From the NCBI GenBank assembly GCA_963815215.1, contig CAWFFU010000011.1, positions 480,001 to 544,000 on the forward strand: a stretch of 64,000 bases of DNA. Reading direction: 5' to 3'. The position numbers were made by a program, and so were the translations under genes. A model generated the notes under the pieces. It had not been told where the DNA came from, did no database searches, and saw nothing but the letters and a program-made list of their open reading frames with translations. This document shows positions 1 through 64,000 of this stretch, piece after piece; the stretch's first letter is position 1, and each line of letters opens with the position of its first letter. The DNA comes from an uncultured Trueperaceae bacterium. Lineage in GTDB: Bacteria; Deinococcota; Deinococci; Deinococcales; Trueperaceae.

Positions 1-208
1 CTCCGTGGCCCGGCGTCGCCGCTCAACCATGGCCGTAGTCTATAGGCAGCAGAACCGTGTGGTGCATCCCATCGAACTCCTTCGGTCTCTTCGTTGCCGC
101 GCCAGACTCTCTCGGTCGGCCCCGATCGTCAGTCCGGGAGGGTTGTCCACCCGCGCCGGAGCGCCACATCGAACGGGATCGCGTCCCTCCGGCGGCGCGC
201 CCGGCAGG

Positions 209-251
209 AGCCTACCTCGCAGGACGAACGTCCCGGCGGGGCAAATGTCCC
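209..251 (-). promoter_or_regulatory. DosR-box-like site plus -10
   Basis: GGGACATTTGCCCC (251-238), 23 nt, TAGGCT (214-209); second palindrome AGGACGAACGTCCC at 221-234. Confidence 0.5.
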
Positions 252-419
252 TCGGCACAAGGCCCTCACAAGCGGCCCCGAGAGACCCGAGCCGGACCCC
301 GAGCGCGCACCGGGGTCTCGATCCCCGGCGGCGGCGGCATTCTACGCTATGAACGCACCAGACGTCAGCGAAGGGCGCCATCCTGGGCCTCCCGGGGCCC
401 GAACGAGGCACACTAGGGT

Positions 420-836
420 ATGACCCCCACGTCGGCCGCCGTCCCCCTCGATTTCGAGACCATCAGCCGACGCCTCCACGACCTGTCGATCCCGGAGGTC
501 GACGTGGTGGTGGGGATCGCGTCCGGCGGCACCGTCCCGGCTTCGCTCCTGGCTCACCAGCTGCGCAAGCCGCTGGCGTTGGTGACGATCAACTTCCGCG
601 CCCCGGACAACACCCCGCAGCGACCCGCGCCGGAGCTCCTGAGCGAGCTGCCTCACCTGCCAGCCGGCAGCCACCTGCTGCTGGTGGACGAGGCGAGCGT
701 GACCGGCGCCACCCTCGCTGCGGCGAGGGCATTGTTCGCGGACCACCCCGTCACCACGCTCGTGCTCAAGGGCAAGGGGGACCTGGTGGCCTTCCCCGAG
801 TTCCGCACCTGCGTGGCGTGGCCCTGGAAGCGCTGA
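420..836 (+). CDS. Type I phosphoribosyltransferase family protein
   Basis: VVGIASGG motif and PRPP-binding loop LLVDEASVTGATL. Confidence 0.8.
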   Translation: MTPTSAAVPLDFETISRRLHDLSIPEVDVVVGIASGGTVPASLLAHQLRKPLALVTINFRAPDNTPQRPAPELLSELPHLPAGSHLLLVDEASVTGATLAAARALFADHPVTTLVLKGKGDLVAFPEFRTCVAWPWKR

Positions 837-1067
837 CGAGCGGAACGTAGTCCAGCACGATAACCAAGGGATGACGTCGGGTGCGCTACGTTGCCTGCGT
901 CACGGGTCCGACGTTCCAGTCCGGGACAATTGCACGTTACAGGGCGCCGGGTCGTGGCACGCATGCCCTGTCCACCCGGCCGCACCGACCCAGACGCGCC
1001 ACCGACCCAGACGGGACCGGGTCGAGCCATACCGCGTCCCGCGACATCGACCTGGAAGGAGCCCCTC

Positions 1068-1571
1068 ATGGCGTCCACCACGACGAGCCCGACAGGATCC
1101 AACCTCAACCAGGAGCTCGTGCGTCCGGCCCTGCTGGGCCTCATGGACGGCACCGTCTCCACGCTGGCACCGATCTTCGCCGCCGCCCAGCTCACGAGCA
1201 GCATCCACGTGTTCTGGGTGGGGCTGGCGGCGGCGACGGGAGCCGGCCTGAGCATGGGGCTGGCCGAGGCCCTCTCGCACGGCCCGGACGAGAAGATGGA
1301 CGTAGCACCGGGGTGGAAGGGGGTCACCACCGGCCTCGGCACCACCCTCGGCGGGATCTTCCACAGCTTGCCCTTCCTCATCTCCAACCTGACGCTGGCG
1401 CTGATCATCGCCTACATCGTGGTGGCCGCCGAGTTGCTGGTGATCTCGGCCATCCGCTGGCGCTACCTCAAGTTCCCCCTCTGGAGGACGCTCGTCCTCG
1501 TCGTCGGCGGAGGGGCCCTGGTGTTCTTCCTCGGCATCTTCCTGGGCAGCATCGGCAGCGGCGCCATCTGA
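1068..1571 (+). CDS. VIT1/CCC1 family membrane protein (MbfA membrane-domain-like iron exporter)
   Basis: GLMDGTVSTLAPIFAAA and SMGLAEALS motifs, hydrophobic helices; SD GAAGGAG before ATG 1068. Confidence 0.75.
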   Translation: MASTTTSPTGSNLNQELVRPALLGLMDGTVSTLAPIFAAAQLTSSIHVFWVGLAAATGAGLSMGLAEALSHGPDEKMDVAPGWKGVTTGLGTTLGGIFHSLPFLISNLTLALIIAYIVVAAELLVISAIRWRYLKFPLWRTLVLVVGGGALVFFLGIFLGSIGSGAI

Positions 1572-1817
1572 AGCCAACCGGACGATGGACGGTCCGCGCC
1601 GGCGCGCCCGGCCGCCGCGCCGTTGAGGAAGGTGCGCCCCGGCGCCGCGCCCGACAGGCCGTCGCCGGGGTCCCACGCGATTGCGCCGCCGGCGTCCCCC
1701 GGCCTACCCTGCGGGTGAAGGTGACGGCATGGGGCGGCAGCCAGGGACCGCAGAACGCCGTGACGGCCGGGGGCACCGGGAGGGCATCCTCACCAGTGCC
1801 AGCCTGGAGGAGGCAGC

Positions 1818-2831
1818 ATGAACACCGTCCGCTGGGGCATCATCGGCTGTGGCGACGTCACGGAGGTCAAGAGCGGACCCGCCTTCCAGAAGGCGAGAGG
1901 CTCGAGCCTGGTAGCCGTGATGCGCAGGGACGGCGCCCTTGCCGAGGATTACGCGCGACGCCACGGCGTGCCGCGCTTCTACGACGCCGCCGAAGCACTC
2001 ATCCTGGACCCAGACGTGGACGCGGTCTACGTTGCAACGCCGCCCTCCAGCCATCGCCTCTACACCGAGATGGCCGCAGCGCGAGGCAAGCCCGTCTACG
2101 TCGAGAAGCCCATGGCGACGACCGGCGACGACTGCGAGGCCATGCGCTCGGCCTGCGCCGAGGCAGGCGTACCGCTGTTCGTGGCCTACTACCGGCGCGC
2201 CCTGCCGCGCTTCCTCCAGGTCCGGGCGCTCCTCGCAGACGGCGCCATCGGCGACCCGGTGGCGGTGGTCGTCACGCACCTCAGCCCGCCGGCCGGCAGC
2301 GAGAGCGCGTCGCTCCCTGGCTGGCGCGTATCCCCCGAGATCGCAGGAGGCGGGTACTTCGTCGACCTGGGAAGCCACACCCTCGACCTGCTCGACTTCC
2401 TGCTGGGCCCGGTGCAGCGGGCGGATGGGAGCGCGTCCAACCGAGCGGGCCTGTACCCGGCCGAGGACCTGGTCACCGCCCGGCTCACCTTCGCGTCCGG
2501 CGTCCAGGGCGTGGGCGTGTGGTCGTTCAGCGTCGCACAACCCCGCGAGCAGGTCGAGATCTTCGGCACGCGCGGCACACTGCGCTTCTCCGTGTTCGCC
2601 GATGAACCCGTCGCGGTCAGCCGCGAGGGGATCGAGCAGGTCCTGCCCCTCGTCCCCCACCCGCCACACGTGCAGCAACCGCTGATCCAGACGGTGGTGG
2701 ACGCACTCATGGGGCGCGGCACCTGCCCCAGCACCGGCGCGAGCGCCGCACGCACCAGCCATGTCATCGACCGCTTGCTGGCCGACCACCGCACCGCGCT
2801 GCGCACCGACGGCTCGCCGGCACCATCCTGA
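1818..2831 (+). CDS. Gfo/Idh/MocA family NAD(P)-dependent oxidoreductase
   Basis: WGIIGCG, VYVATPP, VEKPMA, DLGSHTLD motifs; SD GGAGGAGG. Confidence 0.9.
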   Translation: MNTVRWGIIGCGDVTEVKSGPAFQKARGSSLVAVMRRDGALAEDYARRHGVPRFYDAAEALILDPDVDAVYVATPPSSHRLYTEMAAARGKPVYVEKPMATTGDDCEAMRSACAEAGVPLFVAYYRRALPRFLQVRALLADGAIGDPVAVVVTHLSPPAGSESASLPGWRVSPEIAGGGYFVDLGSHTLDLLDFLLGPVQRADGSASNRAGLYPAEDLVTARLTFASGVQGVGVWSFSVAQPREQVEIFGTRGTLRFSVFADEPVAVSREGIEQVLPLVPHPPHVQQPLIQTVVDALMGRGTCPSTGASAARTSHVIDRLLADHRTALRTDGSPAPS

Positions 2832-2865
2832 CGAGCACCGTCCTGACGAGCACCGTCCTGACGAA
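2821..2865. repeat. 15-bp tandem repeat x3 across the stop codon of the oxidoreductase
   Basis: CACCATCCTGACGAG / CACCGTCCTGACGAG / CACCGTCCTGACGAA. Confidence 0.85.
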
Positions 2866-3030
2866 CGGCATCCAGGTCACGTCCTCCTCACGGATCGGCG
2901 CTACGCTCGTCTGCGGGCCGGCTGCGGTTTCGCAGGCCCCGGCCTGTCCGAGGGGTCCGGGTCACGACGGACCCGCCCTCACGGCTCCATGCCCTCGTTC
3001 GGCGCCCGCAGGGCGCAAAGAGGAGCGCTC

Positions 3031-3813
3031 ATGCAGATCCGACTGGACGGCAAACGAGCCCTCGTGACCGGTGCCAACAGCGGCATCGGCGCGGCCATCG
3101 CCGAGGCCCTCGGCGAGGCCGGCGCACGCGTGGCCATCAACTTCCTCGAGGGCCAGGACGCCGCCGACGGTGTGGCCGAGCGCGTTCGCAAGGCGGGCGG
3201 CGAGGCCCTCACGGTCCAGGCCGACGTGGCATCGACCGACGGGGTGGACGCCATGTTCGAACGCCTCGACCAGGCCTGGGGCGGCATCGACATCCTGGTG
3301 AACAACGCCGGCATCGACGGCGCTCGCGCCGAGGCGTGGCAGAGCGAGCCGGACGCATGGCGCAAGGTGATCGACGTCAACCTCTTCGGCGCCTACGCCT
3401 GCTCGCGTCAGGCCTTGAAGCGCATGATCCCCGCCGGCCACGGCGTGGTCCTCAGCATCACCTCGGTGCATGAGGTCATCCCCTGGAGCGGCTACAGCGC
3501 CTACACGGCCGCCAAGGCGGGGGCCGGGATGATGACCCGTACCCTCGCCCAGGAGGCCGCGCCGCACGGCGTACGCGTGCTGGCGCTGGCGCCTGGCGCC
3601 GTCAAGACGGCCATCAACAAGTCGGTCTGGAGCGATCCCGATGCGCTGGCGGACCTGCTGGACAAGATCCCGCTGAACCGCCTGGGCGAGCCAGAGGACA
3701 TCGCAAGGATGGCGACCGTGCTGGTCTCCGACGTGGCCGGCTACGTCACCGGCACCACCCTCTTCGTGGACGGCGCGATGACCGACTACCCGGACTTCGC
3801 GCACGGTGGCTGA
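3031..3813 (+). CDS. SDR oxidoreductase, glucose 1-dehydrogenase-like
   Basis: TGANSGIG, NNAG, SVHEVIPW, YTAAK; SD AGAGGAG. Confidence 0.85.
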   Translation: MQIRLDGKRALVTGANSGIGAAIAEALGEAGARVAINFLEGQDAADGVAERVRKAGGEALTVQADVASTDGVDAMFERLDQAWGGIDILVNNAGIDGARAEAWQSEPDAWRKVIDVNLFGAYACSRQALKRMIPAGHGVVLSITSVHEVIPWSGYSAYTAAKAGAGMMTRTLAQEAAPHGVRVLALAPGAVKTAINKSVWSDPDALADLLDKIPLNRLGEPEDIARMATVLVSDVAGYVTGTTLFVDGAMTDYPDFAHGG

Positions 3814-6160
3814 TCCCGTGGCTGATCCCGTGGACGCGCCCGGCGCACCCGGCATCGCCCCGACCTGGACCTCGAGCGCCAAAGACCTCGTCACCACGGC
3901 GCTCGGCCCCTCCAGGCTATGGGCCACACTCGGCCACGGAGTCGTCAACGAGGTCTACTACCCCACCACGGGTCAGCCACAGGTGCGCGACCTGGGCTTC
4001 ATCGTGGCCGGGGAGGGCGGATGGTGGGAGGTCAAGCGCGTGGCGCGCTACCGGATCACGACGCCGGCGCCCACGGTTCCGCTGGCGACCATCGAGCACC
4101 GGGGGGAGGGCTACCGGCTCGAACTGGAGATGCTCCCCGACCCCGAGCGCGAGGTCTTGCTGGTGCGCTACCGGCTCGAAGGCCGAGGGCTCCGGCTCTA
4201 CCCGCTGCTCGCCCCGCATCTCGGCGCCAACGGTGCGGACAACGACGCCTGGCTGCAGGGGCCCGGCGCGCTGTGCGCCCGGGGCGGCGCCGAGGCGCTG
4301 GCGCTGTTGGCGGAAGGCGGCTTCCGGCGACGCAGCGTGGGATACGTGGGTGCCTCCGACGGCTGGCAGGACTTCGCGCGCAACGGCGCCATGACCTGGA
4401 ACTACGAGGCCGCTCGCCACGGAAACGTGGCGCTCATGGGCGAGCTGACGCAGACCGAAGGCGTGCTGGCGCTGGGCTTCGCCGAGACCGTCGAGGGCGC
4501 CCTGACCCGGGCGCGCTCGAGCCTGGCCGTGGGGTTCGACCACGGGCGCCGCGTCTTCGTCGACGCCTGGACCGCCTGGGGCGATACCCTGACGGCGCCC
4601 TCGCTGCCCGACGATCTCGCACGCGAGGCGCTGCTCTCGGCCACCGTCCTCAAGGTCCACGAGGACAAGGCCTACCCGGGTGCGGTTGTCGCCAGCCTCA
4701 GCATCCCCTGGGGCAACGCGCGCGACGACCTCGGCGGTTACCACCTGGTGTGGCCGCGCGACGCCGTCGAGACCGGGCTCGGCCTGCTCGCGGCCGGCCA
4801 ACAGGGTGACGCCCGCCGCATGCTGGCGTACCTGATCGCGACCCAGCGTGCCGACGGTCACTGGACCCAGAACATGTTCCCCGACTCCCGCCCCTTCTGG
4901 ACCGGCGTGCAACTCGACGAGGTGGGCTTCCCGCTGCTGTTGGCCGCCAAGCTGCGTGAGCGGGACGCGCTGGACGGACTCCGCGGGGTCGAGCCGATGG
5001 CGCGCGCGGCCGCCGGCTACCTGGCGCGCCACGGCCCGCTCACACCGCAGGACCGCTGGGAGGAGAACGGCGGCGCCAACCCCTTCACCTTGGCTGTCGA
5101 GGTCGCGGCGCTCGTCGCCGCCGGGCCCTTCCTCGACGACGACGAACGAACCTACGCGCTCTCCCTGGCCGACGGCTGGAACGAGCGTATCGAGGACTGG
5201 ACCTACGTCGTCGACGGCCCCCTGGCCCAACAGCACGCCGTCGACGGCTACTACCTGCGCATCGCGCCCCCGACCGGCGGGCTGCGCGGTCGGGTCGAGG
5301 TGCGCAACCGGGTCGGTGACGACCTCGACGCCGCCCGCCTGGTGAGCCTGGACTACCTGGCCCTGGTCCGGCTAGGACTGCGTGAAGCCGACGATCCCCG
5401 CATCCTGGCGACCACGGCCCTGGTCGACCGCTTGCTGGCGGTCCATCTCCCCACCGGTACCGCCTACCACCGCTACAACGACGACGGCTACGGAGAGCAT
5501 GCCGACGGCAGTCCCTTCGACGGGACCGGTATCGGTCGCGCCTGGCCGCTGCTGGCCGGCGAGCGCGCCCACCTGAGCCTGCAGCAGGGGGAGGATCCGC
5601 TGCCGGCCCTGCGCGCCATGGCCGCCATGGCCGGGCCTGCCGGGCTCATCCCAGAGCAGGTGTGGGACACCGACGCCATCCCCGAGCGCTTCCTCGAGCC
5701 CGGCAAGCCGTCGGGAAGCGCGATGCCGCTGGTCTGGGCGCACGCCGAGTTCATCAAGCTCGCCTTCGCACGCGATGCCGGCCGCCCGCTCGAGCTGCTC
5801 GACGCCGTCACCGATCGCTACCACGGCGTTCGCCCGGAAGCCGCCTGCTGGCACTGGCGCGAGACCGTGCCCTTCGACGAGCTCCCGAAGGGTCGCGCCA
5901 TGCTGGTGGAGCGCCCGGCGCCCTTCACGTTGCACCTCGGCTTCGACGGTTGGCGCGAACCCCGGGACCTCCCGGCCGCCGCCCTGCCGTTCGGGATGTT
6001 CGGGGTCCGGCTCGAGCCCGGCGAGTTGGAGGGACGGTCCACGGTCGAGTTCACGCTGCGTGACAACGCATCGGGCAGCTGGTCGGCCGACCGACAGGTG
6101 CGGCTCGACGCGTCTGGACCGCGAGGGACGCTGTCGGCTCCATCGGAGGACGGCACCTAG
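3806..6160 (+). CDS. Glycoside hydrolase family 15 (glucoamylase/glucodextranase type)
   Basis: VASLSIPWG, YHLVWPRD, QDRWEE, RYNDDGYGE, LIPEQVWD, PLVWAHAE. Confidence 0.9.
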   Translation: MADPVADPVDAPGAPGIAPTWTSSAKDLVTTALGPSRLWATLGHGVVNEVYYPTTGQPQVRDLGFIVAGEGGWWEVKRVARYRITTPAPTVPLATIEHRGEGYRLELEMLPDPEREVLLVRYRLEGRGLRLYPLLAPHLGANGADNDAWLQGPGALCARGGAEALALLAEGGFRRRSVGYVGASDGWQDFARNGAMTWNYEAARHGNVALMGELTQTEGVLALGFAETVEGALTRARSSLAVGFDHGRRVFVDAWTAWGDTLTAPSLPDDLAREALLSATVLKVHEDKAYPGAVVASLSIPWGNARDDLGGYHLVWPRDAVETGLGLLAAGQQGDARRMLAYLIATQRADGHWTQNMFPDSRPFWTGVQLDEVGFPLLLAAKLRERDALDGLRGVEPMARAAAGYLARHGPLTPQDRWEENGGANPFTLAVEVAALVAAGPFLDDDERTYALSLADGWNERIEDWTYVVDGPLAQQHAVDGYYLRIAPPTGGLRGRVEVRNRVGDDLDAARLVSLDYLALVRLGLREADDPRILATTALVDRLLAVHLPTGTAYHRYNDDGYGEHADGSPFDGTGIGRAWPLLAGERAHLSLQQGEDPLPALRAMAAMAGPAGLIPEQVWDTDAIPERFLEPGKPSGSAMPLVWAHAEFIKLAFARDAGRPLELLDAVTDRYHGVRPEAACWHWRETVPFDELPKGRAMLVERPAPFTLHLGFDGWREPRDLPAAALPFGMFGVRLEPGELEGRSTVEFTLRDNASGSWSADRQVRLDASGPRGTLSAPSEDGT

Positions 6161-6296
6161 GCCCATTCTGCACGCGTTCTGCACCGCCCGCGGCCACGGC
6201 GTGCACGCTCGGCTGGCACGGTGGGCTCAGGCGCCCCTACGGGCGCTGCGCGTTCGCGGAGCGGTCCCTACCGCCCGCCATCGAAAGGAGCTAGGC

Positions 6297-7322
6297 ATGG
6301 TCCGATCCTTACGACTCGGCGCCCTGGCGATGCTGGCCGCTTCCGTCCTGCTGGTGCCGACGCTGGCCGCCGCCCAGTCCAGCAACAGCACGACCGGCAC
6401 GAGCCCGAGCGGCACGACCCCGTCTTCCGCCGCCAACGCCTCCACGTCGTCCCAGACGCTGGCGCAACTCCAACGGAAGGCGCTCCGGCTCACCCTGATC
6501 GCCCGGCTCCCGGCCGCCGATCGGCAGCAGGCCGGGCAGCTTCTCGATCGCGCCGACGCGCTGCGCCAGCGCGCCCTGACGCTTAGGCGGCAGGAGTTGC
6601 AGGCGTACGTGGCTGCGCTCGAAGCGGGCGCCACGCCCGCCGACGCCCGGGCCCAGGCGCGACAGAAGGTCGCCGACGAACGCACCGGCCTCACCAAGGA
6701 CGCCGCGACCCTCCGCACCGATGTCCGGAGCTTCGTGCAACAGGTGCCGCAGGCGCGCGCGCTACTGCGTTCCCTCGGCGCCGGTCCGGGCGAGCGCGCT
6801 CAGGCGCTCGGCCGCGGTGCCGGCCGCGGTGCCGGCCGCGGTGCCGGTAACGCGCCGGGCATGGGCCCGTGGTCCGGCAGGGGCCAAGGCATGAGTCCAG
6901 GGACGCGCCCGGGCATGGGTCGTCAGCGCATGGGCGGCCGGGGCATGGGCATGGGCGACAACGAGCGCGGAATGCGTTCGGATCGCGACGGTGCCCCATA
7001 CGGGCAGGGCGACGCCCCGTGGGGCACCGCCATGCGCCAGGGGCTCGGCCGCGGCCGGATGGGTCCGAACGGCGTGGGCCGGGGCTGGGACTGGATGGAC
7101 CGGAGCTGGATGGGACGCGACTGGATGGGACGCGACTGGTTGGGGCCGAACGGCTCCATGCCCGGGCAGGGCCCCCGCATGAGCCCCCGTAACGGAGCGC
7201 CCCAGAACAGCGCGCCCCCGAGTAGCACGCCGCCCAGTAGCACGCCGCCGAGTAGCACGCCGCCGAGCACCACGCCCCCGAGCACCACGCCCCCATCTGG
7301 GAGCGGATCCGGCGGCGCCTGA
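6297..7322 (+). CDS. Secreted hypothetical protein with helical core and Gly/Met/Arg-rich, Pro/Ser/Thr-rich tail
   Basis: SD AAAGGAG, signal peptide ending AAA-Q; GRGA x3, WMGRD-like x3-4 and PPSST x5 repeats. Confidence 0.65.
   Translation: MVRSLRLGALAMLAASVLLVPTLAAAQSSNSTTGTSPSGTTPSSAANASTSSQTLAQLQRKALRLTLIARLPAADRQQAGQLLDRADALRQRALTLRRQELQAYVAALEAGATPADARAQARQKVADERTGLTKDAATLRTDVRSFVQQVPQARALLRSLGAGPGERAQALGRGAGRGAGRGAGNAPGMGPWSGRGQGMSPGTRPGMGRQRMGGRGMGMGDNERGMRSDRDGAPYGQGDAPWGTAMRQGLGRGRMGPNGVGRGWDWMDRSWMGRDWMGRDWLGPNGSMPGQGPRMSPRNGAPQNSAPPSSTPPSSTPPSSTPPSTTPPSTTPPSGSGSGGA
7215..7289 (+). repeat. In-frame 15-bp tandem repeat x5 (PPSST/PPSTT)
   Basis: CCSCCSAGYASCACG units read directly. 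Confidence 0.85.
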
Positions 7323-7514
7323 GGGCCGACGCCCCAGTCGTTTCCATCTCAGGCACCGCGCCGGAGCCGATCGGCGCACGTGAGCGCAGGAACGCACGGG
7401 ATGCACACGCAAGGACGATGCCGGCGGCTCGAGCCGCCGGCATCGTCCTCTCTACCCACGTCGCCAGGGCCGCGTAAGACCCTCGACGCCGGCGCGGAAC
7501 GGGCGACCCACCCA

Positions 7515-7622
7515 AGTGGAGGGCCCCCGCTTTCGCGGGGGCCCGGGACGGAATCGTCCGCCATCCACACCTTAGGAGGGGTATGAAGAGAGGTTGCCAC
7601 GCTCGTTGGCAGCCACGAGAAG
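7515..7622 (-). ncRNA. Candidate small RNA with anti-Shine-Dalgarno tract
   Basis: Lower-GC intergenic; minus-strand TATCCT -10 at 7629-7624, CUCUCUUCAUACCCCUCCU tract, 3' hairpin. Confidence 0.35.
7521..7544. terminator. GC-rich hairpin, probable terminator
   Basis: GGGCCCCCGC-TTTC-GCGGGGGCCC perfect 10-bp stem (GAAA loop on minus strand). Confidence 0.6.
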
Positions 7623-7735
7623 AAGGATAGTCCCCTACCTTGAAAGAAGGTTGAATGGTTCGTGAGAATCGTGACCGTATCGCATGAAGCGGAATTCAGA
7701 CGGGGGACTGGCGCGCTTCGAGCCTCGCACACGCC

Positions 7736-8380
7736 TCAGTCGAGGAGGTTATGCTCCAGCGCCCAGCGCACCAGCTCGGCGCGGGTCTTGACGCCCAGCT
7801 TCTCCGACGCCCGTTCCCGATAGGTGGCGACGGTCTTCTCGCTGATCCCGAGCGCCTCCGCGATCTCCTTGTAGGTGCTGCCGTGCGCGATGTGTCGCAC
7901 CACCTCGTGCTCGCGCTGGGTCAGCCGGGCGTTGCGGTAGGGATCGCCGGTGGCCATCTCGCGCGCCAGCTCGGCCAGCAGTCGCGCCGGCGCGTAGTAC
8001 TCGCCCCGCGAAACCGCCAGGATGGCATCGACGAGTTGCATCTCGAGTGAGCTCTTGGGAACGTACCCCGAGCCTCCGGCCTCCAGGAAGCCCCGCACGT
8101 ACTCCGGGTCCTCATGCATGGAGAGCGCGATGAAGCGGGTCTCGGGGAGACGACGACGCAGCACGCGCACCGCCTCGATGCCGTTCATGCCCGGCAGCGA
8201 CAGATCGAGCAGGACCACGTCGACGTCGATCTGGGAGAGCGCCTCCAGCGCCTCCTCAGCGCTCTCGGCTTCCCCCACCACGTCGAGCGAGTCCTGGGCG
8301 TTGAGCAGCATGCGCACGCCCGCGCGCACGATGGCGTGATCGTCGACGATGAACAGGCGGATGGGCTGGCGCGTCGTCAC
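7736..8380 (-). CDS. NarL/LuxR family response regulator
   Basis: IVDDHAIVRAG, LLDLSLPGMNG receiver; LTQREHEV...IAEALGISEKTV HTH. Confidence 0.93.
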   Translation of the reverse strand: MTTRQPIRLFIVDDHAIVRAGVRMLLNAQDSLDVVGEAESAEEALEALSQIDVDVVLLDLSLPGMNGIEAVRVLRRRLPETRFIALSMHEDPEYVRGFLEAGGSGYVPKSSLEMQLVDAILAVSRGEYYAPARLLAELAREMATGDPYRNARLTQREHEVVRHIAHGSTYKEIAEALGISEKTVATYRERASEKLGVKTRAELVRWALEHNLLD

Positions 8381-8387
8381 GTGAGCT

Positions 8388-9500
8388 TCAGCGTACCGGA
8401 AGCCGGGCATAGAGTGCCGTACCTTGCCCCGGCACACTCTCGATGCGCAGGCTGCCACCGAGCACTTCGAGGCGCTCGCGCATACCCATCAGACCCACCT
8501 GCTCGCCCGGCAACAACGCGTCCTCGTCGAAGCCGATCCCGTCGTCCTCGACCACGCACTGCACGTAGCTGTTGTAGGACGTCACCACCACCGAGCCACG
8601 CCCCGCCGAGGCGTGACGCACCATGTTCGTGAGCCCCTCCTGGACCACCCGGTAGAGCACGATCTCCTCCTGGTGATCGAGCCTCGAGGGCAGGTTGACG
8701 AGCACGCTCACGTCCAGGTCGTAGCGCTCGTGGATGTCGCGGGCGTAGCGTCGCAGCCCTGCCTCCAGACCGAGCTCGTCCAGGACCGAGGGCCGCAGGT
8801 CGAGGGCGATGCGCCGCACGTCGGAGAGCGTCACCGAGGTGAGCTCTTTGAGCCGCTGCAGGCTCCTGGAATCAGGGTGATCGATGTTCTGGTCGAGACC
8901 TAGCAGCAGTGCCGTGAGCGCCTGACCGATCTGATCGTGCAGGTCGCGCGAGATGCGACCGCGTTCCTCCTCCTGCGCGGTCAGGAACGCCTGGAGCAGG
9001 CGCGAGCGCTGCTGCTCCTTCTCGGCGAGACGCTGGTGCAGATGGGTGTGCTTCAGCGACGCCCGCATCACGTCGACCACCGCGCCGAGGAAACCCTGCG
9101 AGACGTCCTCGCCGCCCGACAGCGCGAGCAGTGCCACGTCGTCGATAGGCACCAGCAACCAATCGCCGGTACGGGACGCGTCGCCGGCGGTCATCACAGG
9201 CTCCCCCTCGACGATCAGGTCGGGACGCTTGGGGCACGCACGCAACGGGTCGAACGGGCACAACCCCACCGTCACGGTCGCCAGTGGGCGACCGGGACCC
9301 TGGCGCAGCAACGCCTCCCCGCAGTTGAACCAACCCATCTCCAAGAGAGCGGTCAACGAGCGCTCGAGCACCTCCGACGCCTGGCTGGTATCTGCGACGG
9401 CCTCGGCCAGAATGTGGAGGGTCTCCAATTCGCGGGTGCGGCGTCCCGCCTCGTCGAGCGTGTCGATCATCCTGACCATCGGGAGCACCCGCTTGAGCAT
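8388..9500 (-). CDS. Cytoplasmic sensor histidine kinase (HisKA_3) with short GAF-like input domain
   Basis: EERGRISRDLHDQIGQ H-box, QEGLTNMVRH, DDGIGF, GLMGMRER; no clear TM segment; TATGAT 6 nt upstream of ATG (leaderless). Confidence 0.92.
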   Translation of the reverse strand: MLKRVLPMVRMIDTLDEAGRRTRELETLHILAEAVADTSQASEVLERSLTALLEMGWFNCGEALLRQGPGRPLATVTVGLCPFDPLRACPKRPDLIVEGEPVMTAGDASRTGDWLLVPIDDVALLALSGGEDVSQGFLGAVVDVMRASLKHTHLHQRLAEKEQQRSRLLQAFLTAQEEERGRISRDLHDQIGQALTALLLGLDQNIDHPDSRSLQRLKELTSVTLSDVRRIALDLRPSVLDELGLEAGLRRYARDIHERYDLDVSVLVNLPSRLDHQEEIVLYRVVQEGLTNMVRHASAGRGSVVVTSYNSYVQCVVEDDGIGFDEDALLPGEQVGLMGMRERLEVLGGSLRIESVPGQGTALYARLPVR

Positions 9501-9518
9501 GCCACCATCATAGGCGGC

Positions 9519-10064
9519 CTACCCGACCGAGGGCGCTTCGACGGGGACCGTCTCGCCGACCACCGTGGGCTGCGGCCGGACCATCATCACCGGGATGTGC
9601 AGGCGGCGCAGGACGGCCTCGGCGACGCTCCCGAGGACCAGCCGTTCGAGCCCGCTGCGGCCGTGCGTCGCCATCACGACCAAGGCCATCGCCTCGCTCT
9701 CGGCCACGTCGATGATCTCCCCGGCCGCCTCACCGAACCGGACGACGGTCGTCACGTGGAACCCCGCCTGCGTGAGCAGCTGGACCTCCGGCTCGAGATT
9801 CGCCCGCAACTCCGCCTTGAGGCCGTCCCATACCTGGCTCTGGAAGACGGGGTGGGCCTGATCGGTGTCGCCTCGTCCCATCAGCCAGCCGTCGAGCGCC
9901 AGCGGACGCGGTGGCGGACTGGACACGCCCTCGGGTGTCGACGCCACCCGCAGGAGCGTCACCGCATACGCGCTCGGGTCGAGAAGCGACCGAACGTACG
10001 GCAGCACCTGCCGGCTGAACTCCGAACCGTCCAACGGCACGAGAACCTTGCGGTCGGCCATCAC
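9519..10064 (-). CDS. Universal stress protein
   Basis: VLVPLDGS...MATHGRSGLERLVLGSVAEAVLR. Confidence 0.92.
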   Translation of the reverse strand: MMADRKVLVPLDGSEFSRQVLPYVRSLLDPSAYAVTLLRVASTPEGVSSPPPRPLALDGWLMGRGDTDQAHPVFQSQVWDGLKAELRANLEPEVQLLTQAGFHVTTVVRFGEAAGEIIDVAESEAMALVVMATHGRSGLERLVLGSVAEAVLRRLHIPVMMVRPQPTVVGETVPVEAPSVG

Positions 10065-10116
10065 GCCACCTCCTCCGGATCCCCCGAAGGTCGGGATGCC
10101 GCGCCGGGCACCCCGC

Positions 10117-10566
10117 TCACTCCTCCTGGTCGTGCGTACGGATCAACAGGAACGGCTTGCTCGATCGTCTCAGCGCGCCCTCAGCCACCGACCCGAACAT
10201 CCACCGGTTGAAGCCCCGACGGCCATGGGTCCCCATGATGACCGCATCGCACTCGCCCTCGGCATCGTGGATGGCCTGGACCGGATCGCGGTTCTCGACG
10301 AGGCGCGTCTCCACCTTCACGCCGGCCTCGCCGGCCTTGGCCGCCGCGTCGTCGAGCACGCCCTGCGCGGCGGTCTTGAGGTCCTCGTAGAGTTGCGCCG
10401 AGTACGGAAGCGTCTCGGGGGTGGCGTACCCGGTGGTCAACGGGTTCTCCAGCACGTGCAAGAACAGCACCTGAGAGCCGAGGCGCCGGGCGAGATCGAG
10501 TCCGTGCTCGATCGCGTGATTGGCGCAAGCGCTCCCGTCGGTCGGCATCAGGATCTTCTGGTACAT
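10117..10566 (-). CDS. Universal stress protein
   Basis: MYQKILMPTDGS...MGTHGRRGFNRWMFGSVAE. Confidence 0.92.
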   Translation of the reverse strand: MYQKILMPTDGSACANHAIEHGLDLARRLGSQVLFLHVLENPLTTGYATPETLPYSAQLYEDLKTAAQGVLDDAAAKAGEAGVKVETRLVENRDPVQAIHDAEGECDAVIMGTHGRRGFNRWMFGSVAEGALRRSSKPFLLIRTHDQEE

Positions 10567-11001
10567 GGCTCCGGCCTCCCTGCGAACCGCTCGCAGCGCG
10601 GTCTTGGCGACCGCCCTCGAGTTCAGCGTAGGGAGGCGTCCCCACGGGGCCATCCTGGATTGCGCCGACGCCCATGTCGGAGTTTTGCCGACGCGACCGC
10701 TTCGGGGTCCATGCTCGACTGAGAGCGGATCGAGGAGCGCGGCCGCGCCGCACCCGACAGCCCGACGCCCCAGCGCTCCTCCCCATGGTCACCGTGACCT
10801 ACCCCCGGCAACCCGCGGTCACGGTGGCCACCCTTCGCAGGTGTCCGGCGTGCCGTACCCGGCCGCCGGATGCCGCGCAGGGCGTCCCTTCCGGGGACGG
10901 GGCATCGCCGTTGGCACCTGGTTGGTGTCGGTGGCGCTCCCCAGAGCGTTCCCGCGGTCCTCGGCGTCCGGATGCATCGGGCGCACCCCCTGGGAGGCCG
11001 T

Positions 11002-11205
11002 ATGATCGCCGTCGCCTGCCCTATCTGCGAAGCCGTCATCGAGCTCGAGGATCCGATCCTGGACGCCACCCTGGTCTGCCCCGAATGCGGTGAGGAGTGG
11101 CGCCTGGTCGCCGTCGACCCGCCCGAGCTGGTCTACGCCCGGGACATGGAGGAGGAGGTCGCTATCGACCCCGACGAGGACCATCCTCGCGAGAGTCCCG
11201 CCTGA
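11002..11205 (+). CDS. LysW-like zinc-ribbon protein lacking the C-terminal EDWGE motif
   Basis: CPICEA-x13-CPECG..RLVAVDPPEL, acidic tail; SD GGGAGG. Confidence 0.7.
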   Translation: MIAVACPICEAVIELEDPILDATLVCPECGEEWRLVAVDPPELVYARDMEEEVAIDPDEDHPRESPA

Positions 11206-11289
11206 CGCTACCCCCTCCCTACAACGTCGAGTGGGGGCGGCCTATCGGGCCGCCCCCGCGTCGTGTTCGCCGCCGCCCCGGACCGCGAC

Positions 11290-11841
11290 TCAGTCGTCGG
11301 CCACCGGCCGCCCCAACTCCGGGTCGGACCCCACCGCCGCCGCTTCGAGACGATCGGCGATGCGCGTCGCCCACAGCTCCACGCGCGCGAAATTGCGGAA
11401 GTCGCCACTCACGGCCCGCATCGAGCGATTGATCAACCAGTCCTGGAGGTTGAGCACGTCGGGATCGATCTTGCCGGCGAAGAGGGCGATGTCGAGTGGT
11501 CGCACCGACATCACCAGCCCGCGCAGCTCGTCCGGGTAGACCCAGCCGGCCAGCGCCTCGACCGGATCGCCGGGCGTGGTGGGCCCGCTGGAGAAGAGCC
11601 ACACCGGGAGCGCGCTCAGCTCCTCCTGATAGCTCTCCAACAGCTCACGGGCGTCCTCCAGCCAACCGCCGGAGTACAGCGCGCTACCCAGCACCACGGC
11701 CCGGTATCCCTCCAGCCGCGCGACCTCGCCGGCCGGCCGGACGTCTACGGCGCTGCCACGCTCCCGTAGCACCCTGCCGATCGCCTCGGCGATCTCCCGG
11801 GTGGCTCCATACCGGCTGGCGTAGGCGATGAGGATCGGCAC
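11290..11841 (-). CDS. Flavodoxin-domain protein (HemG/Flavodoxin_5-like)
   Basis: IAYASRYGATREIA FMN loop, VVLGSALYSGGW, WLFSSGP, GDFRN. Confidence 0.85.
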   Translation of the reverse strand: MPILIAYASRYGATREIAEAIGRVLRERGSAVDVRPAGEVARLEGYRAVVLGSALYSGGWLEDARELLESYQEELSALPVWLFSSGPTTPGDPVEALAGWVYPDELRGLVMSVRPLDIALFAGKIDPDVLNLQDWLINRSMRAVSGDFRNFARVELWATRIADRLEAAAVGSDPELGRPVADD

Positions 11842-11883
11842 CAGGCACCTCCGCGCTCCATCGATGGTCGCGCTGTCACACCG

Positions 11884-11926
11884 ACGGTAGTGCCGATGGC
11901 TGGGCCACCCCAGGGCGAATCGTCCG
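11884..11926 (-). promoter_or_regulatory. DosR-box-like site plus -10 (flavodoxin)
   Basis: CGGACGATTCGCCC (11926-11913), 23 nt, TACCGT. Confidence 0.4.
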
Positions 11927-11974
11927 ACACCCCCTGTAGGATTTTGCCGGACGCTCGACGCGATCCCGCCGGCC

Positions 11975-12289
11975 TCAGCTCTGCTCGTCCAGCACGTCCT
12001 CGAGCCAGGTCATGGCACGCATCATGGAGGGGAACCCGAGGGTCGTCGTCGCCTGCAGGACCGCGTGGCGAAGCTCCGAAGCGCCGATGCCGGCCTTCAG
12101 TGCGCGCCGGGCATGACTGTGGAGCGCCCCTTCGTGCGCCGATCCCACGGCCAGCGCGAACTTCACCAGACGCTGCTCGCGTTCGCTCAACGGGCCGGCG
12201 TCGGTGGCGGCCCGGCCGAGGCTCTCGTAGGCCCCGACGACGTCGGGATAGCGTTCCTTCAGGCGTTCGTACGGTTTGGGGCGGCTCAT
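11975..12289 (-). CDS. Carboxymuconolactone decarboxylase (CMD) family protein
   Basis: GPLSEREQRLVKFALAVG...HSHARRALKAG...TTLGFP. Confidence 0.8.
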   Translation of the reverse strand: MSRPKPYERLKERYPDVVGAYESLGRAATDAGPLSEREQRLVKFALAVGSAHEGALHSHARRALKAGIGASELRHAVLQATTTLGFPSMMRAMTWLEDVLDEQS

Positions 12290-12495
12290 GGGTACGCTCC
12301 TCTCGGGGGTTCTCGTGCGTAGGTCCGTCGTGTATAGGTCCGTCGCGCGCCGGCCGGGGGCCGGTCCAGACGGTCGGGATGGCGTGCCGACCGCGCGCGC
12401 CCGTATCGCCCCCCATGCTACCTGCGGGCGCGACACGACAGCGGGCGGAGCCCGTACGCGCCGGGCCCCGCCCAGGGATGTCGCTGGCCGGCGCC

Positions 12496-12945
12496 CTAGT
12501 GGGCGACCGGGAGACCGGCGCTCGTCCAGGCGCCGAGGCCGCCGGCGATGTTCTTGACGTTCGAGTAGCCGAGCATCTTCAGGTACAGCGTGCCGTAGAA
12601 GCCGCGCGTGCCGGCCGCGCAGTACACCAGGATCGGCTCGTCGAGGTTCGAGGGGAGCTTGTCCAGACTGTTCGCGAGGTCCGTGATCGGCACCAGAACC
12701 GCGCCCTGGATATGGCCGTTCTGATCCCACTCACTCTGGTTGCGCACGTCGAGGAGGAAGGGCTGGATGGCGTCGATCTGCTGCAGCGCCGCCGCCGGGT
12801 TGACCTGCAACCAGCCGGCCTGGCTGGCTTCGGCGATGACCTTGGCGAACGCCTCGGAGCCGGGCGTCGGGGCGGGACCCTGCGCGAAGGCAGGGATCGT
12901 CGCGAGGAGGAAGAAGGCTGCGAGCGTGGCGAGGATACGTCTCAT
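12496..12945 (-). CDS. Exported single-domain rhodanese (sulfurtransferase, Sud-like)
   Basis: Signal peptide ending AFA-Q; LDVR, GHIQGA, active-site YCAAGTRG, GGLGAW. Confidence 0.88.
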   Translation of the reverse strand: MRRILATLAAFFLLATIPAFAQGPAPTPGSEAFAKVIAEASQAGWLQVNPAAALQQIDAIQPFLLDVRNQSEWDQNGHIQGAVLVPITDLANSLDKLPSNLDEPILVYCAAGTRGFYGTLYLKMLGYSNVKNIAGGLGAWTSAGLPVAH

Positions 12946-13003
12946 GACAGGTGTTCTCCTTTCTCTAGGGGTTCGGACCCCCTTGGAGACGATGGTTCGG
13001 GGT

Positions 13004-13047
13004 GGGCCCGCGCTGGGCCCCGGACGTCGCGGGCCCAGCGCGGGCCC
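13004..13047. repeat. Perfect 17-bp inverted repeat between psrC and rhodanese (terminator or mRNA stabiliser)
   Basis: GGGCCCGCGCTGGGCCC-N10-GGGCCCAGCGCGGGCCC. Confidence 0.75.
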
Positions 13048-13054
13048 GTGGACG

Positions 13055-13861
13055 TCACGACAGAGGCGGCATGAAGGCTCCGATCTCGACCAACAGCGTG
13101 CGGGCGAGCACCGCACCTGCCACCACCAGCACACCGGCCACCGCCGGATAGCGGCGAAGCAGGGCCGGGCCCAGCAGCATGGCGGCGAGCGCCGCCACGA
13201 ACAGCGTGCCGCCCTCGTGCCACAGGTGACTCAACCCTTCGCGTGCGGCCAGCCCGCCGACGGCGAGACCGACCAGGTAGAGACCGCCCAGTAGCCCGCC
13301 TCCGAGCCCCAGCACAGCCACGGCCGGGCGCAGGTCGTTCTGCCGGAACAGCAGGGCCAGACCCCAGGCCAGCAGCAACCCGGTCACCGGCATGAACGCC
13401 AGCAGCAGCGGCGTCCACAGCGGCCTCGCGCTGTTGGCGGCGAGCGCCAGTCCCGGATACAGCAGCGCCATCGTCGAGGTCACCGCCAGCAGGGCTCCCC
13501 ACAGCCGCCTGGGTCCCCATCCGAAGGCGAGCAGGAGCCCGAGAACGGCCGAGCCGGCCAGGCCCCACGCCCCCCACCAGATGGCCGAAGCCGGACGGAC
13601 GCTGAGGAACAGGTAGACGTGCGTCAGACGCCAGCGCGCCAGCGACTCGGCCCACAGCACCACCATGTCCAACGCGATGAGGCCGACCGAGAGGGCGGGG
13701 AGGCGCCAGCCGAGACGGTCCCGCCCGAGCGCACGGTAAGCAAGCAACATCGCGACGCCGCCCGCTAAGGCCACGAGGCAGAAGTGGACGAGGGTGGGCC
13801 AGTGCCAGAAGGCACCGTCGTTGACTGCGCCGTAGAAGGTCGTCACGGGATCTCCCGTCAC
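13055..13861 (-). CDS. psrC: NrfD/PsrC family membrane anchor subunit
   Basis: FWHWPTLVHF, SAIWWGAWGL, LLYPGLALAAN.ARPLW; Thermus PsrC-like; operon context. Confidence 0.82.
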   Translation of the reverse strand: MTGDPVTTFYGAVNDGAFWHWPTLVHFCLVALAGGVAMLLAYRALGRDRLGWRLPALSVGLIALDMVVLWAESLARWRLTHVYLFLSVRPASAIWWGAWGLAGSAVLGLLLAFGWGPRRLWGALLAVTSTMALLYPGLALAANSARPLWTPLLLAFMPVTGLLLAWGLALLFRQNDLRPAVAVLGLGGGLLGGLYLVGLAVGGLAAREGLSHLWHEGGTLFVAALAAMLLGPALLRRYPAVAGVLVVAGAVLARTLLVEIGAFMPPLS

Positions 13862-14442
13862 CGGAGCACCCCCTCTCGCGTGAGCCCGAAGCGGGCGGGA
13901 GCGTTGAGGTACACGAGCTTCGGGTGGGTCCCCTGCTCGGGCTTGAGGACCTCGACCCGCTGCGCGGCCCGGATGGCGCGACTCACGTCACTGTTCGGAT
14001 CGTCGAGGTCGCCGAAGGAGCGACACAGGGTGGGGCAGGTCTCCACGCACGCCGGTACGCGGCCCTCGGCGAGCCGGTGCTCGCAGAAGGTGCACTTGCC
14101 GACGAAGCCGCGCTCGTCGAAGTAGCGCGCCCCGTACGGGCACGCGGCGATGCAAGCGCCGCAGGCGATGCAGGTCTCGGCGTCCACCAGCACGATGCCG
14201 TCGTCGGTGACGTGACTGGCCCCGGTCGGACAGACCCCGACGCAGGGCGGGTCCGCGCACTGCATGCACTGCTCCGGTCGGTACTGCATGGCGAGATCGG
14301 GGAAGGTGCCCGACTCCTCGAGCCGGATCCACAACCGGCTCACGCCGGCCGGGACCTCGTTCTCGAGCTTGCAGGCGACGGCGCATGCGGCGCACCCGAC
14401 GCAGGACGACAGGTCGATCGCCATGGCGTAGCGGGCCATCAC
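13858..14442 (-). CDS. psrB: 4x[4Fe-4S] electron-transfer subunit
   Basis: CVGCAACAVAC, CMQCADPPCVGVCP, CIACGACIAACP, KCTFC...PACVETCP. Confidence 0.88.
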   Translation of the reverse strand: MMARYAMAIDLSSCVGCAACAVACKLENEVPAGVSRLWIRLEESGTFPDLAMQYRPEQCMQCADPPCVGVCPTGASHVTDDGIVLVDAETCIACGACIAACPYGARYFDERGFVGKCTFCEHRLAEGRVPACVETCPTLCRSFGDLDDPNSDVSRAIRAAQRVEVLKPEQGTHPKLVYLNAPARFGLTREGVLR

Positions 14443-16745
14443 ACGCTCCTCTCGGCCAGCTTGGTGAGGCGCGGCAGCCGCGGCCGCGGCGCACCTGGCA
14501 CGAGCTTGACGAAGTTCACGCGCAGGCCGGCTCCGCCCGAGATGGGGTCGAGTCGGTAGCGGCTCATCAGAGCGGTGTCGGACGCTCCGCGGGCGTTCGC
14601 GATCTTCATGTCGGCGGCACGGTGCCCGAAGCCGTGCACCATGTAGACGCAGTCGCGACGCAAGCGCTCGGTGGCGAACACGGCGATCGGGCCGTCACGC
14701 ACGCCGTCCTGGTTCTCGAGCCAGACGTAGTCGCCACTCTTCAGTCCGAGCGAGGCCGCCTCGGCGGTGTGGATCCACACGGCGTTGTCGCCGTGCATCT
14801 CCATCAGCACCCAGTTGTTCTGGGTCTTGGCGAAGGTGTGCACCGGGCTGCGCCCGTAGAGCAGGCGGTAGCTCCCGGCGGGACCCTCCTCGGGCGCCTC
14901 ATACACCGGCATCGGTTCGAAGCCGGCGTCGGCGAACGACTGCGAGTACAGCTCGATCTTCCCCGACGGCGTGCCGAAGGGATCGAGGTTGCGCTGCTCC
15001 CAGTCGCTGAGGTAGGGGCGGCCGCGCTGCACCAGCGTGCCCACCTGCTTGGCCTTGGCCAGGCTCGAGCCGATGGTGCTCAGCCGCTTGTCGAGGTAGG
15101 TCTCGATGTCGGGCCAGTCGAAGTACTTCTCCAGGCCCAGCCTGAGACCCAGCTCGCGCGCGATCCACCACCCCGGCTTGGTGTCCCACAGGGGTTCGAC
15201 CGCGGGTTGCCGCAACTCGATGAAGGGAGTCTTGTGGGCGATCTCCACCAGATCGTCGTAGCGCTCGAGGTAGGTGGCCTCCGGCAGGATGACGTCGGCC
15301 CACATGACGTGGTCCATGGGGAGCACGTCGATGGCCACGTAGAGGTCGAGCTTCTTGAGCGCCTCCTGGGTACGCGCCACGTTGGGGATGGAGTGGAACA
15401 GGTTCACGCCGTAGGCGATCAGTCCGGCGATGCGGTAGGGCTCGCCGGAGATCATGGCGGGGATGAGCTCCTGCACCGCCGTGGTCTTGGCGAAGAACTT
15501 GCCGTGATCGACCGAGGCGCGGTAGCCGGTGTCGATGGTCTCGCCGCCCGAGGCGCCGGAGCAGCCGCCGGAGGCGGGCTCGAGCGGGAAGGCGGCGTGC
15601 GGGTACTTCTCGATGTAGGGCGGTTGTGCGAAGTAGAAGCCGCCCTCCACGCCGTAGTTGCCCAGCAGCGTGTTGACCAGGTAGAGCGCCCGCATGCGTT
15701 GGGTGTCGTTCCCGTACCAGACGGTGTGCCTTCCCGGCGGCACCACCGCGCGCGGAGCGTGCGCGGCGAGCTCGCGGGCCACGGCACGGATGGCGTCCGC
15801 GTCCAGGTCGGTGATGGGCGCCGCCCACTCGGGCGTGAACGGTTGCACGTGCGCCGTGAGCTCCTCGATGCCGACGGTGTAGCGCTCGACGTAGGCCTTG
15901 TCGTACAGCCCCTCGGTGACCAGCACGTTCAGCCAGGCAAGCAACAATGCGGTGTCGGTGCCCGGCTTGATCGGCAACCAGCGGTCGGCCTTCGAGGCCG
16001 CCACCGAGAAGCGCGGATCGACGACCACCAGCTTCGCCCCGCGCTTGAGCGCGAGGCTGAAGTCCTGGAGCTGGGTGTTGTGGGTGTCCTCGCCGATGTG
16101 GTGTCCGACGAGCACGATGTAGTCGGTGTTCTCCCAGTCGATGGGCTCGTGCCCGCCGATGCCGCGCCCGAACGTCCATTGCGCCGCGGTCTCGCGCGGG
16201 CCGGTGCACAGCGACACCGACGGCTTGCCGACGTTGGGAGTGGCCCACGCCGCCGGCAGGTAGTCACCGAACCAGCTGTCACCGCTGCCGTGCGCGAAGA
16301 AGGCCATCGACTCGCTGCCGTAGCGCTCCTTGATGGCGAGCATGCCCGACGCGATCACGGACAGCGCCTCGTCCCAGGTCGCCTCGCGGTACTTGCCCTC
16401 GCCGCGTTCGCTGCCCTCCATGCGGATGAGGGGCCGCTTCAGGCGATCGGGATCGTAGGTCTGCGCCACCGCGCCCTGGCCCCGCGGACACAAGCGGCCG
16501 CGGGACTTCGGGTTCTTCGTGTAGCCGTCGACCTTCCACACCCGGCCGTCGGCCACCGACGCGCGGACCCCACACTTCCAGAAGCAGTTCTCGCAGTAGG
16601 TGAGGACGGTGCTGACCTCACCGTCGTACCAGGCCTTCGGCGCTCGTGCCAGCGGGTTGGGCAGCTTCAGGGCCTGCGTCTCCGAGGCCACCATCAATGC
16701 GCCCACCGAGGCGGCAGACAACTTGAGGAACTCTCGCCGTTTCAT
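14439..16745 (-). CDS. psrA: Mo/W-bisPGD oxidoreductase catalytic subunit, polysulfide/thiosulfate reductase type
   Basis: Tat signal KRREFLK, CENCFWKC...LCPRG Fe-S motif, SLCTGPRE metal-ligand Cys region, ADVILPEATYLER. Confidence 0.85.
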   Translation of the reverse strand: MKRREFLKLSAASVGALMVASETQALKLPNPLARAPKAWYDGEVSTVLTYCENCFWKCGVRASVADGRVWKVDGYTKNPKSRGRLCPRGQGAVAQTYDPDRLKRPLIRMEGSERGEGKYREATWDEALSVIASGMLAIKERYGSESMAFFAHGSGDSWFGDYLPAAWATPNVGKPSVSLCTGPRETAAQWTFGRGIGGHEPIDWENTDYIVLVGHHIGEDTHNTQLQDFSLALKRGAKLVVVDPRFSVAASKADRWLPIKPGTDTALLLAWLNVLVTEGLYDKAYVERYTVGIEELTAHVQPFTPEWAAPITDLDADAIRAVARELAAHAPRAVVPPGRHTVWYGNDTQRMRALYLVNTLLGNYGVEGGFYFAQPPYIEKYPHAAFPLEPASGGCSGASGGETIDTGYRASVDHGKFFAKTTAVQELIPAMISGEPYRIAGLIAYGVNLFHSIPNVARTQEALKKLDLYVAIDVLPMDHVMWADVILPEATYLERYDDLVEIAHKTPFIELRQPAVEPLWDTKPGWWIARELGLRLGLEKYFDWPDIETYLDKRLSTIGSSLAKAKQVGTLVQRGRPYLSDWEQRNLDPFGTPSGKIELYSQSFADAGFEPMPVYEAPEEGPAGSYRLLYGRSPVHTFAKTQNNWVLMEMHGDNAVWIHTAEAASLGLKSGDYVWLENQDGVRDGPIAVFATERLRRDCVYMVHGFGHRAADMKIANARGASDTALMSRYRLDPISGGAGLRVNFVKLVPGAPRPRLPRLTKLAERSV

Positions 16746-17356
16746 GCTCTGGGGGCAACCTCCTTCAGGACGGACCGCAGGAAGCGGCTCATCTCACCGT
16801 AGAAACCGCTGTCGTCGGCCGCCGCCACGGCGTCGGCGAAGCGAACGAACCAGGCGCACAGGTAGGTCGAGGTCAGCGCCATGGCGGCCCCCACGCGGTT
16901 GCGCTCGAGCAGGAGCTCGACCGCCTCCGCCACGGCGGCAAGGTGATCGGGCAACTCTCGCCAATGCGGATTCGGGCGTAACCCGAGCGCCTCCAGGTCG
17001 GAACGCAGGCGGCGTACGGTGGGGCCCATGAGCTCCACGTCGTGCGCCAGTCCCACATAGGGGGGAGCCGGGACGCCGCCGACGCGGCTCACGAAGAGCG
17101 AGACGTAGCTGGAACGGAGCGTGTCGAAGTCGGGAGGCGCATGCGGGCCGCGCGGCGCGTCGAGCCCGGTGTAGTGTGCCAGAGCGTCGCTGACCTTCCC
17201 CAGTCGGCCGCTCGCCAGATCTTCCCTCAGGCCTTCGGCCGGCGAGCGATAGAGAGCGGCTACGATCTGACAGGCCGCGCCCAGGGCGTCCGCCGTTCGT
17301 TCGCCGTAGATTGGCCCATGCGGGCCCTTCGGATCGAGTGGGTCCAACCCCTCCAT
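16742..17356 (-). CDS. TorD/DmsD family molybdoenzyme chaperone
   Basis: YVSLFV, APPY, ELPDHLA motif; first gene of psr operon; SD GGGGAGG. Confidence 0.82.
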   Translation of the reverse strand: MEGLDPLDPKGPHGPIYGERTADALGAACQIVAALYRSPAEGLREDLASGRLGKVSDALAHYTGLDAPRGPHAPPDFDTLRSSYVSLFVSRVGGVPAPPYVGLAHDVELMGPTVRRLRSDLEALGLRPNPHWRELPDHLAAVAEAVELLLERNRVGAAMALTSTYLCAWFVRFADAVAAADDSGFYGEMSRFLRSVLKEVAPRA

Positions 17357-17381
17357 CGACACAACCTCCCCAACCGCCTCA

Positions 17382-17585
17382 ACGCTAGGGAGCGGGGTGG
17401 GGGCAGGCCAAGGGCTAAACGTCCCCCACGACATCGCTGCGCTCTGGCGGGGCGGCAAGGAGGCCGTGGCGGAGGCGGTCGGGCGGGGTCGCCCGGGACC
17501 CGGCGGACGCCGAGGCGCAACTCGGTTCCCACCAGTCCCGCTAGGACATTCTTACCTGTACCCGGCTCGCGGCCGCACCTAGCAT
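17382..17585. promoter_or_regulatory. Divergent psr/hyp promoters, each with a DosR-box-like site
   Basis: Minus: GGGACGTTTAGCCC (17425-17412), 24 nt, TAGCGT; plus: AGGACATTCTTACC (17543-17556), 23 nt, TAGCAT. Confidence 0.5.
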
Positions 17586-17686
17586 GAGCCGAGGGTGTCC
17601 TGCGTGAGAGCTTCCTAGCACGACCGAGGCGCGGGTTGCGCCCGCCGGGTCGGCCCGTTTCGGCCGCCCCGGGGGAGAGGCTCGAG

Positions 17687-18352
17687 ATGACGAAGAATCC
17701 GGTCAAAGGTCGGCGCAAGGAGCCCAGGAGGGGCACCTCCAAGGCGTCCGCGACGCGCAAGCGTGGGCCCGCCGACGAGGACGGGGCCGCGCAGGACCCT
17801 CGACCGGTGCTGCTGCTGGGGGTGGGCAACATCCTGTACGGCGACGAGGGCCTGGGCGTCTACATCGTGCACAGGCTGCGCCGCGCGTACAAGATCCCCT
17901 CCGCGCTGAGGATCATCGACGGAGGCGCCGCCGGCTGGCACCTCGAGCCCTACATCGCCGAGGCCCGGCGCGTCGTCATCGTCGACGCGGTCGCCGGCCA
18001 GGCCGGGTCGATCTACCGCTTCAGCCATCGCGATATCCCGGCGTGCATCCAGAAGAACACCCTGATGTCCCACGAGTTGGAGGTCGGCGAGCTGCTGAAG
18101 GCCATGGAGGCCCAGGGCGCTCTTCCGCCCACGCGCATCATCGCCATGGGCGTGACGCCGGCCAGCGCTCCGCTGGATCACCTGTCGATGGGGCTGTCCC
18201 CCGAGGTCGAGAGCCGCCTTCCCGCCCTGGAGCTGGTGCTGCTGGCGGAGCTCGCCGACGCCGGCATGCTGTTGGAACCGCGTAGCCGTCCGCTCGCCGA
18301 TGGGCACGGACCGTCGAACGATCGACGGCCGCGCCGTGGGCAGCATGCATGA
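17687..18352 (+). CDS. [NiFe]-hydrogenase maturation protease (HyaD/HybD family)
   Basis: LGVGNILYGDEGLG, IIDGG, IVDA, SH motif. Confidence 0.9.
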   Translation: MTKNPVKGRRKEPRRGTSKASATRKRGPADEDGAAQDPRPVLLLGVGNILYGDEGLGVYIVHRLRRAYKIPSALRIIDGGAAGWHLEPYIAEARRVVIVDAVAGQAGSIYRFSHRDIPACIQKNTLMSHELEVGELLKAMEAQGALPPTRIIAMGVTPASAPLDHLSMGLSPEVESRLPALELVLLAELADAGMLLEPRSRPLADGHGPSNDRRPRRGQHA

Positions 18353-18692
18353 ACTCTCCATCGCGCGCTCCGTCGTAGATCTCGCCGTCCAAGCCGCAGA
18401 CGACGACCGCGCCGAGCGCATCCTGCGCGTCGGCGTGCGGGTGGGCGCCTTCGCCGGCGTCGACGCCGGGGCGCTCGACGCCGCCTTCTCGGTGGCGCGC
18501 CTCGGCACGCCCGCCGCGGCGGCCGAGCTGGAGATCGAGGCCGTCCCCCTGGTGTGCCACTGCGAGAGCTGCGCCGTCGACTTCGAGGTCGACGATCGGC
18601 ACGGCATCGCGCGCTGTCCACGGTGCGGGGTGACGAGCGGTGACATCCGGAGCGGCATGGAGCTAGAAGTGAGCTTCGTTGAGGTGGTGTGA
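18345..18692 (+). CDS. hypA: Hydrogenase nickel metallochaperone HypA
   Basis: MHELSIA N-terminus, CESC and CPRC zinc motifs. Confidence 0.95.
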   Translation: MHELSIARSVVDLAVQAADDDRAERILRVGVRVGAFAGVDAGALDAAFSVARLGTPAAAAELEIEAVPLVCHCESCAVDFEVDDRHGIARCPRCGVTSGDIRSGMELEVSFVEVV

Positions 18693-18693
18693 C

Positions 18694-19416
18694 ATGACCG
18701 ACCGACGTACCATCGGCATCAGCCTGCTGTCCGATCGCGACGACGACCGCGGACGCCTGCTCGAGGTGGAGAAGGGCGTGCTGGCCCGCAATCAGGAGAT
18801 CGCCACGATGAACCGCGCGCGCTTCGCCGCGCTGGGCCTCACGGTCCTGAACGTGGTCTCGTCGCCGGGATCGGGCAAGACCGCCTTCCTGGCGCGCCTG
18901 CTGCGCGACCGGCGCGACCTTCGTGCCGCGGTCATCGTCGGCGACCTCGCTACGGACAACGACGCCGAGCGACTCAGGGAGGGCGGCGCCGACGTGGTCC
19001 AGATCACCACCGGCGGCGTGTGCCACCTCGAGGCCGCCATGGTCTCGGGCGCCGCGGATCGCCTCGAGCTCACGGGCAAGCGGCTGCTGATCATCGAGAA
19101 CGTCGGCAACCTGGTCTGCCCTGCCGCGTACGACCTCGGCGAGGGGCTTCGCGTGGTGCTGGTCTCGGTCACCGAGGGCGAGGACAAGCCGCTGAAGTAC
19201 CCGCGCATGTTCAAGACCGCCGACCTCGTGGTGATCAACAAGATCGACATCGCCGAGGCCGTGGGCTTCGACGCGGAGGCGCTGCACGCCAACCTCGCGG
19301 CGGTGTGCCCGCAGGCGACGGTGTTCGAGGTGTCGGCGCGCACCGGTGCGGGGATGCCGGCCTTCTACACGCATCTCGAACGTCATCTCGCGCAGGAGGC
19401 CGTTCCCCTTGGCTGA
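18694..19416 (+). CDS. hypB: Hydrogenase nickel incorporation GTPase HypB
   Basis: SSPGSGKT, CHLEA, ENVGNLVCPA, EGEDKPLKYP, NKID. Confidence 0.95.
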   Translation: MTDRRTIGISLLSDRDDDRGRLLEVEKGVLARNQEIATMNRARFAALGLTVLNVVSSPGSGKTAFLARLLRDRRDLRAAVIVGDLATDNDAERLREGGADVVQITTGGVCHLEAAMVSGAADRLELTGKRLLIIENVGNLVCPAAYDLGEGLRVVLVSVTEGEDKPLKYPRMFKTADLVVINKIDIAEAVGFDAEALHANLAAVCPQATVFEVSARTGAGMPAFYTHLERHLAQEAVPLG

Positions 19417-21745
19417 AGCCGTGCTCGACGGCCAGCGCGCTCGGATCCGCGTCCACGGCGTAGTTCAAGGCGTGGGATTCCGTCCCTTCGTGTACCGCCT
19501 CGCGCGCCGTCTCGAACTCGGCGGCTGGGTGTTGAACGACGCGCAGGGCGTGCTGATCGAAGCCGTCGGAAGCCCTGCGGCGCTGGCGACCTTCACGGCC
19601 CGCCTGCGCAGCGAGGCCCCGCGCGCGGCGCGGGTGGACGAGGTGAGGACCCTGGAGGAAGGGCCGGCCGCCAGGTCCGCGCCTCCCTTCCACATCCGCG
19701 AGAGCACCTCCGGGGGCAACATCACCACCCTCATCTCCCCGGACCTGGCGATCTGCGACGACTGCCTGCGCGAGCTGTTCGACCCGCACGACCTCCGCCA
19801 CGGCTACCCCTACATCAACTGCACCCACTGCGGCCCGCGCTACTCGATCATCGAGTCCCTGCCCTACGATCGTCCGCACACCACCATGGCCCCCTGGCCG
19901 TTGTGCGAGCGGTGCGCCGAGGAGTACGGCGATCCGGCGAACCGGCGCTTCCACGCGCAGCCGGTGGCCTGTGCGCGCTGCGGTCCCGGTTACCACCTGT
20001 TGGACGCGGACGGCGCGCCGTTGGAGGCGCGCGACGCCATCGTCGAGGCGGCGCGACGGCTGTCGGACGGCGCCATCGTGGCGGTCAAGGGCGTCGGCGG
20101 CTACCACCTGGCGTGCGACGCCCGCAACGCCGCCAGCGTCGCCGCGCTGCGCCTGCGCAAGGTGCGCAAGGAGAAGCCGTTCGCGCTGATGGCGGCCGAT
20201 CTCGACAGTGCCCGGAAGGCGCTGGCGGTGACGCCGGCCGAGGCCGAGACGCTACTGTCGCCGGCCCGCCCCATCGTGCTGCTCGCCAAGGGCCTCAGCG
20301 AGCTGCCCGAGGCGCTGGCGCCCGGCAACGCCGACCTCGGGCTCATGCTCCCCTACGCTCCGCTCCACCACCTGCTGTTCGCGTCGGGAGCGCCGGATCT
20401 GCTGGTGATGACCAGCGCCAACCGCGCTTCCGAACCGATCGCCTACCGCGACGAGGAAGCCGTGCGGGTCCTGTCCGGCCTGGCCGACGTCTTCCTGGTC
20501 GGGGAGCGCCCCATCGCGCGACGCGTCGACGACTCGGTGGCTGCGCTCCTGGACGGCCGCCTCACGCTGCTGCGACGGGCCCGCGGGTTCGCGCCCGAGA
20601 GCGTCGTCGACGATCCGCGTTTCGATGCCGGGCCCCCGATCCTGGCGCTCGGGGCCGGCATGAAGAACGCCATAACGCTGGCGGTGGCGGGGCGCGCCTT
20701 CGTCAGCCAGCACCTGGGCGACCTCGACCGGGTGGAGGCGCGCCTCGCCTTCGAGGAGACGGTACGCGATCTGTGCGCCATGTACGGGGTCGATCCCGGC
20801 CGTGCGCGGGTGGTGGCCGACCTCCACCCGGACTACGGTTCCAGCCGTTTCGCCCGTTCCCTGGGCGGGCCGGTCCTGCAAGTCCAGCACCACCGCGCCC
20901 ACGTCGCCTCGGTGCTCGCCGAGCGGCGAGCCTGGGAATCGGTCGTGGTCGGGATCGCCTTCGACGGCGCGGGCCTGGGCGAGGACGGCACCGTGTGGGG
21001 CGGTGAGGCGTTCGCCGGGAGCCTCGCGGCCGGGCTCGAGCGGGTGGCGCACCTGCGCCCCGCACCGCTCCCCGGAGGCGACGCGGCGGCCCGGCGACCG
21101 GAGCAGGCGGCGGTCGGCTTCCTGTCGGAGCAGCCCGTCGACGTGCCCTGGCACGACCTGTTGACGCCCGACACGGTGAGGCGCGCGAGTCGCCTGGTGG
21201 AGACCGGCGTTCGCACGGTCCAGACCACCAGCGTCGGCCGGCTGTTCGACACCGCCGCCGCCCTCCTGGGCTTCCACCGGACGATGACCTTCGAAGGGCA
21301 GGCCGCCATGTTCCTGGAGGCGCTGGCACGCGATGACGGTGCGGCGACGGCGTGCGAAGAGGGCTACCTCCTGCCGTTCGCGCAGGGCGTCTGGGACCAC
21401 CGACCGCTGCTGGCGGAGCTGGTGGCGGACGTGCGGCGCGGCGTCGGGACGGGGACCTGCGCCCGGCGCTTCCACGCCGGCATCGCGAACGGCGTGGTGC
21501 GCGGAGCGGCGCGTCTCGCCGAGGACCATCACGCCCAGGCCGTGGTGCTGTCGGGCGGCGTGTGGCAGAACCGCTGGCTGCACGCCGCGACCGTGGCCGG
21601 GCTGCGCTCGCTCGGTCTCGAGGCATGGTGGAACCACAAGGTTCCGCCGGGCGACGGCGGAGTCTCGCTGGGACAGGCTGCGCTCGCCGCCGCTTCCCGG
21701 AACGAACTTGAGGTGACGGACCATGTGTCTTGGCATCCCCTATGA
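19409..21745 (+). CDS. hypF: Carbamoyltransferase HypF
   Basis: GVVQGVGFRPFV acylphosphatase domain, zinc fingers, RRFHAQPVAC, DLHPDY, QHHRAH, PPGDGGVSLGQ; TTG start after AGGAGG. Confidence 0.95.
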   Translation: MAEAVLDGQRARIRVHGVVQGVGFRPFVYRLARRLELGGWVLNDAQGVLIEAVGSPAALATFTARLRSEAPRAARVDEVRTLEEGPAARSAPPFHIRESTSGGNITTLISPDLAICDDCLRELFDPHDLRHGYPYINCTHCGPRYSIIESLPYDRPHTTMAPWPLCERCAEEYGDPANRRFHAQPVACARCGPGYHLLDADGAPLEARDAIVEAARRLSDGAIVAVKGVGGYHLACDARNAASVAALRLRKVRKEKPFALMAADLDSARKALAVTPAEAETLLSPARPIVLLAKGLSELPEALAPGNADLGLMLPYAPLHHLLFASGAPDLLVMTSANRASEPIAYRDEEAVRVLSGLADVFLVGERPIARRVDDSVAALLDGRLTLLRRARGFAPESVVDDPRFDAGPPILALGAGMKNAITLAVAGRAFVSQHLGDLDRVEARLAFEETVRDLCAMYGVDPGRARVVADLHPDYGSSRFARSLGGPVLQVQHHRAHVASVLAERRAWESVVVGIAFDGAGLGEDGTVWGGEAFAGSLAAGLERVAHLRPAPLPGGDAAARRPEQAAVGFLSEQPVDVPWHDLLTPDTVRRASRLVETGVRTVQTTSVGRLFDTAAALLGFHRTMTFEGQAAMFLEALARDDGAATACEEGYLLPFAQGVWDHRPLLAELVADVRRGVGTGTCARRFHAGIANGVVRGAARLAEDHHAQAVVLSGGVWQNRWLHAATVAGLRSLGLEAWWNHKVPPGDGGVSLGQAALAAASRNELEVTDHVSWHPL

Positions 21746-21998
21746 GGTCCTCGACGTGGTCGATCGCGACACCTGTCACGTGCGGGTGGGAACGGGCGCG
21801 CAAGCGTGCTTCACCGGCCTCGTCGATCCGGTGGCGCCGGGCGATTGGCTACTGATGCACGCCGGCTTCGCGCTGCGCAGGATCGAGCCCGAGGACGCTA
21901 GAGAGAACCTGGATCTGATCCGGCGCGCGCTCGCCACGCCGCCCCGGGCGACGCGGGCGGACCGACAGGCCGACGCGCCGTCCGAGGACGAGCCGTGA
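21723..21998 (+). CDS. hypC: Hydrogenase maturation chaperone HypC
   Basis: MCLGIP N-terminus, GDWLLMHAGFA. Confidence 0.93.
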   Translation: MCLGIPYEVLDVVDRDTCHVRVGTGAQACFTGLVDPVAPGDWLLMHAGFALRRIEPEDARENLDLIRRALATPPRATRADRQADAPSEDEP

Positions 21999-23224
21999 GC
22001 TGGCGGTCCGAGCCGACCCCCGCCCCCGCGGACAGCGAGGACGGCTTCCGGCCCGCGGACTACCGCGACCCGCACTGGGTGCGGGCGCTGGCGCAGCGCA
22101 TCGAGCGCGTCGCCGCGACTCTCGCCCGACCGGTCAAGCTGATGCACATCTGCGGCACGCACGAGCACGAGATCGGGCGCTTCGGCCTGCGCGATCTGCT
22201 GCCGGACACGGTCGAGGTGCTGGCCGGGCCGGGATGCCCGGTGTGCGTATGCGACAGCGCCTGGATCGACCTCGCCATCGACCTGGCGGCGGTCGACGAC
22301 GTCATCGTCACCTCCTTCGGGGACATGCTGGCGGTGCCCGGCGGCATCCCGCTGGGCGGCGAGGCCAGGGGTGACGTGCGCATGAGCCTGCTCGATGCGC
22401 GCGCCCGCGGCGGCGACGTCCGGGCGGTCACCAGCGTCTTCGACGCAGCCCGCCTGGCCGCCGAGCGCCCGGAACGTCAGGTGGTGTTCTTCTCCGTCGG
22501 CTTCGAGACCACCGTCGTCGCCACGGCCGCCCTGCTTCGACGCGGCGCGCCCCCCAACTTCAGCATCGTCGAGGCCAACTACTACACGCCGCCCGCCACC
22601 CATCTGCTGCCGACCCTGCCGGGGTTCGACGTGGACGGCTTCCTGCTGCCGGGGCACGCCAGCGCCATCACCGGCACCGGCGTCTACCGCCATCTGCCCG
22701 AGCTCGGGCTCGCCTGTGCGGTCGCCGGCTTCGAGCCGGTCGACATCCTGGCGGCCGTGCTGGAGGTCCTCGAGCAGCTGGTGCGGGAGCGGCCGCAGCT
22801 CGCCAACAGCTACGCTCGGGTGGTGGCTCCCGAGGGCAACCTCCGGGCCCTGGCCGAACTCGACGAGGTCTTCGAGCCGACGACGATGCGTTGGCGCGGC
22901 GTCGCCGACATCCCGGAGTCCGGCTACCGCTTGCGTCCGGCCTACCGGCACGCCAGTGCGAGGCTCCGGTTCCCCGGCGCCGGCGAGGCCCGCGATCGCG
23001 GGCCGGAGCACCCGGCCGGCTGCCGTTGCGCCGACGTCACCCTCGGACTGGCCCGCCCCGACGCCTGCCCGCTGTTCGCGCGCCGCTGCACGCCCGACAA
23101 CCCCTACGGGCCGTGCATGGTCAGTCACGAGGGCACCTGCCGCGCCTGGCACCTCTACGGCACGGCCCGCGGCCGCCTGCGGGTGGAGACCGCCGGAGGG
23201 AGCGCACCCCTTGGCTCGCTATGA
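21995..23224 (+). CDS. hypD: Hydrogenase formation protein HypD
   Basis: CGTHE, GPGCPVC, GFETT, PGH, GPCMVSHEGTC. Confidence 0.95.
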   Translation: MSWRSEPTPAPADSEDGFRPADYRDPHWVRALAQRIERVAATLARPVKLMHICGTHEHEIGRFGLRDLLPDTVEVLAGPGCPVCVCDSAWIDLAIDLAAVDDVIVTSFGDMLAVPGGIPLGGEARGDVRMSLLDARARGGDVRAVTSVFDAARLAAERPERQVVFFSVGFETTVVATAALLRRGAPPNFSIVEANYYTPPATHLLPTLPGFDVDGFLLPGHASAITGTGVYRHLPELGLACAVAGFEPVDILAAVLEVLEQLVRERPQLANSYARVVAPEGNLRALAELDEVFEPTTMRWRGVADIPESGYRLRPAYRHASARLRFPGAGEARDRGPEHPAGCRCADVTLGLARPDACPLFARRCTPDNPYGPCMVSHEGTCRAWHLYGTARGRLRVETAGGSAPLGSL

Positions 23225-24224
23225 GTCGATCCGCCTGGCGCACGGCAGCGGTGGCCGCCTCACAGCCGAGCTGATCCACGACGTCTTCGCGACCATCTTC
23301 GACAACGCCCCGCTCGCCGCCCTCACCGACGCCGCCGTGCTCGACAACCCGGGCGGCCGGCTGGCGTTCGCCACCGACTCCCACGCCGTCAAGCCCTGGC
23401 GCTTCCCGGGCGGGGACATCGGCCGCCTGGCCGTCGCCGGCACCGTCAACGACCTGGTCGTGATGGGGGCCGTGCCGCGCTACCTGTCGGCCGCCTTCAT
23501 CCTCGAGGAGGGCTTCCGGCTGGAGGACCTGGAGGCGGTGGTGCGCTCCATGAAGCGGACGGCCGACGAGGCCGGGGTGGAGGTGGTCACGGGCGACACC
23601 AAGGTGGTCGAGCGGGGCAAGGGAGACGGGATCTTCATCAACACCGCCGGGGTGGGCTTCGTGCCGCCGGGACGCGATGTGGGTCCGCACCGTCTGACCG
23701 CCGGTGACGTGCTGCTCGTGAACGGCACCCTCGGCGACCACGGCCTGGCGGTCATGGCGGCGCGCGAGGGCATCGAGCTGGGGATGGCCCTGAAGAGCGA
23801 CGTCGCTCCGCTCGGGAGCCTGGTCGAGGCGTTGCTGGCAGCGGCACCAGACGTGCACTTCATGCGCGACCCAACGCGCGGCGGCCTGGCCGCGGTCGCC
23901 AACGAGATGGCCGCTTCTCGACCGTTCGGCGTGCGGGTGTGGGACGCTCGCGTGCCCCTGAATCTCGACGTGGCCGAGCTCAGCGAGATGCTGGGCATCG
24001 ACCCGCTGCTGGCGGCCAACGAGGGGAAACTGGTGGTCGCGCTACCGGCGGATCAGGCGGAGGCGGCGCTCGCGGCACTGCGCGGCCATGAGCTCGGACG
24101 CGAGGCGGCCGTCATCGGCGACCTGGTGACGCAGCCCGCGGGCATGGCGCTGGTGGAGACCCCCTACGGCAGCCGGCGTGTGCTGGAGATGCCGGTCGAG
24201 GAGCAGCTCCCCCGCATCTGTTGA
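23211..24224 (+). CDS. hypE: Carbamoyl dehydratase HypE
   Basis: LAHGSGG, GTVNDL, TGDTKVV, MRDPTRGG, C-terminal PRIC. Confidence 0.95.
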   Translation: MARYESIRLAHGSGGRLTAELIHDVFATIFDNAPLAALTDAAVLDNPGGRLAFATDSHAVKPWRFPGGDIGRLAVAGTVNDLVVMGAVPRYLSAAFILEEGFRLEDLEAVVRSMKRTADEAGVEVVTGDTKVVERGKGDGIFINTAGVGFVPPGRDVGPHRLTAGDVLLVNGTLGDHGLAVMAAREGIELGMALKSDVAPLGSLVEALLAAAPDVHFMRDPTRGGLAAVANEMAASRPFGVRVWDARVPLNLDVAELSEMLGIDPLLAANEGKLVVALPADQAEAALAALRGHELGREAAVIGDLVTQPAGMALVETPYGSRRVLEMPVEEQLPRIC

Positions 24225-24350
24225 CGCGTCCTCGCCCGCCCGGATCCGGGCTGCGCGCCGTGCAGGTGGGTACTCCCTGCTAGACTGGAGGCAGTCGTAG
24301 CGAGCCGGTCGCGCTTGGCGGCCCGGCTCTCGGTGAACCGGAGGTAGCCC

Positions 24351-25193
24351 ATGCGGATCCTGCACCCCACCGACTTCTCGGCCACGGCCGAGAAGGCCCT
24401 GGCCCTCGCTCGTGACATTCGGCAGCGCGTCAACGGTGAGCTGCATCTGGTGCACGTGCAACAGCGGTTCGAATCGGGCCACTCGCACCCCTATCTGCAG
24501 CCGCAGTTGGATCACCTCAACCCCGAGTTGACGCGACGTGTCGAGCAGGAACGCAAGGAAGAGGTCGACCGGCTCCGGAACTCGCTGGAGCATCTCGCCT
24601 CGCCCGACGCCACGTCGGAGCTGCGCTGGGGCGAGCCCGTGCGCGAGCTGCTCGACGCCGCCGGCGACGTCGATCTGGTGGTCATGGGAGCGCACGGGCT
24701 CAACCGCTTGGACAACTACTTCCTGGGCGGCATCGCCGGCCGCCTGGTCCGGCGCTCGCCTGCTCCCGTGATCACGGTTCGAGACGAGGTCCCGTCGCTC
24801 CAGGTCCGCCGCATCCTGGTGGCGACCGACTTCGGCGACGCCTCGCGCCATGCCTGGGAGTTCTGTCGTGGCCTGAGCCGGAGCGGTATCAAGCTCGTCA
24901 TCGCGCACGTGCTCGACGACACCCGCGTGCGTGAGAACCCCGACTACATGAGCACCGTGACCGAGGCCCTGGATGCGCTTACCGGCGACACCGCCGAACG
25001 TCACCTCGTGCTGGACGGCAACCCGGCGCAGAAGCTGCCGGAAGCGGCCCACGAGGTCGGTGCCGACCTGATCGCCATCGGCGTGCGGCGCCACTCGAGC
25101 GCCATCGGCCTACTGCTGGGCAGCCGCGCCGACATGCTCATCCGCAGTAGCGCCGTCCCCGTGTTGAGCGTGCCCCACGTGCGCGCTGTGTGA
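24351..25193 (+). CDS. Tandem-domain universal stress protein
   Basis: Two USP domains: ILHPTDFS...MGAHG and ILVATDFG...LLGSRA; TAGACT -10 at 24281. Confidence 0.9.
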   Translation: MRILHPTDFSATAEKALALARDIRQRVNGELHLVHVQQRFESGHSHPYLQPQLDHLNPELTRRVEQERKEEVDRLRNSLEHLASPDATSELRWGEPVRELLDAAGDVDLVVMGAHGLNRLDNYFLGGIAGRLVRRSPAPVITVRDEVPSLQVRRILVATDFGDASRHAWEFCRGLSRSGIKLVIAHVLDDTRVRENPDYMSTVTEALDALTGDTAERHLVLDGNPAQKLPEAAHEVGADLIAIGVRRHSSAIGLLLGSRADMLIRSSAVPVLSVPHVRAV

Positions 25194-25211
25194 GTTGCCG
25201 GGCCCGGCAAC

Positions 25212-25499
25212 TCAGACTTCGAGGATACCGAAGCTGGAAGCCTCCTCAACGCGCACCGCGTCGTCATCGACGCGCACGTAGCGCAGCCGTTCCAGCTCCT
25301 GCAGCGCCGCTCCGACGGCTGCCGGCACGTCACGACAGTGACGCGCGATGTCCTGCACGCGGCACCCGTTCCCCAGCAACGTGACCGTCACGAACACCCC
25401 CTTGGCGGCCAGGCTCAGCCGTTCGTCGTCGATCACGATGTCACTGGACCGCATCCTGGGCCGCACGTCGGCCTCACCCTCGGGGGTGGTCCTCGTCAT
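25212..25499 (-). CDS. Small winged-helix domain protein
   Basis: DERLSLAAKGV...IARH...AALQELERLRY pattern; TAGCGT 6 nt upstream of ATG (leaderless). Confidence 0.6.
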   Translation of the reverse strand: MTRTTPEGEADVRPRMRSSDIVIDDERLSLAAKGVFVTVTLLGNGCRVQDIARHCRDVPAAVGAALQELERLRYVRVDDDAVRVEEASSFGILEV

Positions 25500-25585
25500 G
25501 AGGCCACGCTACCGGGCCGCGACCGTCACGACAATGAACAAATCGTCACGAGACGCGGCACGGACGGTCGCGAAGCACTCCCCGG

Positions 25586-27232
25586 TCAGACTCCGGCGGC
25601 GTCGAAGGCGACCTGCACCAGCTCGCGTGCCTCCTCCTGGATCCGGGCCAGGTGCTCGGCGCCACGGAAGCTCTCGGCGTAGATCTTGTACACGTCCTCC
25701 GTGCCCGAGGGCCGGGCCGCGAACCAGCCGCCGGCGGTGACGACCTTGAGCCCGCCGATCGACGCGCCGTTGGCGGGAGCCTCGGTCAATCGCTGGATGA
25801 TGGCGTCGCCGGCCAGTGTCGTGGTGCTCACCGCGTCGGGCGACAGCCCGGCCAGCACCCGTTTCTGCGCCGGGTTGGCAGGGGCGTCGCTGCGGGCATA
25901 CAGCGGGTCGCCGAAGCGCTCCGTCAGCTCGGCGTAGCGCTCGCCGGGATCCTTCCCGGTGACGGCCGAGATCTCCGCGGCCAGGAGCCCCAGCAGCAGT
26001 CCATCCTTGTCGGTCGTCCAGGTGCCCCCGTCGCGCCGCAGGAAGGATGCGCCGGCGCTCTCCTCGCCCCCGAAGCCGTAGCGCCCATGGAGCAAGCCGT
26101 CGACGAAATACTTGAAGCCGACCGGCACCTCGGCCAGGGGACGGCCGAGATCGGCCGCGACGCGATCGATCATCGAGCTCGACACCAGGGTCTTGCCCAC
26201 CGCCGCGTCGGCCGGCCAGTCCGGGCGGTGACGGAACAGGTAATCGACGGCCACGCTGAGGTAGTGGTTCGGATTCAACAGGCCGGCGGACGGCGTGACG
26301 ATGCCGTGACGGTCCGCGTCCGGATCGTTCCCGAAGGCGACGTCGAAGTCGTCCTTGAGCCCGATGAGCCCGGCCATGGCCTGCGGCGACGAGCAGTCCA
26401 TCCGGATCTTGCCGTCGTGATCGACCCGCATGAACGCGAAGGTAGGGTCCACGACGGTGTTGACGACGGTCAGGTCGAGCCCCCAACGCTCCGCGATCGG
26501 CTCCCAGTAGTGGAGCGACGAGCCCCCCAGCGGATCGACCCCGATGCGAACGCCCGCCGCCTTCACGGCCTCCAGGTCCACGGCGTTGCCGACGTCCTCG
26601 ACGTACGGCGTCACCAGGTCGCGCACGTGCGCCTCGGCCGCGGCCCGCTCGAAGCGTATCCGCCGGACCCCGGCCAGACCGCCTTCCAGCAGGGCGTTGG
26701 CGCGCTGTTGGATCCAACCGGTCGCTTCGGTGCCGGCGGGACCGCCGTGGGGCGGGTTGTACTTGAATCCCCCGTCCCGCGGAGGGTTGTGAGAGGGCGT
26801 GATCACGACGCCGTCGGCACGCGGCGTCCCCGGCCGGCCGTTGTGCGCGAGCACCGCGTGGGACACCACCGGGGTCGGCACGGCCGCGAAGTCCTGCGCC
26901 ACCACGACCTCCACACCGTTGGCGACCAGTACCTCGAGCGCGGTCCGCAACGCCGGTTCCGACAGGGCATGCGTGTCGGCGCCCAGCACCAGCGGTCCGT
27001 CCACCCCCTGCCGTGCGCGGTACTCGGCCAGTGCCTGCGCCACGGCCAGGATGTGGTCCTCGTTGAAGCCCGCGTCGAGACTGCTGCCTCGGTGACCGGA
27101 GGTCCCGAAGGCGACCCGTTGTCCCGCCACCGCCGGGTCGGGGTGGAGCGTGTAGTAGCTCGCGACCAGGCGCGGCACATCGACGAGCATCTCCCTGGGG
27201 GCCGGCTCGCCGGCGAGGGGGTGCGGGCTCAT
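25586..27232 (-). CDS. pgm: Phosphoglucomutase (alpha-D-glucose-1,6-bisphosphate-dependent)
   Basis: [36 protein letters not shown]. Confidence 0.95.
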
Positions 27233-27432
27233 GAGGACCTCCTTCCAACTGCCACGCCCACCTTACACCCCGACCCCCACGCGCCTCCGGGGGGCGGAAG
27301 TATGGCCCTGGGCGAGCGGCAGCGGTCGTGGTACACTTCCGTTTGCGTTTCGAACCCAAGGGGAACTCGTGCCACGCCGCATCCGAACGTGGCCCGATCC
27401 CTACGGGACCACGAGTTGACCCTGGAGGCAAG

Positions 27433-29538
<2,106 letters not shown>

Positions 29539-29560
29539 GCCGACGCGCGAGTCGGAGCTT

Positions 29561-29591
29561 CACCGGGGCGGCGCTTGGCGCCGCCCCGGTG
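29561..29591. terminator. Hairpin after hppA, possibly bidirectional terminator
   Basis: CACCGGGGCGGCGC-TTG-GCGCCGCCCCGGTG perfect 14-bp stem. Confidence 0.7.
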
Positions 29592-29760
29592 TCCGTGAGG
29601 TCACCGCGCGAACGACCGGCAACGGCCGCGCGCCGTCGCGCGGATCACCGGCACGACGCGGCGAACGGTAGGATCCCGGTCGACCTGGTTGCAGGCAAGG
29701 TTGGTGGGGTGGAGGTGAGACTCGAGGGGTGGGTCACCGTAACCTCGAGCGGCGCAACTT
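29561..29760 (-). ncRNA. Candidate small RNA with C-rich anti-SD-like tract
   Basis: Perfect TATAAT on minus strand at 29770-29765, CTCGAGG/CCTCGAG stem, CUCACCUCCACCCCACC tract, terminal hairpin. Confidence 0.35.
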
Positions 29761-29839
29761 TCCAATTATAGCGCAACCCCGCCCGCCACACCAGGACACC
29801 GCACCCCAAACGCGGAAGGCGCTAGGACTATCATCGAGT

Positions 29840-29980
29840 CGGAAGGAGGTCTAAACCATAGAGGCAAAAGACCACTTCTCGAAGAGCAACCCTCGGCCCA
29901 CTAGAGGCTCGACCGAGTAACTCCTCAGACGGAGGAGCACCGACAGAGCAGAACAAGGCGATCGAGGGTTGCTCTCATCT
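29840..29980 (-). ncRNA. Candidate structured RNA (rod-like stem plus anti-SD tract), family not recognised
   Basis: 13-bp AGAGCAACCCTCG/CGAGGGTTGCTCT stem enclosing GCTC/GAGC and CTCCTC/GAGGAG stems; G-U pairs favour the minus strand. Confidence 0.35.
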
Positions 29981-30168
29981 CAGAACAGGGAAGCTGCGGC
30001 CCCACCCGGACGGGTGCGGGCCTTTCGGTTGCTCCCGGCGCGCCCCTGGCATACCCCGAAGCGCGCGCTCCCGTGCGGCGCCGAGGTGTACCGGACCCGA
30101 GAGCGCCCCACGAACAGAATCCCCTGGGCAGACGCCGGCCTCTCGGCCGAGGCCCGGCAGGTCCGCCA

Positions 30169-30211
30169 TGGACATTCGTCCTTGCCGGGCCGTGCGGCCC
30201 CCTGTTACAAC
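30169..30211 (+). promoter_or_regulatory. DosR-box-like site plus weak -10 (ferredoxin)
   Basis: TGGACATTCGTCCT (30169-30182), 23 nt, TACAAC. Confidence 0.4.
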
Positions 30212-30364
30212 TCCGATGTGAGGGTCCGACATCGCCCGTCGCACACCCTCCGAACTGCTACGCTGGAGTCAGGCGCACCGTCAGGCGCACCGTCTGGCAC
30301 TCAGCGTCTGGCACACCGCGCGAAAGGCCGCATGCGCTTCGGTGCGGCCCGGAGAGGAAGCTCG

Positions 30365-30601
30365 ATGGCATACGTGATCGCTGAGCCCTGTATTGGCGTC
30401 AAGGACGCGTCCTGCGTGGACGTCTGCCCTGTTGAGTGCATCTACGAAGCCGAGGACCAGTTCTACATCCATCCCGAGGAATGCATCGACTGCGGCGCCT
30501 GCGTCCCGGCCTGCCCGGTCGACGCCATCTTCCCCGAGATCGACGTGCCGGACGAGTGGTCGTCCTTCACGGAGAAGAACGTCAAGCTCTCCGGCCTCTG
30601 A
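30365..30601 (+). CDS. Seven-iron ([3Fe-4S][4Fe-4S]) ferredoxin
   Basis: MAYVIAEPCIGVKDASCVDVCPVECI...CIDCGACVPACPVDAI. Confidence 0.95.
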   Translation: MAYVIAEPCIGVKDASCVDVCPVECIYEAEDQFYIHPEECIDCGACVPACPVDAIFPEIDVPDEWSSFTEKNVKLSGL

Positions 30602-30764
30602 GCACCTCCCCGAGGCCGAGCAGGCCCTGAGCGCCGCCCACGCCTTGCGTGGGCGGCGCGTTCCGTTGCACTGGGTGGGGTTCGCCGCGCCGAGCGTCCT
30701 TCCCGCCGCCCTACCCGGCACCTCGCACAGCACGCACCGGAGCGCCAGCACGAGCGTCTCCGAC

Positions 30765-30807
30765 AGGACATTCGCACCTTCCCCAGGTCGGACCGGGCGG
30801 CGATACT
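30765..30807 (+). promoter_or_regulatory. DosR-box-like site plus -10 (USP-baeRF-ATPase operon)
   Basis: AGGACATTCGCACC (30765-30778), 23 nt, GATACT. Confidence 0.45.
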
Positions 30808-30855
30808 GGACTCGCCGTCGGGTGTAGCGCCGTCGGCGACCGCGAGGAGGCGGCG

Positions 30856-31320
30856 ATGGAGTTCAGGCGCATCCTGGTACCGGTCGATGGGAGTCCCTGC
30901 AGCGACCGCGCGGTGCAAGAGGCGATCGCGCTCGGGCGCGTGTTCGGCAGCAACCTCACGTTCCTCTCCGTCGTCGATAACCCTTTGCGGGGCCTCTACG
31001 GCTACTCGGAGGGGATCGGCTACTACGGGGATGTGTTCGAAGCCCTAGAGCGCACTTCCGCCGCCGCGCTGGAGCGGGGCGCAACCGCCGCCCATGCCGC
31101 GGGCCTCGAGGCCCAGACGCGACTGGTGCGGGAACGACCCCCCGTCGACGCGATCCTCGAGGCCGAGCCGGACTGCGATCTCACGGTGCTCGGAACCCAC
31201 GGGCGCCATGGGGTCGACCGCGTATTCCTCGGCTCCGTGACCGAAGGTGTGCTGCGCCGTTCGCGGAAGCCCCATCTCGTCGTGCGCTGCGGTGGAGAGC
31301 GAGAACGAGCCCAGGACTGA
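30856..31320 (+). CDS. Universal stress protein
   Basis: RILVPVDGS...GTHGRHGVDRVFLGSVTE; SD GAGGAGG. Confidence 0.92.
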   Translation: MEFRRILVPVDGSPCSDRAVQEAIALGRVFGSNLTFLSVVDNPLRGLYGYSEGIGYYGDVFEALERTSAAALERGATAAHAAGLEAQTRLVRERPPVDAILEAEPDCDLTVLGTHGRHGVDRVFLGSVTEGVLRRSRKPHLVVRCGGERERAQD

Positions 31321-31344
31321 ACCGTTGCCAAGGAGGTCGATGGC

Positions 31345-32505
31345 ATGATCGGCACGGATAGGATTCGCGCGCTCCAAACGGAAGTCGCCACTCACTCGGC
31401 CCCCATCCTCTCGCTCTACCTGGACGTCAACCCTGCGCGGCCGGAGAACGCTCGCAAAGCCTACGCTCTGAGGGCGCGCGCCGCCATGGATCGGCTCGGC
31501 CTCGACAAACGCTACACCCGGGAGATCGTCGCCAGGCTGCGCCAGGACCACGGCATGCCCGATGCCCGCACGCTGGTGGTGTTCGCCGGCGACGAGCCAG
31601 GGGAGTTCTTCGAGAGCTACGCCATCCGACCCGAGATCGCGCTCGTCGAGGCGAACGAAGGGGTGGTGGCGCGCTGGGGCGAGCCCTACGTGGCCCCACT
31701 GCTGCTGACCGTGCAGGAGAAACGTCGCTACCTGACGCTGCTGTTGGCGACCGACCGCGTACGCCTGTTCGAGCTCTACCTCGACGAGGTCGTCGAGCTC
31801 GACGCCTTGGTGCAGCCGCTCGACGACAGCGACTGGCGACCGCTGCGCGAGCATTCCACCGGCGCGCCCGGCGTGCCGGCTCGCGGGGGATCTGGCAAGG
31901 ACCTCTACGACAAACGGGTCGCCGACTGGCGTAGGCGCTTCCATCTCGAGGCAGCACGCCACCTCGAGCGTACGGTCGAGGCGCTCGGCGGCGGCACCCG
32001 CCTCATCCTGATGGGTCAGGGCCCTGAGGTGAACGCCTTCGAGGGCATCCTTCCTTCGGCGCTGCAGGAGCTGGTGGTGGGGCGGCTAGCCGCCCCTGCC
32101 AACGCCGACGCCACCGCGGCCGAGCTCGGGCCGCAGTTCACCGCGGCGTTGGAGGCGATCGAGACCGCCGCGGAGATCGCGGTGCTCGACCGCATCCAGG
32201 AGAAGGGTGTCTGGGGCTTCGACACCACCCTCGACGCCGTCGGTGAGGGGCGGATCTACCTGCTGGCCGTCCCCTGGCGCATGCGCGCCAGGGTGTTCCA
32301 GTGCGGCGAAGGCGACCGCGTCACGGCGAGCCACAGCGAAGCCTCGCGCCTCTACCCCGGCGAGACGATCCACGAGACCGCCCTCGCCGACGTCCTGCCC
32401 GCGCTCATCACCCGCCAGAACTTGCAGCTCGCCGTCATGCACGGCGACAACGAGACGCGCCTCAACGAGGCCTTCGGCGGCCTGGCGGGTCTCGCCCGCT
32501 GGTAG
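31345..32505 (+). CDS. Bacterial aeRF1/Pelota-type release-factor homolog (baeRF), possible Balon-like hibernation factor
   Basis: ILSLYLDV start, TLVVFA, GEPYVAPL, RLILMG, C-terminal GGLAGLARW; no GGQ (RGGSG in the equivalent loop). Confidence 0.75.
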   Translation: MIGTDRIRALQTEVATHSAPILSLYLDVNPARPENARKAYALRARAAMDRLGLDKRYTREIVARLRQDHGMPDARTLVVFAGDEPGEFFESYAIRPEIALVEANEGVVARWGEPYVAPLLLTVQEKRRYLTLLLATDRVRLFELYLDEVVELDALVQPLDDSDWRPLREHSTGAPGVPARGGSGKDLYDKRVADWRRRFHLEAARHLERTVEALGGGTRLILMGQGPEVNAFEGILPSALQELVVGRLAAPANADATAAELGPQFTAALEAIETAAEIAVLDRIQEKGVWGFDTTLDAVGEGRIYLLAVPWRMRARVFQCGEGDRVTASHSEASRLYPGETIHETALADVLPALITRQNLQLAVMHGDNETRLNEAFGGLAGLARW

Positions 32506-32509
32506 GCCC

Positions 32510-32860
32510 GTGTCAGAGACCGATCGCGCGCAAGAGGTCGTTCGCCGCCTACTCGATGCCGAGAAGAGCGCCCACGCACGCCTGGCGGAGGCAGAGGAGC
32601 GGGCCCGTCAACGGCTCGCGAGCGCCCGGCAGGAAGCCGAGCGCCAGCGCGCCCAGGCGCAGGAACGCGCGACGAGCGAACGGCATGCCGCGCTGGCCTC
32701 GGCACGCAACGATGCCGAAGCGGAGGCGGCCGCGCTCGTCGCCGCCGAGCAGGACCGGTGGCAGCGGATCGGGGATGCGGCTCACAGCCGAACGGACGCC
32801 GCCGTCGACGAGGTGGTCGCCTGGGTCTGCGCCGACGACGACGCGGAGCCGTTCCCATGA
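32510..32860 (+). CDS. V/A-type ATPase peripheral stalk subunit G/H-like
   Basis: Ala/Glu/Arg coiled coil, first in ATPase cluster, overlaps next gene. Confidence 0.65.
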   Translation: MSETDRAQEVVRRLLDAEKSAHARLAEAEERARQRLASARQEAERQRAQAQERATSERHAALASARNDAEAEAAALVAAEQDRWQRIGDAAHSRTDAAVDEVVAWVCADDDAEPFP

Positions 32861-33888
32861 TGGGGGTGCTCCGCCACGCGGCCTCCCACGCGCAGGTGCG
32901 CGCACGCCTTCCCGGACTGCTCCTCCCGTCCCAGTGGCAGGCGCTGCTCGAGGCACAGGACGTCGAAGGCATCGCCCGGCGCCTTCAAGGAGGCGCCTAC
33001 GGGAGCGGGCTCCCCGAGCAGCCCGCCGCCCTCGAGCGCCACCTCAAGGCGACGCTTGCCGAGGAGACGAGCACCGTGGCGACGTTCCAATGGGGTGCCA
33101 CCCGGGCGCTGCTCGCCACCTACGCGCGACGTTTCGAGCTGTCCAACCTCAAGACCGTCCTTCGCGCCCGCCACTACGGCATCCCCTGGGAACGGAGCGC
33201 GGTCGTGATGATCCCCCTGAAGCGCTCGGCGTTACCGTGGCGCGCGCTGCTCGAGGCGTCGTCCATGGAGGCCGTCGCGCGCATGCTCGAAGCGACGCCG
33301 TTCGCGAGGCCGCTGGTCACCGTCTTGGAACAGCAGGGGGATGCCGCTCCCTTCCGCTTCGAGGTCGCCCTCGACCTGGCCTACTTCCAGGAACTCGTGA
33401 GGCGCATCGAGCGCTTGACGGGCCGCGACGGCGAACGCGCCCGCACGTTCCTCGGCGATTGGATCGAGGTCGAGAACCTGTCCTGGGCCTTCCGCTACCG
33501 GCGGCTGGCCGGGCTCACGCCCGAGGAGACGGTCAACTACACGCTGCACCGGGCCTTCGGAGCGGGGCTCGACGCGGTGAGGCGGGTGGTGATGGGGAGC
33601 ACCGTCGCCGAGGAGGCGGCCCGCCTCGGGTACGTGATCGACGACGACGCTCCGGAGGACGAGGCGCTCGCCGCCCTGGAGCGGACCGCCGGACAACAGC
33701 GCGCCGAGGCGGCCCTCCGCGTGTTCCTGGGAGCGCCGTTCGACGTGGGCGCTCCCCTGGCGTTGCTCACCCTGCGCGAGACCGAGGTGCTCGACCTGAT
33801 CACGCTGATCGAGGGCGTCGCGGCGGGCCTGAGCAAGGGCGCGCTGGCCACCCGCTTCCTGGGACCGTTGCGCCACGGAGAGGCCTGA
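32857..33888 (+). CDS. V/A-type ATPase subunit C (d)
   Basis: AQVRAR, ELSNLKTVLR, EVALDLAYF, IEVENL. Confidence 0.85.
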   Translation: MMGVLRHAASHAQVRARLPGLLLPSQWQALLEAQDVEGIARRLQGGAYGSGLPEQPAALERHLKATLAEETSTVATFQWGATRALLATYARRFELSNLKTVLRARHYGIPWERSAVVMIPLKRSALPWRALLEASSMEAVARMLEATPFARPLVTVLEQQGDAAPFRFEVALDLAYFQELVRRIERLTGRDGERARTFLGDWIEVENLSWAFRYRRLAGLTPEETVNYTLHRAFGAGLDAVRRVVMGSTVAEEAARLGYVIDDDAPEDEALAALERTAGQQRAEAALRVFLGAPFDVGAPLALLTLRETEVLDLITLIEGVAAGLSKGALATRFLGPLRHGEA

Positions 33889-33892
33889 CCCC

Positions 33893-35794
33893 GTGCTCGC
33901 GCCCGAACGGCTCCAGGAAGTGAGCATCTTCGTTCTCGAGCGCGACGTGGAGATCGTCACCAACGTCCTGCTCCACGCCGAGTCCCTCCACCTCGAGGAC
34001 GTCGAGACCGAGTCCCTGGAACCGAAGCGCCACTGGGCGGAGACCGCCGATCGGGCGCTGGCCCTGGCGCGCCGTGCCGGTCAGGTGCTCGAGCTCCTCG
34101 ACATCGAACCGCTGACGCAGGCGCCGACCGAACCCGTGCGCCCCGGCGACGAGCTCGACCTCATGGAAGCCCAGCTCGTCCTGGCCGAGACACGCGTCGC
34201 TTCCTGGCGCGCGCGCGCGGACCGGAGCCGGCGCGAGCTGGAGTCGCTGGCGCTGACGCGGTCCCAACTCGAGCTGCTCGAGCCGCTGCGCGTGCCCGTC
34301 GAAGCGCTGGGGGAGCTGCGGCAACACCACGTCGTCGTCGGAACGATGCCGGCGGAGAACCTGACTCGCGTCGCCGAGGCGCTCTTCACCGTGTCGTTCG
34401 TGATCGCGCCGGTGCAGGTGCGCGCCGGACGCGCACTGGTGGTAGCGGCCAGCACGCGTCAGGACGCCGCCATCCTGGACCGGGCACTGCGCAGCGCCTT
34501 CTTCGAACCGATCCCCCTTCCCGCCGACGCGCGTGGTCATCCGGAGGAGGCGCTGGCGGCGCTCGATCGGCGCGCGGAGCTTGCCCGGGCGAGCGACAGC
34601 GAGCTCCGTGCCGAACGCGCCCGCCTCGCCGGCGCGCTGCGAGACACCCTCGTTCCACTGGAAGCGCGTCTGCGCGCTGCGTCGATCGTGGCCGAGGCGA
34701 TCCGGCGCTTCCCCGGACGCGGTGAGGTGTACCTGATCGCGGGCTGGGTCCCCGAGCGCAGGGTGGAGGCCCTCGGCAGCGAGCTCCGGGCCGCCGCCGA
34801 CGCGCCCATCGTGCTCCAGGCGGCGCCGCCTGCCGGCACGCGCCAGGGCGTGCCCACGCTGCTCAGCGCACCTGCCTGGTTACGGCCATTCCGGATCCTG
34901 GTCACCACCTTCGGCCTCTCGGGCTACCGCGAGATCGACCCCACGTTACCGGCGGCGGCGACCTTCGTACTGATGTACGGGATGATGTTCGGAGACGTCG
35001 GGCACGGCCTGCTCCTGGCGGCGGCCGGCGCCTTGCTGGGCAGGCGCGTCGGTCCCATGGCGCGCATCATCACCGTGGCGGGTGTGAGCGGTGCCCTGTT
35101 CGGCGTGCTCTACGGGACCGTGTTCGGCGCCCCGCTGTTCCCTCCCCTGTGGCTGCGCCCCATGGACCGCATCCAGGACCTGCTCCTGGCGTCCATCGCC
35201 GCCGGCGTGGTGGTCCTCAACCTCGGCTTCGGCCTCAACCTGCTCACGCGGGCCCGCGCCCACGATCTCCTCGCGCTCGTGCTGGACAGGAACGGTATCG
35301 TCGGGATCCTGCTGTACTGGACGCTCATCGGAGGCACCGCCCTGAGCCTCCTCGGTCGGCTCGACATCCGTGTTGTGCTCGTGACGCTGGCCCCGTTGGC
35401 GTTGCTGCTGTGGCTCAAGGAGCCGATCCAGGAGTGGCTCCGGGGACGGCCCGTGGGGCCCATCGGCGACACCCTCGTGACGGGCTTCTTCGAGCTCTTC
35501 GAGACGGTGCTCGGCTACGCCAGCAACAGCCTCTCCTTCGTGCGCCTGGGGGCTTTCGCGGTGGCCCACGAGGGGCTCTCCGCGATGGTGCTGCGCTACT
35601 CAGGGGGGCCGGCGGGCTGGATCGTGCTGGTCCTGGGGACCGCGCTGATCGTGGGCTTCGAGGGGCTGGTGGTGGGGATCCAGGCCTTGCGCCTGGAGTA
35701 CTTCGAGTTCTTCGGTCGTTTCTTCAGGGGCGACGGCACTCCCTTCGTCCCGTTGACGTTCCAGGGAGGTCGCGATGCTCGCATTCACGCCTAG
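33893..35794 (+). CDS. V/A-type ATPase subunit I (a)
   Basis: GWVP, YREIDPT, YGMMFGDVGHG, NSLSFVRL essential Arg, LRLEYFEFFGRF. Confidence 0.92.
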   Translation: MLAPERLQEVSIFVLERDVEIVTNVLLHAESLHLEDVETESLEPKRHWAETADRALALARRAGQVLELLDIEPLTQAPTEPVRPGDELDLMEAQLVLAETRVASWRARADRSRRELESLALTRSQLELLEPLRVPVEALGELRQHHVVVGTMPAENLTRVAEALFTVSFVIAPVQVRAGRALVVAASTRQDAAILDRALRSAFFEPIPLPADARGHPEEALAALDRRAELARASDSELRAERARLAGALRDTLVPLEARLRAASIVAEAIRRFPGRGEVYLIAGWVPERRVEALGSELRAAADAPIVLQAAPPAGTRQGVPTLLSAPAWLRPFRILVTTFGLSGYREIDPTLPAAATFVLMYGMMFGDVGHGLLLAAAGALLGRRVGPMARIITVAGVSGALFGVLYGTVFGAPLFPPLWLRPMDRIQDLLLASIAAGVVVLNLGFGLNLLTRARAHDLLALVLDRNGIVGILLYWTLIGGTALSLLGRLDIRVVLVTLAPLALLLWLKEPIQEWLRGRPVGPIGDTLVTGFFELFETVLGYASNSLSFVRLGAFAVAHEGLSAMVLRYSGGPAGWIVLVLGTALIVGFEGLVVGIQALRLEYFEFFGRFFRGDGTPFVPLTFQGGRDARIHA

Positions 35795-36122
35795 GGCCTG
35801 CAGGTCCTTCGTCCTTCGGTTGCTCGTCGTGCTGGCGGCGGGTGCGGGATCCACGCTGGCAGCGGCCCAGACGGCCCCGCAGAGCCCTGTCGAGGCGGTT
35901 CAGGCCGTCACTCAGGGCAATCCCTTCCTGGCCGCCGCCATCGCCACCGGTCTCGCCGCCATCGGAGCGGGCATCGCCGTCGGGATCGCCGGGGCCGCGG
36001 CCATCGGCGCGATCGCCGAGAAGCCCGAGCTGCTCGGCCGGAGCCTGATCTTCGTCGGGCTGGCCGAGGGCATCGTCATCTACGGGTTGATCATCTCGTT
36101 CATCATCCTCGGGACGGGGTGA
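35775..36122 (+). CDS. V/A-type ATPase proteolipid subunit K (c), single hairpin with N-terminal extension
   Basis: GAAAIGAIAEKP, LAEGIVIYG ion-binding Glu. Confidence 0.92.
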   Translation: MLAFTPRACRSFVLRLLVVLAAGAGSTLAAAQTAPQSPVEAVQAVTQGNPFLAAAIATGLAAIGAGIAVGIAGAAAIGAIAEKPELLGRSLIFVGLAEGIVIYGLIISFIILGTG

Positions 36123-36448
36123 GCGCCGTGGCCGGCGCGCGCGGGCTCACGGTCATCGGGGGCGCCGATGTCGTCCTCGGCCTCGGGCTGCTCGGTATCG
36201 ACGGGGTCGTCGTCTCCGACGCGACGCAGGCCCGCGTTGCACTGGCACGAGCCCTGGCCGATCGCGACACCGCGCTGGTGCTGGTGGACGAGGCCTGGGT
36301 CGAGGACCTGCGCGACACCGTGGAGGCGGTCGCCCAGGAGTCCGCGAGCCCGTTGGTGGTCGAGATCCCCAGCGCGATCGGAGCCGACGCGGCGCTTACC
36401 CTGCACCTGAGGGTCGAACGCGCACTCGGCTTCAAGTTGAGGGAGTGA
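36119..36448 (+). CDS. V/A-type ATPase subunit F
   Basis: VIGGADVVLGLGLLGI, PLVVEIP, ERALG. Confidence 0.85.
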   Translation: MSAVAGARGLTVIGGADVVLGLGLLGIDGVVVSDATQARVALARALADRDTALVLVDEAWVEDLRDTVEAVAQESASPLVVEIPSAIGADAALTLHLRVERALGFKLRE

Positions 36449-37095
36449 GGATCGGCATGTTGGACGTGCGCGGGGACCTGGAAGCGCTGGTCGCGGAGGC
36501 TCATCGGCGGGTGGAGCAGAATGCCCTCGACAAGGAGGCTTCGGCCGACCGACGCTCCGCCGAAGCGCTGGACGAGGCGCGGAACGCCGTCGCCGCGATC
36601 CTCCACGATCACCGCGAGCGCACGAGGACCGAGGCCTCCGAAGCCCGCGCGCACGTGCTGGCGCTCGGGGAGATGCGCTCGAAGCGGGTCGCTCTGGAGC
36701 AACGCGAAGCACTGCTCGACGCCGTCTGGAGCGCCGCCACGGCGCGCCTCGAGGAGCTCCCCGACGACGGCCGCAGGTACCTCGCCACGCTCCGCCGACT
36801 CGCCGCGCTGGCCGCCCGGAACCTCCGCGCGGCCGAGGTCGAGCTCTCCTCCGAGGTGCGCGGCCACGACCTCCTGACGCCCGAGCGGCTCGAGGCCTGG
36901 GGCGCCGAGGACGATGTGCACTATCGACGTGCGGCCGCTCCCGTTGCGATGATGGGCGGCCTCATGGCCAGCGCCGGCCGGCTCCGAGTCGATTCCAGTT
37001 TCGATACCCGACTCCAGATCGCCCGGGAGGAGCTGCGTGAGGTCGCCACCGCGCGGCTCCTGGGAAGCGACGTCGTAGCGGGAGCGGAGCGTTGA
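36445..37095 (+). CDS. V/A-type ATPase subunit E
   Basis: N-terminal coiled coil, MGGL...VDSSFDTRL; position before subunit A. Confidence 0.8.
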   Translation: MRIGMLDVRGDLEALVAEAHRRVEQNALDKEASADRRSAEALDEARNAVAAILHDHRERTRTEASEARAHVLALGEMRSKRVALEQREALLDAVWSAATARLEELPDDGRRYLATLRRLAALAARNLRAAEVELSSEVRGHDLLTPERLEAWGAEDDVHYRRAAAPVAMMGGLMASAGRLRVDSSFDTRLQIAREELREVATARLLGSDVVAGAER

Positions 37096-37099
37096 CGCC

Positions 37100-38908
37100 G
37101 TGAGGCAGGTCGGTACCGTGACCTGGATCAGCGGACCGGTCGTCAAGGCGCGGCTGACGGCGCCGGTCGGGCTGATGGAGCAAGTCTGGGTCGGCACCCT
37201 CGGGCTGGCGGGCGAGGTCATCGCGCGTGAACACGATCTCGCGACGGTGCAGGTGTACGAGGAGACGGACGGCGTCCGGCCCGGCGAACCCGTGCGGTCC
37301 GACGGGCACCCGCTCGAGGTGGCCCTGGGACCGGGCCTGCTTGGCCAGGTCTACGACGGCCTTCAACGTCCGCTCGAGAGGTTGCTTGAGAGCGGTCCCG
37401 GCATCGAGCGCGGGGCCCACGCCGAACCCCTCCCGGATCGAACGTGGCCGTTCGTGGCGCGCGCCGTCGAGGGCGCCGACCTCCACCCCGGCTCCGTGCT
37501 GGGCGTCGTGCAGGAGACTCCGCTGATCGAGCATCGGGTACTCGTTCCGCCCGGCCTCGAGGGCCGGCTCGAGTGGATCGCCGACGACGGTCAGGTGGCC
37601 CGCGACCAGGTGATGGCCCGGCTCCGCAGCGACGCCGACGGCGAGGTGCACGAGCTGACGCTGGTGCAACGCTGGCCCGTCAGGGTGGCACGTCCGGCGC
37701 GGAGGAGGCTAGAGTCCCACCGGCCCCTGGTGACGGGGCAACGCGTGCTCGACACCTTCTACCCCGTCGCGCGCGGCGGCGCGGTGGCCCTGCCAGGACC
37801 GTTCGGCGCCGGCAAGACCATCCTGCAGCACAGTCTCGCCAAATGGTGCGACGCCCAGGTGATCGTCTACGTGGGGTGCGGCGAACGCGGCAACGAGATC
37901 GCCCAGGTGCTCACCGAGTTCCCCAGCCTGCTCGATCCCGCCTCCGGCCGGCCACTGCTGGAGCGGACGATCCTGATCGCCAACACCTCGAACATGCCTG
38001 TGGCCGCGCGCGAGGCCAGCATCTACACGGGGCTGGCGATGGCCGAGTACTACCGCGACATGGGCTACAGCGTCGCGTTGATGGCCGACTCGACCAGTCG
38101 CTGGGCCGAGGCCCTCAGGGAGATCGCGGGGCGGCTCGAGGAGATGCCGGCCGAGGAGGGCTACCCTGCCTACCTGCCCAGTCGGCTGGCCGCCTTCTAC
38201 GAGCGCGCCGGCGTGGTGGAAACGCTCTCGGGCGAGTCCGGCTCCGTCACCATCATCGGTGCCGTCAGCCCTCCGGGCGGCGACTTCACCGAGCCGGTAA
38301 CCCAGCACACCCAGCGCTTCACGCGGGCGCTCTGGGCCCTCAGCCGCGATCTCGCCGGAGCCCGTCACTACCCGGCCATCAGTTGGGAGAACAGCTACAG
38401 CTTCTATGTCGACGAGGTCGCCACCTGGTGGGATGCTGAGGGAAGCGAGGGCTGGACGGACCTGCGCCGCCGCGCCGTGTCCATCCTGGAGCAGGATGCG
38501 CGCCTCGAGCAGATCGTCAGGCTGGTCGGAAGCGAGGCGCTGCCCGACCGTCAGCGCTGGGTGCTGGAAGCGGCCCGGCTGCTCAAGGAAGGCTTCCTGC
38601 GCCAGAACGCCCTCCACCCCATCGACGCCACCTGCACGCCGAAGAAGCAGGCGATGCTGTTGGCCCTGTTCGTGCGGCTGTACGAACGCGGCCGTGACCT
38701 GATCGACGCCGGCGTGCCTCTCGTGCGGGTACGTTCCGCGATCGACGCCGGGCGCCTGCTCCGGCTCAAGGAGACCGTTCCAGGCGATGACCTGTCGCTC
38801 ATCGAGGCCGCTGAGAAGGAGATGGATGCCGCTCTGGTGGCGCTGCGTCCCACTCCGCCTGCGGCGAACGCGACCGAGGCCGCGTCGCCGGAAGGGGACG
38901 CGCCGTGA
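37100..38908 (+). CDS. V/A-type ATPase catalytic subunit A
   Basis: GPFGAGKT, GCGERGNE, ADSTSRWAEALRE, AVSPPGGDFTEPVT. Confidence 0.96.
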   Translation: MRQVGTVTWISGPVVKARLTAPVGLMEQVWVGTLGLAGEVIAREHDLATVQVYEETDGVRPGEPVRSDGHPLEVALGPGLLGQVYDGLQRPLERLLESGPGIERGAHAEPLPDRTWPFVARAVEGADLHPGSVLGVVQETPLIEHRVLVPPGLEGRLEWIADDGQVARDQVMARLRSDADGEVHELTLVQRWPVRVARPARRRLESHRPLVTGQRVLDTFYPVARGGAVALPGPFGAGKTILQHSLAKWCDAQVIVYVGCGERGNEIAQVLTEFPSLLDPASGRPLLERTILIANTSNMPVAAREASIYTGLAMAEYYRDMGYSVALMADSTSRWAEALREIAGRLEEMPAEEGYPAYLPSRLAAFYERAGVVETLSGESGSVTIIGAVSPPGGDFTEPVTQHTQRFTRALWALSRDLAGARHYPAISWENSYSFYVDEVATWWDAEGSEGWTDLRRRAVSILEQDARLEQIVRLVGSEALPDRQRWVLEAARLLKEGFLRQNALHPIDATCTPKKQAMLLALFVRLYERGRDLIDAGVPLVRVRSAIDAGRLLRLKETVPGDDLSLIEAAEKEMDAALVALRPTPPAANATEAASPEGDAP

Positions 38909-40344
38909 GCGCCTCCGGCCGCTCGGGCCGGATCGAGCTGGTGGGCGCCGACCGCATCGAGGGTCCGCTCCTCCTGCTCGAGGGGTTCGGGAGGGCGGCC
39001 TACGGCGAAGTGGTCGAGGTCCACGGCGCCGGGCCGGTCCGCCTCGGCGAAGTGCTCGCCTCCTCGGAGGAATCCGCCGTGATCGAGTTGTGGGGCAACA
39101 CCGCCGGCATGACTCCCGAGTCGTTGAGCGTACGCTTCCGGGGCGAGACGCTGCACGCGCCGGTGGCCGAGGAGATGCTCGGGCGGGTGTTCGACGGGCT
39201 CGGTCGGCCGCGTGACGGCCTGCCCCCTCCGATCGCGGAGCGCCGCGTCGACGTCCATGGGCGGCCCATCAATCCCGCAGCCCGCGCCTATCCGCGCGAT
39301 CCCATCGAGACCGGCGTGTCGGCGATCGACCTGATGAACACCCTGGTACGCGGGCAGAAGCTCCCGCTGCTGTCGGGGTCGGGGTTGCCCCACAACGAGC
39401 TGGCGGCGCAGATCGCCCTGCAGGCCCGGGTCGCCGACGAGCGCGAGCGCTTCGCCGTGGTGTTCGTTGCGCTGGGAAGCTCGCACGACACCGCTGCGTT
39501 CTTCCGCCAGCAGTTCGAGGACTCCGGCCTGCTGGCCCGCACGGCCCTGTTCCTCAACCTGGCCGACGACGCACCGATGGAGCGCATCGTCACGCCCCGC
39601 GTGGCGCTGTCGCTGGCCGAGCACCTGGCCTTCGAGCACGACTACCACGTCCTCGCTCTCCTGACGGACATGACCAACTACGCCGAGGCCCTCCGCGAGC
39701 TCTCCGCTCGCAAGAACGAGGTACCCGGTCGAAAGGGCTACCCCGGCTACCTCTACACCGACCTGGCGTCGATCTACGAGCGCTGCGGCCGCATCAAGGG
39801 CAGGAAGGGGTCGCTCACCCAGATCCCCATCCTGACGATGCCGGGCGACGACATCACCCACCCCGTGCCCGACCTCACCGGCTACATCACCGAGGGCCAG
39901 GTGGTGCTCGACCGGGCGCTCCACCGGGCCGAGGTCTACCCGCCGGTGGACGTCATGCTGTCGCTGTCGCGGCTGATGAAGGACGGCATCGGCGAGGGAC
40001 GCACGCGCGCCGATCACGTCGGACTCGCTGCGCAACTCTATGCGGCCTACGCCCGGGTCCGGGAGGTCCGCAATCTGGCGACCGTGATCGGCGATGCGGC
40101 GCTGGCGACGGTCGACCGCATGTACCTAGAGTTCGGAGAGCGCTTCGAGCACGACGTCCTGCGGCAGGGGTCGAGCGAGATCCGCGCGTTCGACGATAGC
40201 CTCGATCGCGGCTGGGCCGCGCTCTCGGTGCTGCCCATGGACGAGCTCACGCGCGTCGGCGCGGAGGATCTGCGGAACCACTACGGTGGCCGCCCGCCGG
40301 CCGCCGAGGCGACCCCGCCTGTTGCGCCTGAGGAAGCCCGATGA
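38905..40344 (+). CDS. V/A-type ATPase subunit B
   Basis: RGQKLP..SGSGLPHN, DMTNYAEALRE, GYPGYLYTDL, PDLTGYITEGQ. Confidence 0.96.
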   Translation: MSASGRSGRIELVGADRIEGPLLLLEGFGRAAYGEVVEVHGAGPVRLGEVLASSEESAVIELWGNTAGMTPESLSVRFRGETLHAPVAEEMLGRVFDGLGRPRDGLPPPIAERRVDVHGRPINPAARAYPRDPIETGVSAIDLMNTLVRGQKLPLLSGSGLPHNELAAQIALQARVADERERFAVVFVALGSSHDTAAFFRQQFEDSGLLARTALFLNLADDAPMERIVTPRVALSLAEHLAFEHDYHVLALLTDMTNYAEALRELSARKNEVPGRKGYPGYLYTDLASIYERCGRIKGRKGSLTQIPILTMPGDDITHPVPDLTGYITEGQVVLDRALHRAEVYPPVDVMLSLSRLMKDGIGEGRTRADHVGLAAQLYAAYARVREVRNLATVIGDAALATVDRMYLEFGERFEHDVLRQGSSEIRAFDDSLDRGWAALSVLPMDELTRVGAEDLRNHYGGRPPAAEATPPVAPEEAR

Positions 40345-40985
40345 GCGGCGGCCACGGCGCCGCGGGCGGGCCTCCGACCCGGGCCAGGCTCCTCGAGCTG
40401 CGCCGCAGACTCGAGGAAGCGCGCGCGGGCCACGCCATGCTCGAGCGCAAGCGTGAGGTGCTGCTGCGCGAGGTCTGGAGCCTGCTCCGCGAGCTCGGGC
40501 ACGTGGAGCGCGACGTGCGGCGCCGCTTCGGAACCGCCTACGCCGCCCTGCGCGAAGCGCGGCTGGCCATGGGTAGCGAAGGGCTGGCATGGGCGGCGCT
40601 GGCGCCGGCCGCACGCAGCACGTGCGTCACAGAAGCTCGCTCGGTGATGGGGGTGACCCTCCCGCTGGTGCATGTGACCGTCACGGCCCTGCCTCTTCCC
40701 TACAGCCCATTCGGCACCAGCGTGACCATGGACCGGGCGCGGCAGCGCTGGCTCGAAGTCGGGGAGGTGCTGGGCGCGTGGGCCGAGACCTACAGCTCGG
40801 TGTGGCGGGCGAGTGCGGAGCTGGCGAGAACCCAGCGCCGCGTCAACGCCCTCGAGAAGCTGCTCATCCCCGACTACGAGGTCGCCATCCACGCCATCGA
40901 AGAGGCGCTCGAGGAGCAGGAGCGCGCGACCTTCCTGCGCGGCAAACGTGTCAAGGAGCGGAAGGAGGCCGAAGGTGAACGATAG
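40341..40985 (+). CDS. V/A-type ATPase subunit D
   Basis: PTRARLLEL, GHAMLERKR, TQRRVNALE, LEEQER. Confidence 0.92.
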   Translation: MSGGHGAAGGPPTRARLLELRRRLEEARAGHAMLERKREVLLREVWSLLRELGHVERDVRRRFGTAYAALREARLAMGSEGLAWAALAPAARSTCVTEARSVMGVTLPLVHVTVTALPLPYSPFGTSVTMDRARQRWLEVGEVLGAWAETYSSVWRASAELARTQRRVNALEKLLIPDYEVAIHAIEEALEEQERATFLRGKRVKERKEAEGER

Positions 40986-41457
40986 CGTGTTCAGCAAGAT
41001 CCTGGTGCCGACGGACGGCTCCGAAGGCTCGATCCAGGCCGCGCGCCTGGCCCTCGACATGCTCCGCGGGAGCTCCGGTCGGCTGGCGCTCCTGTTCGTC
41101 GTGGACACCGCGGTGCTCAGCGAGCTGCGGCGTTTCGGGGAGCAGACCGAGGCGGAGGTGGAGAGCGAGCTGCACGAGCACGGCAAGCGCTACCTCGATC
41201 TCCTCGTGGAGGAAGCGAAGGCCGGCGGCATCGGCGCCGAGACGTTCCTCAGGGAGGGTGACCCGTTCGCGGAGATCGTGGCGCTCGCCCGCGACATCGG
41301 CGCCGACCTGATCGCCATGGGCCATGTAGGCCAGCGCGGCACGCGCCGCGTGCTGCTCGGCTCGGTCACGCAGCGCGTGCTCGACTTCGCTCACTGCCCG
41401 GTGCTGGTCGTCAAGCACGAGACGACCGAGCACGTACCATGGGGGACGAACCCATGA
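40975..41457 (+). CDS. Universal stress protein
   Basis: KILVPTDGS...MGHVG..LLGSVTQRV..CPVLVVK; overlaps subunit D stop. Confidence 0.92.
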   Translation: MNDSVFSKILVPTDGSEGSIQAARLALDMLRGSSGRLALLFVVDTAVLSELRRFGEQTEAEVESELHEHGKRYLDLLVEEAKAGGIGAETFLREGDPFAEIVALARDIGADLIAMGHVGQRGTRRVLLGSVTQRVLDFAHCPVLVVKHETTEHVPWGTNP

Positions 41458-41909
41458 GCTCCCGACCCGATCTGACCTTCGACAGGGACGAGGCCCTGGA
41501 CGCGCTGGTCGCCGCCTTCGAACGCGGCGACACGCCGTCGGAGGGGTTCTCTCACCAGGCGCACCTCGCGGTCGCGCTGGCCTACCTGGATCGACAAGGG
41601 CTGGCCCGTGCCACCCGCTCCATGCGGACGGGCCTGTTGAGCTTCCTGGAGCACGCCTTCGGCGATCGCGCCGCCGCGGAGGTGAAGTACCGCGAGACCG
41701 TCACGGTCTTCTGGCTGCGCCTGCTCGCCGCCGAACTCGCCGCGACCGACGCCTCGCGCCCTCTCCATGAACGCGTCAACCCGCTGCTGGCCCGCTATCG
41801 CGACGCCTCGACCATCCACAGCTATTACTCCCAGGAGCGCCTGGAGAGCGACGAGGCCCGTAGGTCCTTCGTCGAGCCCGACCTCAAACCGTTGCCGCCC
41901 CTGCTGTGA
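41454..41909 (+). CDS. Hypothetical protein
   Basis: ATGA overlap with USP; globular composition, FSHQAHL and YYSQERL...FVEPD motifs. Confidence 0.6.
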   Translation: MSSRPDLTFDRDEALDALVAAFERGDTPSEGFSHQAHLAVALAYLDRQGLARATRSMRTGLLSFLEHAFGDRAAAEVKYRETVTVFWLRLLAAELAATDASRPLHERVNPLLARYRDASTIHSYYSQERLESDEARRSFVEPDLKPLPPLL

Positions 41910-42044
41910 GCCTGCGGGGCCTTCGGCGATCCGCCCCGGCAACCGGCGCACGGGCGCGCGCTCGCTATGATGAACGTCGTTCGCAAGGGCCCATGGGCTG
42001 TTCCCGTCGATCGCCCAGGGGATCGGCAGCGGGAGGGGATCATC

Positions 42045-42998
42045 GTGTCGCAGGGACGCATCGCCGTGTTCGGGAGTCTCAACGTCGATCTGGTCACACG
42101 GCTCGAGCGCTTCCCGAGCCCGGGTGAGACCGTGTCGGCACGCGACTTCACCCTGTACCCGGGAGGCAAGGGGGCCAACCAGGCGGTCGCCGCCGGCAAG
42201 CTGGGCGCCGACGTCGCCATGTACGGCCTGCTGGGCTCCGACGCGCTGGCCGATCGGCTCCGCGACTCGTTGCGCGCGGCCGGCGTCGACGATGGCGCCG
42301 TGCGGGCCGTCGAGGACGTGGCCACCGGTACGGCGGACATCTGGGTGGAAGACAGTGGCGAGAACATGATCGCCATCGCCGCCGGCGCGAACGGCCGGGT
42401 CGATGCCGGCTACGTGGACGAGCACATGGCCGGCCTGGCGAGCGCGGCCTATCTGCTGCTCCAGCTCGAGGTGCCGCTGCCGGCGCTGGCGCACCTGCTG
42501 CACATGTTGCCGTCGAGCGGCGGGCCCCGCGTCGTGCTCGATCCGGCTCCCGCGCGCCCGCTCGAGGCGCTCCCGCTGGACCGCGTGTGGATGGTCACCC
42601 CCAACGAGCACGAGCTCGCCCGCCTCACCGGCATGCCGACGGGCGACCCGCCGGCGATCCGCGATGCGGCCCGGGCCTTGGCCGCGCGTACGGGCGTCGA
42701 GCTGGTGTTGACCAAAGCCGGAGCGCGCGGCGCCTTCGTGAGTGCGGGCGAGCGCTTCGAGACGGTGCCCGCGTTCCCGGTGGACGCCGTCGACACCACC
42801 GCCGCCGGCGACGCCTTCAACGGCGCGCTGGCCGCGGCCCTGGCGCGTTCGGCCACCGTGCGCGACGACCTCATGCAGGCGATCCGCTTCGCCCACGCGG
42901 CCGCCGCGATCGCCGTGACGGGCGCGGGCGCGCAGCCGGCCATGGCCGATCGCGCGGAGGTCGAACGTTTCCTGCAACGACATGGAGGTCCGGCATGA
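42045..42998 (+). CDS. rbsK: Ribokinase
   Basis: GSLNVDL, GGKGANQA, PNEHE, DTTAAGDAFNG. Confidence 0.92.
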   Translation: MSQGRIAVFGSLNVDLVTRLERFPSPGETVSARDFTLYPGGKGANQAVAAGKLGADVAMYGLLGSDALADRLRDSLRAAGVDDGAVRAVEDVATGTADIWVEDSGENMIAIAAGANGRVDAGYVDEHMAGLASAAYLLLQLEVPLPALAHLLHMLPSSGGPRVVLDPAPARPLEALPLDRVWMVTPNEHELARLTGMPTGDPPAIRDAARALAARTGVELVLTKAGARGAFVSAGERFETVPAFPVDAVDTTAAGDAFNGALAAALARSATVRDDLMQAIRFAHAAAAIAVTGAGAQPAMADRAEVERFLQRHGGPA

Positions 42999-43390
42999 AG
43001 AAACACGGCATCCTGAACGCCTCGTTGAGTGAGCTGATCGCCACGCTCGGCCACACCGATCAGCTGGTGGTCGCCGACTGCGGCCTGCCGGTGCCGCCGG
43101 AAGTGCCGGTCGTCGACCTCGCCCTGGTACAGGGCATCCCGCGCTTCAGCGAGGTGCTGGCAGCGCTGGCCGACGAGATCGTGGTGCAACGGTTGACGGT
43201 CGCCGAGGAGGCCGTGCGGCACAACCCTGATGCCCTCGAGGCGGTGCGGGCCGCCTTCCCGGACGTGCCTCTCGACCGCGTTCCGCACGAGCAGCTCAAG
43301 CAGGAGCTGCCGGCCGTGAAGGCCGTGGTGCGCACCGGCGAGGCGACTCCCTTCGCCAACGTCATCCTGGAGTGCGGCGCCGCCTTCTGA
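42995..43390 (+). CDS. rbsD: D-ribose pyranase
   Basis: MKKHGILN, LGHTD, ADCGLP, RTGEATPFANV. Confidence 0.93.
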   Translation: MKKHGILNASLSELIATLGHTDQLVVADCGLPVPPEVPVVDLALVQGIPRFSEVLAALADEIVVQRLTVAEEAVRHNPDALEAVRAAFPDVPLDRVPHEQLKQELPAVKAVVRTGEATPFANVILECGAAF

Positions 43391-43486
43391 GCCGCGTCCC
43401 TCTCAGACGCCGCTCATCTATTTCCGTGTGGAACGGTGTTCAGCTTGGCTTCAGCTAGCGGGGGCATGCTTGCCTCGGTGATAGCC

Positions 43487-44188
43487 ATGAAGAGAACCCT
43501 GATCCTTCTGTTCACACTACTCGCCCTCGGCACCTCCGCCCTCGCCGCCTCGCTGCCCAGCAGCGGGACCGTCACCGTCAAGAACGATTCCGGCATCCAG
43601 GTGGGAACCGGGACCATCGCCAACGGCAAGCTGTCGCTCTCGCTCGCCAGCGGCACCAGCGGCTTCGTGACGATCACGGTCACAAGCGCCAACGGCAGCA
43701 GCCAGAGCTACGAGGCGATGGTCAAGGCCGGCGGCCAGGTCACGGTCGTGAACAGCGGCCAGCTCAGCGACCTGTCGAGCTTCGCCAAGACCGGCGGCGT
43801 GGACAGCGTCGACGTCAGCGAGACCACGGAGAGCCAGACACCGGAGAGCCAGACCTCCCAGACCGGGCAGCAGGAGAGCCCGGACAGCGCCACCACCACC
43901 GGCCCGGAGGACACGACGTCGCAGGCCGGCAGCGCCAGCAGCCAACCGTCGAGCAGCAAAGGCAGCAGCGCCTCGTCGTCCGGAAGCGGCCCCGCCACCA
44001 ACGCTTCGAGCGACAACAGCCCCGATACCAGCGCTTCCCAGGACAGCCAGACCGAGACGGGGAGCTCCAGCGGCGACGATCAGGTGAAGGTCGGCGCCAA
44101 TCTGAGCGGCGGGGCCAGCACCCACACCGGCTCGGACGGGACCTCCACCGACTCCAGCGCCAGCGGTTCCGCCTCCACCGACGACTGA
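43487..44188 (+). CDS. Secreted Ser/Thr-rich hypothetical protein
   Basis: Signal peptide MKRTLILLFTLLALGTSALA, small beta-rich domain, low-complexity S/T/D tail. Confidence 0.7.
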   Translation: MKRTLILLFTLLALGTSALAASLPSSGTVTVKNDSGIQVGTGTIANGKLSLSLASGTSGFVTITVTSANGSSQSYEAMVKAGGQVTVVNSGQLSDLSSFAKTGGVDSVDVSETTESQTPESQTSQTGQQESPDSATTTGPEDTTSQAGSASSQPSSSKGSSASSSGSGPATNASSDNSPDTSASQDSQTETGSSSGDDQVKVGANLSGGASTHTGSDGTSTDSSASGSASTDD

Positions 44189-44325
44189 CCTACCTCAAGC
44201 CTAGGGCCCGCCCGGCGGCGGTCCCCCCGGGAGCCGCACCTCCCGAGCCCGCGAGCGCCGCGTCCGGATCCCGGACGCGGCGCTCGCTCGTCCTCGACCC
44301 ACGGGACGATGACGGCGTCATCCGC

Positions 44326-46371
44326 TCAGCGGCTGCGGGCGCTCGCCGTGAACCGCTCCAGCGCCCGTAGCTCGATGCCGTCGTCGAGCGGCGCCAGCGC
44401 GTCCCAGCCGCGCCGCTCGGCGATCCACCCGAGCAGCAGGTCGGCCAGCCACGGGTTGCGCGCCAGCACCGGGCCGTGAAGGTAGGTCCCGATGGCGTGC
44501 CCGTGCACAACGCCCTCGTCGGCCGCGCCCTCGAAGGCGTTACCGTGCCCCTGGACGACCCGTCCGAGGGGCGCCCCGCCGGCAAGGTGAGTGTGCCCGC
44601 CGTGATTCTCGAAACCGACCAGGAGCTGAGCCACGAACGGGCTCTCGACGAGCATCCTACCCACCAGGCGCGGCGAGCCCCGCGAGGTGGTGACGGGCAG
44701 CAGGCCGAGACCGTCCACCGGACGGCCGTCGACCTCGAAACTCTCACCGAGGAGCTGGTAGCCACCGCATACCACCAGCGCCGCCGCGCCGTCGGCGAGG
44801 AGCGCGCCGAGCTCGCCGGCGTGCCGCCGGAGATCGCTCATGATCAGTCCCTGCGCCAGATCCTCGCCACCACCCATCACGACGGCGTCGATGTCCTGCG
44901 GCCAGTCGTCGCCCACGTCGACGCGGACCACCTCCGCGGTGCGGCCGCGCCAGGCGAGCCTTCGACGCAGCACCTCGAGGTTGCCGCCGTCGCCGTAGGT
45001 ACCCATCTGGTCGGGGTAGAGCCAGGCGACGCGGGCCGCCCGGCCGTTCGGACCGGGCCGCACAGGCGCCGGCGCGGCGCCGGCCTCGCCGGCGGGCAAC
45101 GCCAGGCCGGCCGCCGGCGCCGGCGCCGCGGGCCTGTCCAGCAACAGGCGCGCCTGCTTGAGATTGGTGTAGGTCGACAGCACCAGCACCGACCCATCGT
45201 CGGGCGCGTCCCGGACCGCCACGGTGAGCGCATCGTGCAGCGTGGGGTAGGCGACGGCCGCCGGCCTCGGGTCCAGGTAGCGCATGCGGATCAGGAACTC
45301 CAGCGCGCGTGAGCCGCCCACCGCCACCCGACCCAGGTCGGCGGGATAACGGGCGTCCCAGAGCCAGGACACATCGACGCCGTCGGCCGAGCCGTCGTTG
45401 ATGAGGAACACGTGGCCGTCAACGTGCTCCTGAGCCAGGTTCCAGCTCATGCTGGCGGGGTTCTTGACCAACGCCAGGCTCACGCGCCTGCCCTCGATGG
45501 TACGTACCTCTCCCCTGCCGCCGACCGTTCCCGGCCAGACCTCGAGCCGGGGCTCCACGCCTAGCTCCATCGCGGCCGCGAGCGCGGCGGTGGCGCTGTA
45601 GGGGTGCAGGTAAGGGGGCAGCGGCGGGAACGTGCGCCCGTCCAGCGTCAGGCCCGCCCCGTCGAAGGTGGCCTCGAAGCGCGTGTCCGGGTTGGTGAAA
45701 CCACACGACTCGCAACGGTAGCGCCCCAGGTGAGCGTAGTACCGCTCGCCGTAGCCCAGCTCGCCGCCGCACACGGGGCAGGCCGGGATGTCGCTGGGGA
45801 CCTCCATCGCGGGGAGCGCAGCCCGGAACGCGAGGCTGCGGCCCGGAAGCGCCAGGCTGGCCACCAGCGGGTCATCGCCGTTGAGCAGCAGGCGCGCGTC
45901 GGGGAGGCTGGCGATGGCCCGTTCGAGATGGGCGCGGGTGGTCCGGACCTCACCGAAGCGATCGAGCTGGTCACGGAACAGTCCGGTGACGATCACCAAC
46001 TGGGGCGCCAGAGCGGGCGCCAGCTTCGGGAAAGCCGCCTCGTCGACCTCCATCACCAGCGCGTCGCCCGGGCCCGCGAGGAGCGCCGCGGCGATGCCCT
46101 GGTGCAGGTTGGCGCCCTCCTCGTTGGCCACCACCCTGCGCCCGTCACGCTCCAGCAGGTGGCGCAGCAACGTCATGGTGGACGTCTTGCCGTTCGTGCC
46201 GGTGATCACCACGCGCAGCGGGAAGCGGGCGGCCGCCCGCTCCACGAACCTCGGATCGAGCTTCAACGCTACCCAACCGGGAAGTGTGGTGCCCCCTCCC
46301 GGCCGCACACGCCGCAGCACGCGCTTCGCCACACGCCCCATCACGGGCGCCAATACTCGCCAAGCCGTCAA
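44326..46371 (-). CDS. Fused MurT-GatD (lipid II isoglutaminyl synthase)
   Basis: ITGTNGKT, FRDQLDRFGE, CPVC/CESC, LVKNP, DVSWLWD, then LYPDQMGTYGDGGN, CGGYQ, GFENHGG, YLHGP in one frame; TTG start after AGGAGAGG. Confidence 0.88.
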   Translation of the reverse strand: MTAWRVLAPVMGRVAKRVLRRVRPGGGTTLPGWVALKLDPRFVERAAARFPLRVVITGTNGKTSTMTLLRHLLERDGRRVVANEEGANLHQGIAAALLAGPGDALVMEVDEAAFPKLAPALAPQLVIVTGLFRDQLDRFGEVRTTRAHLERAIASLPDARLLLNGDDPLVASLALPGRSLAFRAALPAMEVPSDIPACPVCGGELGYGERYYAHLGRYRCESCGFTNPDTRFEATFDGAGLTLDGRTFPPLPPYLHPYSATAALAAAMELGVEPRLEVWPGTVGGRGEVRTIEGRRVSLALVKNPASMSWNLAQEHVDGHVFLINDGSADGVDVSWLWDARYPADLGRVAVGGSRALEFLIRMRYLDPRPAAVAYPTLHDALTVAVRDAPDDGSVLVLSTYTNLKQARLLLDRPAAPAPAAGLALPAGEAGAAPAPVRPGPNGRAARVAWLYPDQMGTYGDGGNLEVLRRRLAWRGRTAEVVRVDVGDDWPQDIDAVVMGGGEDLAQGLIMSDLRRHAGELGALLADGAAALVVCGGYQLLGESFEVDGRPVDGLGLLPVTTSRGSPRLVGRMLVESPFVAQLLVGFENHGGHTHLAGGAPLGRVVQGHGNAFEGAADEGVVHGHAIGTYLHGPVLARNPWLADLLLGWIAERRGWDALAPLDDGIELRALERFTASARSR

Positions 46372-46609
46372 TCGATGTCCTCTCCTGCGGCCCGTCGCCG
46401 CCGGACGCCGAGGCACGCCGTTGCCCCGGCCGTCCGCCGCCCGGCGACCCGGACGCGTCGAACCGCGCCCCGGGCGGCGGCGCGCCCCCATGCTACTTTG
46501 CGCGCGGCTCCCGTGCACCGTCCCGCGCTGCGCCACGCCGTCGTGCCGCCGGAGCCGTTGCGTCACCGCGATTGCGGGCCGGCGGCGCTGCTGGTAGCCT
46601 GAAGTGCAC

Positions 46610-47194
46610 ATGGCTCACCAACCCCTTCTCGTCGCCGTCGACGTTCAGCGGCTCTACCGGGAGTTCGCCCCGTGGGCGCTCGAAGGCGTGGAGCGGGTGG
46701 CGGACGTCAGTGCCGGACTGGCCGACGCGTTGGGCTGCCCGCTGCTGTGCACCCGCACCGTGCTACCGAGCGCGCACGGTGTGGAGGACGGCCCCTGGCG
46801 AGCGTACGAGGAGCGCTGGCAGGCGCTGCGCGCGCGCGCCGCCGCCGAACCCGCGCTCCTCGACCCCCTGCCCGCGCTTCAGCGACGGTGCCGGGAGGTG
46901 TTCGACAAGCACACCTACTCCGCTTTCGAGAGCCCCGCGTTCACCGAGGCCGTCCGGGCCTTCGCCCCTTCGCCGCTGATCGTCACTGGCGTGGAGACGG
47001 ATATCTGCGTCCTGGCCACCGTCTTCGGAGCCATCGACCGCAACCTGCCGGTCTGGTTGGTGACGGACGCCGTGGCCGGTCCCGATGCACGCGCCCAGCG
47101 GGGGGTGCTGGCGACGTTGTCCCGCATGCCCGAGCAGGTGCGGCTCGTGACCGCCCGCGAGGTCGTCGCTGCGCTCGCGCCGGAGGCGCCGTGA
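46610..47194 (+). CDS. Isochorismatase-family cysteine hydrolase
   Basis: VDVQ, DKHTYSAF, GVETDICV triad motifs. Confidence 0.85.
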   Translation: MAHQPLLVAVDVQRLYREFAPWALEGVERVADVSAGLADALGCPLLCTRTVLPSAHGVEDGPWRAYEERWQALRARAAAEPALLDPLPALQRRCREVFDKHTYSAFESPAFTEAVRAFAPSPLIVTGVETDICVLATVFGAIDRNLPVWLVTDAVAGPDARAQRGVLATLSRMPEQVRLVTAREVVAALAPEAP

Positions 47195-48345
47195 TCGACC
47201 CCGGCCCCGGCGCCGCGTACGGGACCCGCGCGCCGGTGGACGACGCCCGCTTCCTGGTGGCGTCCGCCATGCGCCACGCCTACGACGGAACACCGGTCCT
47301 GAGCGGCGTCGACCTGGCGCTGCCGCGCGGCTCGCTGACCTGCCTGATCGGGCCTACGGGCTGCGGCAAGACCACGCTGCTGCGGGTCCTGGCGGGGTTC
47401 CTCCGGCCCGACGGCGGGCGCGTGCACATCGGCGGCCGCGACGTCACCGAGCTGGCGCCCGCTCGACGCGGCATCGGCTTCGTCTACCAGGACCTGGCGC
47501 TGTTCGATCATATGTCGGTGCGCGGCAACGTCGGCTTCGGGTTGCGCGCGCGGGGCCTGCGCGGCGCGGACCTGGACCGGCGGGTGCTCGACATGCTCGG
47601 CCGGGTCGGACTCGCCGAGTTCGCCGGCCGGCGTCCTACCACGCTCTCCGGCGGGCAACGGCAACGCGTCGCGCTGGCGCGCGCCCTCGTCTTCGAACCC
47701 GACATCCTGCTGCTCGACGAACCTTTCGCGGCGCTCGACAAGAACGTCCGCGCCCGGATGCAGCAGGAGGTGAGACGGCTCCAGCAGGAGCTCGGCATCA
47801 CCACCATCCTGGTGACGCACGATCAGCAGGAAGCCATGCGGCTGGCCGACGTGCTGGTGATCATGCGCGACGGCGGCCTCGAGCAGAGCGGCCCGCCGCG
47901 CGAGCTGTACACGCGTCCCGGTACCGTCTTCGCCGCCCGCTTCCTGGGGGACGCCAACCTCTTCGAAGGACGGGTGCGGTCGTCTCCACCACGGCTCGAG
48001 GGCGCCGTGGCGCTGCGCCTCGCCGACGCCGCTGTGGTAGACGAGCCCGTTCCCGACGGCGCCGGCGCCACCGCCATGATCCGTCCCGAGGACGTCGCCA
48101 TTCGACCGCGCGGCCGCGGCGTCCCGGCCGACGCGGCGCCAGACGCCACCGTCCTGGAAGGCACGATCGAGGACGCGGCCTTCACCGGCGCCAGCACCGA
48201 GTACACCGTGAGGACCCACCCCGGGGACGTGCTCGTGCGTGTGCTGGCGTCCGGCACCGAGGCCGAGGCTCATGCGCGCGGCGCCCCGGTGTGGCTATCC
48301 TTTCCGCGAGAGCGCGTGAGCCTGATCCCTGAGGAGCGCCTATGA
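47191..48345 (+). CDS. ABC transporter ATPase, PotA-like
   Basis: GPTGCGKT, LSGGQRQR, LLDEP, C-terminal TOBE-like region. Confidence 0.92.
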   Translation: MIDPGPGAAYGTRAPVDDARFLVASAMRHAYDGTPVLSGVDLALPRGSLTCLIGPTGCGKTTLLRVLAGFLRPDGGRVHIGGRDVTELAPARRGIGFVYQDLALFDHMSVRGNVGFGLRARGLRGADLDRRVLDMLGRVGLAEFAGRRPTTLSGGQRQRVALARALVFEPDILLLDEPFAALDKNVRARMQQEVRRLQQELGITTILVTHDQQEAMRLADVLVIMRDGGLEQSGPPRELYTRPGTVFAARFLGDANLFEGRVRSSPPRLEGAVALRLADAAVVDEPVPDGAGATAMIRPEDVAIRPRGRGVPADAAPDATVLEGTIEDAAFTGASTEYTVRTHPGDVLVRVLASGTEAEAHARGAPVWLSFPRERVSLIPEERL

Positions 48346-50630
48346 GCCTGCGCGAGATCGCCCCCCGCTACCAGCTCAACACCTGGCTGTCCGACACCCC
48401 CGCGGCCGTGCTCGATGCCGTCTCCGGCCTGTTCGTGATGCCGGTGGCCTACAGCTCGGCGGCGAACGCCAGCTCGCGGTTCGAGGAGCCCGCGCACGTG
48501 CGCTTCGGCGCGCGGCGCCTCGACGGCTCGCGGCTCGAGCTCGACGTCGAGCACGCCGGCTCCCGGTTCCGCCTGAGCTACGCCAAGTCCGGCCCCTACC
48601 ACGTCACCGGCGAGCTGCGGGCCGTCGAGCTGGGAGAGTGGGGGTTGCGCACCTGGCTCAACCTGCTCGTCGGCTTCCGGTCAGGCAGCGAGGGCGCCGA
48701 GGCGGACGCTCGGCCGCGGGCCGGCGCGGACGGCACGATCACGGCCGAGGCGCCGGGCCGGGCTCTGGCACTCACCGTCGCCGACGCTCCGGTCTTCGTG
48801 ACCCTCCACGACTCGGTGGAGGACTTCGAGGCCGACCTCGAGGAGCACGGCTACTACGCCGACGACGACGCCTTGCGGGCGGGGGCGGAGCCGGCGACCG
48901 CGAAGGTCGTCGCGTTGCGCTTCAACCTGGAGGCGACCCCGGTGGTGCGCTTCAGCCTGGCCGTCGGCGCGGACGTCGAGCGCGCGTTGGCGCGCTCGCG
49001 CGCCGACGACGGCCCCCACGCGACGCGCGACGCCCACCCGAGCGGCGACGTGGACGAGGCCCTGGCCGCCGTGGACGCGGTTCTGGGATGGAACTCGGTG
49101 CTCGATCCGGCGAACGGCCGCTGGTACACGGCCCCCACGCGAGCCTGGATCGGCCGGAAGTTCGGCGGCTGGTTCACCTGGCTCGACGACACCTTCTTCC
49201 ACGCCCACCTGGCGGCCGCGCTCGATGCCGAGGCGGCGCGCCGCAACCTCGAGGTGGCCCTCTCGAGCGCCACGCCCGAGGGAAACCTCGCCTGCCTGCT
49301 CAGCCCCCGCACCCGGTGGCTGGACCGCTCGCAGAGCCCGATCGGCGGCCTGGTGGCGTGGTCGGCCTACCTGCGCACGGGCGACGTCGGGGTGCTGGAC
49401 CGGGCCCTGCCCACCCTCGTCGCGGCGTTCGATTGGTGGCTGCGCGAACGGCGTGACGAGGCGAGCGGTCTGCTCTCGTTCGGGACCTCGACCTACGGCC
49501 ACGGCGCCTTCAAGGGCACGGCGCTGGCCGCCCGCGACGAGTCGTTCATGGACAACAGTCCCCTGCACGACGGCGTCGAGCTCGACCCCGCGAGTCGCCG
49601 CCTGCGTCAGCTCGACGTGGGCCTGTCCAGCCTGCTGGCGCTCGAGGGGGAGATGCTGGCGCGCATCGCGCGGCGCCTGGGTGAGCGCGACCTGCACGCG
49701 CGCCTGGCCGGCATCGCGACGGGCCTCAAGCGGGCCATCGATCGCGTCCTGTGGGACGAGGAGGCAGGCATCTACGTCAATGTGGACCTCGACGGGACCC
49801 CGTCGAAGCGCATCGGCCCGACCAGCTTCTACCCGCTGTTGGCCGGGGTGCCGTCGCGCGAACGTGCCGAACGCATGGTCCGCGGGCAGCTCCTGGACGA
49901 GCGCGCCTTCTGGGGACCGCACGTGCTGCCTACCATCCGGCGCGACGACCCGGCGTTCGGCGACAACGTCTACTGGCGCGGCCGCATCTGGCCGCCCACC
50001 AACTACCTGGTGTACCTGGGGCTGCGGCGCTACGGCCTGACCGAGGCGGCCACGGGCGTGGCGGACCGCTCCTACGCCATGTTCGCCGCGGAGTGGCGCG
50101 AGCACGGTCACTGTCACGAGAACTACCATGCCGTCACCGGCGAGGGCCATGATTCGAAGGACTCCGACGGCTTCTACGGCTGGGGGGCGCTGTTGCCGCT
50201 GATGCGCGTCGAGGAGGCCATCTTCCCCTCCCCCTGGGAGGGGTTGAGCGTCGCGACCGGGCGCGGGCCCTGCCACCGCGGCACCCTGTGGGCGGGGCGC
50301 ACCCTCCGCTTGGAGGGCGGCGGCACGGGAGGCGACGGCGCCTGGAAGCTCACGCTCGACGGCCGCCCGGTGCTGGCAGGCGATGTCGCATGCCGGCTGA
50401 GCGGCCTGCAGGTCGAAAACGCCGGGCTCGAGCTCATCGCCGAGAGCGAAGCCGGCGTCCACCTGACGGTGCCGCGGCTGACGCCCGAGCGGGTGCTCCA
50501 CGCCGCGCTCCCGGAGGGAGCCCGGCTTACGTTCACGACCGACGGTGCGCGCCTGGCGCTGCCCCCGGGCCGGAACGCCGCGCGCCTGGCGCTGTCGCGC
50601 ACCGAGGACGAAGGGGACGACGGCGCGTAG
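48342..50630 (+). CDS. GH63/MGH1-like glycoside hydrolase
   Basis: WLDDTFF, ESFMDNSPLHD, YWRGRIWPPTNY, HENY. Confidence 0.75.
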   Translation: MSLREIAPRYQLNTWLSDTPAAVLDAVSGLFVMPVAYSSAANASSRFEEPAHVRFGARRLDGSRLELDVEHAGSRFRLSYAKSGPYHVTGELRAVELGEWGLRTWLNLLVGFRSGSEGAEADARPRAGADGTITAEAPGRALALTVADAPVFVTLHDSVEDFEADLEEHGYYADDDALRAGAEPATAKVVALRFNLEATPVVRFSLAVGADVERALARSRADDGPHATRDAHPSGDVDEALAAVDAVLGWNSVLDPANGRWYTAPTRAWIGRKFGGWFTWLDDTFFHAHLAAALDAEAARRNLEVALSSATPEGNLACLLSPRTRWLDRSQSPIGGLVAWSAYLRTGDVGVLDRALPTLVAAFDWWLRERRDEASGLLSFGTSTYGHGAFKGTALAARDESFMDNSPLHDGVELDPASRRLRQLDVGLSSLLALEGEMLARIARRLGERDLHARLAGIATGLKRAIDRVLWDEEAGIYVNVDLDGTPSKRIGPTSFYPLLAGVPSRERAERMVRGQLLDERAFWGPHVLPTIRRDDPAFGDNVYWRGRIWPPTNYLVYLGLRRYGLTEAATGVADRSYAMFAAEWREHGHCHENYHAVTGEGHDSKDSDGFYGWGALLPLMRVEEAIFPSPWEGLSVATGRGPCHRGTLWAGRTLRLEGGGTGGDGAWKLTLDGRPVLAGDVACRLSGLQVENAGLELIAESEAGVHLTVPRLTPERVLHAALPEGARLTFTTDGARLALPPGRNAARLALSRTEDEGDDGA

Positions 50631-50701
50631 GTATCGTGGGCTAGGGGTTCGATCGCCCCCTAGGCGGGCAGCGCCCGCAGCGGGGCATGAAGGGAAGGGT
50701 T

Positions 50702-51760
50702 ATGAGGAACCGAGGCAAGCACGTCCGGCTGTTCCTGTCGATGCTCGTCGGGGCAGCCCTGCTGGCCACCGCGTCGGCCCAGAAGCCGACGCTCCTGGTG
50801 GCCAACTGGCAGGGTTACGGCAGCGACCTGCCGTGGGTGGTCCAGGCGTTCGAGCAACAGTGCGGCTGCACCGTCAAGCAGGTCGACTTCGGCTCCGAGC
50901 AGCAACTGCTCAACATGCTGAAGCAGGGGGGCGTGGGCAAGATCGACGTGGCGCTCCCGAACTCGACCTACATCCGCTACGCCGTCGATGACGGCCTGGT
51001 CCAACCCATCGACGTCTCCAGGCTGACGAACTACCACGAGCTCATCCCCGGGCTGACGCAGCTCGCCGCGCTCAAGTCAGGCGGCCAGGTGTACGGCGTT
51101 CCGTGGCTGTGGGGCACCGTCGGCATCGGCTACAACCCCGACCTGGTGAGCGCCCCGGTCGAGGGGTACGCCGCGCTGTGGGACAAGCAGTACGCCGGCA
51201 AGACCACCTTCAACGACGACCCGGTCATCGCCGTCATGACGGCGGCCGTGTACCTCGGCGAGGATCCCTACCACCCCGACCTGGCCAAGGTGAAGCAGGC
51301 GCTCCTGGAGCAGAAGCGCCTCGACCTGACCTACTGGGCCACCACCGACGACTTCACCAAGCTCTACGCCGCCAAGCAGGTGGTCATCGGCAACGTGTGG
51401 TCCGGCCTGGCCACCCAGATCCAGGCGAACGGCTACCCCATCCGCTACGTCACACCCAAGGACGTCATCACCTGGGTCGATACCTGGGTGATCGTCAAGG
51501 ACGCGCCGCACCCCGCTCTGGCCTACCAGTGGATCGACTTCATGATCTCCCAGACATTCCAGGACCGCTACGCGCGTGACCTCCAGCAGCAGCCGCCGTC
51601 GCCCGCCAACCAGATCGTGGCCGAGAGCCTGCCGCCGGATCAGCGCCAGACCTTCCAGTCCGACGCCGTGCTGGAGACCAACATCCCGCAGGACACCTAC
51701 AACGCCTGGTCGCAGCTGTGGACGGACGTGAAGACCACCCCGGTGAAGCCGCTGCCGTGA
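50702..51760 (+). CDS. ABC substrate-binding protein, PotD-like
   Basis: Signal peptide, NWQGY, YGVPWLWG..GIGYN, WVDTWVI, AYQWIDF. Confidence 0.85.
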   Translation: MRNRGKHVRLFLSMLVGAALLATASAQKPTLLVANWQGYGSDLPWVVQAFEQQCGCTVKQVDFGSEQQLLNMLKQGGVGKIDVALPNSTYIRYAVDDGLVQPIDVSRLTNYHELIPGLTQLAALKSGGQVYGVPWLWGTVGIGYNPDLVSAPVEGYAALWDKQYAGKTTFNDDPVIAVMTAAVYLGEDPYHPDLAKVKQALLEQKRLDLTYWATTDDFTKLYAAKQVVIGNVWSGLATQIQANGYPIRYVTPKDVITWVDTWVIVKDAPHPALAYQWIDFMISQTFQDRYARDLQQQPPSPANQIVAESLPPDQRQTFQSDAVLETNIPQDTYNAWSQLWTDVKTTPVKPLP

Positions 51761-51809
51761 TCCGCTCGGACCCCGCGCCCGCCCGCCCTCGCTCCGCCGC
51801 GAGCCGGCG

Positions 51810-52673
51810 GTGAGACGACGGCCCAGCCGCTGGGCGGGCGCGGGGCTCCTGGCGCCCGCCTACGGGCTCATCCTGGTGCTGGTGCTGGTGCCGCTGGGGG
51901 CGCTGGTCGTCGCCAGCCTCACACCCGCGCAGGTGACGGGCCTGTCGACGCTGGGCCTGCTGTTCGAGTCCTACCTGCGCTTCTTCCGCGACCTCCCGTC
52001 GCGCCTGGTGCTCGCCAACTCGCTGACGATCCCCGCGCTGGCAACGCTTCTGAGCCTGGGGCTCGGCTGGCCCCTGGCCTACGCCCTGGCGAAGGTGCAC
52101 CGGCGCCGCGGCAACGCCCTGCTGGCGGTGCTGATGGCGCCCTTCTTCGTCTCCTATCTGCTCATCATCTACGCCTTCATGGGGCTGCTCCAGGTCGGCG
52201 GACCGCTGCAAGCGGCGCTTCACGCGTTGGGCCTGGTGCCCGCCACCACCTCGCTGTTGTACTCGCGCGCCGCCGTGACGATGGCGCTGGTGTACGAGTA
52301 CCTGCCGTTCATGGTGCTGTCGATCTACGGCTCCCTGGAGCGCATCGAAGACAGCGTGCTGGAAGCGGCCTCCGGCCTGGGAGCGGGAGCCTGGCGGACG
52401 TTCGCCGAGATCCTCTGGCCCCGCAGCGTGCCCGGCGTCATCGCGGGCTGCGCCCTGGTGTTCATCCCGGCGACCGGCGCCTTCGTCGAGCCGCAGGTCC
52501 TCGGCGGGACGCGCGTCAGCATGCTCGGCGAGGTCATCAACGCGCAGATCAACCAGACTTTCGACCTCACTCGCGCGGCCACGGTGTCGCTGGTGCTGAC
52601 GGCGGCGGCGGTGCTGGGGTTCGCCGTGCTCGCCGCGTTGGCGCACGCCAGCCGCCGGGCGCTGAGGCGCTGA
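51810..52673 (+). CDS. ABC permease, PotB-like
   Basis: YLPFMVLSIY, LEAASGLGA EAA loop, PQVLGG. Confidence 0.88.
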   Translation: MRRRPSRWAGAGLLAPAYGLILVLVLVPLGALVVASLTPAQVTGLSTLGLLFESYLRFFRDLPSRLVLANSLTIPALATLLSLGLGWPLAYALAKVHRRRGNALLAVLMAPFFVSYLLIIYAFMGLLQVGGPLQAALHALGLVPATTSLLYSRAAVTMALVYEYLPFMVLSIYGSLERIEDSVLEAASGLGAGAWRTFAEILWPRSVPGVIAGCALVFIPATGAFVEPQVLGGTRVSMLGEVINAQINQTFDLTRAATVSLVLTAAAVLGFAVLAALAHASRRALRR

Positions 52674-52678
52674 CCGAC

Positions 52679-53491
52679 ATGGCCCGCGGCGTGCGCAAGA
52701 CGCTGTGGACGGCGTACACCGCGCTGGTGTTCACCGCCATGTTCGCGCCGATCGGCTATCTGGTGCTGATGTCGTTCAACGCCTCTCCCTACGGGACGTT
52801 GCCCTGGCACTTCACCACGGCGTGGTACGTGCGCCTCTTCGACCAACCGACGCTGGCCCACACCACCCTGCAGACGCTCCTGATGAGCGGCGTGGTCGCG
52901 CTCGCCTGCGCCGTGACGGGCACCATGGCGGCGCTCGGCCTGGTCCGGGGACGGCCGCCGCGCGCGCTGGCGAGCGCGCTCCAAGTGGTGAACCTGATCC
53001 CGGTGACGGTGCCGTGGCTGGTGCTGGGCGTCACCATGCTGCTGTTCCTGCTGCTGGTGGGCTCGGGCCGCAGCGTGCTCAACCTCTACCTCGGCAACAC
53101 CGTGGTGGTGCTGCCCTACGTCACCCTGCTGGTCCACGCGCGATTGCGGGGAGAACGCTTCGAGCAGGAGGAGGCGGGCGCCCAGCTCGGCGCCTCCGGG
53201 GCACGCATCTTCCTGGCCATCACGCTGCCCAAGCTGGCGCCGTCGATCCTGGCGGGCTCGATCATGGCGTTCATGGTGTCGTTCAACAACTTCCTGATCC
53301 AGTACTACCTCGCACCGTTCGGCTTCAACACCCTGCCGATGGAGATCTACGGACTCGTGCGCAGCGGTGTGCGGCCCGATATCAACGCCCTCTCCACCTT
53401 CCTGGTGCTGGCGTCGCTCGGGCTGGTGGTTGCGCTCGACCGGCTGGTCGGGATCGGCTCGAGCTTCGGCGCCGGCCGTCGCGCCGCCTGA
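52679..53491 (+). CDS. ABC permease, PotC-like
   Basis: SFN, EEAGAQLGA, TLPMEIY...PDINALS. Confidence 0.88.
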   Translation: MARGVRKTLWTAYTALVFTAMFAPIGYLVLMSFNASPYGTLPWHFTTAWYVRLFDQPTLAHTTLQTLLMSGVVALACAVTGTMAALGLVRGRPPRALASALQVVNLIPVTVPWLVLGVTMLLFLLLVGSGRSVLNLYLGNTVVVLPYVTLLVHARLRGERFEQEEAGAQLGASGARIFLAITLPKLAPSILAGSIMAFMVSFNNFLIQYYLAPFGFNTLPMEIYGLVRSGVRPDINALSTFLVLASLGLVVALDRLVGIGSSFGAGRRAA

Positions 53492-53519
53492 GGCCCCGTC
53501 CGGCGGCCGGGCGCGCACC

Positions 53520-54446
53520 TCAGCGGAACAGCGCGGCCATCGAGGTGGCGTCGGCCGCCTTCCCCAGTCGGGGCAGTCCCCAGGCGTCCTCGAGCGTCCG
53601 CAGCAACGAGTAGTGATCGGTCGGGGCGTGGAGCGTGAAGCCTCGGGGCCCCTCGCGGCTGATGACGAGGGTGGCGATGTGGTTCTCGCCCAGTCCCAGC
53701 ACCGACGCCACCCCTTGTGGAGCTTCGTCGAACGTCACCACGATGGCGCTGTTCCCCGTCCAGGCGCGGGACGCCTGGATCGTCTGCACCCAGTGCTGCA
53801 CGAACGCGTCGCCCGCGCGATCGAGGGCGTGCGCGTCCTGGCACTGCGAGGTGCCGTGCATGTCGTGGCACTGGTCGGGAACGATGAAGGCGAAGGCGGG
53901 AGCGTGGCCCGTCTCCAGGTCGGCCCCGAGCTGCTGCAAGGGCACCACCCGGCCCGCCCTCGACGGCACGCTGGCGATCCGTGGGAACAGCAGGAAGGGA
54001 TCGTGCTTCTTGGCGTACAGGCCGCCGGCGCCGGCGAATGACCCCTGGAATCCCGCGGACGGAAGCCCCTGCATGTAGGCCTTCCAGTCGAGTCCCTTGG
54101 CCTCGAGTTGGCCCGCCAGCGTGGGCTGCTCGAACGTCTGCGTCGGGTCATCGGATCGGCTCCCCCAGGTCCCGCCCGAGATCAGCGCGACGTAGTTGGG
54201 GAGGCTGGGGTGCGCCACGCCGTGGTGGTTCGCCGCCAGACCGTAGCGTTCGGCGAGCGCGTTGAGGCTCGGCATGTCGGGGTTGCCGATCACCTGGTCG
54301 AAACCCCTGTTCTCCAGCACGATCAGGAACAGGTGATCGAAGGGCGGCAGGGGAGCCGGCGCGGGGGCGCCGGCGCCCTGCGCCAGGGCCATCCCGAGCA
54401 CGCCGATCATCATCGTCGTCATCCACACACGCATCCGCTGGCTCAT
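53520..54446 (-). CDS. Secreted phosphoesterase (acid phosphatase/phospholipase C family)
   Basis: FLIVLENR, HPSLPNY, KHDPF, HDMH, TFDE, HYSLLRT. Confidence 0.85.
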   Translation of the reverse strand: MSQRMRVWMTTMMIGVLGMALAQGAGAPAPAPLPPFDHLFLIVLENRGFDQVIGNPDMPSLNALAERYGLAANHHGVAHPSLPNYVALISGGTWGSRSDDPTQTFEQPTLAGQLEAKGLDWKAYMQGLPSAGFQGSFAGAGGLYAKKHDPFLLFPRIASVPSRAGRVVPLQQLGADLETGHAPAFAFIVPDQCHDMHGTSQCQDAHALDRAGDAFVQHWVQTIQASRAWTGNSAIVVTFDEAPQGVASVLGLGENHIATLVISREGPRGFTLHAPTDHYSLLRTLEDAWGLPRLGKAADATSMAALFR

Positions 54447-54616
54447 CGCATCCCTCTCGGCCCCCGGTCCTCGAAAGGCTACCGCGCCGCTGTCGGTCCG
54501 TGATGAACGCATCGTGTACCCGCCTTCGCCGCGCGCCGCTTCCCGCCCGTCCGTCGAGCGTGGTTGGATGGGGCCGGATCGCCGCACGCCCCACCCGGGG
54601 CACGGAAGGGACCGCC

Positions 54617-55465
54617 ATGCGTTACGCCACCGTCGTCAGCGATCACGGCCACGAGCCCGCCACGTTGGCAGGGGACCGGCTGCTCACCTTCGACCGCCTG
54701 GCGCGGGATACCGGCCTCGAGCTCCCCGCCAGCCTGCTCGCGACCGTGGTCGAGGGCGACGCCGCGGTGCGGCGCGCCTACGGTGACTGGCTCGCTCGCT
54801 TCGACGCCGATGCCCTTCCCGCCGCCGCGACCGCTCGCTTCGCCCTGCCCTTCCGGCCCCCCGGCAAGATCTGGGGGATCGGGCTGAACTACCGCGATCA
54901 TGCGCGCGATCTCGACGAGGAGGTCCCGCCGGCACCTGCCAGCTTCATGCGGCCGCCCTCGAGCGCGATCGGCGAGGGCGACATCATCAGCCTCCCCGCC
55001 GTGTCGCAGCGGGTGACCGCCGAGGCGGAGCTGGCCGTGATCTTCGGCCGCCGCACCTACGCTGTCGAGGCCGGCGCCGCCCTCGACGCGGTGTTCGGTT
55101 ACACCACGGTGCTCGACATGACGGCCGAGGACATCCTGCGCGTCAATCCCCGCTTCCTGACGCGCGCCAAGAGCTTCGACGGCTTCTTCAGCTTCGGGCC
55201 GGTGATCGTGACGCCCGACGAGGTCGCCGACCTGCCCGCGCTGACCGTGCGCATCGAGGTGAACGGCGTTGCGGGCCCGGCCAATCAGATCCGCAACATG
55301 ACCTACGGTCCGGCCGAGCTCATCGCCTTCCACTCCCACGGCATGACCTGGGAGCCCGGCGACGTCCTCTCCACCGGCACCCCGGGGGCCGTTCCCATCG
55401 TGGCCGGGGACGAGGTCGCATGCCTAATCGACGGCGTCGGCGTGCTGCGCAACGCCGTGGCGTGA
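54617..55465 (+). CDS. Fumarylacetoacetate hydrolase family protein
   Basis: IGLNYRDH, EAELAV, RAKSFDGF, GDVLSTGTPG. Confidence 0.9.
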   Translation: MRYATVVSDHGHEPATLAGDRLLTFDRLARDTGLELPASLLATVVEGDAAVRRAYGDWLARFDADALPAAATARFALPFRPPGKIWGIGLNYRDHARDLDEEVPPAPASFMRPPSSAIGEGDIISLPAVSQRVTAEAELAVIFGRRTYAVEAGAALDAVFGYTTVLDMTAEDILRVNPRFLTRAKSFDGFFSFGPVIVTPDEVADLPALTVRIEVNGVAGPANQIRNMTYGPAELIAFHSHGMTWEPGDVLSTGTPGAVPIVAGDEVACLIDGVGVLRNAVA

Positions 55466-55472
55466 ACTTCGC

Positions 55473-56111
55473 CTAGAGGCCCAGCAACCCGACCCCGAAC
55501 AGCGCCAGCGAGGGCACGTACACGTCCCACGCGAAGTGTGGAGGCGCGCTCCGCAGGAACGCGCCGACCAGCACAACGCCGCCGGTCACGGCCAGGGCTC
55601 CCGCCCAGCGTCGAAACCCGCCGCCGTCGGAACGCAGCAGACGCGCGCCGCCGACGACCAGCAGCGCGGCGATCGACGCCGGCGCCAGCACCGGTCCCCA
55701 CCACGGCGCGGGGATCAGGAACAGCAGGTCCCAATCGAGCGGGCCTGAGGGCCAGCCCACCAGCACCGCCAGCGCCAGGTAGTACACCAGGTCCCAGATG
55801 CCGAAGACCAAGGCGAAGGCCCCGAGGCGCTGGCGCCAGCCGCGCGCGGCCAGCGCCGCCACCGTCAGGATCATCACCAGCGTGGCCAACTCGCGGGCCA
55901 GCTCCATGCCTCGCACCGAGGCCCACACCGAACCGTGCGGCGGCGTCACCACGTTCCCCACCCCGACGCCCAGCAGCCGGCGCAGGTAGATCACCACCAC
56001 GGCCTCGAGCAGACCCATCGCCGCGGCGTAGGCGGTCACGATCGCGAGGCGGCCCCAGCCCGTGCGGGCGGACGCCTTCACCCCGGCCCTCCCGTCGGCG
56101 TGGGACGCCAC
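55473..56111 (-). CDS. Uncharacterised integral membrane protein
   Basis: Multiple TM helices; EAVVVIYLR, RELATLVM, WDLVYY, FLIPAPWWGPV. Confidence 0.65.
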   Translation of the reverse strand: MASHADGRAGVKASARTGWGRLAIVTAYAAAMGLLEAVVVIYLRRLLGVGVGNVVTPPHGSVWASVRGMELARELATLVMILTVAALAARGWRQRLGAFALVFGIWDLVYYLALAVLVGWPSGPLDWDLLFLIPAPWWGPVLAPASIAALLVVGGARLLRSDGGGFRRWAGALAVTGGVVLVGAFLRSAPPHFAWDVYVPSLALFGVGLLGL

Positions 56112-56133
56112 GCCCTCATCCGACTCGGCCGCG

Positions 56134-57345
56134 TCACACCGGTCCGCAGCATGGGTCGGGGCAATCCTCGGGGAAGGTCCGGCCGTCGGCCAGCGCCGCG
56201 CCGAGCTCGGCCCGGACACGCGGGCGATCGGGCAGCGGGGCTCTCAGGAACACCACCCCCACCGGACGCGGTCCGACGGGGATGAGCCGGCGGACCCGGA
56301 ACCCGGGCACCTCGATGGCCGCCACCGCATCGCGGCCGGGCAGCGGCACGAACATCGTCGAGCCGGCGTCGCCCCCGTACAGGAACGTCCCCGCCACCGG
56401 TTGGCTGCCGGAGGGGAACGGCACCTTCGCCACCACCTCGAGTGTCTGGGTATCGACCACCGAGACCTCGTCGGAAGCCCGGCAGATCACCATGCCGTAG
56501 CGGCCGTCGGGCGTGATCTCGCTGGTGAGCGGCATGCGCCCCAGACCGTCGGCTACCGACAGCCGCGCCACCTCCCGGGGGCGGGCCGGGTCGCCGAGAT
56601 CGAAGATCGACTCGCTCCCTGTCGCCGATCCTCCGGGTACCACCGCGTTCTCGACGAAGAGCACGTTCCCCGTCGGGCTCACGGTCGCCATGTAGGGCTC
56701 CAGCGGTCCGCGCCCCGATGTGCGCTCGACGCCCACCTGAGAGGCGACCCGGAAGCCGCTGACATCGACCGTCGTGACGGTGTCGCGCCCGCGGTCGGGC
56801 AGGTAGGCGAAGTCCCCCGTGGAGCGGACCGTGACGTCGCAGGGCTGCGAGCCCGGCGGTAACTCGAGGCTGGCCTGCACGGTACCGAAGCCCGGGCTGC
56901 CGGGATCGGCGTCCACCCTCAGCAGCCGGTCGTGATCGCGCACGGCCACCAGCAGCGCGGCCCCGTCGGGCGTCAGCTCGGTGTAGTTCTGGCGCGAGCC
57001 CGTGCTCACGTGCGCCACGCGCCGCCCGCTCGACAGCCGGAAGGCATCCACGGCGCCGCTCTCGGAGAAGCCGCTCCAGATGAGGTCACGCTCGGGGTCC
57101 CAGCGGGTGGCGGGGAAGCTGAAGGCGCCGGCCAGCGGCACCGTGGCGAGCACCTCCAGCGACGACGGGTCGATCAGGGTGACGCTGGCGCCGCCGTTGT
57201 TGGAGACCACGATCAGGTCGCGCGGTGTCCCGCCCTGCCCGGCCGCGAAGCGCCACGGCCCCAACGCGAGCAAAGCGGCACCGCCGACAGCTCCCCTGAG
57301 GAAGGCTCGGCGCGACAGGGCGCGTTCGTCCTCGACGTTCGCCAC
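56134..57345 (-). CDS. Tat-exported YncE/YVTN-like beta-propeller protein
   Basis: SRRAFLR signal, repeated TPDG / VSVVDT blades, IPVGPRP. Confidence 0.75.
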   Translation of the reverse strand: MANVEDERALSRRAFLRGAVGGAALLALGPWRFAAGQGGTPRDLIVVSNNGGASVTLIDPSSLEVLATVPLAGAFSFPATRWDPERDLIWSGFSESGAVDAFRLSSGRRVAHVSTGSRQNYTELTPDGAALLVAVRDHDRLLRVDADPGSPGFGTVQASLELPPGSQPCDVTVRSTGDFAYLPDRGRDTVTTVDVSGFRVASQVGVERTSGRGPLEPYMATVSPTGNVLFVENAVVPGGSATGSESIFDLGDPARPREVARLSVADGLGRMPLTSEITPDGRYGMVICRASDEVSVVDTQTLEVVAKVPFPSGSQPVAGTFLYGGDAGSTMFVPLPGRDAVAAIEVPGFRVRRLIPVGPRPVGVVFLRAPLPDRPRVRAELGAALADGRTFPEDCPDPCCGPV

Positions 57346-57500
57346 GCGGCATCTCCCTTCGCTCGGCCGCGTGCGTCCGCTACGGCGACCGGTTCCGGCA
57401 AGCATAGGTCACCGCGCAGCCCGCCGGCGTCGCCGCCGACGCCCCGGTCAGGACCTGGCGGGCACGGTCGAGTCGGGGCCGGGCGCCGCCGGCGGCGGGC

Positions 57501-57920
57501 TCAACCGCTGCCGGACAGGAAGGCGCGCCAGCCCTCGAGCGGCTGTTCAGGGATCTCGCGGTAGTCGTTCTCGGGCGTGGCCGAGGAGAAGAAGCAGTAC
57601 AGCCTGAGCACGCCGGGGCCGGGGTTGACGGTGGCGTGCCGGGCGCCGGCAGGCATGATCCAGGCGTCCCCCTCGGTGACGCGGGCCCACGCCCCCTCCA
57701 CCCACAACGCCCCGCCCCCCCGCGCCACCACGATGATCTCCTCCATGCCTTCGTGGACGTGCGGCACGCGGGGGCTCGCTTCGTCCTGCGGCTCGATGTC
57801 GACGGTGCGGAACGAGCAGGACGAAGCGAAGCCGGTGCGGGCCGAGAACACCTCGCGCACCGAGCGGTTGGGGAGCCGGTAGGCCTCCACCGCGTCGATG
57901 GCGCGCACCGTCGCCTTCAT
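57501..57920 (-). CDS. Cupin domain protein
   Basis: PHVHEGMEE...G and PAGARH metal motifs. Confidence 0.85.
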   Translation of the reverse strand: MKATVRAIDAVEAYRLPNRSVREVFSARTGFASSCSFRTVDIEPQDEASPRVPHVHEGMEEIIVVARGGGALWVEGAWARVTEGDAWIMPAGARHATVNPGPGVLRLYCFFSSATPENDYREIPEQPLEGWRAFLSGSG

Positions 57921-57975
57921 GCCTCCCCCGCCGGCGTCCGCCGCAGCGGCCCGGCTGCCGCCCTCCGCCGGCGGC

Positions 57976-58755
57976 TCATGCGGGAGCATCCGGGAGCTCC
58001 GCCATGGCGGCGCTCGCCTCGCGCACGTCGGCGGCGATGCGATCGGCCACCCCCGCCACGACCCGCGCCGCCTTCTCGACGGTGGCGTGCTCGGGGGCGC
58101 CGTACCAGCCGGTCGCCGCGATCTGGCGGACATCGTGGAGCACGGGCCGCACGTTGGGGTTGCGGCGCACCGCGTCGATGCGCCGGCCCCGGCCGGGCGG
58201 CGACGAATTGGTGGCGCGCTCCACGTGCACCAGGCTCGGATCGAAGGCCAGCACCGGCAGCACCTCCAGCTCGCCGCCGTGGGTGAGCCCACCGGTCTCC
58301 TCGCCGTAGAGGTCGCGCGCCACGTAGCAGGCCTCGACCTTGAGGACCTCCAGCCCCAGCTCGTGGTGGATGCGGCTGGCCGCGACGCCGATGGCGTCGC
58401 TGTTACCCTCGTGCCAGTTGAGGATGACGACCCGTTCGGCGCCGTGCCTCGCCATGCTGTCGGCGATGTCCAGCATGAGCGCCACGAAGGTGTCGGGGCG
58501 GAGCGTCACGGTGCCGGCGAACCCCATGTGGAAGGGGGTGATGCCCATCGGGGCGAAGGGCACCACCAGCGCGCCCAGCCGCTCGGCGACGGCCCGCGCG
58601 AACACCAGAGCGGCGATCCAATCGGTGCCGCACGGCAGGTGCGGGCCGTGCTGCTCCACCGACCCGGTGGGGATGATCACCGTCCTGCTGCCCCGCAGAA
58701 GCGCCTCGGCCTCGGGCTGCGTGATGTCCATCAGGTCGTTGGGGTGGGGCGCCAC
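57976..58755 (-). CDS. Creatininase family amidohydrolase
   Basis: GSVEQHGPHLPCGTD, NWHEGN, HGGELE. Confidence 0.9.
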   Translation of the reverse strand: MAPHPNDLMDITQPEAEALLRGSRTVIIPTGSVEQHGPHLPCGTDWIAALVFARAVAERLGALVVPFAPMGITPFHMGFAGTVTLRPDTFVALMLDIADSMARHGAERVVILNWHEGNSDAIGVAASRIHHELGLEVLKVEACYVARDLYGEETGGLTHGGELEVLPVLAFDPSLVHVERATNSSPPGRGRRIDAVRRNPNVRPVLHDVRQIAATGWYGAPEHATVEKAARVVAGVADRIAADVREASAAMAELPDAPA

Positions 58756-58763
58756 GTTCGTCC

Positions 58764-59072
58764 TCAACCTTCCGCTGTGGCGTCGCCGGCAGGGTCCACC
58801 CTGCCGAGCAACGCCAGCACGTCGCTGGAGTTGTGCAAGATCTCGTCGGGGAACACGATGGTGATGGCGTTGGTGGGACACACGGACTCGCAGTGTCCGC
58901 AGTACCAGCACTCGTCCGGGAAGGCTACCACCGGCAGCGTCTCCCGGTCCCCCTCCTCCTTGTAGATGATGTCTCCGGGGCACACCCAGTCACACAACGT
59001 GCACCGCACGCAGGTGTTGGGATCGATCTGGATCGGGTTGTGCGCGCTCGCCGCGCCGTCACCGTGTGGCAT
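58764..59072 (-). CDS. Dicluster ferredoxin, AprB/AsfB-like
   Basis: CVRCTLCDWVCPG and PDECWYCGHCESVCP. Confidence 0.88.
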   Translation of the reverse strand: MPHGDGAASAHNPIQIDPNTCVRCTLCDWVCPGDIIYKEEGDRETLPVVAFPDECWYCGHCESVCPTNAITIVFPDEILHNSSDVLALLGRVDPAGDATAEG

Positions 59073-59079
59073 GCCGCTC

Positions 59080-60804
59080 CTAACCTCCCTCTCCCGGCCG
59101 CCGCCGAGCGAACGCGGTGGACAGTGGCACCAGGGCCGACAGCGTGCTCACGCCCGGACCCTCGGCGGTCTGATCGACCAGCACGAACGAGCGCCAGTGC
59201 TCGTCGTCGGTGACCGGGAAGTCCATCCTGTGGTGGGCCGAGCCGGTCCGGCTCTCGCGGCGCTCGAGCGCGGCCTCGGTCAGCAGCTCGGCGTTGAGCC
59301 GGATGTTGCGCGCCTCGTGCACCCGCATCAAGGCGTGGTGGTGGGCCGCGCCGAGTGCGGTCTCCTCACGCCGCAACTCCTGCAGCGTGGCGAGCGCATG
59401 GCGCAGGCCCTTCTCGGTGCGGCGCACGCCGGCGTAGTCGGTCACGGTGTGGCGGATGCGTTCCTCGAAGGCCTGCCAGGAGGGGCCGCCGGGCTGCCGG
59501 AGGTGGACCGTCGCCTCCGCGATCAGCCCTTCCAGCTCGCCGGGATCGACGTCCGGCAGCGTGGCTCCCTCCTCGAGGTACTGCACGATGCTCTCCCCCG
59601 CGATGTGGCCCAGGGTGGCGGCCCCGGCGATCCCGCCACTGACCGTGGCGCTGTCGCCGGCGGAGAACAGGCCGCGCACCGACGACTCGGCGTTGGCGTC
59701 GACGGCGATGCCGCTGCCGCGGAAGTAGAGCCCGCTGCGGCGGATGCTGAGTTCGGAGATCGATACCTCGATGGGATCGGAACGGAAGTCGACGCCCTTC
59801 TGCCGATAGAACGCCGGCAGCGTGTGCCGGTCGATCTGCAGCGTCTCCTCCATGTGGTCGAGGACGTCGGCCGGAAGGTGGCGGCAGTCGAGGTAGATCG
59901 GGCCGTTGCCCTCCAGGTACTCGTTGATGACGCCGTCGGCAAGGACGGCGCGGCGCGCGTTCTCGCCCTTGGGATCGTAGCGGAACATGAAGCGCTCGCC
60001 CTGGCGGTTGAGGAAGTGGGCGCCCAGGCTGACGAGTGCGTTGAGCCCCTGGGTGGAGAAGCCCTTGGGCGTGAGCGTGGTCTCGGTGAACTCCATGTTG
60101 GCAAGGGTGGCGCCGGCGCGGTAGCCCATCGCCTGTGCGTCCCCGGTGTTGTAGGGGCAGTGCCAGCTGTCGAACGCCAACCCCGAGGCGTTCATCGACA
60201 GGCGGTTGACGTCGCCCGTCGAAAGCACCACGGCGCGCGCCCTGATGTAGTACCAGACGCCCGAGCGGATGTCGAAGGCCAGCACGCCGTAGGCGCGGCC
60301 GTCCTCCACCAGCACCTGGACACCCATGGTGCGGGCCAGCACGGTGGCCTTGCCCCGCCGCACACGCTGACCGATGTGGTGCTTGAAGCGGGTGCCGTCG
60401 AAGTTGATGTGGTACGCACCCGGCAGCCCGAACGAGCGGTGGCGGTCGTAGGTCCCGGTACGCGGATCGGTGAAGTCGACGCCCAGCGCCTCGAGCGTTC
60501 GCAACACGCGCGGCATCTCACGGACCACGCGATCGGTGACCTCCATGTCGACGATGCCGTCGGTCAGTTCGGGGATGTGCTTGAGGAGGAACTCGGGGGT
60601 GTCCCATTCGGGCCCCGTCTCCATGATCGTCAGATAGTGGTCGACGCCGCCGCCGACCGAGCCGCTTCGTTCGAGCAACTTGCCCTTGTCACAGATCACG
60701 ACCTCCAGCCCGGCCTCCAGCGCCGGGATCGCCGCCATGCAGCCGGCGACCCCACCACCGACCACGGCCACGTCGGTCTCGAGCCGGATCACCTCGTCGT
60801 TCAC
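59080..60804 (-). CDS. FAD-dependent oxidoreductase, SdhA/AprA/AsfA superfamily
   Basis: VVGGGVAG, STG, NTGD...GATLANME, GLFSAGD, RRESR..H.R.DFP. Confidence 0.85.
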   Translation of the reverse strand: MNDEVIRLETDVAVVGGGVAGCMAAIPALEAGLEVVICDKGKLLERSGSVGGGVDHYLTIMETGPEWDTPEFLLKHIPELTDGIVDMEVTDRVVREMPRVLRTLEALGVDFTDPRTGTYDRHRSFGLPGAYHINFDGTRFKHHIGQRVRRGKATVLARTMGVQVLVEDGRAYGVLAFDIRSGVWYYIRARAVVLSTGDVNRLSMNASGLAFDSWHCPYNTGDAQAMGYRAGATLANMEFTETTLTPKGFSTQGLNALVSLGAHFLNRQGERFMFRYDPKGENARRAVLADGVINEYLEGNGPIYLDCRHLPADVLDHMEETLQIDRHTLPAFYRQKGVDFRSDPIEVSISELSIRRSGLYFRGSGIAVDANAESSVRGLFSAGDSATVSGGIAGAATLGHIAGESIVQYLEEGATLPDVDPGELEGLIAEATVHLRQPGGPSWQAFEERIRHTVTDYAGVRRTEKGLRHALATLQELRREETALGAAHHHALMRVHEARNIRLNAELLTEAALERRESRTGSAHHRMDFPVTDDEHWRSFVLVDQTAEGPGVSTLSALVPLSTAFARRRPGEGG

Positions 60805-60832
60805 GGCAAGCCTCCTTCAGGGCGATGCACCC

Positions 60833-61954
60833 TCATCCGTCGTACCGCAGGATCTCGATGCCTGCGCCCCCCCGGTCGCTGGTGAACGTCAGGCCGTCCG
60901 CCTGGACGAACACGTCGTTGGTCTGCGGGTGGACGCCCCCCTTGGAGGGAGGGACGTGGCTGGCCACCTCGACCGGCGCGCGGGGGTCGGAGCAGTCGTA
61001 CGCCCGCACGCCCGCGCTGAAGTAGGTCACGAAGATCAGCGTCTCGCTCGAGAACGCGCCGGGACGGTTCTCGTGCAGGTTGTGCGGCCCGAAGCGGGGC
61101 CCGTGCGTGCGCACGGGCCCGTCGGGCTCGGGGAACGTCGAGAGCTCCCTGGGGTGGCTCTCGTCCCGGATGTCGAAGACCCGCACGAGCCGCGGTGTGG
61201 CGTCGGTCTCGGGCGTGGACTTGGCCTCGTCGGTCACCACCAGCAGATCGCGGCCGGGCAGCGGCATGGCGGTGTGGGTGTGGCCGCCGCGCTCGGGCGC
61301 CCACAGCGCCGAGCCGACCACCGTCGGCCGGCTCGGATCGCGGATGTCGAGGATGCGCAACCCACCGTCCCACACGCCAACGTAGGCGCGCTCTCCATGG
61401 ACGATCGCGTGGTGGAGCTTGGGGTTGATGGTGTCGGGCCAGGCGGGTACCTCGCCACCGGCCTCCCATTGGCCCGGCAGCCACCAGCGGCCGGTCTCAC
61501 GGGGGCACGTCGGATCCGCGACGTCCACGATCAACAGCATGCGATCGCGGAAGCCCGGGGCGACGGCCGACAGGTAGACGGTGGGCTCGAGCCCGTCGAT
61601 CCACATCCTGTGCACGCCCCGGCCGCCGGTGTCGTAGAACGACACCTCGCGAGGCCGCGCGGGATCGCTCAGGTCGAAGATCCCGAAGCCGGTACGCGCG
61701 GCCCGTTCCCCGGCACGCCACTCGTAGTTGACGAAGAGCAGGTCGTGAACGATCTGCACCTTCGGGGACATGGTGTTGGCGTAGCCGGGCAGGAAGCCCG
61801 TGAGGACGGGCGCGCGCGGGTCGGACACGTCCAACACCGCAGTCCCGACTCCAGGTTCCATATTGCCGACGTAGAGGTGCCGACCGTGCGACATGAGCTG
61901 CATGGTGCTGCCCTTGCCGCCGAGATCGTGGTGACCGAGGAGTTCGAAGCCCAT
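60833..61954 (-). CDS. LVIVD-repeat beta-propeller protein
   Basis: Repeated (I/L)xD(V/I)xDPxxP motifs; VHR, LHH, HTHT, DEA, PHN residues. Confidence 0.8.
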   Translation of the reverse strand: MGFELLGHHDLGGKGSTMQLMSHGRHLYVGNMEPGVGTAVLDVSDPRAPVLTGFLPGYANTMSPKVQIVHDLLFVNYEWRAGERAARTGFGIFDLSDPARPREVSFYDTGGRGVHRMWIDGLEPTVYLSAVAPGFRDRMLLIVDVADPTCPRETGRWWLPGQWEAGGEVPAWPDTINPKLHHAIVHGERAYVGVWDGGLRILDIRDPSRPTVVGSALWAPERGGHTHTAMPLPGRDLLVVTDEAKSTPETDATPRLVRVFDIRDESHPRELSTFPEPDGPVRTHGPRFGPHNLHENRPGAFSSETLIFVTYFSAGVRAYDCSDPRAPVEVASHVPPSKGGVHPQTNDVFVQADGLTFTSDRGGAGIEILRYDG

Positions 61955-61967
61955 CGAGATCCCTAAC

Positions 61968-62987
61968 CTACTGAATGGCGGCGACCGCCTGCTTGAGGAC
62001 CGGCACGATGCTCTGACCGGCCGCGGCGATCTGTTCGACCTTCGGCTGCTCCTCGGCGCCCTGCATGGGCACGATGATGAGGCCCTGCTTCTTGGCGTCG
62101 GCCAGCAGGCCGGGATCGTGGAGCGCCGCCCACACGGCCGAGCGCATGGCGCTCACGGCGGCCTCGGGCATGCCGGGAGGTCCGAAGAAGCTCCGGTGCA
62201 TGGTGATCATGTTGACGATCGCCTGGACCAGGGTCTTGTCCTGGCCCTGCGTGACCTCGACGGCGGTGGGCACGTTCGGGTAGCCCGCCTCGCGGGCGTC
62301 GCCGATAATCAGGATCGGGCGCAGGTCGCCCGCCTGGATACCTGCCAGCGAGGAGTGCCAGGCCGTGATGTGACCGTCTCCCTCGCCCTTGATGACGGCC
62401 AGGGTGGTGTCGGCGTTGCCCTGGTAGCCGGTGACGGCCTTGAGCTCGAAGTTCAGGGCCTTGGCCAGCACCGCCATGGTGTAGAAGTCCTCGTCGGTAC
62501 CCTGGGTCGGGAAGACGAAGGGGCGGCCCAGGTTCTGGACGTCCTGGATGCTCTTGATCTTCGACTTGCCTCCCACCACCAGCACACGCGCCTCGGTGGC
62601 TGCGCGCCCCAGGTAGATGAACTTGGTGGCGTCGAACTCGACGCCCTTGCTGCCGGAGAGCTGCGCCAGTACCAGTGCCGGCACGCTCGTGAAGGCGATC
62701 GTCATGCCATCAGGCTTGGCGTGCCACAGGTAGTTGGCACCCACCACGCCGCCGGCGCCCTGCATGTTCTTGACGCGCACGTCGGCTGCGCCGAGGTGCT
62801 TGGCGATGTAGGGGGCGATCATGCGGGCGTACTGCGTCATCTGGCCGCTGGGGCTGTTGGGCAGGATCAGGGTGACCGTCTTGCCCTTGTAGTAGTCCGA
62901 GCCGCTCTGGGCCATCGTCATGCCGCCGAAGAGCGCGAGGGCGGCGATCAGCCCAGTCAGGATGTTGAAGCGTGCCTTCCGTCCCAC
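61968..62987 (-). CDS. Tripartite tricarboxylate transporter substrate-binding protein (TctC/Bug)
   Basis: Signal peptide, YYKGKTVTLI, NMQGAGG, PDGMTI, PNVPT, GPPGMP. Confidence 0.85.
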   Translation of the reverse strand: MGRKARFNILTGLIAALALFGGMTMAQSGSDYYKGKTVTLILPNSPSGQMTQYARMIAPYIAKHLGAADVRVKNMQGAGGVVGANYLWHAKPDGMTIAFTSVPALVLAQLSGSKGVEFDATKFIYLGRAATEARVLVVGGKSKIKSIQDVQNLGRPFVFPTQGTDEDFYTMAVLAKALNFELKAVTGYQGNADTTLAVIKGEGDGHITAWHSSLAGIQAGDLRPILIIGDAREAGYPNVPTAVEVTQGQDKTLVQAIVNMITMHRSFFGPPGMPEAAVSAMRSAVWAALHDPGLLADAKKQGLIIVPMQGAEEQPKVEQIAAAGQSIVPVLKQAVAAIQ

Positions 62988-63065
62988 AGTTGCCTCCAGG
63001 TTCAGGTCGTGTCAGTCGTCAGGTCGTCGAACGTCGTACCTTCGCCTCCGCTCCTTCCCGACCGT

Positions 63066-63599
63066 TCAGAACGGTCCCGGCAGGATGCCGTAGTACATCT
63101 GGGTGTTCAGCAGCACGACGAAGAGCAGGTAGAGCGCCCCACTCACGCCGAATGAGAGGGCCAGCACGCTGTACCAGCGCAGCCGCCCGATGACGGCCGC
63201 GTAGCCGAACACGAACAGGAAGATGCCCGTGATGGGGCCGAGCAGCAGCACCAGGCCCAGCAGGATCCCCAGCAACACGAAGGCGACGACCTCGCGGCGG
63301 GCCCGCGTGCCGGGTGGGTGGGCGGTGGCGACGCTCGCCCGCGACGCCCGTGCCTTGTCCGTCAGGCCCTCGCGCGCGCTGCGCCGCGTCAACATCTCCA
63401 GCACGTCGACGTGCAGATCGTCGGGCGAGCCGGTGTTCTGCACCACGAGTTGGGCGATCACCAGGATCAGCGAGAACACCGCCACGGGCACGGGCACCAG
63501 CCGCGAGCGCGGGCCATAGCTCATGCTGACGACGATGACAGCGACCAAGATGCCGGCCAGCACGATGGCGAGGACGTTCTCCTGGGCACGGCGGCTCAC
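63066..63599 (-). CDS. TTT small membrane subunit (TctB-like)
   Basis: Four to five TM helices, between TctA and TctC; GTGA overlap. Confidence 0.7.
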   Translation of the reverse strand: MSRRAQENVLAIVLAGILVAVIVVSMSYGPRSRLVPVPVAVFSLILVIAQLVVQNTGSPDDLHVDVLEMLTRRSAREGLTDKARASRASVATAHPPGTRARREVVAFVLLGILLGLVLLLGPITGIFLFVFGYAAVIGRLRWYSVLALSFGVSGALYLLFVVLLNTQMYYGILPGPF

Positions 63600-64000
63600 G
63601 GCTCCCTCGCTTCCGCGGCCGCCCGCCGGCGCGCCAGGCGCCGACGCACGATCGGGAACGCGGTCGTGAACAGGATGAACAGGAACATGGCCAGCGTGAC
63701 GGGACGCGTGAAGATGAAGGTGGCGCCGTAGAGCGTCAGCGAGATGTGCAGGTCGCGCTCGATCATGGTGGCGAGCACCATGCCGATGACGAAGTCGGCG
63801 CGCGAGTAGTTGTACTTGTCCATGACGTAGCCGACCACCCCGAAGATGGCGGCGACCGCCACGTCGCCGATGCGTCCGTGGGTGGCGTAGGCCCCCATGA
63901 AGCACACCGCCAGCACCGTCGGCACCAGGTAGCGCGACGGCAGCTTGGCCGAGCGCGCCAGCGTCCGGGCGCTCAGCAGCCCGATCACCGTGGTGAGGAT
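63596..64000 (-). CDS. TTT large permease (TctA-like), 3' part only
   Basis: CFMGAY, FGVVGY, FVIGMVLA..IE, FTRP; runs off the window. Confidence 0.8.
   Translation of the reverse strand: MLTTVIGLLSARTLARSAKLPSRYLVPTVLAVCFMGAYATHGRIGDVAVAAIFGVVGYVMDKYNYSRADFVIGMVLATMIERDLHISLTLYGATFIFTRPVTLAMFLFILFTTAFPIVRRRLARRRAAAEAREP

Follow-up and report, generated by a model that had tools for sequence, protein, structure and literature searches.

Positions 30856-41909 of the window (the whole stretch of DNA that was analysed, 64,000 nucleotides from a Trueperaceae bacterium) hold a compact operon of 13 genes, all on the plus strand, for which Pfam searches gave the order USP1, baeRF, ATPase subunits G, C, I, K, F, E, A, B and D, USP2 and a hypothetical gene (Table 1). 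The host bacterium came from soil or sediment. This is the gene set that a preliminary description had claimed, and the gaps of at most 24 nt and the many overlaps that it reported are borne out by the junctions, which from USP1 to the hypothetical gene measure 24, 4, −4, 4, −20, −4, −4, 4, −4, −4, 1 and −19 nt once start codons are refined (GTG 32510 for G; GTG 40987 for USP2, 1 nt past the stop of D). No terminator-like site was seen on the plus strand within the operon, in a scan that is weak at 70% GC. Because 11 further species-level genomes show the same full gene order, the arrangement is not a product of chance. The hypothetical protein belongs to no Pfam or NCBIfam family and falls in the atlas into unnamed clusters only, and its gene stands behind USP2 only in g1 and g7. 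A gap of 57 nt separates it from a pfkB gene, which is near the hypothetical gene only in L097 (∼150 nt) and 2.5–3.3 kb off in L098 and L101; the kinase may or may not be part of the same transcript.

Table 1. Features of the operon and its surroundings (window positions).
Feature	Positions	Strand	Length	Remarks
USP-USP-HisKA_3 histidine kinase-NarL/LuxR response regulator operon	7736..10653	−		Pfam
Second operator copy AGGACATTCTTACCT	17543..17557	+		before HycI-HypA-HypB-HypF-HypC-HypD operon
Membrane H+-pyrophosphatase	27328..29538	+		Pfam H_PPase 903 bits; outside operon
4Fe-4S ferredoxin	29969..30601	+		Pfam Fer4; immediate upstream neighbour
Conserved 15-nt putative operator AGGACATTCGCACCT	30765..30779	+		abuts weak −35
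−10-like hexamer GATACT	30802..30807	+		fixed distance from operator
USP1	30856..31320	+	154 aa	Pfam Usp E 2e-29
Balon-like aeRF1 homolog, baeRF family 10	31345..32505	+	386 aa	PF18854 81.7 bits, cut-off 27.1
Subunit G/H, peripheral stalk	32510..32860	+	116 aa	V-ATPase_G E 3e-6, 28.0 bits, just under 28.6 cut-off
Subunit C (d)	32857..33888	+	343 aa	Pfam vATP-synt_AC39 E 2e-44
Subunit I (a)	33893..35794	+	633 aa	Pfam V_ATPase_I
Proteolipid subunit K (c)	35775..36122	+	115 aa	Pfam ATP-synt_C
Subunit F	36119..36448	+	109 aa	Pfam ATP-synt_F E 9e-17
Subunit E	36445..37095	+	216 aa	Pfam vATP-synt_E E 1e-9
Catalytic subunit A	37100..38908	+	602 aa	Pfam and NCBIfam V-type subunit A, 794 bits
Subunit B	38905..40344	+	479 aa	Pfam ATP-synt_ab and ATP-synt_VA_C
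Central-stalk subunit D	40341..40985	+	214 aa	Pfam ATP-synt_D E 8e-45
USP2	40987..41457	+	156 aa	Pfam Usp E 1e-31
Conserved hypothetical protein	41439..41909	+	156 aa	no family
pfkB-family sugar kinase	41967..42998	+		Pfam PfkB E 1e-58

By Pfam, the enzyme is complete in all stator and rotor parts, and its catalytic and ion-path residues are intact: subunit A has the Walker A motif GPFGAGKT, the conserved Arg of subunit I (..ALRLEYFEFF..) aligns with ..GARLQYVEFF.. of Enterococcus hirae NtpI, and subunit K, a single hairpin with a signal-like N-terminus, keeps the carboxylate Glu. The c subunit reads LAEGIVIYG, as first noted; aligned with E. hirae NtpK, it has Val for the Gln of the GIAQG stretch and Gly directly after the Glu, whereas the c subunits of the housekeeping enzyme and of Thermus carry both Gln and Thr. 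All 33 accessory loci examined, from two phyla, have the stretch FVGLAEG without variation and lack the Na+ ligands in the c subunit. Since the Na+ ligand positions of NtpK are not kept, the earlier preference for H+ over Na+ is upheld, and a proton-type V/A rotary ATPase is the favoured classification on these alignments.

The genome encodes three V/A-type ATPase operons; a PF00006 search returned three A/B pairs and Rho, and no F-type pair. One operon, at C3:745-764 kb, has the canonical order G-I-K-E-C-F-A-B-D of the housekeeping enzymes of Thermus thermophilus and the Deinococcota (G-I-L(K)-E-C-F-A-B-D), and its A subunit had matches of 72–84% identity in all 60 further genomes of a 61-genome sample of the phylum; the operon looks vertically inherited. 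The window operon is thus an accessory one, as had been proposed, although three such operons, not two, are present. Both enzymes have the nine subunit families, the Walker A motif in A, the Arg of the a subunit and a one-hairpin c subunit with its carboxylate Glu. As the preliminary description had recognized, their gene orders differ: the window operon places C before I and F before E, and it has a trailing USP. The housekeeping enzyme is universal among the sampled genomes of the phylum, whereas the window type is patchy within the family. Window subunits are 26–52% identical to their housekeeping counterparts (52% for A, 28% for C), with no BLAST match to these for E and G; subunit A is 64–67% identical to proteins of Bryobacteraceae and Caldilineaceae.

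Subunit C served as the diagnostic marker of the accessory type. At E≤2.5e-31 (next matches E 3e-14 or weaker) it turned up in 29 of the 127 remaining genomes of the Trueperaceae and in none of 236 from other families within the phylum. In a Chloroflexota class, 24 of the 301 genomes sampled carried it; all 13 loci fetched there had the order C-I-K-F-(E)-A-B-D, and four of five carriers checked encoded a full F-type beta subunit (the fifth, a fragment). In a quick maximum-likelihood tree of A subunits with SH-aLRT support only, the accessory sequences grouped together in 34 rows (83), separately from a housekeeping clade of 11 rows (99), and an inner group of 23 rows (99) united Trueperaceae with Caldilineaceae and Bryobacteraceae. 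The accessory clade is recognized by the order (G)-C-I-K-F-E-A-B-D, by a USP of the ATP-binding type that immediately follows D and by a c subunit that lacks Na+ ligands. From these data the window enzyme has an evolutionary origin of its own, in an accessory clade that has probably spread by lateral transfer and would always be the second rotary ATPase of its host; this grading applies jointly to our whole reading of the locus. A similar way of life is known from the N-ATPases, alternate, laterally transferred F1F0 enzymes thought to be outward ion pumps, which likewise accompany a housekeeping enzyme, have a diagnostic order of their own and are patchy across phyla. However, the window enzyme is V/A-type, lacks AtpQ/AtpR genes and c-subunit Na+ ligands and has a USP as its companion; it does not belong to the N-ATPase family, which is F-type.

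The two USPs, which had been treated as equivalent, have different histories. Among Trueperaceae loci that extend beyond D, all 17 have USP2 directly behind that gene, as do 9 of 13 Chloroflexota loci (it was not found there in the other 4); its alignment keeps DGS, MGHVGxRG and GSV, with the nucleotide-binding glycine motifs in 25 of 25 sequences. By this synteny it is an old, cross-phylum, ATP-binding-type companion of the clade. USP1, which carries the stretch GTHGRHGVDRVFLGS matching the motif G-x2-G-x9-G-S, heads the operon only in g1, g7 and g8, and together with baeRF it forms the operon head in just two genera; by their distribution the pair are a lineage-specific head.

The baeRF product, present as a single copy in the genome, was said to have an aeRF1 fold without GGQ, and both statements stood. 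Neither GGQ nor NIKS occurs in its sequence, which reads GGS in the loop where GGQ would stand; its AlphaFold2 model (pLDDT 86.9) found Msmeg1130 Balon as best Foldseek match (TM 0.70/0.72), and a profile search of the PDB matched MSMEG_1130 over the full length at E 6.7e-21. The assignment to a Balon/Rv2629 type was correct as to Balon; MSMEG_1130, not Rv2629 (E 6.5e-4), is nearest. Like Balon, MSMEG_1130 and Rv2629, the window protein has a three-domain aeRF1 architecture without GGQ and NIKS; the N-terminal SLY..P and C-terminal G.A..LRW motifs are shared, and it lies like Balon genes in a stress-type operon beside USPs. In the loop, MSMEG_1130 has AGQ. Unlike them, it is far below the NCBIfam equivalog cut-offs (26 bits against 480 for MSMEG_1130), and its gene is among the leading ones in an operon for a rotary ATPase; ribosome binding by it is a prediction. 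With 15–17% identity to the solved Balon-type proteins and no match in a single-sequence search of the PDB, it is a distant relative. Family 10, the best Pfam match of our protein, is set apart by Burroughs and Aravind (PMC6514570) for a conserved glutamine and possible catalytic activity, and the same authors suggest a Dom34-like rescue role for families that are inactive, so the factor might instead be an active release or rescue factor that hydrolyses peptidyl-tRNA or acts like Dom34. We consider this improbable: the glutamine position is Ser in close relatives and is not conserved across the alignment, the loop is predicted to be long and disordered, and the best structure and profile matches are the two mycobacterial hibernation factors whose structures were determined on ribosomes. 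By sequence and model the protein is a Balon-like factor, nearest to MSMEG_1130, that has lost the catalytic glutamine; a role in hibernation is probable, within the same joint grading.

Linkage of baeRF and USP to the ATPase is conserved within narrow bounds. The adjacency baeRF-G-C is found throughout the genus (10 of 10 genomes) and also in a second genus (G247), with the 4-nt spacing from baeRF to G kept in all 10, and is absent from 10 distant Trueperaceae loci, from L084 and from 13 of 13 Chloroflexota loci. The operon of G248 runs USP1-G-C without baeRF, and no baeRF occurs anywhere in that genome, which is 98% complete and either lost the gene or never acquired it; the ATPase does not, therefore, need baeRF. 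The gene lies elsewhere in G290 and G353, and relatives of 33–47% identity occupy other contexts, as at several loci of Meiothermus and of related Deinococcota, where two USPs follow. Balon genes were reported in many different stress operons, and the text of the Balon paper (Helena-Bueno et al. 2024, PMC10901736), in which the word ‘ATPase’ occurs zero times, describes no setting in a rotary ATPase operon. Because Balon genes sit in such varied stress operons, the link may be one of shared timing only, and it is possible, though we doubt it, that baeRF has no specific tie to the ATPase and landed in a convenient stress-induced operon whose products act independently. Against this, adjacency and spacing were kept in the genus while the factors diverged to 62–77% identity (the tenth is at 95%), the only baeRF copy of the genome is in this operon, and in one unrelated locus (L049, a single case) a Balon-family gene precedes a complete N-type F-ATPase operon by 24 nt.

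Of 12 USP1-headed loci, 11 have an exact copy of the 15-nt putative operator upstream of USP1 and L084 has one with a single mismatch; the operator is unique in the genome at 0–1 mismatch and shows no clear palindrome. The distance from its end to ATACT is 23 nt in all 12 aligned upstream regions, whose spacer sequences diverge. Nine of the 10 genomes of the genus have two occurrences each of the pattern AGGACATTCNNACCT and the tenth has one, and a reversed-pattern control gave 0 matches. The second copy stands before the hydrogenase-maturation operon: in all 10 genomes it is an exact match located upstream of HycI, with TAGCAT 22–23 nt beyond it in the window. An activator-type promoter with this operator, gained in one Trueperaceae lineage, is the probable arrangement under the joint grading, and this single regulated promoter is predicted to give co-expression of the 13 genes, which is as far as the data carry the coupling of proton-motive force to translation that had been proposed.

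The operon lies in an island: 6 of the genome's 9 USP domains are in the window and two more ∼10 kb beyond it, so that C11:489-556 kb holds 8 of 9. The island also contains the hydrogenase-maturation operon, a NarL/DosR-like two-component system, a polysulfide-reductase-like molybdoenzyme, the H+-pyrophosphatase, the ferredoxin and the pfkB kinase. The two-component system is a candidate island regulator that may bind the operator; its NarL/LuxR regulator has counterparts of 85–93% identity in 8 of the 9 other genomes of the genus and lies 5–10 kb from the hyp operator in the six of these with both on one contig, and in another genus (L096) a histidine kinase and NarL-type regulator directly follow USP2. 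The H+-pyrophosphatase is a conserved upstream neighbour in L004-L007, L083, L084 and L101, and the ferredoxin stands upstream in 12 of 12 USP1-headed loci tested. The gene content is similar to that of the mycobacterial DosR (DevR) regulon, with several USPs, a HisKA_3 kinase that is linked to USPs and has a NarL-type regulator, a ferredoxin, pfkB, a homolog of Balon and a connection to hydrogenase. The island differs in its phylum, in being one cluster and in including a rotary ATPase and an H+-pyrophosphatase, and its operator, AGGACATTC(GC/TT)ACCT, only loosely resembles the DosR box.

No feature in the enzyme's sequence tells a pump from a synthase. A condition-specific ATP synthase for anaerobic or H2-/polysulfide-driven respiration at low proton-motive force, perhaps by another c-ring size or H+/ATP ratio, would fit the completeness of the enzyme, its strongly conserved c subunit unlike the housekeeping one, the operator common to the hydrogenase-maturation operon and the neighbouring polysulfide-reductase-like molybdoenzyme with NrfD and 4Fe-4S subunits. 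This is nevertheless unlikely: the clade coexists with another ATP synthase, both here and in the Chloroflexota carriers with full F-type beta, and because a USP travels with it, here joined by an H+-pyrophosphatase and a hibernation factor, maintenance fits better than growth, which is suggestive. We lean with some confidence to the reading that the 13 genes are one regulated operon and that the V/A-ATPase they encode is complete, proton-type and accessory, not the main ATP synthase.

Under this preferred reading, a laterally mobile enzyme with USP2 translationally coupled to subunit D would have acquired, in one Trueperaceae lineage, a new head of an activator-type promoter, a second USP and a Balon-like factor. 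We infer that at low oxygen or energy the island regulator would turn on the ATPase and hydrogenase-maturation operons; the accessory enzyme would then hydrolyse ATP, keeping proton-motive force and cytoplasmic pH during weak respiration, while USP2 may read the adenylate pool and gate the enzyme and the Balon-like factor may occupy ribosomal A sites and park ribosomes. In addition to its normal ATP synthase, the organism would have an energy pump and a brake on protein synthesis that share one operon and so seem to be turned on in concert.

The window (G000:C11:480001-544000, G+C ∼70%) lies in a 3.3 Mb assembly of 14 contigs, assigned to the Trueperaceae by the names of close homologs. Pfam assignments bore out the tightly spaced set of two USPs, a release-factor homolog and V/A-ATPase subunits of the preliminary description, with every gene on the + strand and a spacing of −20 to +24 nt at each junction between USP1 and the hypothetical gene. 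The V/A-type subunit set is complete (A, B, D, F, C(d), E, G, I(a), K(c)), the Pfam match of subunit G being marginal (28.0 bits against a cut-off of 28.6). Subunit A has the Walker A motif GPFGAGKT, the conserved Arg of subunit a aligns with ..GARLQYVEFF.. of E. hirae NtpI, and the carboxylate Glu of subunit c aligns with the Glu in the VETY stretch of NtpK; judged by these residues, the accessory enzyme looks intact. The hypothetical protein matched no Pfam or NCBIfam family and, in a protein atlas, unnamed clusters only, and a simple scan of 29500-44500 found no sigma-70-like promoter or + strand terminator, a result that is uninformative at 70% GC. The 20 sequencing runs matching window positions 30700-40699 were metagenome DNA of soil, sediment or salt marsh, or unlabelled, and none was listed as RNA. 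No account of such an operon turned up in the open-access papers searched; supplementary gene-neighbourhood data to PMC10901736 and PMC6514570 may include similar arrangements.

Features of the accessory operon, its island and compared loci (positions are those of the window unless a locus is named)
Feature	Position	Strand	Remark
USP-USP-HisKA_3 kinase-NarL-type regulator operon	7736-10653	-	first in island order; NarL-type regulator at 7736-8458
Flavodoxin and rhodanese			between two-component operon and polysulfide-reductase-like set
Polysulfide/thiosulfate-reductase-like set	13055-17458	-	molybdopterin, 4Fe-4S and NrfD membrane subunits, NarJ/TorD-like chaperone
hycI-hypABFCD			after polysulfide-reductase-like set
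Tandem USP and phosphoglucomutase			after hycI-hypABFCD
H+-pyrophosphatase and ferredoxin			just before accessory operon, which pfkB follows
USP1	30856-31320	+	Pfam Usp
Release-factor homolog, baeRF family 10	31345-32505	+	Pfam
Nine V/A-ATPase subunits (G, C, I, K, F, E, A, B, D)	32510-40985	+	Pfam; refined start of G, GTG at 32510
Accessory c subunit	35775-36122		compared with housekeeping c
USP2	from 40987	+	Pfam Usp; refined start, GTG, one base past D stop
Family-less ORF, 156 aa	41439-41909	+	Pfam
pfkB kinase	57 nt 3' of hypothetical gene	+	Pfam
Housekeeping c subunit	L001 14369-14683	-	compared with accessory c
PEP synthase/dikinase-type neighbour	L087 13355-15847
PEP synthase/dikinase-type neighbour	L089 13398-15806
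PEP synthase/dikinase-type neighbour	L096 13623-16031
PEP synthase/dikinase-type neighbour	L094 2067-4463
baeRF-USP-USP loci	L026, L028, L031-L033, L038-L040, L043, L045

By PF00006, the genome encodes three A/B pairs and Rho but lacks an F-type pair. An operon on contig C3 that follows the canonical order G-I-K-E-C-F-A-B-D is the separate housekeeping V/A-ATPase operon for which a check had been proposed; the description of the window operon as accessory thus stands, and its description as the second V/A-ATPase of the genome does not, as three V/A-type operons were counted. The canonical A subunit was matched in all 60 other genomes of the 61 sampled from the phylum (72-84% identity), and by these matches the enzyme of that operon is the vertically inherited housekeeping ATPase. 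The window operon differs from the Deinococcota housekeeping type in its order, G-C-I-K-F-E-A-B-D, and its A subunit falls outside the 11-row housekeeping clade. Identity to the housekeeping copies is 52% for A, 51% for B, 48% for K, 30% for D, 28% for C and for I, and 27% for F, and E and G gave no BLAST match. The low identities (26-52%) and the A-subunit tree exclude that the window operon arose by recent duplication of the housekeeping one. The remaining V-type operon (G000:C3:450400-457600; L002 6400-13612) has the order E-?-A-B-D-I-K, a 187-aa ORF without assignment 5' of A, a double-hairpin c subunit of 156 aa, and an A subunit 44% identical to that of the window; its order is reminiscent of the Chlamydia, spirochaete and Bacteroidetes type.

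To follow the accessory enzyme across genomes, subunit C was used as the clade marker. Of 127 other Trueperaceae genomes, 29 have an accessory-type match (E 2.5e-31 or better), and the 236 genomes sampled from other families of the phylum have none; the next-best matches (E 3e-14 and weaker) were housekeeping C subunits. The tally includes G325, a genome flagged unpublished, with a weak match only. Outside the family, the best matches of the window A subunit (64-67% identity) are named Bryobacteraceae and Caldilineaceae, and accessory-type C was found in 24 of 301 sampled genomes of a Chloroflexota class (E 1e-27 to 7e-50). All 13 Chloroflexota loci fetched have the order C-I-K-F-(E)-A-B-D, E often being too diverged for tblastn and leaving a gap of ∼650-700 nt at the expected place, and of five Chloroflexota carriers checked, four have a full F-type beta and the fifth a fragment. 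The proposed phylogeny, run on subunit A (46 rows; IQ-TREE quick maximum-likelihood search, LG+C20 PMSF, SH-aLRT support only; L085, L095 and L103 left out for want of a long HSP, and L105 and L129 for a stop in the HSP), separated 34 accessory rows (group support 83) from a housekeeping clade of 11 rows (99); among the accessory rows, a 23-row cluster (99) holds all Trueperaceae accessory rows together with the Caldilineaceae and Bryobacteraceae proteins. On this tree, the window enzyme is a member of a distinct clade that crosses phyla. We conclude that the operon encodes a complete accessory H+-type V/A-ATPase whose origin is separate from that of the housekeeping enzyme. Its likeness to the N-ATPase, which is F-type and ordered beta-epsilon-Q-R-a-c-b-alpha-gamma, is one of analogy only, since the window subunits are all V/A-type.

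Two further features were seen in the more distant loci. A PEP synthase/pyruvate-phosphate-dikinase-type gene is a recurrent neighbour of distant Trueperaceae accessory operons, divergent upstream in three of the tabulated loci and beyond USP2 in one. In one Chloroflexota locus (L103 9016-12165), accessory A and B match as short pieces in different frames and USP2 was undetected, which suggests frameshifts or decay.

The c subunit of the accessory clade is nearly invariant across both phyla, reading FVGLAEG(I/V)(V/A)IYG. In the Na+-translocating type of E. hirae NtpK, the ligands are a Gln of the inner helix and a Thr or Ser adjoining the Glu; the accessory c has Val in place of this Gln and Gly following the Glu, and the positions aligning with the Gln and Thr of NtpK are not kept in any of 33 accessory loci, in agreement with the earlier statement that the Na+ signature is absent. 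At these positions the accessory c resembles eukaryotic H+ proteolipids, whereas the housekeeping c carries Q...PET, as in the Thermus subunit, against V...AEG in the accessory one. The two enzymes may differ in how they handle ions.

USP2 lies directly 3' of D in all 17 Trueperaceae loci reaching past D and in 9 of 13 Chloroflexota loci. It does so too in 4 of 4 additional loci from an initial survey, in part of genomes already counted. USP2 is thus a cross-phylum companion of the accessory ATPase. Its sequence has the motif G-x2-G-x9-G-(S/T) of the ATP-binding USP subclass, as does USP1 (motif stretches GHVGQRGTRRVLLGS and GTHGRHGVDRVFLGS, respectively), and both are Usp domains. In an alignment of 25 USP2 sequences, the motif glycines are invariant and the DGS, MGHVGxRG and GSV stretches are kept, in line with the ATP-binding USP motif. 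A complex prediction covering D, F and USP2 (25-row alignment each) reached a best score of 0.22 against a mark of 0.32, which speaks neither for nor against an interaction.

The release-factor homolog at the head of the operon, baeRF, is single-copy in the genome, with an HPF gene elsewhere, and exceeds the gathering threshold of PF18854 (baeRF_family10; 81.7 bits against 27.1). Structure prediction of 31345-32505 confirmed the aeRF1 fold that had been proposed for it: the AlphaFold2 model (pLDDT 86.9, pTM 0.79) has the three-domain aeRF1 fold of Balon-type factors, and its top Foldseek match is the ribosome-bound Msmeg1130 (Balon) of M. smegmatis (TM 0.70/0.72, E 1e-17), followed in order by archaeal aRF1, P. 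urativorans Balon and Rv2629, all at E 1e-17 to 1e-13. A profile built from 19 baeRF relatives matched MSMEG_1130 over its full length in the PDB (E 6.7e-21), aRF1 over the middle and C domains only (E 6e-10), and Rv2629 at E 6.5e-4, whereas single-sequence phmmer of baeRF against the PDB gave no match at E ≤ 1. The earlier assignment to a Balon/Rv2629 type accordingly holds in its first half, the homolog being Balon-like and nearer to MSMEG_1130 than to Rv2629. With 26.3 bits (E 3e-6) in the NCBIfam MSMEG_1130 equivalog model, below its 480-bit cut-off, baeRF is on these scores a distant relative of that family and no equivalog.

Neither GGQ, whose absence had been pointed out, nor NIKS occurs in the baeRF sequence. 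Its loop reads ARGGSGKD, with Ser aligned to the Gln of AGQ in MSMEG_1130, and the loop Gln is not conserved in 18 of 19 aligned baeRF relatives. Burroughs and Aravind describe a well-conserved catalytic-loop glutamine in family 10 (PMC6514570), so this glutamine has been lost in baeRF. Balon-type factors have an HP motif, a lasso loop and a beta-hairpin insertion in the C domain; a long low-confidence loop of the model (residues 158-180) is at the position expected of the lasso or GGQ loop and is a candidate for it. Stress-operon contexts of Balon reported in PMC10901736 include RaiA, Hsp20 and OsmC, and the word ATPase is absent from its text.

The operon head is more restricted than USP2. 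USP1 and baeRF lead the operon only in the window's genus, where baeRF, G and C are adjacent in 10 of 10 genomes (L003-L007, L097-L102), and in one genome of a second genus, G247. A third genus is represented by G248, which shares the promoter and USP1 but continues directly into G-C-I..., and no baeRF was found anywhere in this genome (98% complete). Ten more distant Trueperaceae operons have neither USP1 nor baeRF, a divergent PEP-utilising enzyme, ZIP transporter or nitroreductase being found upstream instead, and in two genomes (G290 and G353) the baeRF gene is located away from the operon. Among 80 baeRF loci from reference genomes, the ATPase occurs in only 5, those with at least 64% identity. 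The joint synteny of baeRF and USP1 with the ATPase holds for the genus and G247; G248 keeps USP1 alone, and the ten distant operons have neither gene. The Balon-like head is lineage-specific, and USP1 and USP2 have distinct histories. Because the tie between baeRF and the ATPase is limited to two genera, it is best read as shared timing instead of a required partnership. In Meiothermus and related Deinococcota, baeRF homologs (33-38% identity) are followed directly by two USP genes, and the pairing of baeRF with USPs is therefore wider than the link to the ATPase.

A Balon-family gene (MSMEG_1130 model, E 1e-32) was also seen 24 nt 5' of a complete N-type ATPase operon (L049 9950-17676), ordered beta-epsilon-gene1-AtpR-a-c-b-alpha-gamma, with each subunit above its NCBIfam cut-off and a divergent OmpR-type regulator and kinase upstream. 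The MAG record is labelled 'uncultured Pleurocapsa sp.'; the phylum sample of this genome (G368) overlaps the Chloroflexota class sample in many genomes, so that the cyanobacterial label and the genome grouping seem to disagree. Among the 301 genomes sampled, a single further one has an N-ATPase beta above the cut-off; it shows no baeRF nearby, and beta was the one N-ATPase subunit that the queries found in it. No N-ATPase adjoins three relatives with 48% identity (L048, L150 and L151). A general rule that baeRF adjoins accessory ATPases was thus rejected, and L049 stays a single case.

Upstream of USP1, 12 loci share ..GTCTnnGAnAGGACATTCGCACCT.., with ATACT exactly 23 nt later and a spacer of non-conserved sequence. 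The 15-mer ends where the −35 element would start, and the −35 itself is poor, from which we infer an activator-dependent promoter. In the source genome the 15-mer is unique at 0-1 mismatch; nine of the ten genus genomes carry the pattern AGGACATTCNNACCT exactly twice and the tenth (G334, 87% complete) carries it once, and its reversed control gave 0 occurrences. The second copy, ..TTCTTACCT, precedes hycI-hypA-hypB in 10 of 10 genus genomes, with TAGCAT at the same distance, and of seven 2-mismatch sites genome-wide, only the hyp site is conserved with a −10 at the right distance. The motif was not found in distant accessory operons, and looser patterns gave no further convincing sites within the window. 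This conservation shows a predicted operator common to the accessory ATPase operon and hydrogenase maturation. A conserved block, ACTCGCCGTCGGGTG, lies in the USP1 leader downstream of the −10 (30808-30855), where pairing of CTCGC...GCGAG could occlude the GAGGAGG ribosome-binding site on its 5' side; the leader of L004, a locus of the same genus, has a matching pair, CTCGCT...AGCGAG.

Both operator-bearing operons are within a stress island; of the 9 USP domains of the genome, 8 fall in C11:489-556 kb, 6 in the window and 2 ∼10 kb past its end. The polysulfide-reductase-like set is divergent from the hyp operon, with the second operator in the intergenic region between them, and the H+-pyrophosphatase and ferredoxin are upstream in every USP1-headed locus reaching far enough. 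The NarL-type regulator is present at 85-93% identity in 8 of 9 other genus genomes; in 6 of these one contig carries both it and the hyp operator, always 5-10 kb apart; in L096, from another genus, a histidine kinase and NarL-type regulator lie directly 3' of USP2. A NarL-family regulator, a HisKA_3 kinase and linked USPs are features of a DosR-type regulon, and we take the island's gene list as a whole to resemble that of the mycobacterial DosR regulon. The conserved operator preceding the two operons (ATPase and hyp) may resemble the DosR box.

Under oxygen or energy limitation, the island regulator would induce both operator-bearing operons; the accessory enzyme would uphold pmf and pH by ATP hydrolysis, or make ATP at low pmf, while USP2 would gate it by adenylate level and the Balon-like factor would park ribosomes. 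A bolder reading, which we consider possible but rather doubtful, is that USP2 would be a regulatory subunit that senses adenylates and is devoted to a laterally mobile accessory H+ V/A-ATPase, itself to V/A enzymes what the N-ATPase is to F-type ones. This enzyme would use ATP to maintain pmf when cells of several phyla are not growing. In Trueperaceae, the module would be tied by one operator and a DosR-like two-component system into a dormancy programme, where a single signal would start hydrogen metabolism, energise the membrane and park ribosomes through Balon.

How membrane energisation is kept in non-growing bacteria during the shutdown of protein synthesis is a question in dormancy research, and since a single predicted transcript under a conserved operator would combine membrane energisation with ribosome silencing, their link becomes directly testable. 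Few targets of USPs are known, and the USP-tagged accessory V/A-ATPase clade, found in at least two phyla and always alongside a main ATP synthase, is a concrete candidate for one; it also suggests that V/A enzymes have their own analogue of the N-ATPase. The island is a candidate Deinococcota counterpart of the mycobacterial DosR regulon.
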